DNA from: Ruditapes philippinarum
Taxonomy: Eukaryota
Direction of reading: 5' to 3'
NCBI RefSeq assembly: GCF_026571515.1
Contig: NW_026859100.1
Coordinates: forward strand, 62,001-126,000
Length of the DNA stretch: 64,000 bases
Part shown: in pieces, positions 1 to 64,000 of the stretch
How positions within the stretch are numbered: the stretch's first letter is position 1
How the letters are laid out: every line of letters begins with the position of its first letter
The notes under the pieces: model-generated
Told to the model about the DNA's origin: nothing
Seen by the model: only the letters and a program-made list of their open reading frames with translations
Database searches by the model: none
Position numbers and translations under genes: made by a program

Positions 1-162
1 TTAAGTATTAATCAACCTACAGCTGTAAAATTTTATAGGATGAACAGCGAATTCCATGTCTTACAAATGCTTCAGCCTTACTAAAAAAAAACACTTTCGG
101 GCATATAATGCTCCGCCTAGCGGTGCTCTTGTTTTGTTTATCTCCCATGTTGTTTTTTTCAG

Positions 163-1943
163 CACAAAAGGAAGAAGAACAAAAAAGACAAATACATGAG
201 GATAGAGGGAGAGGATTCAGAATGGTGTGCTGTTGACTTGGGTGAGTGATAAGTACTGTGTATTATTGGGTATATTACATTGATCTAAGGTAGATAATCA
301 TTACCTAAATTGGACCTGAAAGTATTAGTATTTGCTATATAGAGAATAACATGCTACTGTCTTTTGATATCAATTTTATCAGGCGAGGCTGATATGGGCT
401 AGAAAGGGCGAGGCTTGCCGAGCCCTTTCTGCCCATATTAGCCGAGCCTGATAAAATTGATATCAAAAGACAGTAGCATGTTTTTCTATTTATCATGTAA
501 CACATAACAACTGTCAAAATAAAAGAATAATCTACTTTTAAATAGCGAATTTCGTTAAAAAGGGGGATTTTTGTTCAAAGAAATAATTCTTGAAAAAAAT
601 TCCTCCGCCTCTGAAACTTAGAATTTGTTATTGGCGGCCATTTTTTCTTTCGACTCGGATAAAAGATACAACAGATTGTAGGCCTAATACAATAAATTCT
701 TACCTTTAATTTAAACATCGATCCAAAAATCCACTTAGAATCACATAAACTAAACTTTACTGCAATTTTTGTCTTAAATTGTCAAATTCAAAAGTTCAGG
801 ATAATTTCAATCAAAGAAAAGTCAAATCGGCAATCAAACACAAGCTACACAAACATGCGTCTTATTTTTTAAACGAAACAATTTGTTCACTTATTGAATA
901 ATAATCCGGCTAAATAAAGTAAACATTTACAAGATCTCAATGAAAATCATCTAGCCTGTTTGTTATGATTACATGTAGTATGACGTGAACATCGATGATG
1001 TCATTTGCAATATAAATTATGACGTCACTTCATTTAGTTGGAGCTAAAACTATTCGCTATCTAATTTATTCGTAATTGAAATCGAAATAATAGGCCTAAA
1101 TATCGCACCTTGATTCAAGACTTGTAAGGGTATGAGATTACATTGTAGAACTCACATGCTGGTAAAAATGAGAATATAAGCAATTGAAAAAAGTCCGTTA
1201 AAATGGGAGGGGCTTATTTTTGATATCAGGTTACTGACCTGATATCAAAAATAATTATCAGGCAAGTGTTATCGGGCAGTTACCATAGTAAGTATTAGTA
1301 TTTGCTATAAGTATTAAGACAAATGGAAACTTTTAAGAGAAATTATAAATATTTGCTAACAAGTATTGAGAAGAAAGAAAACTTTTAATGGGGGTATAAT
1401 GCTTTGAGGCTGTCCAGAAGTCTGGCCATCTTGTTGTTCGGCCATCTGTGTGAGCCTATTCTCCAATACGGCTTAACTAGTTTTAATAAAATATGAGTAT
1501 AGGAGTAACAAACTTGTAGTCTGCTTACACATATTATAAGGAACTTGACCTTGTTATTTTGAACTCTTTTTGGAAATTTATGTGGATTGCAAGTGCTGTT
1601 TGCAATGTTTAAATAATTTTCTTTGTTAACTTCAAAATAGTTTGCTTTTAAATACATTTTGGAAATTTTCACAAAAATTAGCATGAATCTGGAGGCATGC
1701 TGCTTTAAAGGATAATGATTAAAATAACGTTGTTATTTAATTGTAGGTAATGTTGTGCTTCATGTTTTTATGCCAGCCTTAAGGGAGCTGTATGACCTCG
1801 AAACACTGTGGACCGTTGGAGCAAAGTTTGATCCCCAGTGTACAGAGGCTACTGCAGACCCGTACGTCTTCTCTGCAGATGATCTCCCTTGGCTAAAAGA
1901 ATTGGAGCAGGGTGCGTTTAACTCCGATGCACAGAATTCATGA
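163..1943 (+). CDS. MALSU1: Mitochondrial assembly of ribosomal large subunit protein 1 (RsfS/Iojap family), 3' part only; join(163..241,1747..1943)
   Basis: Exon 163-241 (tttttttcag| ... G|gtgagt) encodes HKRKKNKKDKYMRIEGEDSEWCAVDL. It splices in phase 1 to ttgtag|1747, giving G-NVVLHVFMPALRELYDLETLWTVGAKFDPQ...NS*(TGA 1941-1943). The IEG-x4-W-x2-vD-x-G-x3-lH-x7-R-x2-YdLE-x-LW pattern is the RsfS/MALSU1 signature. Upstream exons lie outside the window. Confidence 0.9.
320..1309. mobile_element. Unclassified ~950-bp insertion with a long terminal hairpin, flanked by a 20-bp direct repeat
   Basis: AAGTATTAGTATTTGCTATA at 320-339 and 1290-1309. A ~150-bp imperfect palindrome lies at ~339-490 and a second small palindrome (ttatttttgatatcagg...cctgatatcaaaaataa) at ~1214-1254. 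Located in a MALSU1 intron. Confidence 0.6.
1550..1704. mobile_element. Right end of a TTAA-target MITE (family with TIR AGCWGCAYGCCTCCAGAT)
   Basis: Ends ...atctggaggcatgctgct|TTAA. The preceding sequence resembles the copies at 14411-14778 and 56156-56465. Left boundary approximate. Confidence 0.55.
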
Positions 1944-1991
1944 TGACTTGTTACTTTGTGAAATTGAGAATTTCAACTTATTACATATAAT

Positions 1992-2228
1992 TGAGCGGCG
2001 TCACGACAAAACCAACATAATGGCTTTGTGACCAGCATGGATCCAGACCAGCTTGCGCATCCGCGCAGTCTGATCAGGATCCATGCTGTTCGCTATCAGT
2101 ATCTTTACTTGTTATAGGGTTTGTAAGCGAACAGCATGGATCCTGATCAGACTGCGCGGATGCTCAGGCTGGTCTGGATCCATGCTGGTCGCAAACCCAT
2201 TATGTTGGTTTTGTCATGACGCGGCTCA
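1992..2228. mobile_element. Palindromic MITE (~237 bp, TIR TGAGCCGCGTCATGACAAAACCAAC...)
   Basis: Near-perfect ~110-bp inverted arms around a short spacer. Further copies at 28288-28487 and 47796-47940. Confidence 0.85.
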
Positions 2229-3651
2229 ATTATATTGTATCTAAATGAAATATTTTATGTTAAATCATTTTTATGATCCGTGTTCATAGAAATCTAAAGG
2301 AATGCCAAAAACTGCAAAAATTGAAAATGTTGCAGGCTGTTTGATTCAGCATGTTCATGGACGATAGTTTTAAGTGCAGACTACAGTCCTTGCCCCCAAC
2401 TGCGGGCTTAATCAGAATCCAACATTCAGTTTTACTTTACTTACAAGCCAGACATTTTGAAGGTATAAAACAATAGTTGCTACTATTAATTGATTTCTTT
2501 CACTATAAATGAAAACCCAGATTTTATTTTTGTTGGAAAAACAATTTTTTTGTTGTTTGAAACTAAATATTTTAGTTATTTGAAAAGCACATCATATCAC
2601 TGTTAGGCCTTCTTCAAAACAGTGTCCCGGTAGCTATTTATAAGGTGCTAGCGATGGTTGTTTCTAAAAAGAAGATCTAGAAATAAATCGTCTGCCTTGC
2701 CAATTTACATATAGAGAGCTGACTGGTACTGTTTATGTATTTTATGGACCCTAAATTTCATTTTACACCTTAATTCTTTTGATTTGACAATTATATGAAA
2801 TTGTTTATCTAAAAATAACATATTTAACCTTTAGAAAAGCGAAAAGCCACTTTAAAGCATATAGAATTTATATCTTTGTGACTAATTGTTTATAATGCTT
2901 GGTTTGTTTATTGTTGCATGAGGCCCATGTTAAAGGGATACTCAGGCATATTTATGACAAAAATATTCAAATGATCTTATGTACTTGAACCACGCTAAAA
3001 TGGCATTTTTTAAAGTCCCATCATGAATTTCTATATAAATTCTATATATTTTGGATTTGAAGCATAAATATGCCTATATATGTTGAACGACAGTTAGACC
3101 AGACAGAATCATGGAGTAGTTTTAAAACAAGTCATGTGACTTAAACAAGCCCTGGAAGTTACAATAACATATATTATGGATATTGTATGATTAAAACAAC
3201 TTCAAGTAAGTCATTCATTTGACATGTTCTTTAACCTTTCTAGAGTTCACCGTGACAACTATTGTGAAATCTTAACTCTCTAACCGGACCCATGTGGGTC
3301 AAGTTAGGAAACTACCATATCATGCTTTCATAAGGGAAAAAGTTTTGTTCTTGTGACTGCCTAATGTATTCATTTTGAGGACATTTACAGATTAATGAAT
3401 GAAAAATTCAAAACAAAGAAATGAATTATTTTTTTTGTGTCTTCCTTTAACACAGGGACATACACAATGTACATGTAATATGTGATAATATAATGGGGAC
3501 ATGCAACTTGAGATTAGTGCTGTGTTTTTTCCCCTTCCAACCAGGTTCACATGTCCCACTGTTTGTTTTGTTGATCAGTGTGAAAGAGAATGTTTGGCCC
3601 ATAGTAAACTGTGTAAAAATGTATTTCCAATTAAACGGCCCCTCCCTAATA

Positions 3652-3688
3652 CCCCCCCCCCCCCCACCCCACACCCCCCCCCCCCCCC
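3652..3688. repeat. poly-C tract
   Basis: Near-pure C run; explains the poly-Pro/poly-Gly ORFs at 3447-3771. Confidence 0.9.
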
Positions 3689-4463
3689 GGCTTTTTGATA
3701 TGGAAAAAATCGACTCATTAGTGCTGAGTGAATCCATAGTTTTTATTCAAATCCTTCAGAGGCTGAATTAGTAAACAAACAGTTGCTTGTCTTATATTAT
3801 GTCCAAGAAGCTGCATTAGTCAGTAGTTGCTTATCCCATTATATTTTGTCCCAAATTGTAAAATTGTTTTTTGAACAATCGAAAATTTAATATTTAAGTC
3901 CATAAACATAACATTGAATAATTTCAAATGCACAATAGATAAATAAAGATTATATTACAAAAAAGGATCGGGTAATTAATGACACTATGTGAAAGACAGG
4001 CGATATCAATTTTCATTTTTTATGTGCGGCAGGAAGATTATTAGATGTTTTACCGGTTTGTAGTAACTATTGTGTGTGTGTGTGATAAAGATAAATTTTA
4101 TGCCAATATGATTAAACTAAGATGCAACTTTTTCAGCTGTTTTTAGGTTGACTGTCTTTATGTTTTGCAAGAAAAAAGAAAAATATATATTTCGCAACTC
4201 ACAGAAACTGGAATCCTTCAATGTTTGTTTTAGTATAAGTGGTATGATGAAAAGATTATTACATTTTGTTGTCAATTCCTAAAAGGTCTTGGAAACTTTG
4301 TCAGTTCTTTTTTTTCCGGCATGCCTATATACATTTTTGTGGATGAAGTGGCAATTCATGACAGATTTTATACTTGTATTGAATGTTAGAAGTGAAAATA
4401 AAGCCTGATATAGATTATATATGCCAACTTGATTCACTTCTTAAAAGCAATCATTCCAGTTAA

Positions 4464-5717
4464 AGGGACTCAACTGAGGTATAAAAACCTAAAACCTATC
4501 TTCTGACATAGATAAGCTGGAGCAATTAAAACAAAAAGCTACATACATGCCATAAAGTCCCAGATGTCCGGGATTGTCCCGGAAATAAGGTGTCTGTCCT
4601 GCAGGCGTCCCGGAGATGATAAGAAGGTAATTAAACAACAGGGCCATGATGGCCCTGAGGTCGCTCACCTGTATATAGGCCCCCCGGAGCGGGGTCAGTT
4701 TAAACCTCAGGTCTTTTATTTGAACAAACTTGGAAGACACCCATTAGAAGATGTTTCATGATGTTAAGTTTTTACTACACATATAATGAAAAACAATGAT
4801 CTACCCCCCTCCCCTGGCAGGGCCAATTTTAACCCAAGGGCTTTTATTTGAACAAACTTGGTAGACACCCACAAGAAGATGTCTAAGCTCTAGCTCATTG
4901 AGTATTTTAAAAGATGATTTTTTAAGTTTTTACTGTACACATATAGTTAAAACAATGACACCCCTGGGGCGGGGCCAGTTTTGACCCCAGGGCTTTTATT
5001 TTATAAAACTTGGTAGACACTCATTAGAAGATGTTTCATGCCAAATATCTTAGATGTAGCTCTTTGGGTTCTTTAAAAGAAGATTCTTTTAAAGTTTTTA
5101 CTATATGCATATAGGGAAAATCAATGACCCCCTGGGGCGGGGCCAATTTTGACTCCAGGGCTTTTATTTGAACAAACTTGGTAGACACTCGCTAGAAGAT
5201 GTTTCATGCCAAATATCTAAGCTCTAGGTCTTTGGGTTTTTTAAAAGAAGATACTTCAAGTTTTTTCTTTCTTTCTGCATGGAATTAAATTCTTTGAACA
5301 ATTTTTAAAGGTGACCACCAAAGGAACATTCCTGTGAAGTTTGGATGAAATTGGCTTAGTGGTTTTATATGAGGAGATGTCATTTAAAGTAAAGTTTACG
5401 GACGGACGCCGGACGAAAAGCGATCACAAAAGCTCACCCTGACACTTTGTGACAGGTGAGCTAAAAATATCCATAGAAAATATTGAAAATCATATTTTTC
5501 AGCTATTCCTATGCTAATTTGATTTAAAAGCATTGCAATGTTTTTCATTTTAGGTTGTTTTTTTCACACAAATAAAATAATTATTCAGTGAAAACGAGTA
5601 AGTGAATGAATCTGAAATTTTTCACACAAGTTATTTGTCTAGACCAATACTAAATAGAAACGCAATCTTGAAAATCTTTCCAGTCCCGTTATGTCAAAAT
5701 ACCTCAGTGGAGACCCT
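4464..5717. mobile_element. TTAA-target (Kolobok-like) MITE with a nested HINE insertion
   Basis: TTAA|agggactcaactgagg ... cctcagtggagaccct|TTAA; termini are purine-purine...pyrimidine-pyrimidine. Confidence 0.75.
4633..5466 (-). mobile_element. Non-autonomous Helentron-type element (HINE/DINE-1-like), ~4 internal ~165-bp repeats
   Basis: On the minus strand: 5' palindrome agctcacctgtcacaaagtgtcagggtgagct, short (GTCC) tract, tandem core repeats, 3' subterminal repeat caggtgagc plus stem-loop agggccatcatggccct. Same family as 25747-27497. Confidence 0.8.
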
Positions 5718-5728
5718 TTAAAGTTTAA

Positions 5729-5939
5729 AGGAACTCCACTGAGGTTTATAAGACTAAAACATAACATATCAATTTTCACATAGATAAACATGAGCTCTTT
5801 GAACAGAAATATAAATAAGATATAACTAGGAAATCTAATGATCTGAAATTTTGCACATAACTTATTAGTATAGATCTACATCAAATGGAGTAATAATCTC
5901 AAAAAATTATGTCCAGTCAAAAACCTTAGTGGAGTCCCT
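5729..5939. mobile_element. Second copy of the AGGGACTCCACTGAGG TTAA-type MITE
   Basis: TTAA|aggaactccactgagg ... ccttagtggagtccct|gtaa; directly adjacent to the 4464-5717 copy. Confidence 0.7.
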
Positions 5940-8404
5940 GTAAGCCCACAGGAGCTGCCATTCTTAAATCAGAATCGTCCTGTTCAGGGTCTGAGGTTTT
6001 AAAAAAATTCTCTAAGTAATAACTAATGATATTACATAAGATAAATACAGCCTTCAAACAACAAAAATTACGTTAGCAAAATAATTGCATTATTATTAAA
6101 GGTTATATATCCGCAGTTCAAGTTCTTTAATGGCTGTCTGTCAAAAGTATGTCATATTTCAATAGAATGAAGTTGATCAGGTGCTCAATTTTGGCAAGGT
6201 GTCGCTTTCATGACCTTTACAAAGTGTCATTGTGACTTAAATCCAACAAAAAAAAAGATACCATTCAACAACAGAACCTAACGATATGGTTTTAAAGGGA
6301 CGTTAGTTTTAAAAGAATTTGCTTAATTCTAACGTTAACTAATAAAATGACCGGTTGTTTTACTTAAAGCCGCACTTTTTTTGACATTGTAAGAAATTTA
6401 CTGAAGAAATAAATATGTGACTATGTAATATACACATGTATTTCATTTTAATTATCTAACGTGTGAATTTCCAGTGATATTTAGACCTTGCGTAAATGTT
6501 TTCGACTTTTATCCCTAATTAATGCACGCCCTAAGTAATCGATGATGATGATGATGAATAAATAAATAATATAATAAATGAGAAACCCGGATGTAATGTA
6601 CTTGCGCGCGGAAAGTCGTTGTATGGTGCAAGGGCACGTGAAAACTTTATATGAAGGCAAGCACGAGGGATCAAGAATTCGGTAAAGCTGATGTTAAAGT
6701 TCTTAGCACTTCGGCCAGACAATAAAACCATCAGGTTTCAAACTATGTGCTTATGATCATGAAACGTCAATTCTCAACGAAGCTTCTTTGTAAATATAAT
6801 GTAGATATACAGAAATAGCAGGCCGCGAAGACTTGCTTTACCAAATGTTTGCGCAAAGTTTCGCAACCAAAGATTTTGGGTTCCCAGTGAGTACTTGAAA
6901 CAATTGGCAGTACTAGTTGACCTCGTTGGGCCACGAAAACAGTACCGCAAAATGGCAAAACACCGCATGTAGAAAATGTATGGATGGACCGGGAGCAAGC
7001 AAAAAGTGAATAATTTGCCGTAAAGAAGCTTTCCATGGAATGTTTCATCAAAACATTTTAACCGTCGAGACCCAGTGGGTTTTGAAAAATCAAGTACATG
7101 TACAGAATGATGGGCTGGCTATTTGTTACTGTAACTGTTTCATTCTTCAAATTAACATGATATGTCTTTTATAAAACAATGGTATCAGTCTGATAATCAT
7201 AGACATTTATACAGTTTGTACTGCCTTATGGTGAAAGTGGGTGTGGAAAAATATTGTGCATTTAGCGTGATTTTTATCATTAAAATAACCAATGTTATAA
7301 TTTAGTAAAAACAAAATTCCAATTCGACCAGACATATTTTTAAGAAAAACTCGAAATTACCCAAAACATTTTTTTTTGTATCTTTTAGAAAAGGGACATG
7401 CAAATTTCGTAAAATATGTTTCAGATTGTATGACCTTATTATGACACTGGTGCAATACAATAACTGCTCCGCCCGTAGTGAGTTTTAGCTTGAGAAGCCA
7501 AATAATCTTCGTATAGCCATTTATAGATAAACATACATGTATACGAATAGTAGAAAGTTAGAAACTCATACTTTGTAGTGTGTTAGTTGAACATGGCATA
7601 GCATTTTTGCGGTAAACCATCTGAAATGGAGTTCATTATTTTAACATGGCATAAATCTGTTACAGCTGTAATATATATGTTCGGAACACAGAACTATATT
7701 GCTTGTTGGCATAGCAATTTCTATCTTAATTAATTCAAAGCAGATCATTCTAGCTTAATCAATATTTCTGGCAATAGTATTGCTGTTTAATCAGTATTAG
7801 GCATTATTTTTCCCTTGAAAAGTTTTTTTATCAAATAAAATAATCCGTTGTTTAAAACCTTTTGAAAGGAAAAATATTTCTCCATGATTCATCATAAATT
7901 ATTGTTCAAAAAGGGCAGGTAATCAACATTATCGTTAATCTAATATCTGGGATGTACTATATGTATCGTATGTTCCAGCTAATATCCATAATCTATTTTA
8001 AATTCATTTGTCTCTGTGACAATTTTTTATGGATGAGGGAAAAAACCCCATCTTGTTCTAGAAATAAAGCGTTATTTTGTCACTTATTTTCTTTCATGTA
8101 TTCACATTTTGTAAATAAAGTCGTGATGTATTGGGACACAACATCGATTAAACAAAATATCATTTTAAATTTATAAATTTAATTTTTATAAATAGTTTAT
8201 AGAGTTTGTGGTCTACAATATTAGATTTATAATACATTAAACTGATGCAATAATCAATTAAAATCACGTTCTATGAAGTCATGGCAGTAAGCCACATTGA
8301 ATTTACCAGAACTCAGTTCAACCACCTTTTTATTCCTTATCGGCTTTACAAGGAACTTATAAGTTCTGTACATTCCAGAGCAGAGGTAGATCTACAGTGC
8401 AAAT

Positions 8405-8535
8405 GACCGTAGAAAAGAATTCATGGTTAATCACATCGAAAGTGACATGCACCGTCCTGGAATATGCACCGTCCTGGAATCAAACCGGGTCGTCCGATTC
8501 ACAGTCCAACGCTCTACCTTTTGGCCTAACCTGAC
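8405..8535 (-). mobile_element. tRNA-derived SINE head
   Basis: Minus strand gtcaggttaggccaaaaggtagagcgttggactgtgaatcggacgacccggtttgattccaggacggtgc has A-box- and B-box-like motifs but poor acceptor-stem pairing. Confidence 0.5.
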
Positions 8536-8559
8536 AACCCACCACTTTGACCTATTATG

Positions 8560-8950
8560 TTTTTGTATCGGCGCCAAAATGGCACGTGCAGGGAAATGTC
8601 AAAAATCACAGGACCAGATTTCAGGAATTCCAAAATCTTCATCAATCAAATGAAGAACAAAGATTCTCCGAAAAAGTTATCGATTTTAAACGTATATACC
8701 AGTTATAGATTAGTGTAGATGTAAAAAAAAATAAACACAAGTAGATTTCTAATTTCAATTAGTGCTCGCCAATTTTTTAAGCCAATCACCGACGAGGATT
8801 TTTCAAATTTTCAGGTTTCAAATCTTAATAGAACAGATTTTATATAAACTGGACGTTTTATATTATAAAACGCAAGTGGGCGGAGCACTAAGCCGGTTAG
8901 AGTGCATATTGGATGTTCTTCGTAAATAAGAAAGCTACAGTCGCTTCGCA
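8560..8950 (+). promoter_or_regulatory. Candidate CTDSP promoter
   Basis: CpG-enriched relative to flanks. CCAAT at 8769 and 8782, GC box GGGCGG at 8878-8883, reverse CCAAT at 8908, YY1-like AAAATGGC at ~8576; ~0.75 kb upstream of the ATG at 9684. Confidence 0.4.
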
Positions 8951-9683
8951 AGCTCCGCTCCTTTTTAGCTTTCTTATTTACGAAGAACACCATATATGCA
9001 CTCTAACATATACTAAAACATATAGATCTATTTAGTAGATTCTATCAAAAACATACATGTAGACATAGATCTATTTCAATAAAAACAAAGACCATAAATT
9101 TATGTTTACAAATATCTAATTAATCATAATAATTGAGCTTATTGATATGAAATTACCACGGCTTTAATTAAACTTTATCTTGGAAAAAAAGACTGATGTG
9201 CTCTGTACCATTTGATGAATTATATTGTAGTCTCCGTCTTTCATCAGTTGATTTGATGGGCATTCGACCGAATTACCAGTAAGCTATTCAAGAATCTTTA
9301 TTATATAATTACCATTGCCCCTGTACCGAAGTAATCATCTGGGATCCGTAATTCACAAGGCAAATCTTACCTACATTTTGGTGCGATCTACTTTATTTAA
9401 CTGAAAATCGAAGTGTCATTTCTTAGTTTACGAAAAGTAGATTCTACAAAGTTTTTACATCGTTTCTTACTTATCTTAAGAAATTGGCGGGAAACATTAA
9501 ATAGGTCGGTGGTACTATCTTTGACCTAATTAATATTCATAATGGATAGAAACAGAGTAGTAATACACATAACAGTAGTAATAAGGTGGTCTGTATATTG
9601 ACATATTACACAGAAGTTTATTTCTTTAAATAGATGTAATGGCGAAAATAAAACCACGGATTTAATAGTTTTTGGACATTTAA

Positions 9684-9759
9684 ATGGACGCACCGTCCAT
9701 TATAACTCAAGTTTCGCGCGATGATGAGCAACTCAACACATTTCCTACGACGGAAAAAG
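9684..9759 (+). CDS. CTDSPL: CTDSP coding exon 1 ([26 protein letters not shown])
   Basis: ATG at 9684; conserved [12 protein letters not shown]; donor AAG|gtatga, phase 1. Confidence 0.92.
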
Positions 9760-12700
9760 GTATGAAATTATCAAAAGTCGTTGTATGAAAATGGCGAAAA
9801 ATACTTGGTTAAATGAATGCGCCGTAGAAAGTAGTACGCCACCTGCTGTAATGTATTTCTTGTTTTATAATGATATTAGCATACAGGGCTTTCTTTTGTG
9901 TCCATAACTTTTAATATCATGAAAATTTACGTTTTTATTTCCATCCTTTCATGTTTGTTTACATTAAAATCGATTATTTACATGTGTATATGAGAGGTCA
10001 AGGTCGTATAAATATGTGTGTATTTTCGGCTATCAAAAAATCTTAAAACTCGTGTCGATTTTACGTACCTTAGTATCTCTACATTAACGGTGTCTAGCTC
10101 TTTAATATTATAGACTATTTTGCAACATATATTTTGACTCGTTATATTTTTTCAATCTATTTTATGCATAATTTCTCGAATTAGTGTGGTTAATGTGTTG
10201 GAATCTGGCACTCGTCCATGCAAAAAATTGGTCAAGTAAATAGAGCATAGTCTACATATAGTGTTACACATCCGTGTATACTTTTATTATTTTGTCACAA
10301 ATGATTACATAATTACACACAGATACTTTGTAATATATGTAAACTATTGATATTTAAATTGACCACATAAAATTGTATCTCTAGTAGTAGTAGTAGATAT
10401 AGGACAAAGTTTAATATGTATGTTGAGTATACTGTATATGTGAGTTATTACATTGATTGTATAATGTCAGCAACAATGAAATCCGCTTGTTTTTTACATG
10501 ATATACAAAGCTGATTTGAGTTTTGTTCTCTCCTATGTATGGGTTCAAAAGATGTTCTGTTAATATAATTATAAAATTGTATAATGCATACAGATTAGTT
10601 ATACTTTGAATAGCTACTCACAAGTTGATGAGTAAATATAAATAAACAAATGTAAACTAGCATAGTAGAATATTTTTTTATTAAATTTAGCCTATACATA
10701 TGATTATATCTCTTGAACCAGTAGATAAAATGAAATATTATTATGTTCTTATCAGGCAATCTTTACATCTATGACAGTATATTTATCTTGGGTGAAATGA
10801 TGTTATTGATAAACAAAATATAACATTGTTTGAACCTGTTGATTTCAGTACAGTCATATCTCAATTTTAGCTTCCTTTTGCTATTTATTTAGATAGATTC
10901 TCCATGATATACTGATAATACTCCCTCTGATTATATAGCTTACAGGCTTACAGCTTAGCTTCCTCTACTCTAGGCATATAGGTCCCACTGACTACATGTT
11001 TTTCAATGAAAGTGAAAAATATAATTCAAATATTAAAGCTATTTCCAATGTTTTAGTGACTGGTAATTCCTAATACAACAGTCCTCTGAATACAGGTTTT
11101 TGTTCTACAGGGGGTCTCTCTCCAGAGGTTGCATTGTATAAAATTAGTCACAGTCAGTAAGTAAAGTAAGGCTGATTTCTACTTTAAATATGTTTCAGAT
11201 AATCAGAAATGCAGAAGCTGTTCATCAGGTTTATTTTTGTTTTGAAATGTCCATCTCTAGAATTCATTCTTTGCTCAAGTTTCAGCTAAGCTAGGTCTCT
11301 AACAGGAAAGAGGCTGATATTATTATATATCAACATTTATAACTATGCTGGTAATGAAAGTTTAGAGGACTGTGTGCTTATGTTAAAAGATTAATTTAGG
11401 TCTTGGGGTAACTACATTGGAAAATTGTAACAGTTTGATTTCCGTCATTCTCAGAAAATGCTAGAGCACTTGCAGTCATAAGCACTAAGATGAATTCTAA
11501 ACTGAATGAATTGAAGTCCATTATTTATAAGATAATTGTTCCTATAAATGAGTATTAACAGTGTATAGATGGTTTCCTGACAGGTATTTTCATTTTTTCA
11601 GTCTTACCTGCCTATTCATAATGGTATTCTGTTCGTTGAACTTATTTAAATTATTATCAGGATTCTAAAATCTTACAGTTTCTCAAAAAAAAGGGACATG
11701 TTCAAATTGAAAAATTCAGCACCCAGTTAATTATATGGTTAGAATGTAAGGGAGTACATGTACCCTTTAAAATATGAAAGTAAGCATTAAAACTGTTATT
11801 TGATACAATCATACATATACTGGACTTCTATTTCACCATTACATACTGAATTATATGAATAATATTATTATGATATTGAAACTTTAAGCGAGCTTGTAAA
11901 TTATTATTGTAATTTCTATGCCAGGTCAGCAAAACAATACCATTTGAGTCTGACAACCTTTTCTACATCTTCCGATACCCACGGTTGATTAACATGTAAC
12001 ATAAATGTTAATAATTCGGCCGCGGGTATCCCATGATGCCTTTTCTATGGCTTAAGTTTAATTTTTTGGTCATGTGAAACCCCAGGGTCAGAGGTTATAA
12101 AGGAATTCTTTAAGCTTGATCTCCTACACTGTACCTTAGGTTTTTGACTTAGTAAGAAACTGTCACAGAATGTTTTACTGACCACTGAAAATCTTGAGGT
12201 CTCAGAAAAAATATATGTTTTATAATCTGGAGGTATAAGAACTTTAAAATGAATGGTTTCAGTCTTAGAATTGCAGGGCGTCATGTCCATTTACACACAT
12301 TCACACACACACACACACACACACACAAGAAATTAAGATGCTCGAGGGGAAAATTACAAAGGTCAATTAGCAATCTTATTAATATGCAAAACTTAAGGGA
12401 AACTTAAAGCGAGAATGTTAAAGAAACTTGTAATTATCAAGATTTTGATGGAGAAGCAACCCAGTCTGCTTTGTTGCTTTCTTCCTCAATAATGCTGTAT
12501 TTATGAGATGATTTTCTGGTCATTTAACAGAAATTGTCCTAGGCGGAATTATTGATCCCGTCTCTGATTTACCTAAAATATTTAGGATCTCTCGAGTCAT
12601 CGTAATCGGATAATTCTTAGTCAAATCTTAGATGCTATTAAACATATTGTTCCATGTTTGGTGTTATAAGAAAGAGTGCTAATACGTTTAATACTGATCA

Positions 12701-15700
12701 GAAATAAATGAGTAAGATGAAATTACATGTTCGATGAATATGATGGCCCTTTAGCAAGTAAAAACACATAATATGTTCAGTTGTTTAAAGATAAATATGT
12801 TGTTTAAAGATATACTATGCTTATCCTTGAGTAAAATATTTTTTGACAAAAATTTATTGAAATCTATGAAATTCTTACTGAATATATGAATATATTTGAA
12901 TAATAGAATGAAAAAACTCTAACTTCTAAGGTATGGAAAGCCACATTCCCTATTACATGTCAAGTAAAGTTGGTCTTTAAAAAAATAAATTGCACTATAT
13001 TTTCATATTGTGTCCAGCTCAAGTGGGTAGACTTTTTAACATTACATATTCACTTTGTGTGACGTTAAAACATGTTTTTTTATATTTACAAAGAAATTGT
13101 GTAACAATTATCAATATTTTCTAATATCAAGTTTGAGCATAGTATATCTTTAAGCTGCAGAGATATTTTGTTGAATGATCAATCCTTTATGATTTTGTGG
13201 CTTCCTGGGCCTAAAATAAAGGATTCTCTACATGTCACAACTTTTTACAAGATTATAAATGGCAGAATTTTTCACACTTGCTAACATTGGCCAAATTTAC
13301 TAACATTGGCAAAAAATTTCACACTAATAACTAGTCTAGTCATATAAAGGAACAACAATGTGCAGACATTTTAGTTTAATATTTACATTTTGCAACTGTG
13401 ACCAGAGTTGTCTGAAATGGCAGGCAGTTTTTGAGGAGTCCCACATTTTATCAAGTTTAAATATACAAACAGTGTACATTTGTATACATTGTATATGTAA
13501 CACAGAGGATTGTCTATATACAGTGGATCAGATACAAGACATGATTTGATAACGATAACTATATATAATTCAAAACTTTATGATAACATCAATCAGGTTT
13601 TAATAAAAGTTCCAGTATCTATGACTTAAGATTCAATTTGTCACGTTTTCAAACAGTCTACCTGGCTGTTATTTAATTCACTATGCAAAATTACCCAAGA
13701 GCCAAAAGCAACTCACTGTAATTTGTTTAAAAAAGAAAAAATGTTTTACTTTGCTTTATTGTGAATTTTAAGTCTAAAATTTACATTGTTGCATGTACAA
13801 ATTAAAAATGATTTATTATTGATATTTACTTAGACAGTTTAGGGACTCTTCAGGACTGTGATTAGGAGCTGGTTTTATGAGAAAATCACTGTCACAAATA
13901 CATTTTACCTCCTCAATACAAGTACTTAAGAAAACACTCAGACTCTTAAACTCAAATTCAAAACGAACTGTCTCAGGAAAACTGAGGCTCACCAAACTTG
14001 ACCAAAGTGATGTAATTATTTGTGGTAAAGTTTAAAAAGTTCAGATTTTAAATATTTCCAGCTATACTATTTATACTAATCAGCAATTTTAATAATAACA
14101 AGAAACGTTAAGTATTTGAAAGGATATTAACGTTTGTTATGAAAGGTAAAAGCTTTGGGTCAATATACCCAGTGGTATGTATACATAAACAATTTTAACT
14201 AAGATATATTATTGTTGGAGAAAATTCAACGGCAGACGATAAAGCAAAGGATTATTTTTACAGGGTTTGGCCGAACACATTTATATATAAGCTTATTTAA
14301 CTGTTTGTTTCTAGTAAGAGCTTTAAAAATTGTAAGGTGTGTTAGTATGAAAAGCAATATAATAACAAGATTATCTAAACTCTATTGAACTATAGAAGTT
14401 AACAGGTTAAAGCTACATGCCTCTGATCCAGATGAGACAAAATTTTTCAAGAAAATCAAAGTGAGAAAAATGTAGTAAAATCTTGATAATAGTAAGAAGA
14501 TTCAAATGAAGATTCAAGTAAATATTTACATGATTAAACTTTTGTGTGATAAATGACTTATTTTGCATTATTTAAGAGCTGATTTTGCACAGTTTGACCC
14601 TTTTTTGGTAATAAACGTGGGTTGTAAATGTAAGTGCTGTTTGCAATGTGCAAATAATTTTCATTGTTCAATCACTTCACATAATTTTACTTTTGAAGAC
14701 ATTTTCAAAATTTTCATGAAAATTTACATTAATCTGGACTGTGATTTACATTAATCTGGACTGCGGAGGTAAGCTGCTTTAAGAGCATGGCAATGCATTC
14801 TTCACTGAAGAGAGAGCTTTGATCCTTATGAGAAAAAGTGTAATTTGGGGTGTGTGCATGCCGATTCCTCCAAACATGAGTTAAAATTTTTCTTAATATT
14901 TAATTTTGTTTTCCTTTTGTTTGAATATGAAGTAGTTGCAATGTAAGTCACTACGCCTGCTGATGACCAGACTGTGTGTAATAACTATTTGTTATAAATC
15001 CTCAACAATGAACTGTTCTAAATTCAAAACAGAAGTCCTATTTTACAAATTCAATCATAGAAATTAGGATTGAAATTTACATGCGAGTCAAGCTAACTAC
15101 AAATGGATACTGTATGTAATTTTCACACTTCACTATCCCAAAATTGAAATAAAAATTCATGAGTTTTTCCGTGCTGGAACTGATGGCATTTAGCCTTTGA
15201 CATCAGTGTAAAATAAGCCCAGCCTGCACATCCATGCAGTTTGACCAGTCTCTATACTGACTTACTTGAAATTAAGGTAGTCTTACTTTAATGCTTTCCT
15301 GCGGCCAAGTTTCTAAAATCGTCTAATATCGTAATAAATGGGGCATTTCCGGAATGCTTTTTTCACAATCTTCGGTATTCAATAATTTGTAACAGTCTAT
15401 AACCAGGATTAAGTACATAGTGATAAAGGATAATTTATTAATGCCCAATATTTCGAAAAAAAATAACGTTCAGGAAATAACCGATTTGCTACGATATTGG
15501 ACAATGTTAGAATTTTTTGAAGGAAAGCATTACAGTAAGACTACCTTGATAATAACAGACATCTGCAAAAAGTAGAAGCTGGACAAGTTCATTTAAGAAA
15601 TTCAGTAGCTTAAAGGTTGATCTCTTTTATTTTTTCATGTTTTTTTTTATAAGTCTGAAAAACTAAAGATAGAAAGGAAATGCCCATAATTAGATGATAA

Positions 15701-16004
15701 GTATCATTGAACATAATGATATTGTTTATTCACTAGACTATAGGAAATTCATCTTATATATTTCTTCCTCCTCAGCATGACTGTCATACTCGTCCACACT
15801 CCTTATAGTCTGAATTGATCATCTTGTCCTCAAATGCAGACAATTTAGTATATTTGTACATTGTATATACTTAAAATATTTGAAATAAATTGATTTATTT
15901 ATTGATTTATTTATTTATCAGTAAAAATCTTTTAGTATATTATACATGTAGATCTGGGTTCACTTCATATGTAGGCAAGGTGACATTCACAGAACGCAGG
16001 CCAG

Positions 16005-16035
<31 letters not shown>

Positions 16036-19000
16036 ACACACACAGACACACACATTCAACCCAGCCACACAAGCAGGGCATCGGGCATCATATTGGGTTA
16101 AGGATCCCTATAATGAAATCCTCTTTGGGGTTTAGGATCCTTGTAATGAAATCTTCTTTGGTGATCGAAATCTTCTTTGGTTTTAAGGCTCCCTGTGATG
16201 AAATCTTCTTTGGGGTTTAGGTTCCAAGTAATGAAATATTAACTAAGCTTGTGCGGAATGTAGAAATTGCCAGCATTGAATTTGATATAATTATACTTCC
16301 TTAAAAGTCACTGGTCTTTAGGTATGAATATGGCTAACATTTATAGTGTTAAATAAACATCAATGTATTTTATAAAAGATAAAAAGAACATAAAATGTTT
16401 TTTTTGGTCAATATATTTCTGTTAAGGAGAAATTTTTTTCATAGTGCTAAATGAATTTAATTGAAGCAATTTTTAACAGATGAAAGGAAGATAAAACATA
16501 CATGTTATCTTAAGTAGGTTTCAAATGTAGAAAACATAAAATAATTTAAATATTGCCTAAAATTTAATTGTGTATATCCTGTACCTGCCTTTTTCTGTCT
16601 CAATAATTACTTCCTGTTCTAAGTTTACAACTGGAAGACAGTTACTTTTTGCATATAGTAAATAAGCAGTGAGGGGTGTATATGAGAAGGGAAGTAACTC
16701 ATGATCAATTTCTCTTTAAGATTTCACCAACTTGTCTCCCTTTAGAATGCACTCTTAAGTCTCATGTTTGTGACTAAGCTTTTTCTATATCGGAACCCTC
16801 AAAAACAACATTGGACAGTTTGAAAGCCAAATAGTTAAAACAATACAAGTCTATTGTACTAATTTTGTCGGGCAGAAGCATATAATACTTAAGTTGAATG
16901 GTTAATAAAGTTATTGATTTTCAATTATACAGAAAATTACATACATATGTTATCATGTTCAATAAAAAGTTGGCTTGTATTATCTTTTATCATAACAAAC
17001 ATATCGAAATATTTTCTTCCAATTAGGCAGCTGCCAAGTTAAATCTTTATATAATATATTTCAATTATATATTTAGCTTGATTGTGTAAAGCCAGGTATT
17101 ACACCAGTTTTAATTTGACTGTTAAGTTTAAATTAAGTTCACAAAATGTAAAGTTGGTTATAGTAAGTTTTTTATAAGCATCGACATTGGTTCCGCTAAT
17201 ACAGGAAATATTTATAAATGGAAGTGGGACAGACTTGATTTTTCGTCACTATCCTGGCAGACCTAAAATTTGCTTTTCTCACCATAATCCAGGCTGGGGT
17301 ATCTGCATTGTCTGAAAAGGGACCAGTCACCTGGTGTACTATATTGTTGGCTGGCCAGCTTAAAATTTTCACTGTAGCAAAATTATGGACCATTCCAATA
17401 ATGTATGCTGGACAAGCCCAGCATTTGTTCATTTATGTTTAAGATTTCAGTATTAATAAAGAATAGTAAAAAGTATATTTGATATGATGTACATGTGTGC
17501 ATTAAAGTGTTTGAATTTTAAAGAAGTATACTTCCAAAATGCTTATAATATTATGAAATAAATATGGTAATTTATTGCCTTAAAAGCAAATGGCGCATGC
17601 ACAAAATCATTGCTAAATGGATAAAAACCAATTTAAAATAGCAAAAAAATATTTTATTCTGGAACATTTTATTCTGTTTACGTACAATATTCATGTGTAT
17701 TAAATAACAGAGACATTCTATGTTGCAACTCTTACAGGATTCAACCATATGATAATCATGGAACCAATATTATAAATTTTACTGTTGATAAATTCTATTA
17801 AAATATTTCATAAGGTATAGATTTATACCATTTAAATCGCTGAAAACATATTAAATTTATTTGGTAATGAATTTCCTATTAAATGTATGGTTGCTTCCAG
17901 TTTTGAGGTATATAAGCAGTAAAGCGTGTACATTAGGAACTGTCTGATCATGAATGATACAGTTGCCCATACAGTTGCCCATTTAATGTAAGCATACAAG
18001 TATAAGTGTCTTGTGAACAAACGATGGACAGTTTTAAATTCAAAGGCAGACTGGTCCATTAAACAAATTCAGCAAGGTGAGAGAGGGGGTTAACAAACCT
18101 GGAGGATGTGTTATTTGATTGCTGTGATATAATAGACCGGTTGTTAGGAGCTTTTGTTATGTCTGCATCTATATTATCCCTTAAAACAAAGTGTTGGACA
18201 GTTTCCATCAGAGTTAACAAGACAGAGTTACTATATGAAACTATTAAGTCAGGTCTAATTGGCAATTATTCAGACTGGCTTTACATCTGATTGAATGAAA
18301 TATGGGAATAACTTCGTATGATTTAAAAGGATGTGAGAAATGTATGCCTGTGAAAGAAGGGGTTCATGGCGTTCATTACTGGATTAATGTCAATTCTCCG
18401 TTCAGTGAAAATAAAGGTAGTTTTGTTTTTAGGCAAGACAGTTATACAAATTTTTCATTGTACCAACGCAAGGCAAAGACTTGTTTCTCTCCCCATAATT
18501 CTGTTTAGTGAAAATAAAGGTAGTTTTGTTTCAAGGAACGATGATAATACACATAATTATACATGTATATAATATTATTTACAAATTTTTCTTTGTGCAA
18601 ACAAGTCGGCATGGCCGAGTGGTTAACAAGTTAGAATACTAATCTGAGGATAGCTATCCATATGGGTTCAAACCCCGTTGTATTTTTGAACAAGAAACTT
18701 CATATCATTACTCGGTACTGGTTGGTTCCAGAAACGGATACGAAAGTGCATCTATTAGCTTAAAACTTCTTACACAATTGAACTAAAACAAAGTATACAC
18801 CAAACATTAGGGAAAAACTCATTTCTCCTGCAATTCTAGGGCCTTTTGGTGACAGGGCTTAAAATTATTGACTGTTGAATTCAATTAAAATTCCATTTGT
18901 CTGTGATATACTATTTAGCTTTTTCACAAAACAAGAATACTTTAAATTGAGGGCAAAACTGCTGTAACATTATGAAATAAAGAAGGGATTACAACAGTTT

Positions 19001-22000
19001 TGTGATCAGCCCTCGTTTATGTATGATTTACAGTAAAAGAAAAGTTTTGTAGTTAGTGATTGACACTGTGATTGTTGAAGTAAATCAGTATTTCCTATCA
19101 AATACACAGGTATATATAGGTATATATAGGTATATGTGTGAGTGTGTGTTCAGTAGGTCAGATATATTTTAGAAGCTTCTGCATTTCATCTGCAAAGTTC
19201 ATACAGTGTTGGCAAAACACATTCTACTGTATATATCGTTTGATTCTTGGTTTGCATTTTAAAGATATTGAATATTGTATAAGATAGTGAATTTATAGCA
19301 AAATCAATTAAAAAGATTAAGATCTCTTGATAGTTTTATCTATTTACCTTGGCTGGTTATGAAATGTTAACTGTGAAAAAGAGAATACATGTAGTCAGGG
19401 CTTCCGTTAATGGAAGTTTGGGAGTCATTTACTTCTTGATTTTTGCTTGTGTCTTCCAAAATCTAATTCTTTTCCTTCTTACCTATATAATGAGACTTCC
19501 AATATCAGAGATTTTGAAGTCTCTGACTTCCAAATTTTGGAACTTAATGGAAGCCCTGTGTAGTTAAAAAAACCAATTTACTGTTTCAATTCACAGAAAA
19601 CAATATGATTGTAATTTGTATGGTAATATTGAACTGGGACTGTGTAATTTTTTCGTAAAGGTTTTTTCGTAAGTTTTCGAAAGAAGTTAACAAGTTTACT
19701 CATTGGCTTTAAATGATAGAACTGTTCTTCTCAAGGCTATTGTTACACTATAAGTTTTAAGCTATACAAGTCATGTATCGTGATGCCATAGTTTGAAATC
19801 TTTAAGATTTACTTTGGATTCAGATTAATTAACGACTAAAGGTCATTGAATATTCAAATGTATCGGGGTCATTATTGCCAAACAATATTACCCATATATC
19901 ATAACAAGAAATTTAAGCTTAAGTTAACAGAAATAACACATGTATAGTACGGGTTGCAATGTACCTATGTCTTTTTAAAAAAAAAATTGTTTTTCAAAAA
20001 TTTTTTCAAAATGGTAATTGATAAATCAACTGATGCTCTAAGACAACCAACTGGGAGGTTTTTTTTCGCCATAAGTGGCAAAATTAAACTGAACATGCTT
20101 CATTATAAAATTAATGGTTACAAATGTACTGTAAGAAACTTTGAAATATCATGTAAAACAAGCAGGTTGTGGAAATTTTATACACATTCAAGTTGCTGAC
20201 AAATAAATGTTATTAATATTATAACTGATATAATGTATAATTATATAATATCTGAATCTTTAAAATATTCAGAATTCATAGCGTCAATTATAAATTATTA
20301 ATTATATTAAGCAGAGTATATAAATTTGTAATGATTTTGAAATTGAAAATGAGTTCATATGCTGCTGTTGTATTTTTCAGGGTCGTCGACGTTGAACAAT
20401 AAAAAGAGGAATCGTGGGATTCTTAGCTCATTTCTGTGTTGCTTTGGCAACAAGAACAATAACTCTTCAAGTGCCTATCAAGCCCCGAATGCTGAAGTAA
20501 ATGGCAATCCGCGGGATATCTCATATGTAAATATTTTCTTGTGATTAACATTTTAACCAATGAAAACTGTACATTTACTAGCAAAAGTATAGTTCTTTAG
20601 TGAAAAAATCTCCTTTGGTCATTTAATATGGGTTATAATAAAAATTTCAAAATGCCAAATTTATTTAGATCTCTTTTTCATCAATTGTTGGTCTGTGGAC
20701 CTGTTTCACTCACTTTACATTTCAATTTGTATATAAAAGTCATATATTTGCCCTTTGCAAATGTGGGCTAGGTTCTTGCAATGTTTAAATCTCTCAATTG
20801 ACAGTTTATAACATCAAGAGATGAAGGGTACAGAAAAAATGCATGGGCACAATAGGGGCTTCTTTCAGCAATACCCATTTGAGTGTCAACAAAAGTTTCA
20901 CCTTATACAAATTTGTTTGACTCTTTAGGAAAAACTGACCCTCCAGTATTAACTGATTCTCATAATTTTGTTATAATTCATATGCAAGTCCAATAAACAG
21001 ATATCATTTGGGTCAATTTATTCTAAGTTTAATTTAGAGTGTACATGTGTGTGCAAAATACTTGTTCAAAATTTTAACTGTGTTAATGTGTTGTTAATTA
21101 AGTTTCATACACTTTGTATCCGTATTTTAATGGCCCCAGCATTTCTTTAATGTCCAGTGTTACATTTATCATGTTTACTTTTGTTGTTGTTTTTATTTCA
21201 GTGTTTAATTGTTACGATTAACAATGTAACATGTTAGCTTTATTAGGTTGACTATTCGATAAGAATAAGAACTATCCTAGTCACCTGAGCGTCAGCGTAA
21301 CCATTTATGTTAAAGTTTTTGTAGCACCTCAAATATTTTCAAAATCAATTGACATATGGCATTGAAACTTTGCACACTTGTTCAACATCATGACCCCAAC
21401 ATGTAGACAGGTGACGGTAACTCTATCAAGCATTTTAACAGAATAATGCCCCTTTTTCTACTTAGAATTTACATTAAAGTTTGCATACCATTTCAGATAT
21501 TTCATATTCCATTGACATCTGGCTTTGAAACAAGTTGAAATTTTATACACTTCTTTGAGAGCATAATAGGACTCTCTTCAAGGCCTATAACTGTAACATG
21601 GATTAAAAGAAAAATTTAGCCCTACAATATAACATGTTAGATTTATTATATTTCAGAGTCCCAATGAGAAATATTTACTACCAGCAGTAAGACCGCAGGA
21701 CTCCAACAAGAAATGTGTTGTTATAGATTTAGATGAAACCCTTGTACATAGTTCATTTAAGGTAAGCTTATTTGAGGTTAACTATGATTTATGGCTGAAT
21801 TTAAAGTTAATTTAAGGTGAAAGCTGACTGAATTTACCTATAATCTAAAGCTCATTTTATGGTAAGCTATGATTTTTGGCTGAATATAATTATGGTTACC
21901 TGTGATCTAAAACTCATTTTATAATAAGCTATTATTTATGAGTTCATTTAAAGCGAAGCTATGGTCTTATTGTAGAATGAAAAGCACTCTTTGATTAATT

Positions 22001-25000
22001 GCATAATTTATGGTTAGTTATGATTTATATATATTTTTTGGGGGTAAGTTACAAATAAAAGATAAATTTATAATAAGTTATAATCAGAAGTTGCATTGAT
22101 AGGAAGCTTTGATCAATAATTGATTATGTTAAGCCTATGATTAATGGTTTGTTTATTTATAGCTTAAAATAATTTTATGGTCTACAAGCTATTTTAACTT
22201 TTATTATCGTAAAGATGCATTATTCATTTGACTGCCTTTTGCAGCTATTTTTGGGGAAAGGCCCATATTTGAATTGTGGAAAAATATTCAGAAATTGAAA
22301 TATTGTAAAAAAAGTTCAAAATCTACCTTTAACATGGCATTTTAAGGTGTTTTTCCCTGTGATGATCATGTCACCTGTCACTTCTTTTAAGAAACAAGTC
22401 AAAACAGTTGAATTTTTTCTTAGAAGTTAAAACAGTTTGATATATTAGGCAGTGATTGTTTTGTTTATTACGAAACTGGGAAAGCCGTTGTTTCCTTGAG
22501 TAAGAAACTTTACACTCATTGCTCAGTACTGGTTTGTTCAAAAACAAATTCAAGAGTGTGTCAAAAACAAATTCAAGAGTGTGTCTATAGTAAACGCAAA
22601 CTTAAATAAGTTCAGTATAAACCATACCGGTAGTTATAAATTTCAAGTTCACTTAAACTAGACTAAGACTAACTCAAAAATACAAGTTTCAATATATTTC
22701 TGGGTATATTTCTTAATAATCTTTTGCAAATCTGATTTAATCCATTATGATCAGGGCATGGTTGATCAAAGCTGTGATGAATTTTAGAACTTAAATATAC
22801 ATAAAAGCTATGATGTATCATTAAATATATTACATTTAAAATTTGCTGAATTTAGAAACTAAATAAACATGTAAACATCAAATAAGCATAGAATGTTATG
22901 GACTGTGAAATCTGCAGTGTTCACCCTTTGATGGTGACGGATTATTTTGGTGACAGATTTACGATGTAATAAATATTTCGCCAAATACACTGACGAGATC
23001 TACATTGATATGTTTTTCATCTTTTGTGTAAAAACTGTACAGTTCTTGTCATATTATTACACATATGCTGTATAAACTTATGTATATTACATCAATATCG
23101 ATGTTACACATTTTCATTTATACAGTACTCCCCTTGTGGCTGAGGGGTTGCCTTGACAAGTTGAGGCATCAGAATTGCAGCCTCTGTTTAACTGCATAAT
23201 AAATCGGTCATTTCTGGAATTTCTTTTCCAAAATCTTCAATATCCTATAATATTTGACCGTTTATAACCAGAATTTAGTATAAGTGAATGTAAATAATCT
23301 AATGTCCAAGATTTTTAAAAAAAATTACATTCTGGAAATAACGATAACCAATATATTACAATGTTGGCCGATATTAGAATATTTTGCAGGGAAAACTTTA
23401 CAATAAGACTACCTTAATACTGTACAATGTAGTACTAATTGTGAAGAGGTTGGTACTCAACTGAAGAGAGGTTTCACTTTTTTCTGTCACAATCACATAG
23501 TAATGAACAATTTTTACTTTATTTTTTATTTCAGCCAATTAGTAATGCAGAATTTTACTTTATTTTTCATTTCAGCCAATTAGTAATGTATAATTCTACT
23601 TTTTAGTCCCCTACCGGTTTACCGGAGGGGACTTTAGGTTTACCCTCCGTCCGTCTGTCCGTCTGTCCGTCCGTCTGTCCGTCTGTCCGTCCGTCTGTCT
23701 GTCAGTCCGTCAGTCCGTCCGTCCACAAAACTGGATCCCGCGATAACTTGAAAAGTACTGAAAATACTTTTATGAAACTTGGTATATGGATAGATGGCAG
23801 TATGGAGATTATGCACGTCTTTTTCTTTTCTTCCTATGTTGAAAATTCTGGTTGCTATGGCAACAAATAGGCTAAAATATGGCAAATTTTACACATAAAC
23901 TGGATCCAGTGATAACGCAAAAAGTACTGGAAATATTTTTATGAAACTTGACATATGGGTAGATGGCAGTCTTGGAATTATGCACGTCTTTTTCTTTTCT
24001 TCCTATGTTGAAAATTCTGGTTGCTATGGCAACAAATAGGCTGAAAATATGGCAAATTTTATACATAAACTGGATCCAGTGATAAAGCAAAAAGTACTGG
24101 AAATATTTTTATGAAACTTGACATATGGGTAGATGGCAGTCTTGAGATTATGCACGTCTTTTTTATTTTCTTCCTATGTTGAAAATTCTGGTTGCTATGG
24201 CAACACATATACTGAAAATATGGCAAATTTTACACATAAACTGAATCCAGTGATAACTCAAAAAGTACTGGAAATATTTTTATGAAACTTGACATATGGG
24301 TAGATGGCAGTCTTGATATTATGCATGTCTTATATGTTCTTCCTATTTTGAAAAATATCAGTTGCCTTGGCAACAAATAGGCTTAAAAGATGGCAAATAT
24401 AACAATATTTGTGATAAGTCAAAAAGAGCTGAAAATTTTTATGAAATTGCATCTTTAAGTCAAGAGTTATCTCCTATTTAAGAATTTTGCTTTTAAAATG
24501 TTATATTTTGGTAACAGGGATATTTCAAATATTAACTTTAGAGTGTCCTTCAGTCCGTCTGTCTGTCTGTTCATAAAAACTGTTTCCTGTGATCACTTTT
24601 AAAGAACTTTTCCAACAAGTTTACTTAAAATAGAGAAAAATTGAAACATAAGTGAATGGCCAATGGCCCTTCAGAATGTTGATGGGGTTCTAACCGGTAG
24701 GGGACTTATGGATTGCTTGCAATACTATGATAATTGCTTGTTATTTTTTATTTCAGCCAATTAGTAATGCAGATTTTATTGTACCGGTAGAGATAGATGG
24801 AACTGTTCATCAGGTTTATGTACTAAAAAGGCCATTTGTAGACGAATTCCTTAAAAAAATGGGAGAGTTGTTTGAATGTGTGCTCTTTACTGCTAGTCTT
24901 GCGAAGGTACGAGAAATTTTCTTACTAAATTTATTATGCTCTTGTGTTTGAATACAATGTTGGGGACTTTGGTTCCTTTCATGGGAGGGGGGTGGCTGGG

Positions 25001-28000
25001 AATTTTCAAGCTAGATTTATATGGCAGGTTGGTGGTTTTACTGATCGGGTGCACAAAATATATATCACTTAATGCAATTTATTGCTGGATGCAGAACTTC
25101 AACAATGCGTGAGCTATTTATGAACCCCAGTGTCGCAAAAAAAACAGGAAAGGAAAATATCTGTTATCTTAAGGTTGTTGATAAATAGTATTTAGTGTTA
25201 AACACATGATCGACAACTGTGTGTGTATATATGTGTTAATATACAGATAAAATTTGACAGAGGTTGTTAATCTTGTATACAGTGTATATTGAAGGTAAAA
25301 GGTCTTGTGTCCAAAAATGGGATTAAAAATAGTTCATGAATTAATTGCCTGCTTTTAAGTGACACCATTATATATGGGGACAAAAGTAAAAATTTTCCTT
25401 CTTCCTTAATGATGATATTAATTATAGAGATTCTTTATAATACAGATAGCTGGTTTGGTTTAAACATATTTATTTAAAAGCCATTGCGAAACAAGTTCTT
25501 GCAAATTATATTAACCACATTCGAGTCCGTTTACTGGAACCAACCAGTACTGGTGTCATATGAAGAAACATGGGCGAGACCCAAGTAGGGCTCGAACCTA
25601 TGATCTCTGGTTTGAAAGGCAGACACCTTAACCACTAGGCCACAATACAGATGAATTGCATATTAATGAAGATTTAATAACTAAATCTGTAGTTTATTTT
25701 ATTGTGATTTTATTGTGTTGATGTACAAAGTATTTTTCTCCAATTTTTAGCTCACCTGTCACAAAGTGACAGGGTGAGCTTTTGTGATCGCTTTTCGTCC
25801 GGCGTCCGTCCGTCCGTCCGTCCGTCGTCCGTCCGTAAACTTTTACTTTAAATGACATCTCCTCATAAACCACTAAGCCAATTTCATCCAAACTTCACAG
25901 GAATGATCCTTTGGTGGTCACCTTTAAAAATTGTTCAAAGAATTTAATTCCATGCAGAACTCTGGTTGCCATGGCAACTGAAAGAAAAAACTTTAAATAT
26001 CTTCTTTTAAAAAACCATAAGAGCTAGAGCTTAGATATTTGGCATGAAACATCTTCTAGTGAGTGTCTACCAAATTTGTTCAAAAATAAAAGCCCTGGGG
26101 TCAAAATTGGCCCCGCCCCGGGGGTCATTGATTTTCCCTATATGCATATAGTAAAAACTTAAAAAGCTTCTTTTAAATAACCCAAAGAGCTAGAGCTAAG
26201 ATATTAAGCATGAAACATGTTCTTATGGTGTCCTACCAAGTTTGTTCAAATAAAAGCCCTGGGGTCAAAATTGGTCCCGCCCGGGGGGGGGGGGGTCATT
26301 GATTTTCCCTATATGCATACAGTAAAACTTAAAAAATCTTCTTTTAAAGAACCCAAAGAGCTAGAGCTAAGATATTTAGCATGAAACATGTTCTAATGGG
26401 TGTCTACCAAGTTTGTTCAAATAAAAGCCCTGGGGTCAAAAATTGGCCCCGCCCCGGGGGTCATTGATTTTCCTTATATGCATATAGTAAAAACTTAAAA
26501 ATCTTCTTTTAAAGACTCAAAGAGCTATGGCTAAGATATTGAGCATCAAACATGTTCTAAAAGGTGTCTACTAAGTTTGTTCAAATAAAAGCCCTGGGTC
26601 AAAATTGGCCCCGCCCCAGGGGGTCATTGATTTTCCCTATATGCATATAGTAAAAACTTAAAAAATCTTCTTTTAAAGAACCAAAGAGTTAGAGCTAAGA
26701 TATTTAGCATGAAACATGTTCTAATAAGTGTCTACCAAGTTTGTTCAAATAAAAGCCCTGGGGTCAAAATTGGCCCCGCCCCAGGGGGTCATTGATTTTC
26801 CCAAGATGCATATAGTAAAAACTTAAAAAATCTTCTATTAAAGAACTCAAAGAGCTATGGCTAAGATATTTAGCATCAAACATGTTCTAATAGGTGTCTA
26901 CCAAGTTTGTTCAAATAAAAGCCCTGGGTCAAAATTGGCACCACACCCGGGGGTCATAGATTTTCCTTATATGTGTATAGCAAAAACTTAAAAAAATCTC
27001 TTTGAAAAAACCCAAATAGCTAGAGTTAAGATATTAAGCATGAAACATCTTTTAGTGAGTGTCTACAAAGTTTGTTCAAATAAAAGACCTGGGGTCAAAA
27101 TTGGCCCCGCCCTGGGGGTCATTGATTTTCTTTATATGTGTATAGCAAAATCTTAAAATCTTCTTTGAAAAAACCCAAATAGCTAGAGTTTAGATATTAA
27201 GCATGAAACATCTTCTTGTAAGTGTCTACAAAGTTTGTTCAATAAAAGCCCTGGGGTCAAAACTGGCCCGGCCCAGGGGTGTCATTGTTTTTTAACTATA
27301 TGTGTATAGTAAAAACTTGAAAAAAAATCTTCTTTTAAAAAGGCCAATGAAGCTAGAGCTTAGATGTTTAGCATGAAACATCTTATGGGTGTCTACCAAG
27401 TTTGTGCAAATAAAAGCCCTTGGGTTAAATTGGCCCTGCAACGTTGGGGGGGGGGGGGGGGGGGGGGCGACCTCAGGGCCATCATGGCCCTCTTGTTTCA
27501 TACTACCTATCACTTGTTTCCATTGCTGAAAGGTTGTCCCACTCAAAATGATTGTCTTTATTTCCCCTTCCCCTCCCCCCCCTCCCCCCCCCCAAGCCTT
27601 AACCTCAATAATGCTGATTATATACTGAAAGTAAAGGTACAGTGGTACTTAGAATACTGTAAGTTGATGTAGGTAATGTATGGAATGCATCGTGCATACT
27701 TCATAAATAACTTATTTGCTATGACTTGATAAAGGTTAAATACCAATCTGTCTAGGGTAAATATTTTGTAAAATAGCTAAGATGTCAATGTTTTCCTCCC
27801 TTTTAATGTAAACTTTAAATGTAGCCTCTTTAAATATTTAATCCTCGCATGATGCAATCTTAAAAAGGGATTAAACTCCTTAAGATTGACCGTTCCAAAT
27901 GCCTTTCCCTCTTGGATTAGCCTACGGGATAAATTTTGATATTGCACTGTTGTGTAAGTTGTAATAGTTGACGTGTTTGATATATTCACAAATATCTACA

Positions 28001-31000
28001 ACATGTTATATGTAATGACATCGTTTCCTGATTAACACTGATAAATACCACCAAACGTTATAACTACTGCACATGCATAAAAACATTGAGCTGTATAGGT
28101 GCATGCATGAAAACAGCTTTTGTGTGAGAATCACCACATGTTGTGCAGATTTACAGTTTGTTTTACCTTTTACTATTATCGATCTGTGTAGTATGTTTTA
28201 CTTTAACATAAACATACCATTGGGAAGTTATAATGGCTTTAAAAACCTTGGTGTAAAGGTTCAGTTGATCAATGCTGTAATAAAATATGAGCCGCGTCAT
28301 GACAAAACAAACATAGTGCGTTTGCGACCAGCATGGATCCAGACCAGCCTGCGCATCTGCGCAGTCTGATCAGGATCCATGCTGTTCGCTATCAGTTTCT
28401 CTACTTGTAATAGGGTTTGTAAGCAGGCTGGTCTGGATCCATGCTGGTTGCAAACCCATTATGTTGTTTTTGTCATGACGTGGCTCAAATGTATTTCTAC
28501 TGATCAGACCCATAACAGTGGATTACGATTGCTTTATGCTTTAAAGTTATTACATACATATATATAATCCAGGTGTTTTTGCACTACTTGATCTTTCATT
28601 GTTTAGAATGTTTTAAGAGCATTAATCATGATACCTTAGAAAAGAAAACACCTCCCTGCCAGAAATTATAAATACCTGTTTTATTCCTTACATTTGTATG
28701 CACCTATGGTATGGATTTTTCATTTATAATTTAAGCCTGCCTTTTCCCCTGGCCACAACTAATCTCTCTAACCCAAATTGCCTTTTATGAGTTTTGCCTA
28801 CCAATGCCTTATACTGTAACCAAAATGATTTTTGTTATATAATAAAGTTCCTTCTACCTCTTATATAAGAATTTTCCAAGTGCATATACACTTAAAGGGA
28901 ATTGACCTATAATGTTCTTAAAGGGAATTGCTCTATAATGGAAGGCCTGAAATACTATAAGTACTTATCAATATTGATAGTATCTAGTATTAGACATAAC
29001 AACAAACTTCGATAGAATTATATATGAATATTTTTGGCAAGTGTGAATTCTATACATGATCTGATATTACATATATTCATTTAGCAGATAATAAAATTGT
29101 TCTAAAACAGAATGCATGTATTATTCTTCATTTTTTAAATGTACATACAAAATCACTAAGATCTTTATCAACAGTTTGATTTTTATTCAAAGAAATATCC
29201 AAAGATACCTTTCTATTGTTTTTATCAATATTTGAATTATTTTTATCAATATTGGAATATTTGGAAAATTTGCCGATCGTAGACCAATCCACTTTAAATG
29301 GCAAATATGCCTTTGTAGACCAATCCACTTTAAAATGAATTCACTTGTATTTCATACTTCTTTTCAAATGAATTTTCTTTTATAATTTATATCTCATTTT
29401 TGCTACACAGTATGCTGACCCAGTGGCGGACCTGTTGGACAAGTGGGGAGTTTTTAGGGCGCGTTTATTCAGGGAATCATGTGTCTTTCATAGGGGTAAC
29501 TATGTCAAAGTAAGTATAGTTATTACATAGATTTGACACTTGGAAACTGATTATTAAACAAGCTGATAAATATTAAGCTGCAACTGTTGTAGCCATACAT
29601 AAATTAAAACAAGACGCTCCTTGAAGGGCGTTTCGCAGCTCTCCATTCTCCATTCGAGCCAAGTCTAACAAAGCTTGTCCATAACAGAAGTAGGCATCTG
29701 CACATTTTGTTATCTTTAATAAGTAATTGATTGATTGATTGGTTGATTGATGAATAAACAGATTGATGGATGGATCTTTGAATGATTGTGTGATTGATTG
29801 ATTGATTGATTGATCATAAACATGATAAACTGCATAATATTACATGTATATGAAAGGACTGAGTAGAAAAGACTTTGTTTTATAGCTTATCTACGAGGGT
29901 TTATATTTATCGCTATTTTATTACTTTATATACATTTTTAGTATTTGAGAATGTTGTGTTTTACATATATGACATCTGTTTGTTAAGGTACTTGTCAAAG
30001 AATGTTTTGTAATTTTAACAGTTGTCCTTCATAGAGAGGCAAAATATGTACATGTACATACAAATATATATAGAATGTTTAAAACTAGCTAAGATGAAGT
30101 ATGGAGGCTATATTTGAATATTGGAATGTTTTTCGATAGAATTTTTAATGCAATGGTAAATCAGTGATATAAACTCTAACCATGCAGGAAGCAACTGAAT
30201 CTTCCCCTGCTACCAGTGCAGACCAATATTGGCAAACACATAACGTCTGCGCTATTATCTATTTTAGTCTTATTCAGATTTACGTTGAATTTTTTTTTAT
30301 TCTGTCCAGATTGAAAGATAGACAAGTCCATTTAAGATATTTAGCAGGGAAATGGTTTAGATGAAAATGGAAAGGTTATTTTGAATGTTATAACAGAATT
30401 TTGAAGGCAATGTATTGTTTAATCATGGTCTGCACTTATTGCTATTCAGTCAGTACATATTTTGACATTTTCCCATAAAAGGATGAATGTATTTGTCCGG
30501 ATTTAAAAAAGTGACAATATTGAGTGTGGTAATGGTCCAATTATTTGGTTTATTTGAATCACATTAACTAATTAAGAATAACTAATGAAGATAATTCTAG
30601 CACACACTGACATTGCATCAAAACATATCTATGATACAGTCAAACCTTGTTTTGCTCGAACTCGGAGGGTTCAGGCAAAACTGTTTCGAGAAATCGGTAG
30701 TTCACTGTAATTAAAATGTTTACAACATAATCATGAATCAGAAAGAAAATCAGAATAAAGTCAGAATACATGTGTAGAGCTCTATATATTTATTATGTTA
30801 TAACGGATGTATATGTTAATTTCATTTTTTCAGGACTTAAGTCGACTTGGACGTGATCTAGGTCAGGTGATAATTATAGATAACTAATTTATATGTTTAT
30901 TACATTATTTTCAGGACTTAAGTCGACTTGGGCGTGATCTAAGTCAGGTGATAATTATAGATAACTGATATATATGATTATTACATATTTTCAGGACTTA

Positions 31001-34000
31001 AGTCAACTTGGACGTGATCTAAGTCAGGTGATAATTATAGATAACTGATATATATGTTTATTACATTATTTTCAGGACTTAAGTCGACTTGGGAGTGATC
31101 TAAGTCAGGTGATAATTATAGATAACTGATATATATGTTTATTACATTATTTTCAGGACTTAAGTCGACTTGGGCGTGATCTAAGTCAGGTGATTATTAT
31201 AGATAACTGATATATATGATTATTACATATTTTCAGGACTTAAGTCGACTTGGGCGTGATCTAAGTCAGGTGATAATTATAGATAACTGATATATATGAT
31301 TATTACATATTTTCAGGACTTAAGTCGACTTGGGCGTGATCTAAGTCAGGTGATAATTATAGATAACTGATATATATGATTATTACATATTTTCAGGACT
31401 TAAGTTGACTTGGACGTGATCTAAGTCAGGTGATAATTATAGATAACTGATATATATGATTATTACATATTTTCAGGACTTAAGTCGACTTGGACGTGAT
31501 CTAAGTCAGGTGATAATTATAGATAACTGATATATATGATTATTACATATTTTCAGGACTTAAGTCGACTTGGACGTGATCTAAGTCAGGTGATAATTAT
31601 AGATAACTGATATATATATGATAATTACATATTTTCAGGACTTAAGTCGACTTGGAAGTGATCTAAGTCAGGTGATAATTATAGATAACTGATATATATG
31701 ATTATTACATTATTTTCAGGACTTAAGTCGACTTGGACGTGATCTAAGTCAGGTGATAATTATAGATAACTGATATATATGATTATTACATATTTTCAGG
31801 ACTTAAGTCGACTTGGACGTGATCTAAGTCAGGTGATTATTATAGATAACTGATATATATGTTTATTACATTATTTTCAGGACTTAAGTCGACTTGGACG
31901 TGATCTAAGTCAGGTGATAATTATAGATAACTGATATATATGATTATTACATATTTTCAGGACTTAAGTCGACTTGGACGTGATCTAAGTCAGGTGATAA
32001 TTATAGATAACTGATATATATGTTTATTACATATTTTCAGGACTTAAGTTGACTTGGACATGATCTAAGTCAGGTGATTATTATAGATAACTGATATATA
32101 TGTTTATTACATATTTTCAGGACTTAAGTCGACTTGGACGTGATCTAAGTCAGGTGATTATTATAGATAACTGATATATATGTTTATTACATTATTTTCA
32201 GGACTTAAGTCGACTTGGACGTGATCTTAGTCAGGTGATTATTATAGATAACTGATATATATGTTTATTACATATTTTCAGGACTTAAGTCGACTTGGAC
32301 GTGATCTAAGTCAGGTGATTATTATAGATAACTGATATATATGTTTATTACATTATTTTCAGGACTTAAGGTAGAACGCGACACTTTGCGAACTTTAGAG
32401 TAGCGTCTTGAAAATTGGCATGCAAAAAATTGACCATATTTCTGATTGGATTTCGTTGATTTTATTTCAATAGTTTCAGCCAATTTTTGTACACATGACG
32501 TCAAAGTTGACCATCAAAGCCCGTTTTTGAACATGACGTCGTTGCGTATCCTTGGCAACTGTTACGGGTATTTTAACGCCATTGGCGGACAAAATATCTT
32601 AAATCCTACAGCATTCGACGGAAATTATTTTTTCCTTTAAGCAGATATAAAATTTATTGTTTTACGCCGAAAATTGTTTGAGAAATGGAAAGAAAATTGT
32701 CAATTTTGTGTAAAATTTGACGTTCAGTTTAGCCGCAATTTTCGGCTTTAAAGCGGCTTATTAAAAAATTCCTGAAATAAATTTTTGATTTTTTTCTTTA
32801 AGCGTCCTTTAAAATGTATATTTAGTCAAAATATCTAAACAAATTAGGGGGTCACCGACTCAATTTTTTCGGTACACATGATTTTATTTCCCCCACCCCT
32901 TTGGAAAAAAGTCACGCTATCACGGGGCGTTTGGTTTTTTGATGTTATTAAAACGATCGCCCTGTGTCAAAATCCCGCTTTTTACGGCATTTTACGCTAT
33001 TATGACCACTGCGGAAAATATTTGGATACAATAAAGGACACGGAATTCCGTATATTATAGATAGACAGGTAAAAATAAGTGAAATTTGATGTACGGGACC
33101 GTATATCATGCATATGTATACGACTAATATACCGTGATCCGTACACTCGTAATATGCGGGAACTTTGAATGAAGTTCATATTTACTACGTATTTTTTTTT
33201 AATTACACGATCAGATATTACCAAAATATGTTTTTTTTTATTCTTGTAAATACAGATTTTGTATATAAAACAGTGAATAAAGATGTACTTCAGAATTACC
33301 CACTTTCTACAAGAGGAAAGAAATAATAGTCTGATCTGACATTTGTCAGAATAACATTAAATAGTAAAACTTTGAGTAAAATGTAATATTTAACATGTAT
33401 AAAACATGTGTTTTATTAACATGTCAGTTGCATACTGATTAAATAGTTAGTGAAACATCGACAGATCCTCTACAGTGCCCATAGCTTGTACAGACAAAAA
33501 AATGACAATATATATTGAAATATCTTTATTTTGTATAAAGATTTACAACGCAACACTCCTTTGTGCAGTCAGTATCTAGCTCAGGGCCGCCGGTTTGCTA
33601 AAATCCGCAAACCTGTATTTACAGCGTTTCATTATATTTCATGTTTAAAGTACTGTTTCTAAATTTTCCTGTTCAAAATAAATTCTACCATAAATTTTGC
33701 TACACAGTGAATAATGAATATTTGCAAAGGCCGATTTGATAGTAATGTTTTTAATACAGCGTTTATGGCGAATCCTCAATTAATCATTATTTCTAACATT
33801 ATGATATTCTAAAATGATAAGCAAAACGAGAGAATATGTATTACAGATACTTGTAGAATCGAACGTGCTACATCTGTAATCCAACACCCACTGAGCTAAC
33901 GTTTCAAGCATGACTGTTTGCTTCACGCTAATATAATTGACTTAGTTTCATTTATGAACCGTATATTTTAATTTGTCAATATTTCGCCAATTCTGTCAAA

Positions 34001-36209
34001 TTGTTGCAATAGTTTTTGATTACAAGTGAGATTCAAATTCTGGTTTTTAATAGGTGAAATAAAATACATATCACTCACAGTATATCACTCATAGTGTGGG
34101 TAATGCAAAATGTATAGATTTGCAGAATTTCTTGTAGACTACGTATTAATTTATGATTGAATTTCCGTAAATTTCTAAATTTACATAAAAATATATAGTT
34201 GCTTTTTGTTCCTTAAGGCATATTTCTCGATTCAAGTTTATTAATCTTATTGTATTACAATATCAAAAAGGAACACCGCAAATGTTTACTCTCAGCTGTA
34301 TTTATTTTTGTTTGCGCAGCGTACGCGTTGCCGTTGAACGCCTGACGTCATTTTCTTTACATGCGTCTGTTTACAATTCCTTATGAAGTTATTAATCATG
34401 CTTAAAAACAAGAAAAAAAATCGTTTGTTTTTCGTACAATTTTAAGTATTTGCAATGGAACATTGCTGTAGTTGTTTTATATGTATTAGTAAAACTCTAG
34501 AACAATTCTCCTGATAAGCTGAACATTGTTGCCGCACTTTGAAGTCTCAAACGTATCTGCATACGTCGAATTTCGTTACAAAATTACTCACGTGTGGGGG
34601 AAATAAAATCACGTGTACCGAAAAAATTGAGTCGGTGACCCCCTAATTTTTTTTGTTATTTTGACTAAATATACATCTTAAAGGACGTTTAAAGAAAAAA
34701 ATCAAAAATTTATTTCAGGAATTTTTTAATAAGCCGCTTTATAGCCGAAAATTGCGGCTAAACTGAACGTCAAATTTTACACAAAATTGACAATTTTCTT
34801 TCCATTTCTCAAACAATTTTCGGCGTAAAACAATAAATTTTATATCTGCTTAAAGGAAAAAATAATTTCCGTCGAATGTTGTAGAATTTAAGATATTTTG
34901 TCCGCCAATGGCGTTGAAATACCCGTAACAGTTGCCAAGGATACGCAACGACGTCATGTTCAAAAACGGGCTTTGATGGTCAACTTTGACGTCATGTGTA
35001 CAAAAATTGGCTGAAACTATTGAAATAAAATCAACGAAATCCAATCAGAAATATGGTCAATTTTTTGCATGCCAATTTTCAAGATGCTACTCGAAAGTTC
35101 GCAAAGTGTCGCGTTCTACCTTAAGTCGACTTGGACGTGACCTAAGTCAGGTGATAATTATAGATAACTGATATATATGTTTATTACATTATTTTCAGGA
35201 CTTAAGTCGACTTGGGCGTGATCTAAGTCAGGTGATAATTATAGATAACTGATATATATGATTATTACATATTTTCAGGACTTAAGTCGACTTGGACGTG
35301 ATCTTAGTCAGGTGATAATTATAGATAACTGATATATATGTTTATTACATTATTTTCAGGACTTAAGTCGACTTGGGCGTGATCTAAGTCAGGTGATAAT
35401 TATAGATAACTGATATATATGTTTATTACATATTTTCAGGACTTAAGTCGACTTGGACGTGATCTAAGTCAGGTGATAATTATAGATAACTGATATATAT
35501 GTTTATTACATTTTTTCAGGACTTAAGTCGACTTGGGCGTGATCTAAGTCAGGTGATAATTATAGATAACTCGCCAGCTTCCTATATCTTCCATCCTGAT
35601 AATGCAGTAAGTATTCCTGCTATTTTTAGAAGCATTACTTTTGGGTTTATCTTCTTGAATGTAAACGGGAACAGGATCCCACCTCAGTCTTCGGATTCTA
35701 TCCAGCTAGCTTACTAATGATTGGTGGTCTACTCAACTGCTTGCTTGTGCCTGAAATAATGCACAGCAGGTAACGTGGTGTGTTAGTTTAAACATAGTTA
35801 TTTAAGCTTGATTGCGAAACTTATATTAATCACTTTCGAGTCCGCTTCCTGGAAACAATCCATACTGGTGTCCTATCATAAAGAAACATGGTCGTATTTA
35901 CCTCTCATTTTAGCATCAAACTTTTCATTTCTAGCATTGCACTCCTCATTTTTCTTTCGAGAAAGGTTGTTTTTATTGTGAAATTGTACTACCTTTGGTA
36001 CAATCATGTACTTCTTATTCTGGCTTTCAAGCGATAATAAACCCTTTTATATAATAATTCTTTTATTTTTACAGGTACCTTGCCAGTCTTGGTTTGATGA
36101 TATGCAAGATACTGAATTACTAGACCTTATACCATTTTTCGAAGGACTTGCTAAAGTCGATGACGTGTATTCAGTGTTACGAAATACGAACAATACGGAT
36201 TCTTCCTAG
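9684..36209 (+). CDS. CTDSPL: CTD small phosphatase (SCP; CTDSP1/CTDSP2/CTDSPL co-orthologue), 265 aa; join(9684..9759,20381..20526,21657..21761,24757..24906,29411..29509,35520..35606,36075..36209)
   Basis: All introns are GT-AG with compatible phases (1,0,0,0,0,0). N-terminus [16 protein letters not shown], di-Cys motif FLCCF, HAD catalytic motif [12 protein letters not shown], then [67 protein letters not shown] and SWFDD; all are hallmarks of the FCP/SCP family. Confidence 0.96.
12302..12327. repeat. (CA)n microsatellite
   Basis: Direct read; another (CA)n at ~16021-16053. Confidence 0.9.
14411..14778. mobile_element. TTAA-target MITE (TIR AGCWGCAYGCCTC...)
   Basis: TTAA|agctacatgcctc ... 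ggaggtaagctgct|TTAA; related to 56156-56465 and ~48870-49200. Confidence 0.7.
15276..15545. mobile_element. TTAA-target MITE (TIR GGTAGTCTTAC)
   Basis: TTAA|ggtagtcttactttaatgctttcc ... ggaaagcattacagtaagactacc|ttga; a related right end lies at ~23404-23417. Confidence 0.7.
16090..16238. repeat. ~33-bp minisatellite (aatgaaatcYtctttggggtttaggatcc...)
   Basis: About four degenerate tandem units. Confidence 0.7.
18302..18416 (+). CDS. Candidate alternative first coding exon of CTDSP ([39 protein letters not shown])
   Basis: ATG-initiated 38 codons ending AAAG|gtagtt in phase 1, the phase that exon 2 (20381) requires. No homology support. Confidence 0.3.
18605..18800 (+). mobile_element. tRNA-derived SINE
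   Basis: A box TGGCCGAGTGG and B box GGTTCAAACC, followed by a gtactggttggttccag...aacgga body shared with the SINE at 25470-25643. Confidence 0.7.
20381..20526 (+). CDS. CTDSPL: CTDSP coding exon 2
   Basis: tttttcag|GG TCG...; [22 protein letters not shown]...[11 protein letters not shown]|gtaaat. An alternative in-frame gtaaat donor at 20497 is also possible. Confidence 0.85.
21241..21600 (+). mobile_element. Degraded HINE-like element
   Basis: Residual 5' palindrome-like start, short gcgtca tract and ~170-bp repeated ttgaaactt...cacactt core. Confidence 0.4.
21657..21761 (+). CDS. CTDSPL: CTDSP coding exon 3 (catalytic DLDET motif)
   Basis: tttcag|[35 protein letters not shown]|gtaagc. 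Confidence 0.96.
21750..22200 (+). repeat. Degenerate ~30-bp minisatellite resembling the exon 3 donor junction
   Basis: AGTTCATTTAAG|GTAAGCT is echoed as aagttaatttaaggtgaaagct, aagctcattttatggtaagct, aactcattttataataagct, agttcatttaaagcgaagct and others. Confidence 0.55.
23509..23590 (+). repeat. Two tandem copies (~41 bp) of the exon 4 acceptor plus the first 13-16 nt of exon 4
   Basis: ttattttttatttcag-ccaattagtaatgcag (23519-23550) and tatttttcatttcag-ccaattagtaatg (23561-23588) match the true junction at 24741-24772. Confidence 0.85.
23603..24727 (+). mobile_element. Non-autonomous Helentron-type element (HINE-like), ~4 internal ~170-bp repeats
   Basis: 5' palindrome agtcccctaccggtttaccggaggggact, (GTCC/GTCT)n tract at 23646-23724, core repeats beginning aaactggatcc at ~23728, 23897, 24067 and 24238, 3' subterminal repeat accggtaggggact plus short hairpin. 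Confidence 0.82.
24757..24906 (+). CDS. CTDSPL: CTDSP coding exon 4
   Basis: tttcag|[50 protein letters not shown]|gtacga. Confidence 0.96.
25470..25643 (-). mobile_element. tRNA-derived SINE
   Basis: Minus strand A box TGGCCTAGTGG and B box GGTTCGAGCCC; body ccagtactggttggttccagtaaacggactcg. Confidence 0.72.
25747..27497 (+). mobile_element. Non-autonomous Helentron-type element (HINE-like), ~9 internal ~165-bp repeats
   Basis: 5' palindrome agctcacctgtcacaaagtgacagggtgagct, (GTCC)n tract, nine aaaagccctgggg-containing units, 3' stem-loop agggccatcatggccct. Confidence 0.85.
28288..28487. mobile_element. Palindromic MITE copy with a deletion in the right arm
   Basis: tgagccgcgtcatgacaaaac ... 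gtcatgacgtggctca; same family as 1992-2228. Confidence 0.85.
29411..29509 (+). CDS. CTDSPL: CTDSP coding exon 5
   Basis: acacag|[33 protein letters not shown]|gtaagt. Confidence 0.96.
29728..29814. repeat. (GATT)n imperfect microsatellite
   Basis: Direct read. Confidence 0.8.
30805..35570 (+). repeat. 80/81-bp tandem array made of the exon 6 acceptor (29-30 nt of intron) plus the first 51 nt of exon 6; 25 units, the last being the real exon
   Basis: Exon-like starts (cag|GACTTAAG) at 30834, 30915, 30995, 31076, 31157, 31237, 31317, 31397, 31477, 31557, 31639, 31720, 31800, 31881, 31961, 32041, 32121, 32202, 32282, 32363 (split by the transposon), 35199, 35279, 35360, 35440 and 35520. Confidence 0.95.
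32370..35120. mobile_element. Non-autonomous DNA transposon, 2751 bp, ~527-bp TIRs, TTAA TSD (Kolobok-like)
   Basis: TTAA (32366-32369)|GGTAGAACGCGACACTTTGCG ... CGCAAAGTGTCGCGTTCTACC|TTAA (35121-35124). TIRs span 32370-32897 and 34594-35120. Removing the element restores repeat unit 20 exactly. No transposase ORF inside. Confidence 0.92.
35520..35606 (+). CDS. CTDSPL: CTDSP coding exon 6
   Basis: ttttttcag|[29 protein letters not shown]|gtaagt; the only array unit that continues into SPASY and a consensus donor. Confidence 0.93.
36075..36209 (+). CDS. CTDSPL: CTDSP terminal coding exon 7
   Basis: tttacag|[44 protein letters not shown](TAG). Confidence 0.95.
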
Positions 36210-39200
36210 TATTCGCTCCATGTATATTATATATTGTGTAGTGTACGGGTGTATGAAGTCAGTTTTATATTTGAGCAAATATTTCACTGGATGCCAGGAC
36301 TTCATCGATGAAATATCCCTCGGGGGAAAATTTTTGCAGAAGAAAAAAATATTTACGACTTTTAAAAAGATTTTATTTATGGAGTTAAATCTGTGGTCGG
36401 ACATTATTGAAATAATGCAAACAATTATAGCATTTTGTTATTTCTTGGCCGAGTTATTTTTGGTTTCTATAAATAGCTTGGAAGAAGTGACGTGTTTTTG
36501 TAAATGTTAATCAAGAATAACTATAGTCATAGACTAATAGAGGTGAAGTTATATCAAACCGTATAAATGAAATAATAGGATGAAAATAGGAAAATTGCAG
36601 TAATAGTTTACTCCGGGATAAAGAATCCGTATGGAGATATTAATAATGAAGCCTTATGTATAAAGAAGCCCCGTTACAAGTGATCACTGATAACAATAAC
36701 ATGACATTCAACTATGAATCAATTTATGTCGAAAACATTGTAGGTATATGAAAATATGTATAAAGAAAACAGAAGTGACGTCTGCCAAATAGTTAAAAAG
36801 GCTGAATTGCATTTGTGTGAGTGTGTAAGTTCTATGTAAAAAAAAATATTGGTTTGCATATGTTAAGCTCCTCAAGGAGAAAAACACGGACTATTGTTAG
36901 AGAATACATTCTCAAATGTTGCTTAACAGAAATAGCCTAAATTATTACTGTGTTATCTTTCGCCAGTTTTTGAATAAAGTGACTCTGATTGAGTTCATTT
37001 TTTAAGGAAATAAAATTTATTTAAATTAAGAAATATGTTTATATATTTAAAAAAGTAAAATATGAATTTTGAAAATTTAGGTGGATTTTATTCTAGTAAA
37101 TATTTGATTTTGATGCGAGAAGTTATATTATTCTAGTAAAAAGTTACTAACAAATTATGTAAAATATATTTATTGGTATAGAAGTCTGTAAAATTTTGTG
37201 GTTTTTATTGATTTTTTTGCTTTCCATGCAACTGGATATAGAATACGAAAAAGAAAAATAACTCTTGTCTGAATAATATTTGAACCTTACATAGTTACTT
37301 CCCATTGTTTTGCTATGAAATAAAATTTACCGATAAAAATATGATACATTCATATTAACATGACGATTTTCATTGTTTTTATTCTAGAATTTTATTTTAA
37401 GGCATATTTACTGTTCATTAGTAAATTTCCACGGGGTTTTGATATATATACATAAAAAAATTTATATTTTGAATAATTTACAGTGTAACTTGGTATATGT
37501 TGCATTTACATTATTAATATCATTTTAGCTAAAATTTGTACTAGAATTTATAATGTCATTGGAAGCACTTATAACAGCATTGTTCTTTTGTTGAAATATG
37601 CGTTTATTTGATCTCTCTTTGTTTTTTTTCATCTAGTTTCACAAAGTAGCTTTTAAAAAGCTTGACAAAAAAAAGTCTTGAGTTACAAATAATTTTTTTG
37701 TTTTTTGTTTTTGGGATACCTCATTTAATTAGGACTGTCAAAATCTTAAAGAAGTGATCTATTTTATATGAAAGTATTAAGAACTTGCTTTATGCTGCAA
37801 TAAAATATAAAATGTCCGATTCTATCGAGTATTTGTAAATTTCATATTTTATACTTTTAAAGCAGAGTTTTAGGGTTTTTTCCTCCAGAAATCAAAAGAT
37901 TTTATTTGTTCATGTTTTTGTTCTTCCAGAAGATTGGTAAAGGACTTGACAATATTTTTTTTTTAATGAAAATAGTCAATTTTTTTTAACTTAAATGGTA
38001 AAAACTCACAATTTATATACCCAGTGTTGCGATGAAATCAATGAAAATGTAATGCCATGGACTACTTTCTGTCCCATTAAGCCCCAGTGCTGTAATTTCA
38101 TTACTATGTTACATTTTGCCATTGGATTTTCTTTCCTCACAAAGTATTACAATTTTCTTTGTCTTATTCATCTTTTATACTACAGTATTTTTTTTTCTAT
38201 TTTTTGAATGAAATATTTTGTAATATGTTTTGACTTACGGGCCTATAACATACTACATACAGAATTGAGATAACACCTACAAAAAAATAACATCTAAAAC
38301 ATTATTAAAAAATATTGTAATTTTTGGTTGATTTTAGGATTAAAAGGGGTCTCTATATTGTTTTTGCATTATATTGTCGGCAAATTTCATTTTCTACCTG
38401 AATTCTTTAAATTAGACAAATATATGAAACAATTTTATGTAAAAAAACGTATATAGCATTTAGAGAAAGATGGAGGTCGCTTTAACCTAAAAATTACTGC
38501 ACTGGAGGTAAACATTTGTGGACATAGTACTTCCTGTTGAATAAACTGTACTTTATTTTCTTTCATTATAAACCATGGAGGCTTCATATTTTTATACAAG
38601 ATCATGTTACATGTATATATGCAAAAATTTAAAAAAGCAAGTTACAATATAGTGTGTAGTCATGTAACCATGTTATAATTATGTTATATACCGATCAATC
38701 ATGTTATAACTGCTATATACTATGAGACTGGGTTATGTTTTCATGTTATAATTGAGATATAGCACAGTCATGTTTGGTTGTTTATTTTATAATTATTTTT
38801 TTATTTTTGTTTTGTTTTTTTCTAACAAATGTTTCAGTCATTAACACGTAATGCATATTTTTTTTCTCATTCGCTTTTTGGATAAACAAATTACACCATT
38901 TTTTACAGGGGTGCATTTAGCATTGTTAAATAAAGACCACAGCAGTAACAAAAAAACTCTAATCCATTATGCATAATTGGATGAATTAATAAGTCATGAA
39001 ATCATAGTTTCTGATCTGTTTCATCTGCGAATGTTCGGAAATTAAAACATTCAATTTTTTAGCTGTGTAAACAGTTAACATGTGACAATGCCCAGGAATT
39101 CATTCTTTGTATCACAATCTATTGTTGTCTTTGGAATCACACACTGTGCTTGAAATTGGGACAAATGCCTTGCTCATTTTCTCAAATTCATTAAAGAGTT

Positions 39201-42200
39201 ACAGACCTTGATTATGGTGTAAAGAACAATAACCAGGTACTACTGTTTTGCAACTCAAGAGTTGTGTGCCTTTTTAAAATAATGAATCAAGCGCTTACAA
39301 CTTTTAAAAAATTCTTGGGGTGAAAAAATGATTTCCAACTTGTGTAAAACATACAAGGATAAGATATTAATTTATCACAGATTAAAGAAAAAGTTTTGTA
39401 AAGCATTTAGAAAAAGACAGTTACATTTGTTGTATAGCCTGAATGCTGTTAGTTATAAGGTATGTTAATATTTACCAATTTAAGAGAATATTTTTATGAG
39501 CCAAATTCTGTTAAAACACTCATTACTTTCATGGCACATAGGTTGTGATGCTAAATAAAATATCCTCCTATAAGAAGAGTGCTCTCCTTTGGCAAATGTA
39601 CCCTTTACAATGGAGGGAGGGGTTAATATCGGTGTCAAGGTCAAATGAATCAGATACTAGACTATTGTCCAAAATTCATGATATCACTTGGTGGGAAACA
39701 GGTCATCTTTCACATTCTTGACTAGACATTATACCGATGGTGGGCTTAATTTAAAAATTTGAAATTTTTATGCCACCGCAGCACTTTTTTGACAAATGCA
39801 ATCTTGTTTTTTTTCCTATGTATAATATTGAACTGTTCTAAATTAAAAACAGAACTGATCAGTTATACAAAGTTGGCATAATGATGGTTGAAACTTAATA
39901 CATAAGAATGTTTTATATAGGACTGGATACTGTGTAACTGTTAATGCTACATTTTTTTAATGCCAAATTGATCCCTTCAAAAAAAATGCAAGGTAAACGT
40001 TTCTAAAAATAGTATTTTGTCTATTTTTAGGACACTTAATTAGATGCAAGAAAAGAATTTCTAAAAAAAGTCTAGTTTGGTTATTTTTAGCATGCATTTG
40101 AATTATTTTTTTTTGTGATTCATAAATTCATTGCGCTAGTTGTTATTTGAGAGTCATTGATACTTGAATGCTGTGTTACAAAAGGGTAGTGTTTTGCTTG
40201 TCAACCGTACATAATCAGAGGTTCTGTATTTTATAAAACAAATAATTGCGTGCCTTTGTTTTTTGTATAACTGTACTTTTTTTAATGAGAGAGAAGTTTT
40301 AAACATTTTCATCTGCTATTATGAAATAGAGTTTGTTTGATTGACAGTGTATGAAATAGTCGTAGATGTTTTCTAAGAAATATTGAGAGTATGTAGGTGA
40401 TTTTAACATTTTTTAACATGTTTCAAACATAAATTTGTGACACATTTTGTTCAGCTGAATTGTTAAGTTCTTTTATTTTATCCAAATTTAAGTTTTCTGT
40501 TCCATCTCCTCAAAAAAGTAGTCCTTCATTTGTTCCTATTAAGTTTTATTTTTTATGCTTTTGTATCAATTAATATTAAATTTGCTTTTTTATTAATTAT
40601 CAGTATTTTGCATTAAGAAACATGAGGCATTTTAATATAAATAATTAAGCAGATGTGAATTATCCTTCATCAAGAGTTGTAGAAATTGAAATTAAGTGAG
40701 TTTTTTTAATGATCATTCTTTCTAAGAAGTGGCAGTTACAATCAGAGGGCATTAACTCCATTTGCATTGTATATAGTTGAAAGACAGAGGACCTGCTTTG
40801 ATTGAGCAGAGTAATTTGCACCATTTACACCTTAATCTAATACTAAAATTCTCTTTTATTTTACTATAATATGAAAAAATTGACCCGCCAGACAAAACCA
40901 AAATGATGCGTTGAAAAGGATCCTGCGCGCAACAAAACCCTATAAAAAGGGGAAAACGGGTGAAAAACCAGTCCTACGAAAGTGGTTTTCACCCTGGCCC
41001 GGGACCCCAAATTGTGGTCCAAAAGGGCTTTAATTTTTTGGGTTTTGTCGGGCACGGTCATATGTCTACTGTAATGATGCTATGTAAAGAAATTTTAGAG
41101 TGATAAATAAATTTATCTTTTTTAAAATCCAGCAATGCAATAACCATGACTCCCTCCCTGATTTTTTTTTTTAATATAATTTTTTTTTTTTTAATCCACC
41201 AAAAGAAATTTTCAAGAAAAAAAAAAAATTCTGGCAATTAATTGAATATATTTGTTTGTATTGAATGATGAATAAATTATTCAAAGATTTCCTTAATTTC
41301 ATGCAAAGCAATGAATAACAGTGAGTGATATAATTTATATCTCACTGTTGACAATGAATTATACAGTAAGCTAGCATCATTATTTTATATAAAAAAAACC
41401 TTTATGCAGCTAATGAAATGCGAAAGCAGTATTATTTTGATGATTTTTTTTAACAAAAGAAGATAGAAAAAGGTAACATTACTGAACCTTGTGACAGATG
41501 GACTGTGGTTAGCTTTTGTCCACTTGGTTATTTTTAGAGCTTTATGGGAATGCATATATAATCAATTTAGTTTCCAATACATAAGTTAAAGGTTCAGAAA
41601 GAGTACAAAATGATAAAGTTACTTACTGTCATTGTGTGTCGTTTCTTCTGCCAGTTACTTTCTTATTAGAACATTCTTTGTTACACAAAATTTAATTAAT
41701 ACACAAAAAAGTAATATGTGTGTTGTGTTAAAAATAAATGAATATTATATAATTATCACTATGAAGTGAAATTTTCAAGAGTATTTTTTGTTCTTCATTT
41801 TTAAAAAGAAAAAAAAAGAGAGAGTAAAATTCAAGGTTTTGTGCATATTAAAGACTTATAGATTATGCATCTATGACTTGATTTGTTATAAATCCTGACT
41901 TTTGCTGTGTTAATGTTCTTTGTTTAGCATCATTATCGTCATATCATTTTTTGATATTCACACCCCCCACCACCACCCTACCCCCCTGTTTCTTTAGAGG
42001 CATCTTAATATGTTACTCTGTTTTTACCATGGTTTTAACCTTCACTTTATGAAACAGTTTTTATTTTTTTGAACTGATTTGTAATTTATTGTATATAAAT
42101 TTTTGTCATATATTATTATTATTATATATATAAGTATATATATAGTGTATAGTGGATCTACATAAGCGGAGTCAGAGATCGTTATTTTTGTTACTGTGAC

Positions 42201-45200
42201 TACAAAAATATGCATTATACTTTTGAAAAAATCATCATGTAATCTTTCATACATTGGTAGCCAATTGTTTAGTTTATTAACCATTAAAGATGTTTTTGGT
42301 TATGTATAATAATGTATAATACAAACACATTTCTTTATTTCTAGTAATTAACCCAAAATTAACCCAAAGATTATAAAGTCTTAATAAAGATCAATAAAGA
42401 CAAAGTTTTTATATTTCTAGGTAATTCAGCCCCATGAAGAGAAAACTTAGCACTTATACAAAATTGTTGGTCAGAAAACCTTTAAAAAGGAGAATTTTCG
42501 AATTCCAGGTACTGACTCATTAATTAAGACAAATTTGCAGTTTTAGATGGCAAGTTTGACCTGTTATTTGACCTTAAAGACAATTTGCCTTTTATGAGTT
42601 TTTGATAAATTTTAGACAAATTTTCAAATTTCTTGAAAAATGACACTTTAAGACAAAGGTCGCTGGGGGATAAACGTAATTTTTCCAACAAATTAAGCAT
42701 TGAAATTTTGTTCCTCTTTTTCTGGCTTAAAGAAAAAAAATGTTCTAATAGGTTTCATTATTAACAATTTTATAAAAAGATTTAAAAAAAAACACAACAT
42801 ATCTCAAAAGAAACTACAGTAAATTATCTCTATTAAACCAATGGTCCTAATAGGGAAATTGGGGCTTATAGTAAAAAAGCCCTTTGGCTTAAAAATTAAT
42901 TGGGCTTAAATAATGAATAAGTATTTGTCTAAAAATGAATTGGTCTTTAAATTTTTATAAGCCCCTTTGGTTTAATTGTGTTGGGTTTTAATAGTGAATA
43001 AAAAACTTGTGGTCTAAATGGTGAATTGGTCTTAATAATGAATTAAGTCTTAATAAGCCACTTGAAGAAACTACATGTATCAGGAAAGTTGATATGTTGT
43101 ACCAGTAACTTTTTATATTTCGGAATAAAAATGCATTTTTAGCTTGTAATCTGTTCTTTACCTAGTCTAGAGTACTAAATGTGCGTTTTCCAAAGACTTA
43201 AAACTGGCTTCCCAAAACATTTACATCAATAAATAACTCATTACAAACTTTATTCATGGTATGACTTCATCGTAAAATTCTCTTTTTTTTTCATAGCTCA
43301 GTTATTAAATATATTATTGATAGCTTAAAAAATTTTCCCCATTAGATTAGGCAGGCATTGAACTTTCTGTAAACTTAAGTTGTATCCCATCAAACATTGG
43401 AATTTGTTAAGTAAATTTTAGAACTTTTCAAAAAACTTTATTTTCTTTAGTGATAACATTTTTCATTAAAATATACTGCCTCTCAAGAGTTTCTCATTTT
43501 ATTTGTTAGGGAAAAGACATAAACATACAGAATTGCCAATGCTTGTGACATGTCGTTAAAACCCTGTGGTTTGGCCACATGATTAAAGATACCCCGAGTA
43601 ATTATGTTGCATATCTGTTACCCACCTTAGTCATTGCCTTGCAAAATTTTGTTCTTGAATACAGTTGAACTTAATTATCAAGTTGTCAGTACTGTATTGT
43701 ACTATAATGGAAGAATGAATTGTATTTATATTATTAAGAAGTTAATAAAAAAAAACTGTAGAGAAGGCTGTGTAGGTATTCATTCTGGGTAGATTATCTT
43801 TTTCAGGCCTGTTGGTGGTCTGTTAAATGACCAATGGCCCAATGGGCTTCACTTTTCATCCCGTCTCTGATGTGTATTAACTTATTTTACATAAGATTAG
43901 ATTTATTCATTATCAAATAAAAAGGTCACAAAAAGTAAGTTTTTGTGACAAAAATGAAATTGCTGAAAATGATTTTTTTCACTTTGCCCAGTCTCGTCAA
44001 AATCTTGTTCTCGTTTGCCACTGTAAGATCTTGGCATTATTGACCTTTAGTAGAATGTTATCAGCTTTTATAAATGGTTCATTGGTTAAGGTTTAATGTT
44101 GAACTTCTTTCTATATAAAGCTTTTCAAGTTAAGATGTGTGAAAAACTTAAGTGAAATTTGAATTGGATTGAATTTTTTAGTCTTTTTAATAGATTCATA
44201 TTAAGAATCATATATTATTTTTACAGTTTGTTAAATGCATGTACTGTAGTTTGAGGCAGTATGCTTAAGTTCAGCTAGAAGTTGATTTGAAACTCTAAAA
44301 AGGTATATTATGTACCTCTTTATTGAAGATTCTTTAATTTGATCAGAAACTGATTAAATTGCTAAGCAATAAAGTATGATATGAATAGTAACTTTAGTCA
44401 TACTTTACATATAATGTGAACAGTTGAATATTTCATAAAAGGGACTCCACTGAACTTTTTTTGACAGAAAGGAACTGGAAATTTTTTATTTTTTTTTTTT
44501 GAGAAATGTGTACAATTTGATGAAAGTCTGAACTAACAACTTGGTGTACAAAATTTGAGGACATTTAGGCAATACGCTTACTCTTTTCTGTTCCAAAAAT
44601 TATAATAAATTTAATTGTACAGAATGACAAAAAATTTAAAAGTGTTTACATTCAAATCAGGCAAAGAGTTGCACAAAAAAGGTGAGAGAAAAACAAAATG
44701 AATTTCAATTGAATACTGAGTATTCCTCTTCTTTATCGTTTACATATTTTGCCATTTCAATTGTTTCAATCAGTTTATGTAAGAATATGATGGAACTCCA
44801 TATTTTTTATGCAAATTTTGGTATCAGTTGAGCTCCATGTTAGTCTATATATTTTTAACATATATATTTCAAATATTTTTTTTTGCACAATTTTAGCTGT
44901 ACTCTCAAGCTTTGATTTGCACACAATATATGTTTAAAGGCTTTATGCTACATATTTCATACAGACAAATATAGGCCTAATGAAAACTGCTTAGTAGAAT
45001 TTTTATATGATTTTTGAATATGAAAAAAAGTAACATTTTTTGGCGAAAACAAAATTGGCGGATCACCAATCACGAGATCGCGTTGTATGTCCTTGAATTT
45101 GATTTTTTTATTGCTTATTTCAAGGGCAGTTTTCATACTCTGTATATTCGTCTATGAAAATTGTAGTATATGTCTAATTTTGCAGTTTAATTTGGTCTAT

Positions 45201-45249
45201 ATAAATCTTTCATTCACACTTAGCTGAATGTCCTTAATTGGTTATAAGA

Positions 45250-45312
45250 TTATCATCATCATCATGACATCATCATTATCATCATCAGTTATCATCATTA
45301 TCATCATCATTG
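45250..45312. repeat. (CAT)n imperfect microsatellite
   Basis: Direct read. Confidence 0.8.
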
Positions 45313-45681
45313 TGCATGATAATCATTTTCATTATTATGATTATAAGTGGTGATTGCCCATTGTGATTGGTTAATATTCAGGTAGTGGTAAAAAATGAAT
45401 AAATATTGGCATTTTCTGTTGGATTTACTAAACAAATATTGTACAAAATCAAAGTTTTACTCTTGTGCTAGCAGCATATGTTTGGTATAATAAATGGAGG
45501 GGCCCCTTAGTTCCTACTTTGCTCGTAAATCAGTGATGATACATGATTTTAACAGTGTTGGTCTGACACAAAAACCCAACACCAGCAACAAATAACAAGT
45601 ACATGTGCAATGTGGTATGCATGTTTTGCAAAGTACTAGTACATAACATGAAACTTAATGAATTCTTATTTAGTGGTATCT

Positions 45682-45905
45682 GTGGCAAAGTGGTTAGGGT
45701 CATTGATGTCAAAACACTTGCCGTTCACTGCTATGGTTTTTTTTTTGGGGGGGGGGGGACTTGGGGTTCTTTCATTTGAGGAAGCTGTCTAGGTACCTTA
45801 TAGAACGTTAGCGATTCTACTCAGATGCCAGTTTGTGCCTGAAATAATGAAAGGTCTTCCTCCACCAGTAAAGCTGCCATTTACTATGTTGGTGTCATGT
45901 AAACC
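45682..45905 (+). mobile_element. Degraded tRNA-derived SINE
   Basis: A-box-like gtggcaaagtgg; body gaggaagct...gtgcctgaaataatg...ggtcttcctccacca. A fragment of the same body occurs at ~35700-35765. Confidence 0.5.
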
Positions 45906-46841
45906 CCCCCACTCCCCCACCCCCCCAAAAAAATAAAAATAAAATGAAAATCTGATTTCTTATGTCAGGATGCTTTAATTTCTACCATATACATTCTTTT
46001 TATGGTCACAAGCTGTCAAAATAAACAAAATGAACAAAATGTCAGAAAATATGCACAAACAGTATCCGACCCTTGAGACATGTAATTTTAACAGAAATTG
46101 TCAATTTTTATTACAATAATTGCCAATTACCTGATGATGTATATGAGGATCATTATTATACTGTAGATATTTAGCCTCCCTATATACAGACATATTCATG
46201 ATTTACGTACATTGGTTATTAACAGTAAATAGATAAATATGTACATGTTAAACAAAACAAAAAGCCCTTGTATAGATATAGGGGTTTTAATCATGAAATA
46301 TTTTGTATTTTTTCTGATTTTAACATGAAATAAAAGAATAATATTCATTTTGTTTGTCCTTTTGTTTCATACTGAATGCATTTGTAAACCAGTTTGAGGA
46401 ATATTACATTAAAGGAACTCCACTGAGGTTCAATGGCCCAAAACATAAAAAAAATGAAGATGAAGTGTTCATATGTTGCTAAGTAACAACCTTCCTTTAA
46501 ACCTTTGTAAAATTATTTCTAGATAGTGTACTTTTCAAGTTTTCATGCAGTACAGCTTGAGCTTTTAGGATCGTTGTCCGTCCGTCGTCCGTATGTTTGT
46601 CGTCCGTCTGTCAGCAATTTATGTAAAATAACATCTTTCTTAAAACCACAAGGCCAAAATGATGAAACTTAGCAGAAATTATTTTTCTGCTTGCATGAAG
46701 CTTAAGTTTATTTCTGTCAGCCAGGCCTTGGGAATTTTAGGAAATATTAAACCATGTTACATGACCATACATGCTTGTTTTTCCTTCAAACTTTTAAACG
46801 TTTTCCCGTTTTACATATGTAAATATAGATATGCATAAATA

Positions 46842-49800
46842 TTAAGCTGTAAATATACAGTAAGCAGCATCATAGTGCGTCTTGTACACTCGTTTGCCAT
46901 CAACCACAATTTTGCACGTGTGTAGTCCAGGTGACTGACTGACGTCACATCCGGGGTCACTGTAATATAGAGGTGCTCGTGATGTTGTGTCACTCAACCA
47001 ACCGCAGCTGTAACACAAAATATTTAACATTTATTAATCTTTGCATCGTGATTAAAATAAATTAATCATGCAAGTTAAAGAAAATTCTCTGCGCTAGTTT
47101 AATTTTTCCTTCTTAGCCAATGTAAAAAATGCACTAGGCCCTACCCCTAGAATTTTTTTTTTAAATCCCATAAAATTTGAAATTCTTTCTAAGATTAACT
47201 GGGACAAAAAATAAACGAAGAGTATTTTGAAAGCATACGAAAGATTTCTAACAGATTGATACCCGGTTTATATTCTTATAGCCGTACAAATTTCGGCGCC
47301 AAAGGGCAAAGGTGTGACTGAGGTGTTGTACTAAAAAGCTCAAAACCATATCGGCTTTCAGTCAGTGCTAAATCAGCGCAGTGGTGTATTTTCAAATAGC
47401 AGAGGCACTGACTTCAAATGGACATGCAATTCAAATTTGCACAGCGTTGGGTGAGTGGGGGTCGGGCCAGTTGAGCTACTCCTTTGTCCACCATTAGGCC
47501 TATCTCAAGTAATTGTCCTGATCGAACGACCCCCCCCATTCAATTTTTCAAAACAAATTCAGGTATGTCAATGGCAACAATCAAGTGATAAAAATATCAC
47601 GTATATTTTTTTTATATACAAACCAACAAAGATGGTAGCCTTCATCTCTGATATTTGACAACTCCCTGTGTGTTGCTAGGCGACCATCAAGTGACTGACA
47701 GAGCTCCTCGGCCTCGCCAAACGTCATTAATCTGGAATCACTGAACTTGACAGCGGATACTGTCCAGACGGTAAAAATAGATTATTAGTTATATATGAGC
47801 CGCGTCATGACAAAACCAACAGTCTGATCAGGATCCATGCTGTTCGCTATCAGTTTCTCAACTTGCTATAGGGTTTGTAAGCGAACAGCATGGATCCTGA
47901 TCAGACTGCGCGGATGCTGGTTTTGTCGTGACGCGGCTCATATTATTTTGTTGTTACTATTCAATACAGAGTCAGTTACCTGAATAATACAATCAAAGGG
48001 CTGCAAGCTCTGTGGTATTTTCTGATCCCTGCAATCTAAATCGTACTGTATATCTGTATGTGTTTTCCTGCATAAGTTTATTTTTATGTACTATAAGTCA
48101 TCTTGCAGGGCACCAGAGTTTGATACATACGGAATTTTGCATAACTAGAGTTGCATCAAAAAATAATTTATGTTCATTTTTTATGATAGCCACACTTTAT
48201 CCTTGCATATCGTGGCTATTTCCTTAACAAAGACACTAAAAAAAAAGAATTAAAAAAATGTTGACTCGACTGGGATTTGACCTCTCACATATCAAACGAG
48301 CGCGTTACCCTTGCACCACGGAGAAGTTTTAAAATCAAAAGCTGAATAAAATTAAGTCATTCTAAATTTAGAATTTCCATTGCATTTCGGGTTAGGGTAA
48401 TTTCGAGGTATTTTGTTCAGGGTAAACCTGTTGTTTAAATTTGAAGTAAATAATTTAGCGAAAATCTCCTCGCCCAAACAGTCCAACATGTAGAAACTAT
48501 ATATTCAACTACTCGGCAGTCAGATTTATTTGTGTAGTATTCGGTAATCTGGGATATCCCAGGGTAATCGACATCGCTAAAAATAGAATTTTCATTGATT
48601 AAAATCATATTCATCCGCGTAATTTGTGAGTGTGCATTTATTGACAACTCTATAAGCCAACGCTACTTTAAAAGTTTGAAGGTGTAGTAATTTGTTGGAC
48701 ACTTGTAACAAAAAATTGTTCTCTCTTTTAAATTGATGGTTTTTAAGCAGTTTTGAGTGAGAACTAATTTGCGTTGTTAGGACTGTTAGGAAATTTTGTG
48801 TTAGACCGTGGATGTTAGCTATGTATTATCTGATCTGCGATCAGAAAATACAAAAATCAAAATATAATATGGAAGCATCATGCCTCAAAATTTATGCTAA
48901 TTTTCATAAAAATTTTGAAAATGTATATAAAAATAAAATATTGTGAAATGAACAAAGACAATAATTTACACATTGCAAACAGCACTTTGATGTTAATTAC
49001 CAAAAAAAAGGTCAAAATATGCAAAAATAGAAATTACTGCGTTAGTTACGCAGTAATTTAAACTGAAAATCAGTCATAAATCGCACATAACATGTAAATT
49101 ATTACTTGAATCTTGATTCATTTTACTTTTCTTATCTTAGTAAAATTTTCTCAAGTTTGATTTGTCTTAACAATTTTCGCTCATCTGGAGGCATGAAGCA
49201 GTATACATGTACATATATGTATACTATAAGTATTTTTTTAACAGATTCATATAAATATAATGTAGAATAGTAAAAATTAGCAGTTAACAAACCCGATCAA
49301 CCTTGCTTATACACGTAATAAAAGCTGCAACAAATTTATAATGTAGTGAAAAATTGAAAGTAATTTCATATATTTACAACAACCACAGAGCTATATTTAT
49401 AACAAAAGCCCCTGCAACAACGTAATTGTTAAAAATAACAAGGAACTTGGTGCGCATATCAAGAACGTGAAAATAGTGACCTATTTTAAGTCCAAGTTGA
49501 AAAATATACCACAAGAAAAGAAGAATCGACTTTATACCATGTTGTTGATTATTTTCTTTATTGATGCAGATTTTTAAATTACAATCTTCTGTTGTTGAGA
49601 CTACATTTGTTATAACTGAAATGCTTCTTTTCGGTATTAAAAATGAAGCAGGCCTATGCAAAAGCGCAAAATACAATTTATGAAGAAAAACAGTTTTGTT
49701 CTAGAGTACATTTTTTGTTGTAATTTATAGAGATAATTAGTAAAATAACAAACAAGTTAACAAACAATCAATATTCACAAATAAATGTCAATGTAGAATA

Positions 49801-50206
49801 TTGTTTCAACTTGACACGACATACTGACCATGCTTGGTAAATTCTATTTAAATGTTTGCTAATTAAAATAGAAGGAAAAAATGAACTTACTTTTCATATG
49901 CTCGCTTATCCATAAATGATCACTGGATTGGTCGCCATCTGCCGGCACAAGAGTGCTGTTTTGTTGTATGTAATGACGACACACTTTCGTGATTTCATTA
50001 AACATTACAGCGTGACAGTCCAGACATCTCCTCAGACAGTCAAATCGTGAAACAGTTCCAGATTTACTGCGGAACTCGTCTCCTAAAATGGCGACGCTTC
50101 CGGCCCGAAAAAAGTATCGTCCTTGAACATTTCCACCTTCTGACGAATATACAGATAAAGCATGCACACAAATTAACAGGCTGACTAAAATAAAATAAGT
50201 ATTCAT
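46842..50206 (-). CDS. Secreted PAN/Apple-like + Link (Xlink) module protein, 205 aa; complement(join(46842..47007,47624..47759,49891..50206))
   Basis: Exon 1: signal-peptide-like MNTYFILVSLLICVHALSVYS and PAN-like C-x3-C-x2-C-x-A-x2-FN-x5-C, donor A|gtaagt (phase 1). Exon 2: ggacag|TA..., SAVKFSDSRLMTFGEAEELCQSLDGRLATHRELSNIRDEGYHLC, donor TG|gtttgt (phase 2). Exon 3: ttacag|C..., CGWLSDTTSRAPLYYSDPGC...HYDAAYCIFTA*. The total of 618 nt is in frame, and the Link consensus (tf-EA---C---g--LAT--ql------G---C--GW------P------C...dayC) is complete. Confidence 0.85.
47796..47940. mobile_element. Palindromic MITE copy with deletions in both arms
   Basis: tgagccgcgtcatgacaaaaccaac ... ggttttgtcgtgacgcggctca; lies ~36 nt from the exon 2 acceptor of the PAN-Link gene. 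Confidence 0.82.
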
Positions 50207-51162
50207 TTTAAGAAATAATTTCTTGCTAATATTGGAATGGAAACACTTTTCGTACTTATTTTAGTGAAATAACAGTGAAAATCACGGACTTTAATTTACA
50301 AGTCCGAGGTGAAATCTGATGCCGGTTTAAGAAAAGTGAATATTGGAGAAGGAAACGACTAAATGAATTAATTTCATGGCTATGAACGTTGAATAAAGAT
50401 GTCAATATGTGATAATATTGAAACATTATCTTTGTCGTATGACCAGTGTTCCAAGAGATACGTTACTTCAATACATTTTAATTAAGAAATTGTTTGCTTA
50501 CGATACCGACATGACCAGATAAAAGAACTTGTTTTCTCCTGCATTGAATTAATCCAATTTGTGCCCTCGATGTGTTTCTCTCCTAATGTATTTTTGTATC
50601 AAACTTATTTATTGTTCACCGAAAAATTGACAACGTTCATTGTTTTCTATAGAGATTTTGAAAATTCAAAATATTGATAGAAAGTTGAGAAGATGTGCAC
50701 AAATGTATAATATATATTAAAAATGATGAATTTTGTTATTTTTAATTTCCTTTCTAAATATCATTGTATCTAAAATAGTAACCAGTTCATCTTTTGTTTA
50801 CTTCTTAGGTTGCTTATAAAAAAAAACAATGATACAAAACTTTTTTTAATTCAACGGTTGTTGAATAGCAGAACAAATATTTTAGCATAACATGTCAGAT
50901 TACAGAAAATTAGAATTTATTATGTACTTACAAATGAAATTTTGAGAAATATAAATGAAATAAAATGTGTATTTTCATTTTCCGTATTTTCGTTGTAATG
51001 TTTTTTTTTCATTGCAGTGAAACATATTTTCCGTATTTTCACTGATGCTTTGCCGGACAATTTTCTTCTTAATTCAGCCAATACACACATTTTTAAGTGA
51101 AGTCTTTTAAATTGTAATATCATTAAAAAAAGGTATTTAAGAAACAAAAAAACTCTTTTTTT

Positions 51163-51286
51163 CTATAAATACAGGATTTATTTTCATTCAGTGGTATGAA
51201 AATTATCATATTTCACTCGTGGCTGCAGCCCTTATGAAATATTTATTTTCATACCACTAGATGAAAATAAATCCCGTATTTATAGG
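51163..51286. repeat. ~120-bp imperfect palindrome (probable remnant of a hairpin-type element)
   Basis: ataaatacaggatttattttcat..agtggtatgaaaat...atttcactcgtggc pairs with gcc...tgaaat...attttcataccact..atgaaaataaatcccgtatttat. Confidence 0.7.
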
Positions 51287-51639
51287 GAAAAAAATCTTAA
51301 ATATCCTCTATTTATATACTTATGAAGCAATGTCTCCCTTTCAAAAAAATGTATATGAAAAAAAGAAATAAATGAACTAATATGTTGACATTGATGTGAA
51401 AGTCAGCAACCAACGTATAAGGTAATACATGCAAAAAACCATATCAATTTTTACTTATCTTAAAATATTACAAATGGGTCAATTAAAATTTTGAATAAAT
51501 TAACTTATGAGCAGAAACATATAAAACTTACTTTTGGTTAAAACATATTTATTCCCAAAAGTATATATAATGTACATACAAGTAATCAATAAACAAAATA
51601 TATTTACAAAATGGAAAAGGATAAGAACGAAAGACGAGC

Positions 51640-52130
51640 CTCTTTCAAACGTACTTTAAATCATTCTGTACCGATCGACTTTAGTGGAATTATTAACTTC
51701 AGAAAACCATTGTTTATAATATTGATCATATACATGTATGCGTTGGATAAGAGACTTAAGAAAAATAGCATGAGGATTATCAAATAAATAAAAAAAATAC
51801 CTAAGTCTTGTAAGATACATTTTACATCATTGGTCCATTTATCAACAAATCGATTGTTACTTTCCGTCATCATCATAAGTTTATACAATCAAAGCACTGA
51901 AAGCACTGGAGGAGCAATTGTGTTAACAAGTTGATACAAAAATGAATCAGGATTCTCAACAGTTATAAACCAAAAACTTAACAATACATGTGCTAATCTT
52001 CGTCATAAGTTTATACAATCAAAGCACTGAAAGCACTGGAGGAGCAATTGTGTTAACAAGTTGATACAACATTGAATCTGGATTCTCAACAGTTCTAAAC
52101 CAAAACTTAACAATACATGTGCTTATCTCA
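51640..52130 (-). mobile_element. Probable degraded non-LTR retrotransposon 3' fragment containing a ~131-bp tandem duplication
   Basis: Minus-strand peptides CIVKFWF and DKWTNDVKCILQDLG resemble the post-RT region of LINE ORF2. tcataagtttatacaatcaaagcactg...aatacatgtgct is repeated at ~51872 and ~52003. Confidence 0.45.
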
Positions 52131-52716
52131 AAACAAGAAGGGGTGTCTATTTCGGTAATAAGTATGATGACACAATAGTAATGAAAGCCTGTTTCAGAAC
52201 ATACGATATATGTAATAAAAGTCAATTAAACCATTACTTTAGCCGATTATTTTGTTAGCACAGTACCCAAAACGTATTATTGAGACTGTAATTTGGCGCT
52301 TTTAGTAATAAAGAAAACAATTAGTAAAATCTTCAGTAATTACGTACATGAACATTTTTATTGACCAAATCTAAAAAATGACATTCATCTAACATTATAC
52401 TTCATGGTGTTGGAATGTCTCTTTTTTCAAAAGTTACTTAAACAATTTATGTTTTTTTTTTCTTTAAAAAATGTTTGTTCATGTACAGTGGTACAGTCTA
52501 AATTTTCCAGAAGTTATGACATAGGTTTTTTCAATAACGTTTTAACAATAGCATTCACACTCTGTGCAGTCTGTTTTACATGTCTAAAATAATCTAACTG
52601 CATTGTATCACTTCTATTAGCAATTAATGCTATATAAATCAAGCAAATTAAAATTCCTTTGAATAAAGTAATACCCTCAATTAGCTGCTTAGGAAGCGTA
52701 TAATACATAGAATTAA

Positions 52717-53069
52717 AGGAACACCAATGAGGTTTAAAAGCATAAAGCACAAAATTTAAATTTCATACATAGATCACCTGGTATACTTGAAATAGAAAGA
52801 TACGCAAAAGATAATTTAAAAATATACTGAGAAATAGATTGAAAATCTTATTTTTGTGTTATTCTTAGCCCGATTTGAAAGGTGTTGAAAGGCTTTTCAA
52901 TTTTGGATCATTTTTCACAATAAGGATTATTATTCTGGAAAAAACTGAGTGAGCGAATGATCTGAAATTTTCCACACAAGTTTTTGGCATAGATCTACAA
53001 GAAATTGAAAATTTATGTCGAAAAATTATTCCCAGTCCTGTAATGTAAAATCCCCTCAGTGGAGTCCCT
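52717..53069. mobile_element. AGGGACTCCACTGAGG-family TTAA MITE
   Basis: TTAA|aggaacaccaatgagg ... cctcagtggagtccct|TTAA. Confidence 0.72.
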
Positions 53070-54214
53070 TTAAATATAGAATGTTTAATGGAAGTGATCC
53101 GCAAGTACATGTATGTTGATATTTTTTTATACCATGCACCTATAGACCATCTCTTCAGTCGAAAAAGAAAATTAATAAATATATAAATGAATAAATAAAT
53201 GAATCCATAGAGGAAAGTTAAGAGGGTAGAATTAAATTTTTATTTTCTTTTAAAAAAAAGCTTTGACTTTCATAGAAAATCTTGAAAAAGGAAATTGAAA
53301 AATTTACCTTGTGAATGACTTACTTTGACCTTCACAGATGAAGAGTTCCAATGTTTATCTGAACCAGCGGCGTCTCCCATGGTCTTTTTCCCTCATTCAA
53401 AGATGCTCAATTTTGAAATCACACGGAGTTCATCTCCATATATCTGCAATACGGACTTTGCTCGCTCGCCGTAACTCCGCTCTACATTCTGTCCAATCTT
53501 TCCATTACCTTTCAACCATACAGTAACAACTCAGCCGACCTACTATCTGAAACTGCATGTTAAATAACTGACAAGAATGTTCGCTATGTCTCGCCGACAT
53601 ATTTGTACAAACAGCGCTCTCAACAAAAATATTTAGAAATTCATGTACCTTATTCACACATTTCATCGTTCAATGACATTTACCGATTTTCAATATAGGT
53701 AAAAATCTATAAAATATAAATTAAAATTCTTGACAACACCTACCTTGTTCATTATACCTCAGAAAACATTGCCGCTCTTTTAAAGGGAGTGGGGCAGGTG
53801 TTTACTACATGTAGCAGGGCGTGCTTTTGAACATATATTTTACAATTTCTGATCACGGACTGTTTACCAATCACGTGTATTCATACGCTAAATGATTCAT
53901 TAAAACTATTTTTTTATAACATCTTACACTTTAATTAACAATGCTTTAACAGTCCGAAGCATGCATTTTCGTAATAAAAAATACACAGAGCTGCACAAAT
54001 TGGTATGTGGCCGCGAGAAAAACATGCAGCGTATTATGTCACAATTTTCACGCGGAGGAAAATTGATGTATTACACAAGAGACTGTGTATAAATTTAAAA
54101 CTATGGTCTTTGATGTAAAAGAGACATTTCCAGTTCTTGTAAGAAATCCTGTTCGTTACTTGTATCACTTTCTCAAATCAGCGTTTTCTATGTATTTTTT
54201 GTAAATGTTGGCGC

Positions 54215-54315
54215 TTATATAAAGAGGATGAAACTGTCAAAAGTTGGAAGAGTTACTTTAGAATTTCCCATTGTAAGGCTCATTGTGAAGTCATAGGCTC
54301 TGCATAAAGGTAGGG
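54215..54315 (+). promoter_or_regulatory. Candidate TATA promoter and non-coding first exon of the Met-rich gene
   Basis: TATATAAAG at ~54216, followed ~85 nt later by donor-like AAAG|gtaggg (54310). The ATG exon at 57837 begins with an acceptor, so an upstream UTR exon is required. Other candidates exist (e.g. TATATAAG at ~57300). Confidence 0.3.
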
Positions 54316-54471
54316 TGTTTATTTAATTATACAATATTCTTTTTCTTTTTATACAAAATAAAATTTGTTATACTTTCATATAATTTTAACAGCAAAAAAT
54401 GTAAAAGAAAAAATTTAATACTCTACTTCTTATCATTTAAATAAGCAGATTTTTTTCTTTACCAAAATATT

Positions 54472-54790
54472 TTACCAAAGTAAATGTGTTACGATTCAAT
54501 CCTATTGGACAAAAAATAATTTCAAACAATAATATGTGTTTTATTGAAACACATTAATATAAAAAAAGCATTCTTAGAAAATACATTTTCGTTTTATAGC
54601 AAACAGTTTACGAATTTGGTTGGATTAATCTTGAAATTTATTCTTAACGAAATCAAAGACCTAAAGTGTTTGAAATTATTTTTTGTCAGCTAAAATTGCA
54701 GTATTTTAAATGAATTAATGTTTGAAATTATTTTTTGTCCAATAGGATTGCAGTTTTTCAAACGAACCGTAACACATTTACTTTGATAAA
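54472..54790. mobile_element. Probable MITE (inverted repeats ~55-70 bp)
   Basis: caaagtaaatgtgttacg...aatcctattggacaaaaaataatttcaaaca is inverted at 54719-54789. Confidence 0.55.
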
Positions 54791-56155
54791 ATCGGCACTT
54801 TTAAATCGACTGTTTAGAAAATAATTTAAAACACGAAGCTATATAAAATTCACTAGTACGTATCTAAAAAATTAAAATGGTCCAACAGCTTAATAATAAA
54901 CATTAACTTACTGAGCTTACGAGTTCATACTCAAATATAAGAATTATTTCATTTCTATGCCTGAAATATTAGGCCTAGATTATAATAAATGTATTCTTTA
55001 TGTTTTCCAATAACTATTAAGCATAATTATAATAACCTTTATAAAATGCTACATTTTTTGAATTTAAGAGTTCTGCTCTGGCAATTTCAAATTGAGATGT
55101 CTAAGATTATCACACATTTTATAGTTTTGTTCATTTGGAACTGCCTCGGCTATTATCTATGTCCGAAGACTGACGGAAAGGGCCGAGTAGTTGCGATTGA
55201 GTTTTGATATGTTTTGTTTTATGTAAGTACTATGTCAATGTAGATGGGAACCATTTATGTTAATTGGATATTTTACTGTTTTTCTTTTCGAATTTACACA
55301 CTGAAAAGATTGAATTTTGTAATTATAACAATTATTAAATTGACACAATATTTTTTTATGCGGCGCAGATATATCATGGCGGATTCTCTTGTAGGTTTAT
55401 ATTTAATCGAAGTGAGCTCGTAATAATTCCGTATTTCAATCAGTATAGCATAATCTGCTGTAAATATTTTATGTTTAATAATAAATAAATTATCAACTTT
55501 GTTAATGCCAACAGAGTACGTCATTTTTTTTTTATTATATTGCGGCATTCCCCTTTACTGGGCTGTAGGCCTGCTGCATTTTGTAAATAGTTTAAAGTTG
55601 ATTTTTTTAGAACTAACATTTCCAAGGCATTTGTACAGCCATTATTATCCTAACTAAGGGTAAGTTAGAGAATGGTCTTATTCTTAATTGTAGCAACATT
55701 CCGAACAAATATCATTATTTTTCATAAAATTTTTAGTACAAAAAGTAACGGTAAAGATACGAATATTAAACGAAATGTTTCGTCTTATCATTAATTATTA
55801 AATGTTTACACGTAATGACGTTCCGATGTCCGAAATTGTTACCAAAATACATATTGGGCGTAGGTTTCGGCCATTAACACATCTGTGGAAGTTTCTAAAT
55901 TCCAAATTTCATACCATTTTTATGTTTAATTGTTGAATTGTACCATAGTCGGTGCTAGGGAGGGTGTAGGATGGTTGTTTGCATTAACCACTACCATCCA
56001 TGAAGACATTTTCAACATTTTCAATTTTACTTTGGGCGGTCTTTAGCAATTCCATTTTTGACCATTTTCTAATAGGTCTAAATTTTTCTTTACATTATTG
56101 TTTTGATTGAATTCGCATCAGATTGCACCAAGCATATGGTGTAAATGGTATTTAA

Positions 56156-56465
56156 AGCTGCACGCCTCCAGATGAGCCAAAATATTTCAAGAAATTCAAT
56201 ATTTAGAAAAATGTATTAAGATCATAAGAAAAGTAAAGAGATTCAATATTTAATTAATTATTTACATGTTATGTGCGATTAATGAATGCTTTTGCAGTAT
56301 CAATCACTATAATTTAGTGAGAAGTATTTATGTATATTTTGACCTCTTTTTGGTAATTTACGTGAATTGTAAGTGCCGTTTGCAATTGGTTCACTTCACA
56401 ATATTTTACTTTAACATACATTTTCAAAATTTTCATGAAAATTAATAATCTGGACGCATGGTGCT
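56156..56465. mobile_element. TTAA-target MITE (TIR AGCWGCAYGCCTCCAGAT)
   Basis: TTAA|agctgcacgcctccagat ... atctggacgcatggtgct|TTAA. Confidence 0.72.
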
Positions 56466-57844
56466 TTAAGGTATTGATAAGACTATAAGGAACTGAAAAA
56501 TTGACAACTTAGTTGAGTTATAATCATGTACATGTATATTGATTCAAAGAGCTTTAAATTACTATAATGAACATTGGTCATGCTTTTATGACATAGGATT
56601 TTTTTTATTGTAAACTTGGGTTATCGGATAAATAAACGACGTTTGTTACAACTTGCTTGCAGCGCGTGTTTTTATAGCATGTAATTCTCATGTAAAAAGC
56701 ATTTACATATGTTCCAACAGAAAATGTAACTTTAATGACTTAAAGAAAACCATGTGACAAGCAAGATGGATTTTAAATTGTGTCAAGTTTTACGTGTTAT
56801 TAACGGTGGTAAAAATCAAAGCACTGGAAATGCTGGAAAGAAGTGGAGTATTTGAGTCAGAATTACAACCTCTTTAAGTGTTTATCACATGTAGCACGTG
56901 CGTTTTAGTTAAAAGTATTTCAAAATGTTTTCCGCTGACAAAATTTTATTGGAAACCATATTTGTTTCTGAAATTAACAATTATTTGTGTTTTTGTATGT
57001 ACAATTTTATTGCAATACAGGTCACCTACATTAATCTTTTATCACATTGAATTAACTGTTATATTATGTTAAATCGAAATAAATAACTTCAAAACACACA
57101 CGCTGGTGATTGATTCGCCTGACTAGAACTGGAAACAATGCCTCATTCTGATATATTCAACGGGGGTCAGAAAAATGCAATCAAGCGGAAAGCCAATTTC
57201 TAGATGATTATTATTACTGCACAAAGAAATATCTACGGCAAATGTGGACCCGAAAATGAAAATTGCTAAATTCACGCATTCATGCACAATTTTACTAGGT
57301 ATATAAGCTTCGTTTCAATAACATTAGTTAAAAACAATACATATAAGCAATATGTTTTGCCATTTTACTTTCGGCTATATGGACAACGCCGTGCTGGTTC
57401 TCAAAATCGAGAAAATTACCTACTCATTATAGGTTTTCCCAGGGTTAAAATTAGAAACTGCATCGCTTTTAAAATTATGAAAGCTCGTCGATGATTGGCT
57501 GTGTGAAAGGTCACCAGAAATGACTTCGTATTTGGTCACGGTTAGAGCTAAAAGCGGAGCGTTATTTAGAGCTGATTTTACAAGTCCGTTTACAAGTTAT
57601 TGTGTTAAAATTCAATGTACAAAAGTTACACTTTAAATTCATTTTAAATAACTTTAGCATTTTTTCTTCTGAATTAAGGTATGAAGTTGTTTCAATGTTG
57701 CTTTATATGCGCTGTAGTTCGCGACAAAGGTGCAGTCGTTTAGGTAACGGTTATCAAAGTGAATATCAAGGTTAGACTCTACATCTTTCATACGTTCTTT
57801 AAAACTTTATCAAAAATAACATTTCGTATATTTCAGGTATAATC

Positions 57845-60236
57845 ATGATGGTAATAGCAGTAACATGTTTGACATTGGTTCTCTGTGTGTCGCCGTCGCT
57901 TTCGACCGTCCATATGAACGAGAATGGTAAGTTCGTCATTAAAATTTTGTTTATCTAAGCTTCATTTTCTGGATTTAAATAATTAATTTCGAGAAATCTG
58001 ACAAACTATGTCTTTTACTTACTTTCTCTATTGTTCGACTTCACTTCATTACTTTAGAAATAACACTGCACGTAATGAATAAATAGGTACTATATTCTAT
58101 ATTCGTAGCTTGATTTCTAGTTACCTACTTAACCAGAACTTTCTTTGTTGCTATTAAAATATCTGAGGCACAATGTTTGAGGCATAATAAAATTTGTTTG
58201 CTTTTGAATTCTTAAGGAGGAAAGAACATGATGCCGGAGATGCCAATGGAAAAACCAGAAATGAAAATGGCGAAAAATAACATGATGAATAAAATGCCTA
58301 TGCCTATGATGAAAAAGATGATGCCGATGATGTCGATGAACAACAAAATGCCCATGGACATGAAAATGATGCCAATGGACAACAAAATGATGCCAATGAA
58401 CAACAAAATGATGGACATGAAAATGATGCCAATGAATATGATGCCAATGGACAACAAAATGATGGACATGAAAATGATGCCAATGGACAACAAAATGATG
58501 CCAATGAACATGAAAATGATGCCAATAGACAACAAAATGATGCCAATGAACATGAAAATGATGCCCATGGACATGAAAATGATGCCAATGAATAACAAAA
58601 TGATGCCAATGGATAACAAAATGATGCCAATGGACATGAAAATGATGCCAATGGACATGAAAATGATGCCAATGAATAACAAAATGATGCCAATGGATAA
58701 CAAAATGATGCCAATGGACATGAAAATGATGTCAATGGACAACAAAATGATGGACATGAAAATGATGCCAATGGACATGAAAATGATGCCAATGGATAAC
58801 AAAATGATGCCAATGGATATGAAAAATGATGCCAATGGACATGAAAATGATGCCAATGGATAACAAAATGATGCCAATGAATATGATGCCAATGGACAAC
58901 AAAATGATGGACATGAAAATGATGCCCATGGACATGAAAATGATGCCAATGGACAACAAAATGATGCCAATGGATATGAAAATGATGCCAATGGACATGA
59001 AAATGATGCCAATGGATAACAAAATGATGCCAATGAATATGATGCCAATGGACAACAAAATGATGGACATGAAAATGATGCCGATGGATAACAAAATGAT
59101 GCCAATGGATATGAAAATGATGCCAATGGATAATAAAATGATGCCAATGGACATGAAAATGATGCCAATGCCAATGGATAACAAAATGATGCCAATGGAC
59201 AACAAAATGATGCCAATGGGTAACAAAATGATGGACATGAAAATGATGCCGATGGATAATAAAATGATGCCAATGGATATGAAAATGATGCCTATGGATA
59301 TGAAAATGATGCCCATGGATAACAAAATGATGCCAATGGATAACAAAATGATGCCAATGAATAACAAAATGATGCCAATGGATAACAAAATGATGCCTAT
59401 GGAAATGATGAAAATGATGCCAATGGATATGAAAATGATGATGAAGGATTGCCCTCCTGAAATGATGCCAATGATGATGGAGATGATGAAAATGATGCCA
59501 ATGGACAACAAAATGATGCCAATGGATAACAAAATGATGCCAATGGATATGAAAATGATGCCAATGCCAATGGATAACAAAATGATGACAATGGACAACA
59601 AAATGATGCCTATGGATAACAAAATGATGCCAATGGACAACAAAATGATGCCAATGGACATGAAAATGATGCCAATGGATAACAAAATGATGCCAATGGA
59701 TATGAAAATGATGCCAATGGATAACAAAATGATGCCAATGGATATGGAAATGATGCCAATGAATAACAAAATGATGCCAATGGACATGAAAATGATGCCA
59801 ATGGATAACAAAAATGATGCCAATGGATATGAAAATGATGCCAATGCCAATGGATAACAAAATGATGCCAATGGACATGAAAATGATGCAAATGGATAAT
59901 AAAATGATGCCAATGGATATGAAAATGATGCCAATGGATAACAAAATGATGCCAATGGATATGAAAATGATGCCAATGCCAATGGATAACAAAATGATGC
60001 CAATGGACATGAAAATGATGCCAATGCCAATGGATAACAAAATGATGCCAATGGACATGAAAATGATGCCAATGGATAACAAAATGATGCCAATGGATAT
60101 GAAAATGATGCCAATGCCAATGGATAACAAAATGATGCCAATGCCAATGGATAACAAAATGATGCCAATGGGTCCAGACTGTCCACCAGGTATGCAGGGT
60201 ATGGACATGAAAATGAAAAAGAAAGGTGGATACTGA
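57845..60236 (+). CDS. Secreted extremely methionine-rich repetitive protein (~699 aa after correcting two +1 A insertions); join(57845..57926,58217..60236); candidate hinge-ligament or shell-matrix protein
   Basis: Exon 57837-57926 (tttcag|gtataatcATG) encodes signal-peptide-like MMVIAVTCLTLVLCVSPSLS-TVHMNEN-G|gtaagt. It splices in phase 1 to cttaag|GA GGA AAG AAC ATG(58228), in frame with the (MMPMD[M/N]K)n ORF. Three overlapping + strand ORFs join at A5 runs (58822-58826, 59810-59814) where all other units have A4. Ends GPDCPPGMQGMDMKMKKKGGY*. Variation is mostly synonymous (GAT/GAC, CCA/CCC/CCG/CCT) and indels are whole codons. Confidence 0.88.
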
Positions 60237-60346
60237 AAAATAAGTTATTGAAATTTACTAGTATTCAAATTGATTGGGTTCGCCCTTTACCATCAAAAAA
60301 TGGCATAGACTTTTTAGGGTACACGTTTACATGTAAACGAGAGTTC

Positions 60347-60400
60347 AATAAATTATGTAATAAATTTCTTTGCTTTACTGGTATTTCAAAACCAAATAAA
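60347..60400 (+). terminator. Candidate polyadenylation signals of the Met-rich gene
   Basis: AATAAA at 60347-60352 and 60395-60400, downstream of the TGA at 60236. Confidence 0.5.
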
Positions 60401-61099
60401 TGTGGACTGTTCGTTAGAACATATTCCAGCTTTTAATTTCATATATCAACACTATAGTTGGAATTGATTTTTTCCCAGTCCAAGTCTGGTTTTTGACTTC
60501 ATGTAAAATTTGCAGGGAAGAATTGAATATAAGAAGGGTTTTCATTGGTCATTTTAAAATTACAAAATGAAATCTGGGAATCTCATTGGCCATTCTAAAC
60601 TAAAATGTAAATGAAAGTTCTTGCCATTATAAAATAAATGTAAAGGATACAGTAGTTATAAAATACACCTTTTTTGTAAAATGAAAAGGATAATTCTTTC
60701 TAGTCAAATGGCTTAGATATTTAAATTCTGTTTAACAATACTTCCTCCCACAAAACATTTTACACTGCATTCAGATCTTTTTACATTTTCTAGTGAACAG
60801 TTTTTTAGTACATTTTGCATAAGATCTGGGTTTTTTTTTTAAATTTTGTCCAAAAGTACCGATACTTATCAGAACCTAATCAGGTACCTTAAGTTTATGA
60901 TGTTCAATAAGTGTCTCATATATTGTATGATTATCGTTGTGTTCAATTAATGAAAATGTTGATAATTTTCACACATTTTTGCATATTATTAATATTAATC
61001 AAGTATATAAACAAAAGCAATAAAAGGCTAGATAATATAAAGTCCCGATCCAGGACTTGTGTGGCATGACATAATTGGGAAAGATAATCACCGCCATTG

Positions 61100-61182
61100 T
61101 ATACACACCGGCAGTAAGACCGGTATACACAATGTCAGTAAGACCGTGTACACAATGTCAGTAAGACCTGTGTACACAATGT
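61100..61182. repeat. ~23-bp tandem repeat (tacacaatgtcagtaagacc..), ~3.5 units
   Basis: Direct read. Confidence 0.75.
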
Positions 61183-61519
61183 AATCACCGTAGTTTAATT
61201 ACTAAAGAATCAAAATGTGATATTCGTGAAATGACATATTATATATATCTTAGGTTAATATCAATATACACTATTCTTCTTATCAGATGACCCCATCATG
61301 TGTATTATTCTTGATTCGTAATACTGTAAAACGTTTCACCAACACTTGTTTTAAGCCAATTCTTTGGAAATATGCTAGAAACGCATATACTGTAATTTTT
61401 TGCTTCCGGATAAAAAACGAAACAAGATCAGTTTTGGTGAGCAATATTTTGAAAATCTAAGGAATTTTCAGATAACACTTTTAAAAATCGCCGAGTTACT
61501 CTGAAGGTTAGTCTTCCAA

Positions 61520-64000
61520 CAGTTGCTTTTGCTGAATCAATTTGTTACTCAGAATAATCAATTTGTTAATATGTAGAATCAAAAAGTTACTCAGTAGAAA
61601 TTGGTAAATCTGCCTCAGCAGAATCAAATGATTACCCAGCAGAATAAAACGGTCACTCATCAGAACCAATAGATTTCTTTGTCTCAGTAGGATCAAATGG
61701 TAACTCAGCAGAAAAGAATGGTTAAATCTGCAGAATAACCTTTTGATTCTGCAGAATAACCATTTGATTCTTCAGAATAACTATTTGATTCTGCAGAATA
61801 ACCATTTGATTCTGCAGAATAAGCAATTGACTCTGCAAAATAACCATTTGATTCTGACAATTAGCCTTTTGGTTCTCCGGAATACAATTATGGTTCTTCA
61901 GATTAACCAAACCTATTCTGCAGGGTATTGATCTTACAGAGTAACCTTTGATTGTGCAGAATAAACTATGGATTCTGATGAATTACCATTTCATTTGATT
62001 TTGCTTAGTTACCAGCAGTATCAAATGGTTACTTAGCAGAATCAAATCGAATAGTTACTCAGATTAAACAAATGGTTACTCAGCAAAATCAAATGGTTAT
62101 TGAGCGAAATCAAATGGTTACTCAGCGGAATCAAATGGTTACTCAGCAGAATCAAATGGTTACTCAAGAAAATCAAATGATTACTCATTTGGTTACTTAG
62201 CAAAACCAATTCAAATGGTTCCTCAGCAGAATCAATTGGTAACTTAGCAGAATCAAATGGTTACTCAGCAGGATCAATTGATTACTCAGCAAAATCAAAT
62301 AGTTACTTAGCAGAATTAGTTCGTTACCCAGCAAAATCAAATAATTATTCAGTAGGATCAAATGGTTACTCAACAAAATCAAATGGTTACTCAGCAGAAA
62401 TAAATGGTTACAAAACAAAATCAAATGACAACTCCGCAGAATCAAATGGTAACTCGGCAGAATGAAATGATTCTTCAGCAGAACCAAATAGTTACTCAGC
62501 AGAATAAATTGGCTACTCAGCAGAAACAAATGATCCCTCAGTAGAATCAGTAGTTTATTTTGCATAATCTAAAGGTTAGTCCGTAATATCAGTAAGTAAA
62601 CCTGCAGAAGCAGTAGGTTACTCTAATGACTATTTGGTTAATCTGAAGAACCATTATTTTATTCTGGAGGTTACTTGGTAGAATCAAATGCTTATATTGC
62701 AGAATCATTATATTACTCAGTAAAATCAAAGGTTACTATTCTAAATCAGTCGGTTACACCCTGTGGAATCAATGGGTCATGTTGTTATGTTGCTCTTCAA
62801 AGCAATTGATTACTCTGCAGAAACAATATGTTACGTATAAGAATCAATTGATTACTTTGAAAACCAGTAGATAAATAAGTCTGCAGAATCCATTGGTTAT
62901 TCTGGAAAACCTCTATGTAACTGCAAAGAAATTCCATGTTACTGTGAAGAACCTCAATGCTACTGTGAATAAACACTATGTTATTCTGAGGAACCACTAT
63001 GTTATTCTGAGGAACCACTATGTTACTGTGAAGAACCACTATGTTACTGTGAAGAACCACTTTGTTACTGTGAAGAACCACTATGTTACTGTGAAGAACC
63101 ACTATGTTACTGTGAAGAACCACTATATTACTGTGAAGAACCACTATGTTACTGTGAAGAACCACTATGTTACTGTGAAGAACCACTATGTAACTGTGAA
63201 GAAATCAATATGTTACTGTGAAGAACCACTATGTTTACTAAGTGAAGAACCACTATGTTACTGTGAAGAACCACTATATTACTGTGAAGAACCACTATGT
63301 TACTGTGAAGAACCACTATGTTACTGTGAAGAACCAATATGTTACCGTGAAGAAACCAGTATGTTTCTGTGAAGAACCAATATGTTACTGTGAAGAACCA
63401 CTATATTACTGTGAAGAACCAATATTTTACTGTGAAGAACCACTATATTACTGTGAAGAACCAATATGTTACTGTGAAGAACCACTATTTTACTGTGAAG
63501 AACCACTATGTTTACTGTGAAGAACAAATATGTTATTCTGAAGAACCAATATGTTTACTGTGAAGAACCAATATGTTACTGTGAAGAACCAATATGTTAC
63601 CGTGAAGAACCACTATGTTACTGTGAAGAACCAATATGTTACTCTGAAGAACCAATATGTTACTGAGAAGAACCAATATGTTACTGCAAAGAACCACTAT
63701 GTTACTGTGAAGAACTAATATGTTATTCTGAAGAATCAATATGTTACTGTGAAGAACCAATATGTTACTGTGAAGAACCAATATGTTACTGTGAAGAACC
63801 ACTATGTTACTGTGAAGAACCAATATGTTATTCTGAAGAACCAATATGTTACTGTGAAGAACCAATATGTTACTGCAAAGAACCACTATGTTACTGTGAA
63901 AAAAACCACTATGTCACTGTGAAGAACCACTATGTTACTGTGAAGAACCACTATGTTACTGCAAAGAACCACTATGTTACTGTGAAGAACCAATATGTTA
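61520..64000. repeat. 21-bp minisatellite: degenerate AATCAAATGGTTACTCAGCAG units grading into homogeneous GAAGAACCA[C/A]TATGTTACTGT units; runs off the window end
   Basis: 21-bp periodicity throughout; the block at ~61728-62013 is in reverse orientation. Confidence 0.9.

What the first reader, a model, noticed from the sequence alone, without database searches (positions are those of the whole stretch)
30805..35606. A splice-acceptor satellite: 24 stop-terminated decoy copies of an essential exon's 3' splice site precede the single real exon
Seen: each 80/81-bp unit is a branch-like CTGAT, a T-rich tract, CAG, then the first 17 codons of CTDSP exon 6 (consensus [17 protein letters not shown]), followed immediately by an in-frame stop (TGA; TAA in unit 1). 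Only unit 25 (35520) continues into [12 protein letters not shown] and a GTAAGT donor. The unit ends match an ATAAC microhomology shared by the original intron (30800-30804) and the exon (...GATAAC), which explains the seeding duplication. Only the first and last units have an uninterrupted TTTTTTCAG; all internal copies have an A-interrupted tract (ATTTTCAG). Inference: the spliceosome must skip ~24 near-identical acceptors, so correct splicing must rely on exon definition from the downstream donor. Any decoy use with read-through creates a premature stop and likely NMD, so copy number could act as a heritable tuning knob on phosphatase dosage. The weaker internal tracts may reflect selection against decoy use.
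Basis: partly seen in the sequence, partly recalled or inferred. Interest (0 to 1): 0.88.

Follow-up and report, generated by a model that had tools for sequence, protein, structure and literature searches.

The report
Splice-acceptor minisatellite in a bivalve phosphatase gene
An intron of a mollusc's only CTD-small-phosphatase gene holds 24 tandem dead copies of the next exon's splice acceptor and first 17 codons; this kind of repeat is already known from amphioxus as a "mirage", and nothing here shows that the copies are used.

Summary
Twenty-five 80-82-bp units each carry a branch-like CTGAT, a T-rich tract, CAG and the first 51 nt of exon 6 of a single-copy CTDSP/CTDSPL-like gene. Units 1-24 run into an in-frame stop. 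Only unit 25 (35520) continues to a GTAAGT donor.

- Unit 20 is split by a 2,751-bp young, high-copy transposon with 526-534-nt inverted ends and a TTAA target duplication.
- Units 8 and 16 carry additional CGA>TGA stops.
- Intron 3 of the same gene holds a second, small array that copies the exon 4 acceptor.

This is the known "mirage" class: minisatellites built from intron/exon boundaries, described in amphioxus Adh3, globin, TnC and PGBD5, where splicing stays normal. The scan had already reached this class on other DNA of this genome (s1-793113, s1-803853).

The origin by slippage at the ATAAC repeat, followed by concerted evolution, is supported. The dosage-knob and selection ideas are not supported. 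The A-interrupted tract is one shared mutation, and the decoy tracts are no weaker than the gene's real exon 3 acceptor.

RNA reads barely covered the gene, so decoy use is untested. No read or contig spans the array, so the copy number rests on the assembly.

The parts
29411..29509 (+). Exon 5 of the CTDSP-like gene (YADPV...GNYVK), with donor AAA|GTAAGT
   Evidence: Pfam NIF profile positions 66-99.
30800..30804 (+). Intronic ATAAC. It forms a 5-bp direct repeat with the ATAAC that ends the duplicated exon segment, so it is the likely slippage point of the first duplication.
   Evidence: The TRF array starts at 30800.
30805..32369 (+). Decoy units 1-19 and the start of unit 20, up to its TTAA. 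Each unit has about 29-31 nt of intron end (CTGAT, T-rich tract, CAG) plus 51 nt of exon 6 start, then a stop.
32370..35120 (.). Non-autonomous foldback transposon inserted in unit 20. Its terminal inverted repeats are 526-534 nt long and 98% complementary. TTAA is duplicated at 32366-32369 and 35121-35124. The family is young and high-copy.
   Evidence: at least 921 candidate copies, 96-99% identical; 8 of 8 other copies are flanked by TTAA. The 24 uninterrupted units serve as empty sites.
35121..35490 (+). The rest of decoy unit 20, and decoy units 21-24
35491..35519 (+). Intron-derived part of unit 25, which is the authentic 3' splice site region. The branch-like CTGAT straddles the end of decoy 24. 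This unit has an uninterrupted T6 followed by CAG.
35520..35606 (+). Authentic exon 6 ([29 protein letters not shown]), 87 nt, phase 0 at both ends
   Evidence: Pfam NIF positions 100-128, E 2.4e-8. PDB 2hhl CTDSPL residues 129-157, E 1.3e-13.
35607..35612 (+). GTAAGT donor of intron 6
36075..36209 (+). Last coding exon ([10 protein letters not shown]...TDSS, then stop)
   Evidence: It is the only match in the assembly.
23498..23602 (+). Second, small boundary repeat in the same gene: 2.5 units of 41 bp, made of the end of intron 3 plus the first 13-22 nt of exon 4. The decoy acceptors are at 23535 and 23576.
   Evidence: family D5; alignment A1.
24757..24906 (+). Authentic exon 4. It is separated from its two decoy copies by a 1,102-bp transposon at 23605-24706.
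   Evidence: (I1).

Best explanation
This is a 'mirage'-type minisatellite, a by-product of mutation and not a device. An 80-bp segment made of the last 29 nt of intron 5 and the first 51 nt of exon 6 was duplicated in tandem, probably by slippage or template switching between two ATAAC pentamers 80 bp apart. Unequal exchange or replication slippage then expanded and homogenised it to 25 units. Every new copy lands upstream of the rest of the exon. Only the last unit is therefore contiguous with codons 18-29 and the strong GTAAGT donor, and it remains the real exon. The other 24 units lie inside intron 5 (now 6,010 nt), are removed with it, and decay as non-coding DNA. A TTAA-targeting foldback transposon later landed in the TTAA of unit 20. 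Shown here: the structure, its uniqueness to this locus, the decay of the copies, the transposon insertion and the gene's identity. Inferred: the slippage origin; that the real acceptor wins because it alone lies 87 nt upstream of a consensus donor (exon definition), perhaps helped by its T6 tract; and that decoy use is rare and has little effect on fitness.
For: Structure. ATAAC at both ends of the unit. The unit occurs only at this locus in the 1.41-Gb assembly. Concerted evolution with a divergent edge: internal units differ by a mean of 3.1 positions and unit 1 by 7.8, and near neighbours are more alike than distant ones. This is the pattern reported for amphioxus BflGb6 mirages (PMC3087553). 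No coding constraint on the copies: there are 2 nonsense and 5 missense changes, and 4 of the 9 variable exon-derived sites lie in the two CpGs. The real copy matches human CTDSPL closely. A second boundary repeat at exon 4 of the same gene and earlier notes on six similar arrays elsewhere in this genome point to a general mutational habit of this genome. Precedent: amphioxus Adh3, TnC, globin and PGBD5 mirages duplicate splice sites yet give normal mRNAs. The human F7 IVS7 minisatellite has 5-9 identical functional pseudo-donors that stay silent. The gene is single-copy, intact and highly conserved, so it must be spliced correctly. Short-read contigs of run X1 cover variant-specific units 1-5 and 22-25 at about single-copy depth.
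Against: There is no transcript evidence either way. RNA depth was about 1 on exon 6 and about 0.1 on exon 7, and no joints were seen. The decoys look competent: YTNAY with its A at -27/-28, no AG before the CAG, and tracts as good as the real exon 3 acceptor. Units 21-24 lie only 167-407 nt upstream of the real donor, so some decoy use cannot be excluded. The real acceptor's T6 against the A-interrupted tract of all 23 internal decoys also fits selection for a stronger real site. No read or contig spans the array, so the copy number rests on the assembly. An independent run (X6) shows a different left junction.
Confidence: 0.8

Rival explanations
1. The array is a functional decoy-acceptor sink: a fraction of transcripts splice exon 5 to a decoy, acquire a premature stop and are degraded by NMD. 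Copy number would then tune the dosage of the phosphatase, and selection would have weakened the internal tracts.
For: Every decoy has a formally complete 3' splice site module and is followed by an in-frame stop. Only the real unit and unit 1 have T6. The gene is single-copy, so dosage could matter. Minisatellite-borne splice sites are used in human IFI6 (Turri 1995, as cited in PMC4526556).
Against: No decoy junction was seen, although the depth was too low to count as a test. The A in the tract is one inherited change, not 23 independent ones. Decoy tracts are not weaker than a real acceptor of the same gene. The copies decay freely and a transposon sits in one of them. The same kind of array recurs at other exons and genes in this genome. 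Known mirages do not alter splicing.
Confidence: 0.07
2. Assembly artefact: the true locus has one or a few units, and the assembler inflated a short repeat.
For: The assembly is fragmented into 15,874 contigs. No contig or read spans the array. Independent run X6 lays almost nothing on units 1-19 and has a contig that joins 30776 to unit-type sequence through 21 other letters. There is no second haplotig for comparison.
Against: The units differ at 19 alignment columns in an ordered pattern rich in neighbour similarity, not in identical blocks. A transposon with a clean TTAA duplication sits inside one unit. X1 short-read contigs carry unit-specific variants at about single-copy depth. A 2-kb array is easily spanned by long reads. 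De Bruijn contigs collapse such arrays, so their silence says little.
Confidence: 0.07
3. The copies are used as in-frame 33-nt microexons. Each unit has CAG|GTGATA 33 nt after its acceptor, so chains of [11 protein letters not shown] inserts could be spliced in.
For: The site matches the donor consensus at 7 of 9 positions and is in frame.
Against: The same site exists in the real exon and must be ignored there. The intron to the next unit would be only 47 nt. Units 8 and 16 carry stops within the 33 nt. Inserts would fall in the middle of the phosphatase fold. No joints were seen in the array.
Confidence: 0.02

Closest known systems
'Mirage' minisatellites of amphioxus: Adh3 (Canestro et al. 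2002, cited in PMC3087553), globins BflGb6 and BflGb9 (PMC3087553), TnC and PGBD5 (PMC3902484)
   Same: Both are head-to-tail repeats whose unit spans an intron/exon boundary and carries the splice signal. BflGb6 copies the 3' end of an intron plus the 5' part of the next exon, exactly as here. The authentic copy sits at the edge of the array. Evolution is concerted with the edge units left out. Unit sizes of 10-160 bp are reported.
   Different: This one is in a mollusc, not a cephalochordate. It has 24 extra copies, against 3-6 in BflGb6. It is interrupted by a transposon. Normal splicing and length polymorphism were shown there by RT-PCR and by comparing haplotypes, but could not be tested here.
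Human F7 intron 7 37-bp VNTR (PMC1557585)
   Same: A minisatellite whose edge unit spans an exon boundary, so that 5-9 identical and demonstrably functional pseudo splice sites sit next to the real one and stay silent. Only the copy contiguous with the exon is used.
   Different: The F7 sites are donors, not acceptors, and the real site is the first, not the last. The F7 mechanism (5'-to-3' scanning) was shown by mutagenesis and would, if applied to acceptors, predict use of the wrong copy here.
Human IFI6 (6-16) 12-nt minisatellite that provides splice donors (Turri et al. 1995, as cited in PMC4526556)
   Same: The repeat units carry splice sites derived from the exon boundary.
   Different: In IFI6 two downstream units are actually used and give in-frame isoforms. 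Here any use of a copy gives a stop, and no use was observed.
Intron creation by tandem duplication across AGGT (Rogers model; Hellsten et al. 2011, PMC3265369)
   Same: A local tandem duplication that copies splice signals within a gene.
   Different: No new intron or exon is formed here. The copies stay inside the old intron.

Membership tests
Mirage (exon-boundary minisatellite) | The repeat unit spans an intron/exon boundary and contains the splice signal | tested here: met
   Each unit has 29-31 nt of intron end with CAG plus the first 51 nt of exon 6.
Mirage (exon-boundary minisatellite) | A head-to-tail array contiguous with the authentic boundary, with the authentic copy at one edge | tested here: met
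   There are 25 units with a period of 80-82 nt, and unit 25 is the real exon. Contiguity is broken only by a later transposon.
Mirage (exon-boundary minisatellite) | Concerted evolution within the array, with the edge units left out | tested here: met
   Internal units differ by a mean of 3.1 positions and unit 1 by 7.8. Differences rise from 2.5 to 3.3 between lag 2 and lag 8.
Mirage (exon-boundary minisatellite) | Length polymorphism or instability between haplotypes | tested here: inconclusive
   There is no second haplotig. Short contigs cannot size the array. X6 shows a different left junction.
Mirage (exon-boundary minisatellite) | Regular splicing is not disturbed | tested here: inconclusive
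   RNA depth was about 1 on exon 6 and there were no joints. The only support is indirect: the gene is single-copy, intact and conserved.
NMD-coupled decoy or poison splice sites that regulate dosage | The decoy sites are used in a measurable share of transcripts | tested here: inconclusive
   No exon 5-decoy junctions or loose ends appeared at the decoys, but coverage was only a few reads.
NMD-coupled decoy or poison splice sites that regulate dosage | The stop-containing isoform rises when NMD is blocked, and the level depends on copy number | not testable with these tools
   This needs experiments on tissue or cells.
NMD-coupled decoy or poison splice sites that regulate dosage | Signs of selection on the decoy elements | tested here: not met
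   The copies carry nonsense, missense and CpG changes and a transposon. The tract difference is a single shared change.
CTDSP/SCP small CTD phosphatases (Pfam NIF, PF03031) | The NIF domain is covered, and the DxDxT motif is present | tested here: met
   Five exons, searched one by one, cover profile positions 1-16 and 22-159. DLDETLV lies in exon 3.
CTDSP/SCP small CTD phosphatases (Pfam NIF, PF03031) | Closer to the SCP subfamily than to other NIF proteins | tested here: met
   For exon 4, CTDSPL, CTDSP2 and CTDSP1 score E 1e-25, against 1e-4 for CTDNEP1. For exon 6 the values are 1e-13, against 1e-5 for CTDNEP1 and TIM50.
TTAA-target DNA transposon (piggyBac- or Kolobok-type, non-autonomous) | TTAA target-site duplication and terminal inverted repeats | tested here: met
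   TTAA stands on both sides here, with a single TTAA in the 24 uninterrupted units. TTAA flanks 8 of 8 other copies. The TIRs are 534 nt long and 98% complementary.
TTAA-target DNA transposon (piggyBac- or Kolobok-type, non-autonomous) | A related transposase that assigns the superfamily | not tested
   No long open frame is present in the element, and no autonomous partner was sought.

The most novel reading that the evidence does not exclude
The array is a natural 25-way competition between near-identical 3' splice sites that leaks. A copy-number-dependent share of transcripts from the animal's only CTDSP gene would splice to a decoy and be destroyed. Array length, which is variable between individuals, would then set phosphatase dosage, and the single T/A difference at position -7 would keep the real site ahead.
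Probability: 0.06. Interest if true: 0.7.

Novelty: new member of a known kind. Interest (0 to 1): 0.33.

Why it matters
As it stands, this is one more example, and a large one, of a repeat class described so far only in amphioxus. Together with the second array in the same gene and the scan's earlier notes, it suggests that boundary minisatellites are common in this bivalve genome. That matters in three ways. For annotation, the decoy copies can mislead gene predictors and read mappers. For models of intron and exon birth by local duplication, it adds a case outside chordates. For splicing research, it offers a ready-made natural substrate: 24 apparently competent acceptors upstream of the real one in an essential-looking single-copy gene. 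This is the acceptor-side counterpart of the human F7 donor model. It would bear on dosage regulation only if decoy use were shown.

Tried and rejected
Reads. Two raw RNA runs and two DNA contig sets were laid on 30600-36400. The gene was barely sampled: exon 6 had a depth of about 1 and exon 7 about 0.1, either from low expression or from silent filtering of conserved reads. Nearly all reads fell on the transposon and on a repeat in intron 6. There is therefore no verdict on splicing, and none on array length. Both read tools are now spent.

Other copies and haplotypes. A search of the assembly with both flanks and with the unit found only this locus. A scan of public metagenome contigs for the decoy junction found nothing.

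RNA structure. Folding the last two units plus exon 6 gave z = -1.97, a weak signal, and no obvious masking of the decoys.

Literature. The original mirage paper (Canestro 2002, PMC117041) is not held, so it is cited only through PMC3087553. No mollusc mirage turned up in the library.

Joined model. Exons were searched one by one by reference, so the species' annotated full-length protein and other assemblies of the locus could not be reached.

Rejected readings:
- Alternative or mutually exclusive exons: the copies lack codons 18-29 and a donor, and each ends in a stop.
- A dispersed satellite or transposon cargo: the unit is unique to this locus.
- The immediate stop as a designed feature: AT-rich intron sequence gives stops anyway, with the next in-frame TAA 11 codons on.

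Full report
WHAT IS THERE

Tandem Repeats Finder reports an 80-bp array in two blocks, 30800-32370 (19.5 copies, 96% matches, score 2802) and 35120-35571 (5.6 copies). The motif CAG|GACTTAAG occurs 25 times, spaced 80-82 nt apart, with one gap of 2,836 nt.

Each unit has a 29-31-nt intron-like part: TGATATATATG, a T-rich tract, then CAG. This is followed by 51 nt that translate to [17 protein letters not shown]. In units 1-24 the next codon is a stop, TAA in unit 1 and TGA in the other 23. Unit 25 (35520) alone continues [12 protein letters not shown] to GCA|GTAAGT. The decoy junction occurs 23 times against 0 expected by chance. ATAAC stands just before the array (30800-30804) and at the end of every exon-derived part.

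(a) The gap in the array is a 2,751-bp insertion (32370-35120) in unit 20. It has terminal inverted repeats of 526-534 nt, 98% complementary. TTAA stands on both sides of it, whereas the 24 uninterrupted units have a single TTAA in GACTTAAGTCG, so they serve as empty sites. Eight of eight other copies fetched from the genome are flanked by TTAA with a variable base before it. The family has at least 921 candidate copies, 96-99% identical. It is a young, non-autonomous, TTAA-targeting foldback element, and it arrived after the array had formed.

(b) Units 8 and 16 carry an additional CGA>TGA stop.

(c) Intron 3 of the same gene holds a second, smaller boundary repeat of 2.5 units of 41 bp (23498-23602). 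Each unit is the end of intron 3 plus the first 13-22 nt of exon 4, which puts decoy acceptors at 23535 and 23576. A 1,102-bp transposon (23605-24706) separates them from the real exon 4 at 24757.

THE GENE

Searched one by one by reference, the exons at 21657-21761, 24757-24906, 29411-29509, 35520-35606 and 36075-36209 each hit Pfam NIF (PF03031), at consecutive profile positions 1-16, 22-63, 66-99, 100-128 and 129-159.

Exon 4 is about 92% identical to human CTDSPL (PDB 2hhl, E 8.6e-26) and exon 6 about 86% (E 1.3e-13). Both are far closer to CTDSPL than to CTDNEP1 or TIM50. Exons 4 and 7 have no other match in the 1.41-Gb assembly. This is therefore the only SCP-type gene, it is intact and strongly conserved, and it must be spliced correctly. 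The organism is a mollusc by the run labels, and bivalve-like by earlier notes.

HOW THE ARRAY AROSE AND BEHAVES

The unit is unique to this locus, so it arose locally and is not a dispersed satellite. The 5-bp direct repeat ATAAC at both ends of the founding 80-bp segment fits slippage or template switching as the first step. This step is inferred.

The units are very alike. Internal units differ at a mean of 3.1 of about 81 positions. Near neighbours are more alike than distant ones, with 2.5-2.7 differences at lags 1-3 against 3.1-3.3 at lags 5-8. The left edge unit is the outlier, at 7.8 differences. This is concerted evolution by unequal exchange with the edges left out, the same pattern described for amphioxus BflGb6.

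The exon-derived parts of the copies carry 2 nonsense and 5 missense changes, and 4 of the 9 variable sites lie in the two CpGs. They are not under coding constraint.

SPLICE-SITE QUALITY

Every decoy has a YTNAY match (CTGAT) with its A at -27/-28, no AG before the CAG, and 12-14 pyrimidines in the 20 nt from -23 to -4, with a T run of 4. The real site differs by a single base, T instead of A at position -7, which gives T6. The gene's authentic exon 3 acceptor has a T run of only 3 and 12 of 20 pyrimidines. The decoys are therefore not visibly disabled.

The A in the tract is shared by all 23 internal units and absent from both edges. The simplest account is one mutation that spread by homogenisation, not repeated selection. 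Purifying selection that keeps the real site strong would give the same picture, so the pattern does not discriminate between the two.

What does set the real site apart is that it alone lies 87 nt upstream of a consensus donor. Exon definition is established knowledge, but it was not tested here. Units 21-24 are only 167-407 nt from that donor, so leakage cannot be excluded. Units 1-20 are more than 3 kb away because of the transposon.

READS

One call was allowed. Raw RNA runs X22 and X24 gave a depth of about 1.6 and 0 on exon 6, and about 0.1 on exon 7. There was one partial read in the decoys and no joints or loose ends in the array. Decoy use is untested. Reads piled up on the transposon family and on a repeat at 35644-36031.

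DNA contigs of X1, which may be the source sample, cover variant-bearing units 1-5, 10-11 and 22-25 at about the single-copy depth (2-8 against 3.9). This supports the distinctness of several units but not the count. Independent run X6 covers the real exon and has one contig that joins 30776 to unit-type sequence through 21 other letters. This may be a different left-boundary allele and remains unexplained.

COMPARISON WITH WHAT IS KNOWN

A literature search shows that tandem minisatellites spanning intron/exon boundaries are known as 'mirages' in amphioxus.
- They occur in Adh3, in the globins BflGb6 and BflGb9, in TnC and in PGBD5. BflGb6 has 150-160-bp units made of the intron 3' end plus the exon 5' part, with 6 and 3 units in its two haplotypes.
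- RT-PCR there shows normal mRNAs, and length instability is reported.
- The human F7 intron 7 VNTR is the donor-side analogue, with functional but silent pseudo-sites.
- In IFI6, minisatellite donors are in fact used.

After I had reached this class, the scan's own notes showed that two earlier follow-ups on other windows of this genome had filed six similar acceptor arrays as mirages. I did not re-examine those loci.

The defining structural features are met here. Polymorphism and undisturbed splicing could not be tested.

VERDICT

This is a real, locus-specific, large boundary minisatellite in a conserved single-copy phosphatase gene. It is a new member, in a mollusc, of a known kind. The regulatory and selective claims are unsupported, and parts of them are undercut by the data. 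The array is a good natural substrate for studying how a 3' splice site is chosen, but nothing here shows that it has a function.

Noticed in passing
window 23498-23602, with the real exon 4 at 24757: A second boundary repeat in the same gene. It has 2.5 units of 41 bp that copy the exon 4 acceptor and its first 13-22 nt, giving decoy acceptors at 23535 and 23576.
   Followed up: yes
window 23605-24706: A 1,102-bp transposon with a perfect 15-nt terminal inverted repeat (AGTCCCCTACCGGTT). It carries a (CCGT/CTGT)n tract and four copies of a 171-bp satellite, and it sits between the exon 4 decoys and the real exon 4.
   Followed up: partly
window 32370-35120: The foldback element in unit 20 belongs to a young family with at least 921 candidate copies, 96-99% identical. 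RNA reads of run X22 cover it on both strands (depth 5-47), so the family is transcribed somewhere in the genome.
   Followed up: partly
window 35644-36031 (intron 6): A very high-copy dispersed repeat. Contig word depth reaches about 50,000 in X6 and 3,400 in X1, RNA depth is 20-30 in X22, and there are sharp loose ends at 35818, 35854 and 35858.
   Followed up: no
window 30776-30833 versus run X6: An independent DNA run has a contig (depth 9.8) that leaves the reference at 30776, carries 21 other letters, and resumes in unit-type sequence (ATAAC|TGATATATATG...). This may be a different left-boundary allele of the array. The same run's contig over the real exon aligns only from 35513, with 4 unaligned letters before it, so the T6 tract may not be fixed.
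   Followed up: no
window 25986-27436 and 4882-5265: A 165-168-bp satellite, with 8.8 copies in intron 4 of the phosphatase gene. It also occurs in reverse orientation near 4.9 kb (2.3 copies), so it is probably associated with a transposon.
   Followed up: no
window about 30420-30540: A short dispersed repeat in intron 5 with 1,937 candidate matches in the genome at 78-88% identity. It looks like a SINE or MITE.
   Followed up: no
window 35520-35552 and the same positions in every unit: GACTTAAGTC is a perfect palindrome, and each unit has CAG|GTGATA 33 nt after its acceptor. This is an in-frame potential donor that the real exon must also ignore.
   Followed up: partly

Follow-up and report, generated by a model that had tools for sequence, protein, structure and literature searches.

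A weakly expressed Manila clam gene encodes a secreted protein with predicted PAN and Link modules and a probable third disulfide in the Link ligand groove

LOC132755224, on the minus strand of a 64,000-nucleotide stretch of the Ruditapes philippinarum genome (contig NW_026859100.1, positions 62,001 to 126,000; hereafter the window, whose numbering is used throughout), is a real, functional Manila clam gene with weak expression. Profile searches and structure prediction identify the C-terminal half of its product as a true Link module and give the N-terminal half a PAN fold, though with a profile score under the Pfam cut-off. The Link module is the hyaluronan-binding domain of vertebrates. For the clam protein, judging from its sequence, we incline to a secreted glycan binder with two sites and, probably, a ligand other than hyaluronan.

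Three coding exons give an open frame of 205 amino acids. Exon 1 (49891..50206, 316 nt, minus strand like the others, ending in phase 1) encodes a signal peptide and a PAN/Apple domain (approximately residues 26–105, with Cys57, Cys61, Cys64 and Cys76). Exon 2 (47624..47759, 136 nt) encodes the first half of the Link module, with Cys126, Cys150 and two bases of the Cys151 codon, and exon 3 (46842..47007, 166 nt) encodes its second half (Cys152, Cys171, Cys182 and Cys201), including a loop nine residues longer ahead of the last Link strand, and the stop codon. The product was expected to be secreted, and a signal peptide is indeed predicted at residues 1–22 approximately (50141..50206, minus strand; cleavage site estimated), this being the sole strongly hydrophobic stretch (KD window 2.9 versus at most 1.4 after residue 30), modelled as a helix over residues 3–21. 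Both introns have GT-AG borders: intron 1 (47760..49890, minus strand, phase 1) falls at the PAN/Link boundary, and intron 2 (47008..47623, minus strand, phase 2) lies in the codon following the second canonical Link cysteine. Allowing for a shift of a few bases, two GT-AG combinations exist, of which this one alone keeps the frame open.

A transcript contig of 480 nt (depth about 5) maps in order to 50045-49891, 47759-47624 and 47007-46819, matching both predicted junctions and extending to 46819, into the start of a transcribed 3' UTR (46819..46841, minus strand); this junction evidence is one contig in one of four runs, the RNA status of that run is an automatic guess, and none of the listed data sets that contain the stretch is recorded as RNA. 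Transcript contigs 50224-50046 and 50045-49891 cover exon 1. Read depth was low, with 0.2–2.7 on exon bins and zero in one of two raw RNA runs, versus about 9000 per strand class (one run) for a high-copy, partly palindromic repeat within intron 1 and outside the protein (47791..47950, no strand assigned). Combined, the open frame, the GT-AG borders and the spliced contig indicate that the original prediction of three exons joined at 49891->47759 and 47624->47007 was correct.

The translated protein is letter-for-letter identical to RefSeq XP_060602025.1 from Ruditapes philippinarum, named 'uncharacterized'. The gene had been described as unannotated, and a protein search that used just exon 2 and gave no match at first pointed the same way; the identity with the RefSeq model overturns this, and the search was empty because a fragment represents the cluster to which the RefSeq protein belongs. 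Gene and architecture already figure in both RefSeq and UniProt, as automatically generated records. A search of the open literature turned up no paper dealing with a PAN+Link protein, in agreement with the earlier statement that no characterized one was known. In the ESM Atlas, no PAN+Xlink cluster was found among those with at least 50 members, a result that shows neither novelty nor absence; the nearest clusters were mollusc PAN+Lectin_C proteins of 226–246 residues (69–142 members), whose score of 0.83–0.85 serves as a lead only.

The assignment of a Link module with four canonical cysteines in a protostome, here a venerid clam, was borne out by profile and predicted fold. The whole protein matched Pfam Xlink (PF00193) with 55.7 bits (E 6e-15; cut-off 27), and exons 2 and 3 alone scored 28.1 and 19.9 bits over profile positions 9–47 and 47–91, respectively. 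The canonical cysteines 126, 150, 171 and 201 are spaced X23-X20-X29, compared with X23-X20-X20 in LYVE-1, so that the first two intervals are LYVE-1-like. A first structure model was poor in the Link half (pLDDT 40–56 over residues 141–200) and Foldseek gave no match at E < 0.001; with a deeper alignment, pLDDT was 77–95 over residues 111–205. The latter model displays the two helices and two small sheets of the Link fold, lacks the long C-type-lectin loop, and matched five Link structures with Z 10.3–14.9 (values including 14.9, 14.1, 12.3 and 10.3; rmsd 1.9–2.7 over 95–99 residues), aggrecan, LYVE-1, TSG-6 and CD44 among them, with the next row at 8.0 and C-type lectins at 7.2 or less. The top match was aggrecan G1 bound to hyaluronan. 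Lectin_C (PF00059) gave no match at E 0.1 in the whole protein and 12.8 bits on exon 2 alone. A degenerate C-type lectin is ruled out by the Xlink score and by the ranking of Link structures far above C-type lectins.

Evidence for the PAN domain is of two kinds that diverge. The PAN_1 profile scored 17.5–18.6 bits (E 0.002–0.004), below the Pfam cut-off of 21.4, and 19.7 bits in the orthologue from Mercenaria. By contrast, the leading structural matches over residues 24–108 are PAN/apple domains, and the predicted fold of residues 26–106 superimposes on 4a5t (Z 9.7, rmsd 2.8 over 75 residues) and on the HGF N domain (Z 8.8, rmsd 2.1 over 73 residues); model confidence is moderate, and Z values of 7–10 are just modestly over the structure-search background. 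The best 12 structural matches include HGF, the apple domains of factor XI/kallikrein, MANEC and the parasite lectins SML-2 and TgMIC4. The four-Cys core (57, 61, 64, 76) is kept in the orthologue and aligns with the four cysteines of clam paralogues. The PAN-like domain of the original prediction stands on predicted fold and cysteine core, with a profile score under the Pfam threshold.

The architecture, which had been implied to be singular, is not unique, as evidenced by the orthologue, by clam paralogues and by unionid PAN+Link proteins; moreover, a 2025 publication (PMC12383584) described Link genes of protostomes, though it included neither PAN nor venerid clams. The one-to-one Mercenaria orthologue, LOC123538626, is 53% identical over 205 residues (PAN 43/83, Link 58/100) and keeps 11 of 11 cysteines of the mature region. 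The clam genome holds 23 Xlink matches and, besides LOC132755224, about 20 Link loci, of which nine are apparently intact PAN+Link genes, and the sister clade comprises tandem copies plus many broken ones; searches of the same genome with exons 1 and 2 retrieved nothing beyond LOC132755224 itself. Other uncharacterized bivalve records (Mercenaria LOC123530726 and LOC123562889, Ruditapes LOC132733177, and Sinanodonta KAL3868208.1, which carries two PAN+Link units) share domain order and a third cysteine pair with the clam protein and its orthologue, the venerid members having 187–206 residues, but their PANs, unlike that of the orthologue, are not alignable to the one studied here. A coral protein of 237 residues, A0A3M6TTD9 from Pocillopora damicornis, is named 'Apple domain-containing' and has Xlink at 144–235, hence Apple then Link by name and coordinates; its PAN is known from the entry name only and its Link lacks the third cysteine pair.

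LOC132755224 displays the features of bivalve PAN+Link proteins, namely signal peptide, PAN, phase-1 intron and C-terminal Link with a third cysteine pair, and it is likely a divergent single-copy member of that family with a tandem-expanded sister clade. Membership of a single family is likely yet unproven, because PAN similarity to the paralogues is non-significant (phmmer E at least 0.11; hhalign probability 16%) and the Link lies on a long branch outside the well-supported clade (97/92) formed by 14 rows from venerids and mactrids. The same two observations would be expected if PAN and Link had been fused independently by phase-1 module shuffling, in which case the gene would not be a paralogue of the expanded clam genes; so would the spacing of the PAN cysteines (CxxxC-xx-C versus CxxxC-x5-C in paralogues, that is, a second gap of two residues instead of five) and the private intron 2, since LOC132755224 is the only one of the 23 genomic Xlink matches with a Link clearly split by an intron and clam paralogues have a single-exon Link. 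We consider this origin less likely than not, given that paralogues have the same domain order, a phase-1 intron that separates PAN from Link, and the third cysteine pair, that the protein and a unionid PAN+Link unit can be aligned collinearly through the boundary between the two domains (probability 96%, contributed largely by Link), and that the Link falls within a loose 84/89 group with other bivalve Links. As to intron 2, CD44 and LYVE1 presumably have a phase-2 intron after the second Link cysteine as well; no paper on its position was found in the literature, and metagenome scans for related loci confirmed 0 of 99 and 0 of 189 pattern matches.

Cysteines 151, 152 and 182 are additional to the canonical set. 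That there are three extra cysteines was rightly noted, but they are no private feature, two of them being a clade-wide pair that covaries across invertebrate Links. Among 351 Link domains parsed out of 408, 39 have cysteines at both the Cys152 and Cys182 positions, 309 at neither, and three are discordant; clam paralogues have lost both together in three cases. The pair occurs in venerid, mactrid and unionid bivalves, a nemertean, the annelid Owenia and some amphioxus proteins. The Cys152 codon (47004..47006, minus strand) corresponds to TSG-6 Ala49 and the Cys182 codon (46914..46916, minus strand) to Tyr78, both located at the ligand groove in the passages of PMC3937638 that treat them. Given this covariation and placement, Cys152 and Cys182 are probably bonded to each other as a third disulfide within the groove, a proposal based on covariation among related sequences. 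Homodimer prediction, relevant to an unpaired Cys151, scored 0.23 versus a mark of 0.32.

The hyaluronan contact side chains of TSG-6 named in passages of PMC3937638 are Lys11, Tyr12, His45, Tyr59, Lys63, Phe70, Tyr78 and Arg81, of which the clam module retains His45 alone (S114, R115, H148, A162, Y166, V173, C182 and V185, positions 11, 12 and 81 being mapped by extending the aligned block); the mapping covered the TSG-6 set only. The Cys47-Cys68 disulfide of TSG-6 is conserved. Link net charge is -3, compared with -1 to -10 in five relatives. The change from GYP to RAP is real but a weak clue to the ligand when taken alone, since the Mercenaria orthologue has an aromatic Phe at the Tyr59 position and the Arg preceding that position is the aggrecan state; with seven of eight contacts changed, the anticipated difference from the TSG-6 ligand does appear probable. 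Different Link modules bind hyaluronan through partly different residue sets.

The glycan-binding reading builds on an established gene structure, splicing and orthologue, a likely family and two predicted folds. From the 205-residue precursor, a mature protein would arise with a PAN/Apple module followed by a Link module, in which a Cys152-Cys182 disulfide would span the bottom of the groove in which hyaluronan sits in TSG-6, leaving Cys151 unpaired. The net acidic groove, with most TSG-6 contacts gone, may accommodate a short non-hyaluronan glycan, candidates being mucin- or microbe-type glycans or a differently sulfated HexNAc glycan. PAN would provide a second site, as in glycan-binding PAN domains, so that the protein could link one glycoconjugate to another in mucus, haemolymph or matrix. 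Its action would be like that of mollusc PAN + C-type-lectin proteins, which are likewise of secreted size with a C-type-lectin-fold second module, this module being a calcium-independent Link instead of Lectin_C. In line with a non-hyaluronan ligand, a Ciona Link binds other glycosaminoglycans, as cited in PMC12383584; counting against it are the report of hyaluronan in mussels (PMC12383584), the aggrecan G1-hyaluronan complex as top structural match and the Phe of the orthologue.

PAN domains frequently bind proteins instead of glycans, and both modules might do so here, as an adaptor for a protease, growth factor or receptor with a vestigial glycan groove closed by the third disulfide. Although the presence of HGF, the HAI-1 MANEC domain, factor XI and leech anti-platelet protein among the top PAN matches, the rebuilt groove and a single-copy, conserved gene with low transcript level would suit such a role, we regard it as rather improbable, since the architecture parallels mollusc PAN+lectin proteins and the sister clade shows a birth-and-death pattern that suits recognition lectins, as known from bivalve lectin families. 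Slightly less probable to us is a true hyaladherin, whose Link would bind hyaluronan or unsulfated chondroitin in the clam matrix, in the manner of TSG-6 or link protein, while PAN ties the chain to a protein partner. The predicted Link fold is intact, with aggrecan G1 and LYVE-1 as its nearest matches, the module retains His45 and the Cys47-Cys68 disulfide, and hyaluronan has been measured in mussel tissues, where XLINK genes are developmentally expressed (PMC12383584); however, the other seven TSG-6 contacts are altered, Tyr78 being a Cys, the domain is net acidic, and protostome hyaluronan-synthase candidates were found only in Owenia (PMC12383584), a study that, by its own account, can neither demonstrate nor dismiss hyaluronan binding from its models. 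An artefact, pseudogene, chance exon assembly or degenerate C-type lectin, which low read depth and the broken sister copies might have suggested, is discarded as barely conceivable in view of the spliced contig, the RefSeq model, the intact orthologue, the Xlink score and the rank of Link structures.

Compared with vertebrate Link proteins (TSG-6, aggrecan G1/HAPLN, LYVE-1 and CD44), the clam protein shares the Link fold, the four canonical cysteines and a His45 equivalent, and it is small and secreted as TSG-6 is; it differs in the Cys pair at Ala49/Tyr78, the changed contacts, the longer C3-C4 stretch, and its PAN partner in place of CUB, Ig or a membrane anchor. It also resembles the XLINK proteins of mussels and other protostomes (PMC12383584) in being secreted with a C-terminal, putatively ligand-binding Link. 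Those of mytilids have 590–1356 residues with a standalone Link, at two loci per genome; the main text of that study mentions neither PAN nor apple, and its table contains neither Ruditapes nor Mercenaria.

The clam PAN+Link family bears on the question of what Link modules bound before vertebrate hyaluronan. The published survey lacks the venerid expansion, which amounts to about 20 loci; Link genes are therefore more widespread among protostomes than its database revealed, and this speaks for inheritance with loss rather than horizontal transfer. A bolder synthesis, which we put forward as speculative and doubtful, is that the Cys pair marks a pre-hyaluronan bilaterian state of the Link module, with a disulfide-braced groove for another glycan; that vertebrate hyaluronan binding arose by swapping the disulfide for aromatic stacking residues; that small PAN+Link proteins, possibly dating back to corals, are an undescribed class of soluble lectins keeping the old ligand; and that intron 2 is ancient and common to CD44/LYVE1. 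The published study closes by calling for recombinant tests (PMC12383584). The clam proteins are secreted, have about 185 mature residues and exist as natural variants with and without the third Cys pair; therefore, one glycan-array experiment could test whether the pair switches ligand. Such a family of clam lectins could be relevant to immunity in aquaculture.

The gene under study, LOC132755224, is read from the minus strand. Its three coding exons, 50206–49891, 47759–47624 and 47007–46842, have GT-AG splice sites throughout and introns of phases 1 and 2, and together form an open frame of 205 amino acids. A 480-nt contig from sequencing run X1 spanned all three exons in order, joining 49891 to 47759 and 47624 to 47007 exactly, so that the three-exon model of the original prediction was correct. 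The RNA status of run X1 is a tool's guess, but sequence joined across introns already points to a transcript, and the start of the gene was covered by a second contig. Expression was low: depth was about 5 in the X1 contig and 0.2–2.7 per exon bin in the raw RNA run X21, with no exon reads in run X23 and almost none in run X2. The spliced product is identical to the Ruditapes philippinarum RefSeq entry XP_060602025.1, 'uncharacterized protein LOC132755224', which identifies the host as the Manila clam; the gene is not unannotated, as had been claimed. Intron 1 contains, at 47791–47950, a very high-copy, partly palindromic interspersed repeat abundant in RNA runs, and a similar stretch occurs near 28330–28370.

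Other features were noted in the window. A two-exon gene on the plus strand (57845–57927 and 58217–60236), whose first exon carries the signal peptide and stops in phase 1, encodes a secreted product of about 44–50% methionine with short Met-Pro-Asp-Lys-Asn repeats, presumably reminiscent of methionine-rich bivalve ligament or shell proteins. Its long exon is split into three frames, the frame moving by one base in poly-A stretches near 58823 and 59811; this reflects either assembly slips or a broken allele. Among 78 frames scanned, one on the plus strand (1728–1940) matched the end of the RsfS family over the cut-off (23.4 bits); it probably belongs, as one of the exons, to MALSU1, a gene for mitochondrial ribosome assembly. 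Long low-complexity tandem repeats at 62181–63913 yield open frames on both strands.

In profile searches the whole LOC132755224 protein matched Xlink with 55.7 bits and gave no match to Lectin_C. Exon 2 covered profile positions 9–47 and exon 3 positions 47–91, the two halves thus tiling the profile. By sequence, the closest solved structures were aggrecan G1 (E 3e-15), TSG-6 (E 9e-8) and LYVE-1 (E 5e-5). A model from a 42-row alignment (pLDDT 77–95 across Link) superposed on aggrecan G1 with Z 14.9 (rmsd 2.4, 96 residues), followed by mouse LYVE-1 (14.1), human LYVE-1 (13.6), TSG-6 (12.3) and CD44 (10.3); the first row below Link structures reached 8.0 and C-type lectins at most 7.2. Foldseek agreed with this ranking. 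As judged by profile and predicted fold, the Link module is genuine, as originally proposed. The PAN domain is divergent: PAN_1 scored 17.5–18.6 bits, below the 21.4 cut-off. In an earlier model (20-row alignment, PAN core pLDDT 66–81), residues 26–106 nevertheless matched 4a5t (Z 9.7), the HGF N domain (8.8), the HAI-1 MANEC domain (8.5), the Sarcocystis lectin SML-2 (7.5) and TgMIC4 (7.2), modest values whose leading rows all belong to one fold. The predicted PAN-like domain is on this footing credible.

Besides the four canonical Link cysteines, the three extra ones originally noted (Cys151, Cys152 and Cys182) are real, yet two of them are not peculiar to this protein and recur as a pair across invertebrates. 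Cys152 lies two places past the second canonical cysteine, Cys182 in the strand after the third. In 351 parsed Link domains, from 408 found among fetched proteins, both were present in 39, neither in 309 and one alone in 3; a covariation test value cannot be read as a true probability here, because the sequences share ancestry and most come from vertebrate lecticans. The pair occurred in bivalves, the nemertean Lineus, some amphioxus proteins and Owenia, was absent from the lecticans, hemichordate and crinoid proteins and coral rows examined, and was lost together in three clam paralogues. This pattern suggests a third disulfide, Cys152–Cys182, which would leave Cys151 unpaired among the 11 cysteines of the mature protein; the Mercenaria orthologue, LOC123538626, has a twelfth in its PAN.

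An Xlink search of the clam genome (E up to 10) returned 23 matches. Two are the LOC132755224 exons, and a single frameshifted copy, matched in two halves, accounts for two more, so about 20 other Link loci remain, a number that may include haplotype duplicates. The DNA upstream of the 16 top-ranking loci contained signal-peptide and PAN exons; all 13 such exons scanned matched PAN_1 or PAN_3, eight over a cut-off. Each closes with a phase-1 donor, followed by a single-exon Link running to the stop. Nine paralogues appeared intact (eight by script, one by reading), the remaining copies having stops, frameshifts or a lost donor. One contig carries five Link exons within 42 kb: the tandem cluster at G000:C12868:259000–302700 (L019–L024) comprises five or more PAN+Link copies, of which two appear intact and three are broken; copies that have the third Cys pair neighbour copies that lack it. 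Nine kb upstream of another copy, a 226-aa minus-strand frame (L037:9183–9860, contig G000:C1391) resembles by eye a cytochrome P450 first exon.

The combination also recurs in Mercenaria (three records), one Logan transcript and the unionid Sinanodonta (two PAN+Link units). The PMC12383584 (2025) supplement includes, by name and coordinates, a 237-aa coral 'Apple domain-containing protein' with Xlink at 144–235 and, by size and Link position, Owenia proteins of 181–211 aa with a C-terminal Link. That paper describes Link genes from mytilids, a unionid, Dreissena, Owenia and anthozoans, finds hyaluronan in mussel and leaves Link binding open; it includes no venerid clams, and the main text mentions neither PAN nor apple. 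Searches of freely readable papers turned up no account of a PAN+Link protein or of the third Cys pair. The proposed novelty thus stands as an undescribed combination of two known modules, but one already in databases as automatic entries and common to a small bivalve family. Unusual non-vertebrate Link architectures also include P0003 and two amphioxus proteins, P0001 (eight Link and eight LDLa repeats with laminin G domains) and P0049 (MACPF and two Links). P0037 and P0077, intronless three-Link proteins on metagenome contigs of 20–23 kb, may belong to the viral or microbial type that PMC12383584 mentions.

The full-length orthologue is 53% identical and keeps the CCC run (Cys150–152) and Cys182. 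The Link tree, built on 63 rows and 94 columns and weak at its deep forks because columns are few, joined the two as a pair (100/99). The pair's long branch fell outside a 97/92 clade of 14 venerid and mactrid rows and inside a loose 84/89 group, which also holds the other bivalve rows and one further protein. That placement would fit a separate fusion of two phase-1 modules, as would the lack of significant similarity between the LOC132755224 PAN and those of the paralogues, and its status as the only clearly intron-split Link in the clam genome. An old paralogue is nevertheless the preferred reading. CD44 and LYVE1 presumably share a phase-2 intron in the codon just after the second Link Cys, like intron 2.

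According to PMC3937638, TSG-6 contacts hyaluronan through Lys11, Tyr12, His45, Tyr59, Lys63, Phe70, Tyr78 and Arg81 and the Cys47–Cys68 disulfide, and Ala49 and Tyr78 both lie at the ligand groove. In our alignment these last two correspond to Cys152 and Cys182. The LOC132755224 counterparts of the eight residues, in order, are S114, R115, H148, A162, Y166, V173, C182 and V185: a single one is retained, and like-for-like matches are missing for two of the three basic contacts and for both stacking tyrosines. The module carries a net charge of −3 (−1 to −10 in relatives). Together these features argue against TSG-6-type binding, in keeping with the original suggestion that the ligand may differ, although the change of Tyr59 to A162 is countered by a Phe there in the orthologue. 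Link proteins other than TSG-6 bind hyaluronan through other residues, so that, given this Phe, hyaluronan is still a conceivable ligand.

We lean, with a little better than even confidence, towards a secreted protein, N-glycosylated at Asn83 (a sequon kept in the orthologue), whose PAN and Link modules would be two sites bridging glycoconjugates through a ligand other than hyaluronan. That it is instead a protein adaptor is rather unlikely; least likely is a true hyaluronan binder, against which the loss of contacts and acidic Link weigh. The nearest Atlas clusters, taken as leads only, were mollusc PAN+C-type-lectin proteins of the same size, differing in having a C-type lectin where this protein has Link, which suggests by analogy that a scaffold common in molluscs here carries Link in the place of the lectin. 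With its duplications and decaying copies, the sister clade resembles a recognition family, and the single-copy, conserved LOC132755224 may serve a fixed endogenous ligand. The value of the PAN+Link proteins is as a small set of natural variants for probing what the Link module ancestrally bound.

Follow-up and report, generated by a model that had tools for sequence, protein, structure and literature searches.

The locus and its transcript

The window, by which we mean the whole 64,000-nt stretch of Ruditapes philippinarum DNA analysed here, carries a three-exon gene whose first exon is non-coding and whose last exon contains a long tandem array of methionine-rich units (Table 1). The gene is transcribed and spliced. 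RNA contigs of two runs from different studies, X2 and X1, contain the 57926->58217 junction, with precisely the 290 nt of the GT..AG intron missing, and the bins of this intron are without depth in both runs; these spliced contigs fix both the plus strand and the Met frame. X2 is RNA on record and X1 was taken as RNA by guess, the runs bear no tissue label, and the reads of 4 of the 24 runs were compared with 56800-58345, a stretch ending short of the array and its frame breaks. The first-pass annotation, made from the sequence alone, had described a signal-peptide exon spliced in frame to the repeat, a description that the absence of a transcript or of this junction would by its own account have refuted; the contigs of X1 and X2 show both.

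Table 1. Features of the Met-rich gene, in window positions
Feature	Position	Strand	Basis
TATA box, predicted promoter	54218..54223	+	TATAAA ~90 nt before exon-0 donor
Exon 0, non-coding 5' exon	54245..54309	+	3' end from contig ends; start predicted from TATA box
Intron 1, GT..AG	54310..57836	+	Sequence
Exon 1	57837..57926	+	RNA contigs in X1 and X2; hydropathy
Intron 2, 290 nt, GTAAGT..TTAAG	57927..58216	+	Joint in X2 (depth 189) and X1 (depth 22)
Exon 2 start, basic irregular Met-rich lead-in, ~44 aa	58217..58347	+	Translation; RNA contigs to 58345
21-nt tandem array, heptads MMPMD(N/M)K and variants of 5, 9 and 12 residues	~58348..60143	+	Sequence, translation
First frame break, five A for four	58822..58826	+	Sequence
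Irregular insert, first Cys (codon at 59450) in DCPP motif	59440..59494	+	Sequence
Second frame break, five A for four	59810..59814	+	Sequence
Non-repeat C-terminal tail, stop TGA 60234-60236	60160..60236	+	Translation
Predicted 3' UTR, AATAAA at 60347, 60359 and 60395	60237..60420	+	Sequence

Exon 1 comprises 8 nt of 5' UTR, the ATG at 57845, a predicted signal peptide (about 20 aa) with 7 further residues, and a phase-1 donor. Its coding part (57845-57926) specifies a hydrophobic leader with an 11-residue Kyte-Doolittle peak of 2.85, for which a rule-of-thumb prediction would place cleavage after Ser20. Before position 57835 three contigs have loose ends, of 11 letters in two X1 contigs and 8 letters in one X2 contig, and only one place in the window matches them, 54297-54307, which is followed by AG/GTAGGG, a GT donor. 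The upstream non-coding exon ending at 54309 and the TATA box at 54218 had been absent from the first-pass annotation. A substitution at 58271, changing Ala to Gly, is shared by X1 and X2; a silent one at 57877 is present in a single X1 contig.

Expression is high in X2 and lower in X1, contig depth being a poor measure of level, and it is patchy, since no exon 1 read was found in two further runs: none among 12.9 million raw reads of X22 (~4% of the run), which has 1-3-fold depth where exon 2 begins, and none among 7.4 million of X24 (~6% of the run), which has no read at the start of exon 2 either. A dispersed repeat within intron 1 (window ~57424-57580) has more than 400-fold depth in X22 and is abundant in other transcripts; nearly all reads on it continue into unlike sequence. 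Another repeat, dispersed genome-wide, starts at about 60490, past the predicted 3' UTR.

Of the neighbours that can be recognised, the nearest is a small minus-strand exon (window 49862-50206), divergent from the Met gene, which encodes a leader and a PAN/apple-like domain (Pfam PAN_1 at E=0.002, below the cut-off; Atlas PAN clusters at 0.94) and has no evident link to the Met gene. Downstream, window 61534-64000 and about 150 nt beyond it (L033) are occupied by two further 21-nt arrays, SNGYSAE-like and then EEP(L/I)CYC-like, which read in a single frame interrupted by numerous stops and frame shifts; a non-coding minisatellite, a decayed gene and a badly assembled Cys/Tyr/Glu-rich gene are the candidates. 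Also on the plus strand, at 30834-32314 and 35199-35552, are 80-nt tandem arrays of 19 and 5 copies, with a stop in 2 of the 24; each unit resembles a 33-nt micro-exon (TTTCAG before, GTGA after; 11 residues) followed by a 47-nt intron, so that the arrays could be either a micro-exon array or a satellite. Tandem repeats of 165-171 nt, one adjoining a TCCG microsatellite, lie at 4882-5265, 23724-24398 and 25986-27436, and we take them to resemble bivalve satellite or Helitron-like elements. Elsewhere in the clam genome that we searched (G000), a 255-aa open frame of 14-residue repeats with 15% Met lies beside a TCCG-type repeat (L086:4419-5183, minus strand; contig C13765) and is probably satellite-derived. 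A spliced-looking gene with a long DDADDV(N/K) repeat, read by eye, is found on two contigs (L002:1020-1700, minus strand, C163; L003:1380-1960, plus strand, C13398) and is a candidate Asp-rich shell protein.

Repeat array, reading frame and product length

The Met-frame pieces total 699 aa (84 kDa with the leader) and are composed of 46.6% Met, 13.7% Pro, 13.4% Lys, 10.7% Asp, 8.9% Asn and 1.1% Gly, which agrees with the first-pass description of a Gly-poor protein that is about half methionine. The commonest Lys-ended units are MMPMDMK (25 copies) and MMPMDNK (23), the two heptads that the description had picked out, followed by MMPMPMDNK (7) and MMDMK (6). The exon-2 product has 323 Met among its 672 residues and 94 Lys against 82 Asp plus Glu, for a net charge of +12; the repeat core is neutral, the ends are basic, and there is no acidic tract. 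Lys stands directly before Met in 86 of 94 instances. The same 672 residues include one Tyr, no Trp, Phe, Arg or His, and two Cys, both in DCPP motifs, the second of them (60180) in a C-terminal tail that also contains four Lys and a terminal GGY. AlphaFold2, applied to the first 202 residues as a single sequence without alignment, gave no confident fold (mean pLDDT 50.4, pTM 0.17).

Is the array maintained as protein? The array is under coding constraint. The 672 codons of exon 2 contain no stop, and of 81 unit spacings 79 are divisible by three, as the claim of codon-sized indels had it, the remaining two being 22 nt. When units were defined by DNA likeness alone and the possible single-base variants were counted, the whole array showed 8 of the 11 possible synonymous changes and 13 of the 115 possible non-synonymous changes (p=2e-5). 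The corresponding fractions are 4 of 7 versus 9 of 35 for transitions only (p=0.12) and 2 of 11 versus 6 of 115 for the first segment alone (p=0.15, not significant), and hence the synonymous bias that had been noted at first pass holds overall and is weaker in these two subsets. Past the first frame break the fractions are 8 of 11 versus 8 of 115 (p=1.4e-6; transitions only, p=0.028). Since array copies are not independent of one another, all of these p-values serve as a guide only.

A non-coding minisatellite with an accidental Met frame would be one way to account for such an array, since ATG-rich simple repeats are very common in G000, where a loose pattern matches about 12,000 times, and long stop-free frames are present on the minus strand too. 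We consider this explanation extremely improbable in view of the absence of stops, the in-frame spacings, the synonymous-biased variation, the GT..AG introns on the plus strand and the spliced RNA, in which the array follows a leader in the Met frame.

How long is the product? As assembled, the Met frame is split over three open reading frames, and the spliced product is a protein of 242 aa (41% Met) with an off-frame tail. The first-pass figure of about 700 aa in frame is correct as the sum of the pieces, but it requires two single-base corrections that went unmentioned there. Both breaks are +1 changes and affect the corresponding four-A run within the unit, and five A are found in only these 2 of the 82 runs in the array, the other 80 having four. 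The extra A at 58822 and at 59810 are very probably residual assembly errors and the product full-length, at about 699 aa; this reading is favoured by the coding constraint past the first break, by a frame free of stops and by the distinct C-terminal tail. That one or both extra A are real in this allele, leaving a 242-aa protein and the rest untranslated, is the literal reading of the assembly, and the reads compared covered 56800-58345, which ends upstream of the breaks. This shorter product is nevertheless improbable, given the confinement of both breaks to the same run and the 1.4 kb downstream that retain synonymous bias and contain no stop. In the neighbouring 21-nt array 5 of the 55 spacings are off frame and all five are insertions, which fits residual long-read error, or drift if that array is non-coding. 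There is also a precedent for mis-assembly in LMP, the pearl-oyster (Pinctada fucata) ligament methionine-rich protein, whose draft gene model has 127 aa versus about 298 aa in the published figure. The choice between the two lengths concerns size and not necessarily function, and is separate from the functional readings discussed below.

Copy number and likeness to known proteins

G000 belongs to a venerid-type clam, to judge from the mollusc label of X2 and from an i-type lysozyme exon that matches PDB 2DQA, the Manila clam enzyme, at 55 of 60 residues, far better than 3AB6, the enzyme of another venerid. Searches of G000 found one copy of the gene. One unit pattern had 26 exact matches, every one of them in this array, and a second had 34, of which 32 fall here and the other two have no Met-rich frame; the lead-in and exon 1 each match G000 at this locus only. 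Three weak matches, L002-L004, were rejected as paralogues, having a different repeat and no Met-rich frame, and a loose Met pattern was of no use for finding relatives, as it was swamped by ATG microsatellites. Exact-match patterns coding for MMMKPDMM- or MMKPDM had no match in G000, which may be incomplete, and all eight candidate loci from a search of G000 with the protein P0106 (141 of 530 candidates scored) held nothing comparable, with at most 15% Met. The present gene is thus the best LMP-like candidate found.

The search for orthologues drew on Pfam, the PDB, the ESM Atlas, word-based searches, exhaustive phmmer and a metagenome scan. The protein homology search gave none of 543 candidates at E<=0.001; at E<=10 one of 875 candidates passed, P0001, a GFA-domain protein that was set aside as unrelated. 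With the C-terminal 46 aa as query, none of 37 candidates was retained. No Pfam family matched any of four protein pieces at E<=0.1, the ESM Atlas gave no usable match and Rfam none, and the single PDB match (E=0.27) was rejected as chance. A whole-chain Met repeat was absent among the 150 matches listed of 395 in a representative library, which score by periodicity, and two loci in the JGI metagenomes match the pattern MMPMD-x-x-MMPMD. Neither LMP nor any orthologue was returned by these sequence searches, and since the tools are poor with low-complexity queries, the missing orthologue is weak evidence. Similar heptads do occur as linkers or tails in the unrelated proteins P0001, MMPMD(A/S)K, and P0106, MMPMDKS, and such repeats therefore arise readily and more than once. 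In P0106 and P0156 (both in ENA) a tail of MMPMDKS repeats, variable in length, follows a secreted domain of about 185 aa that contains Cys and matches no Pfam family; the domain was not found in G000. A literature text search gave no match for MMMKPD and no relevant occurrence of the clam protein's peptides, which subscription papers and supplements may contain; PMC4944945 and PMC12746419 contributed nothing further.

Among the proteins compared, the closest, LMP (pfu_aug1.0_3952.1_44831.t1), is a signal peptide followed by (MMMKPD)n (PMC7591529 Fig. S3), and the first-pass annotation had correctly given it MMMKPD-type repeats. It has a basic Met-rich lead-in, about 30 MMMKPD units as counted by eye and a short Tyr-containing tail, in about 298 aa (PMC7591529). 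Compared by eye, the clam protein has the same plan, that is, a leader, a basic Met-rich lead-in, a long Gly-poor near-neutral repeat and a short Tyr-containing tail, with no globular domain in either protein. Both are about half Met and share their four main residues (Met, Lys, Pro and Asp) in similar ratio, with one Lys, one Pro and one Asp for every three to four Met; the LMP unit is 50% Met and the clam heptads are 43% and 57%. Both lead-ins open with Gly-Lys and continue with MMP-rich text, a likeness by eye that composition alone could give, and the tails differ. The clam heptad, on the other hand, includes Asn and has at most two Met in a row where the LMP hexamer has three, the clam protein has about 699 aa against about 298, it has two Cys in DCPP motifs where mature LMP has none, and it comes from a venerid-type clam rather than a pearl oyster. 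We have not filed the clam protein as an LMP because neither MMMKPD nor KPD occurs in the 672 residues of its exon-2 product and common descent with LMP is putative.

The remaining comparisons are more distant. Abductin, the rubber of the scallop resilium, is described as a 116-aa protein of 58% Gly and 1% Pro with the motif GGFGGMGGGX (PMC9999432 section 3.2.5), and is likewise characterized as Gly-based in PMC13052691. Like abductin, the clam protein is a Met-rich, low-complexity bivalve protein that is predicted to be secreted, but with 1.1% Gly, 13.7% Pro, no Phe, about a quarter of its residues charged and some six times the length it does not belong with abductin, and the term "elastomer" used at first pass is unsupported. 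With reflectins, whose motif is given as PER-X2-DM-X4-MD-X5-MD-X7-P in a context of high aromatic content (PMC9149877), the clam protein shares Met-Asp every seven residues, in runs of up to nine with the MD-X5 spacing. This likeness is superficial: the PER motif is absent, aromatics and Arg are almost absent, and the clam protein has a secretion leader; membership was rejected. The insoluble Pinctada shell proteins NU-5, P,NU-5 and pfu_aug1.0_1662.1_66071.t1 also have Met-rich low-complexity regions and are thought to self-assemble into mineral scaffolds. In these proteins the Met-rich stretch lies beside other regions rich in Gly, Gln, Asn or acidic residues, whereas the mature clam chain is all Met repeat. 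The NU-5 type is marked by a Met-rich region paired with a separate acidic one, and the clam protein, positively charged and lacking an acidic tract, was not placed among them.

A likely ligament framework protein

We propose that the clam protein is an LMP-like insoluble framework protein of the fibrous hinge ligament and not a rubber-type elastomer, a role that we consider likely on balance. Bivalve hinge ligaments are unusually Met-rich according to older surveys of ligament composition, and the resilium protein of the surf clam is said to contain methionine sulfoxide; a literature search for methionine sulfoxide together with resilium gave no match. LMP was the top-scoring insoluble ligament protein in the account of PMC7591529 (score 480.75, 365 spectra) and is called a ligament framework protein in PMC13080008, which, citing Suzuki 2019 and Futagawa 2025, describes it as adopting a spiral conformation, resisting pressure and aligning aragonite nanofibres. 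The fibrous layer of the ligament is described as aragonite fibres in a protein matrix in all species (PMC12577713), and ligament proteins are described as being without the acidic tracts of nacre and prism proteins (PMC7591529). The LMP-like plan of the clam protein and its own want of acidic tracts support the ligament reading, and its anatomy suggests that it would work as LMP does. Patchy expression fits as well, since the tissue expected is small. Composition alone does not place the protein in the ligament, because Met-rich regions are also reported from the nacre and prism proteins of Pinctada (PMC7591529).

How might such a chain form a framework? The protein would be exported, as its leader predicts, probably from the mantle isthmus. 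Met side chains could act as hydrophobic stickers while Pro would prevent the charge-balanced heptads from folding compactly, and the heptads would then self-associate, by way of Met thioethers and pairs of Lys with Asp, into a matrix that is dense and insoluble. This matrix may surround the growing aragonite nanofibres and hold their alignment under compression, with Asp as a possible calcium contact, and may be fixed by disulfides formed by the cysteines of the two DCPP motifs, possibly with oxidative Met-Lys links as well. Met-Lys cross-links have been proposed by analogy with collagen IV (PMC7591529), and Met-Lys sulfilimine links have been proposed for abductin (PMC9999432).

Rather unlikely is the alternative that the protein belongs to the insoluble matrix of the shell itself or of the periostracum and is secreted by the mantle edge or pallium. 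Insoluble proteins with Met-rich regions are reported from nacre, prism and ligament alike, and knock-down of NU-5 is reported to have disturbed nacre (PMC7591529); patchy expression, moreover, is compatible with any mantle zone. But the Met-rich regions of shell proteins sit inside larger Gly-, Gln- or acid-rich chains, only LMP is, like the clam protein, almost wholly an M/K/P/D repeat, and the clam protein has neither an acidic tract nor a Pfam domain.

A quite unlikely possibility is a secreted protein outside the shell, in mucus, byssus, egg coat or haemolymph, whose thioethers serve as an oxidant sink or bind soft metals of the Cu(I) type. Methionine scavenges oxidants and Met-rich motifs bind Cu(I), and the number of Met residues and the lack of a confident AlphaFold2 fold for the first 202 residues would suit such a role. 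Strictly periodic, charge-paired heptads under purifying selection are more suggestive of a structural polymer, however, and the exon-2 product offers no His and only two Cys. As for a more elaborate version of the ligament reading, in which venerids would have independently evolved a Met polyampholyte for the hinge ligament that converges on LMP chemistry, is cured by Met-Lys sulfilimine bonds and has its stiffness set by Met oxidation, we regard it as quite unlikely. If true, it would describe a structural material built mainly on a cross-link known from collagen IV.

What would a ligament role mean? The type of protein is already known from LMP; it is the unit MMPMD(N/M)K and the greater length that differ. 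Futagawa 2025, on Met-rich repeats "in molluscan ligaments", may already list such proteins. In the literature examined, pearl oyster LMP is the one known case of a Gly-poor Met-repeat ligament framework. Why such genes escape notice may be explained by frames broken in assemblies and by standard homology searches that fail on low-complexity sequence. The clam gene supplies exact peptides for ligament proteomics, as well as a simple repeat with which to examine what has been proposed for bivalve hinge proteins on Met oxidation and on cross-links between Met and Lys. A second, longer version from a remote clam lineage would tell which features count, namely Met fraction, Lys/Asp balance and Pro spacing, and, its unit being another one, would imply that the hexamer itself is dispensable.
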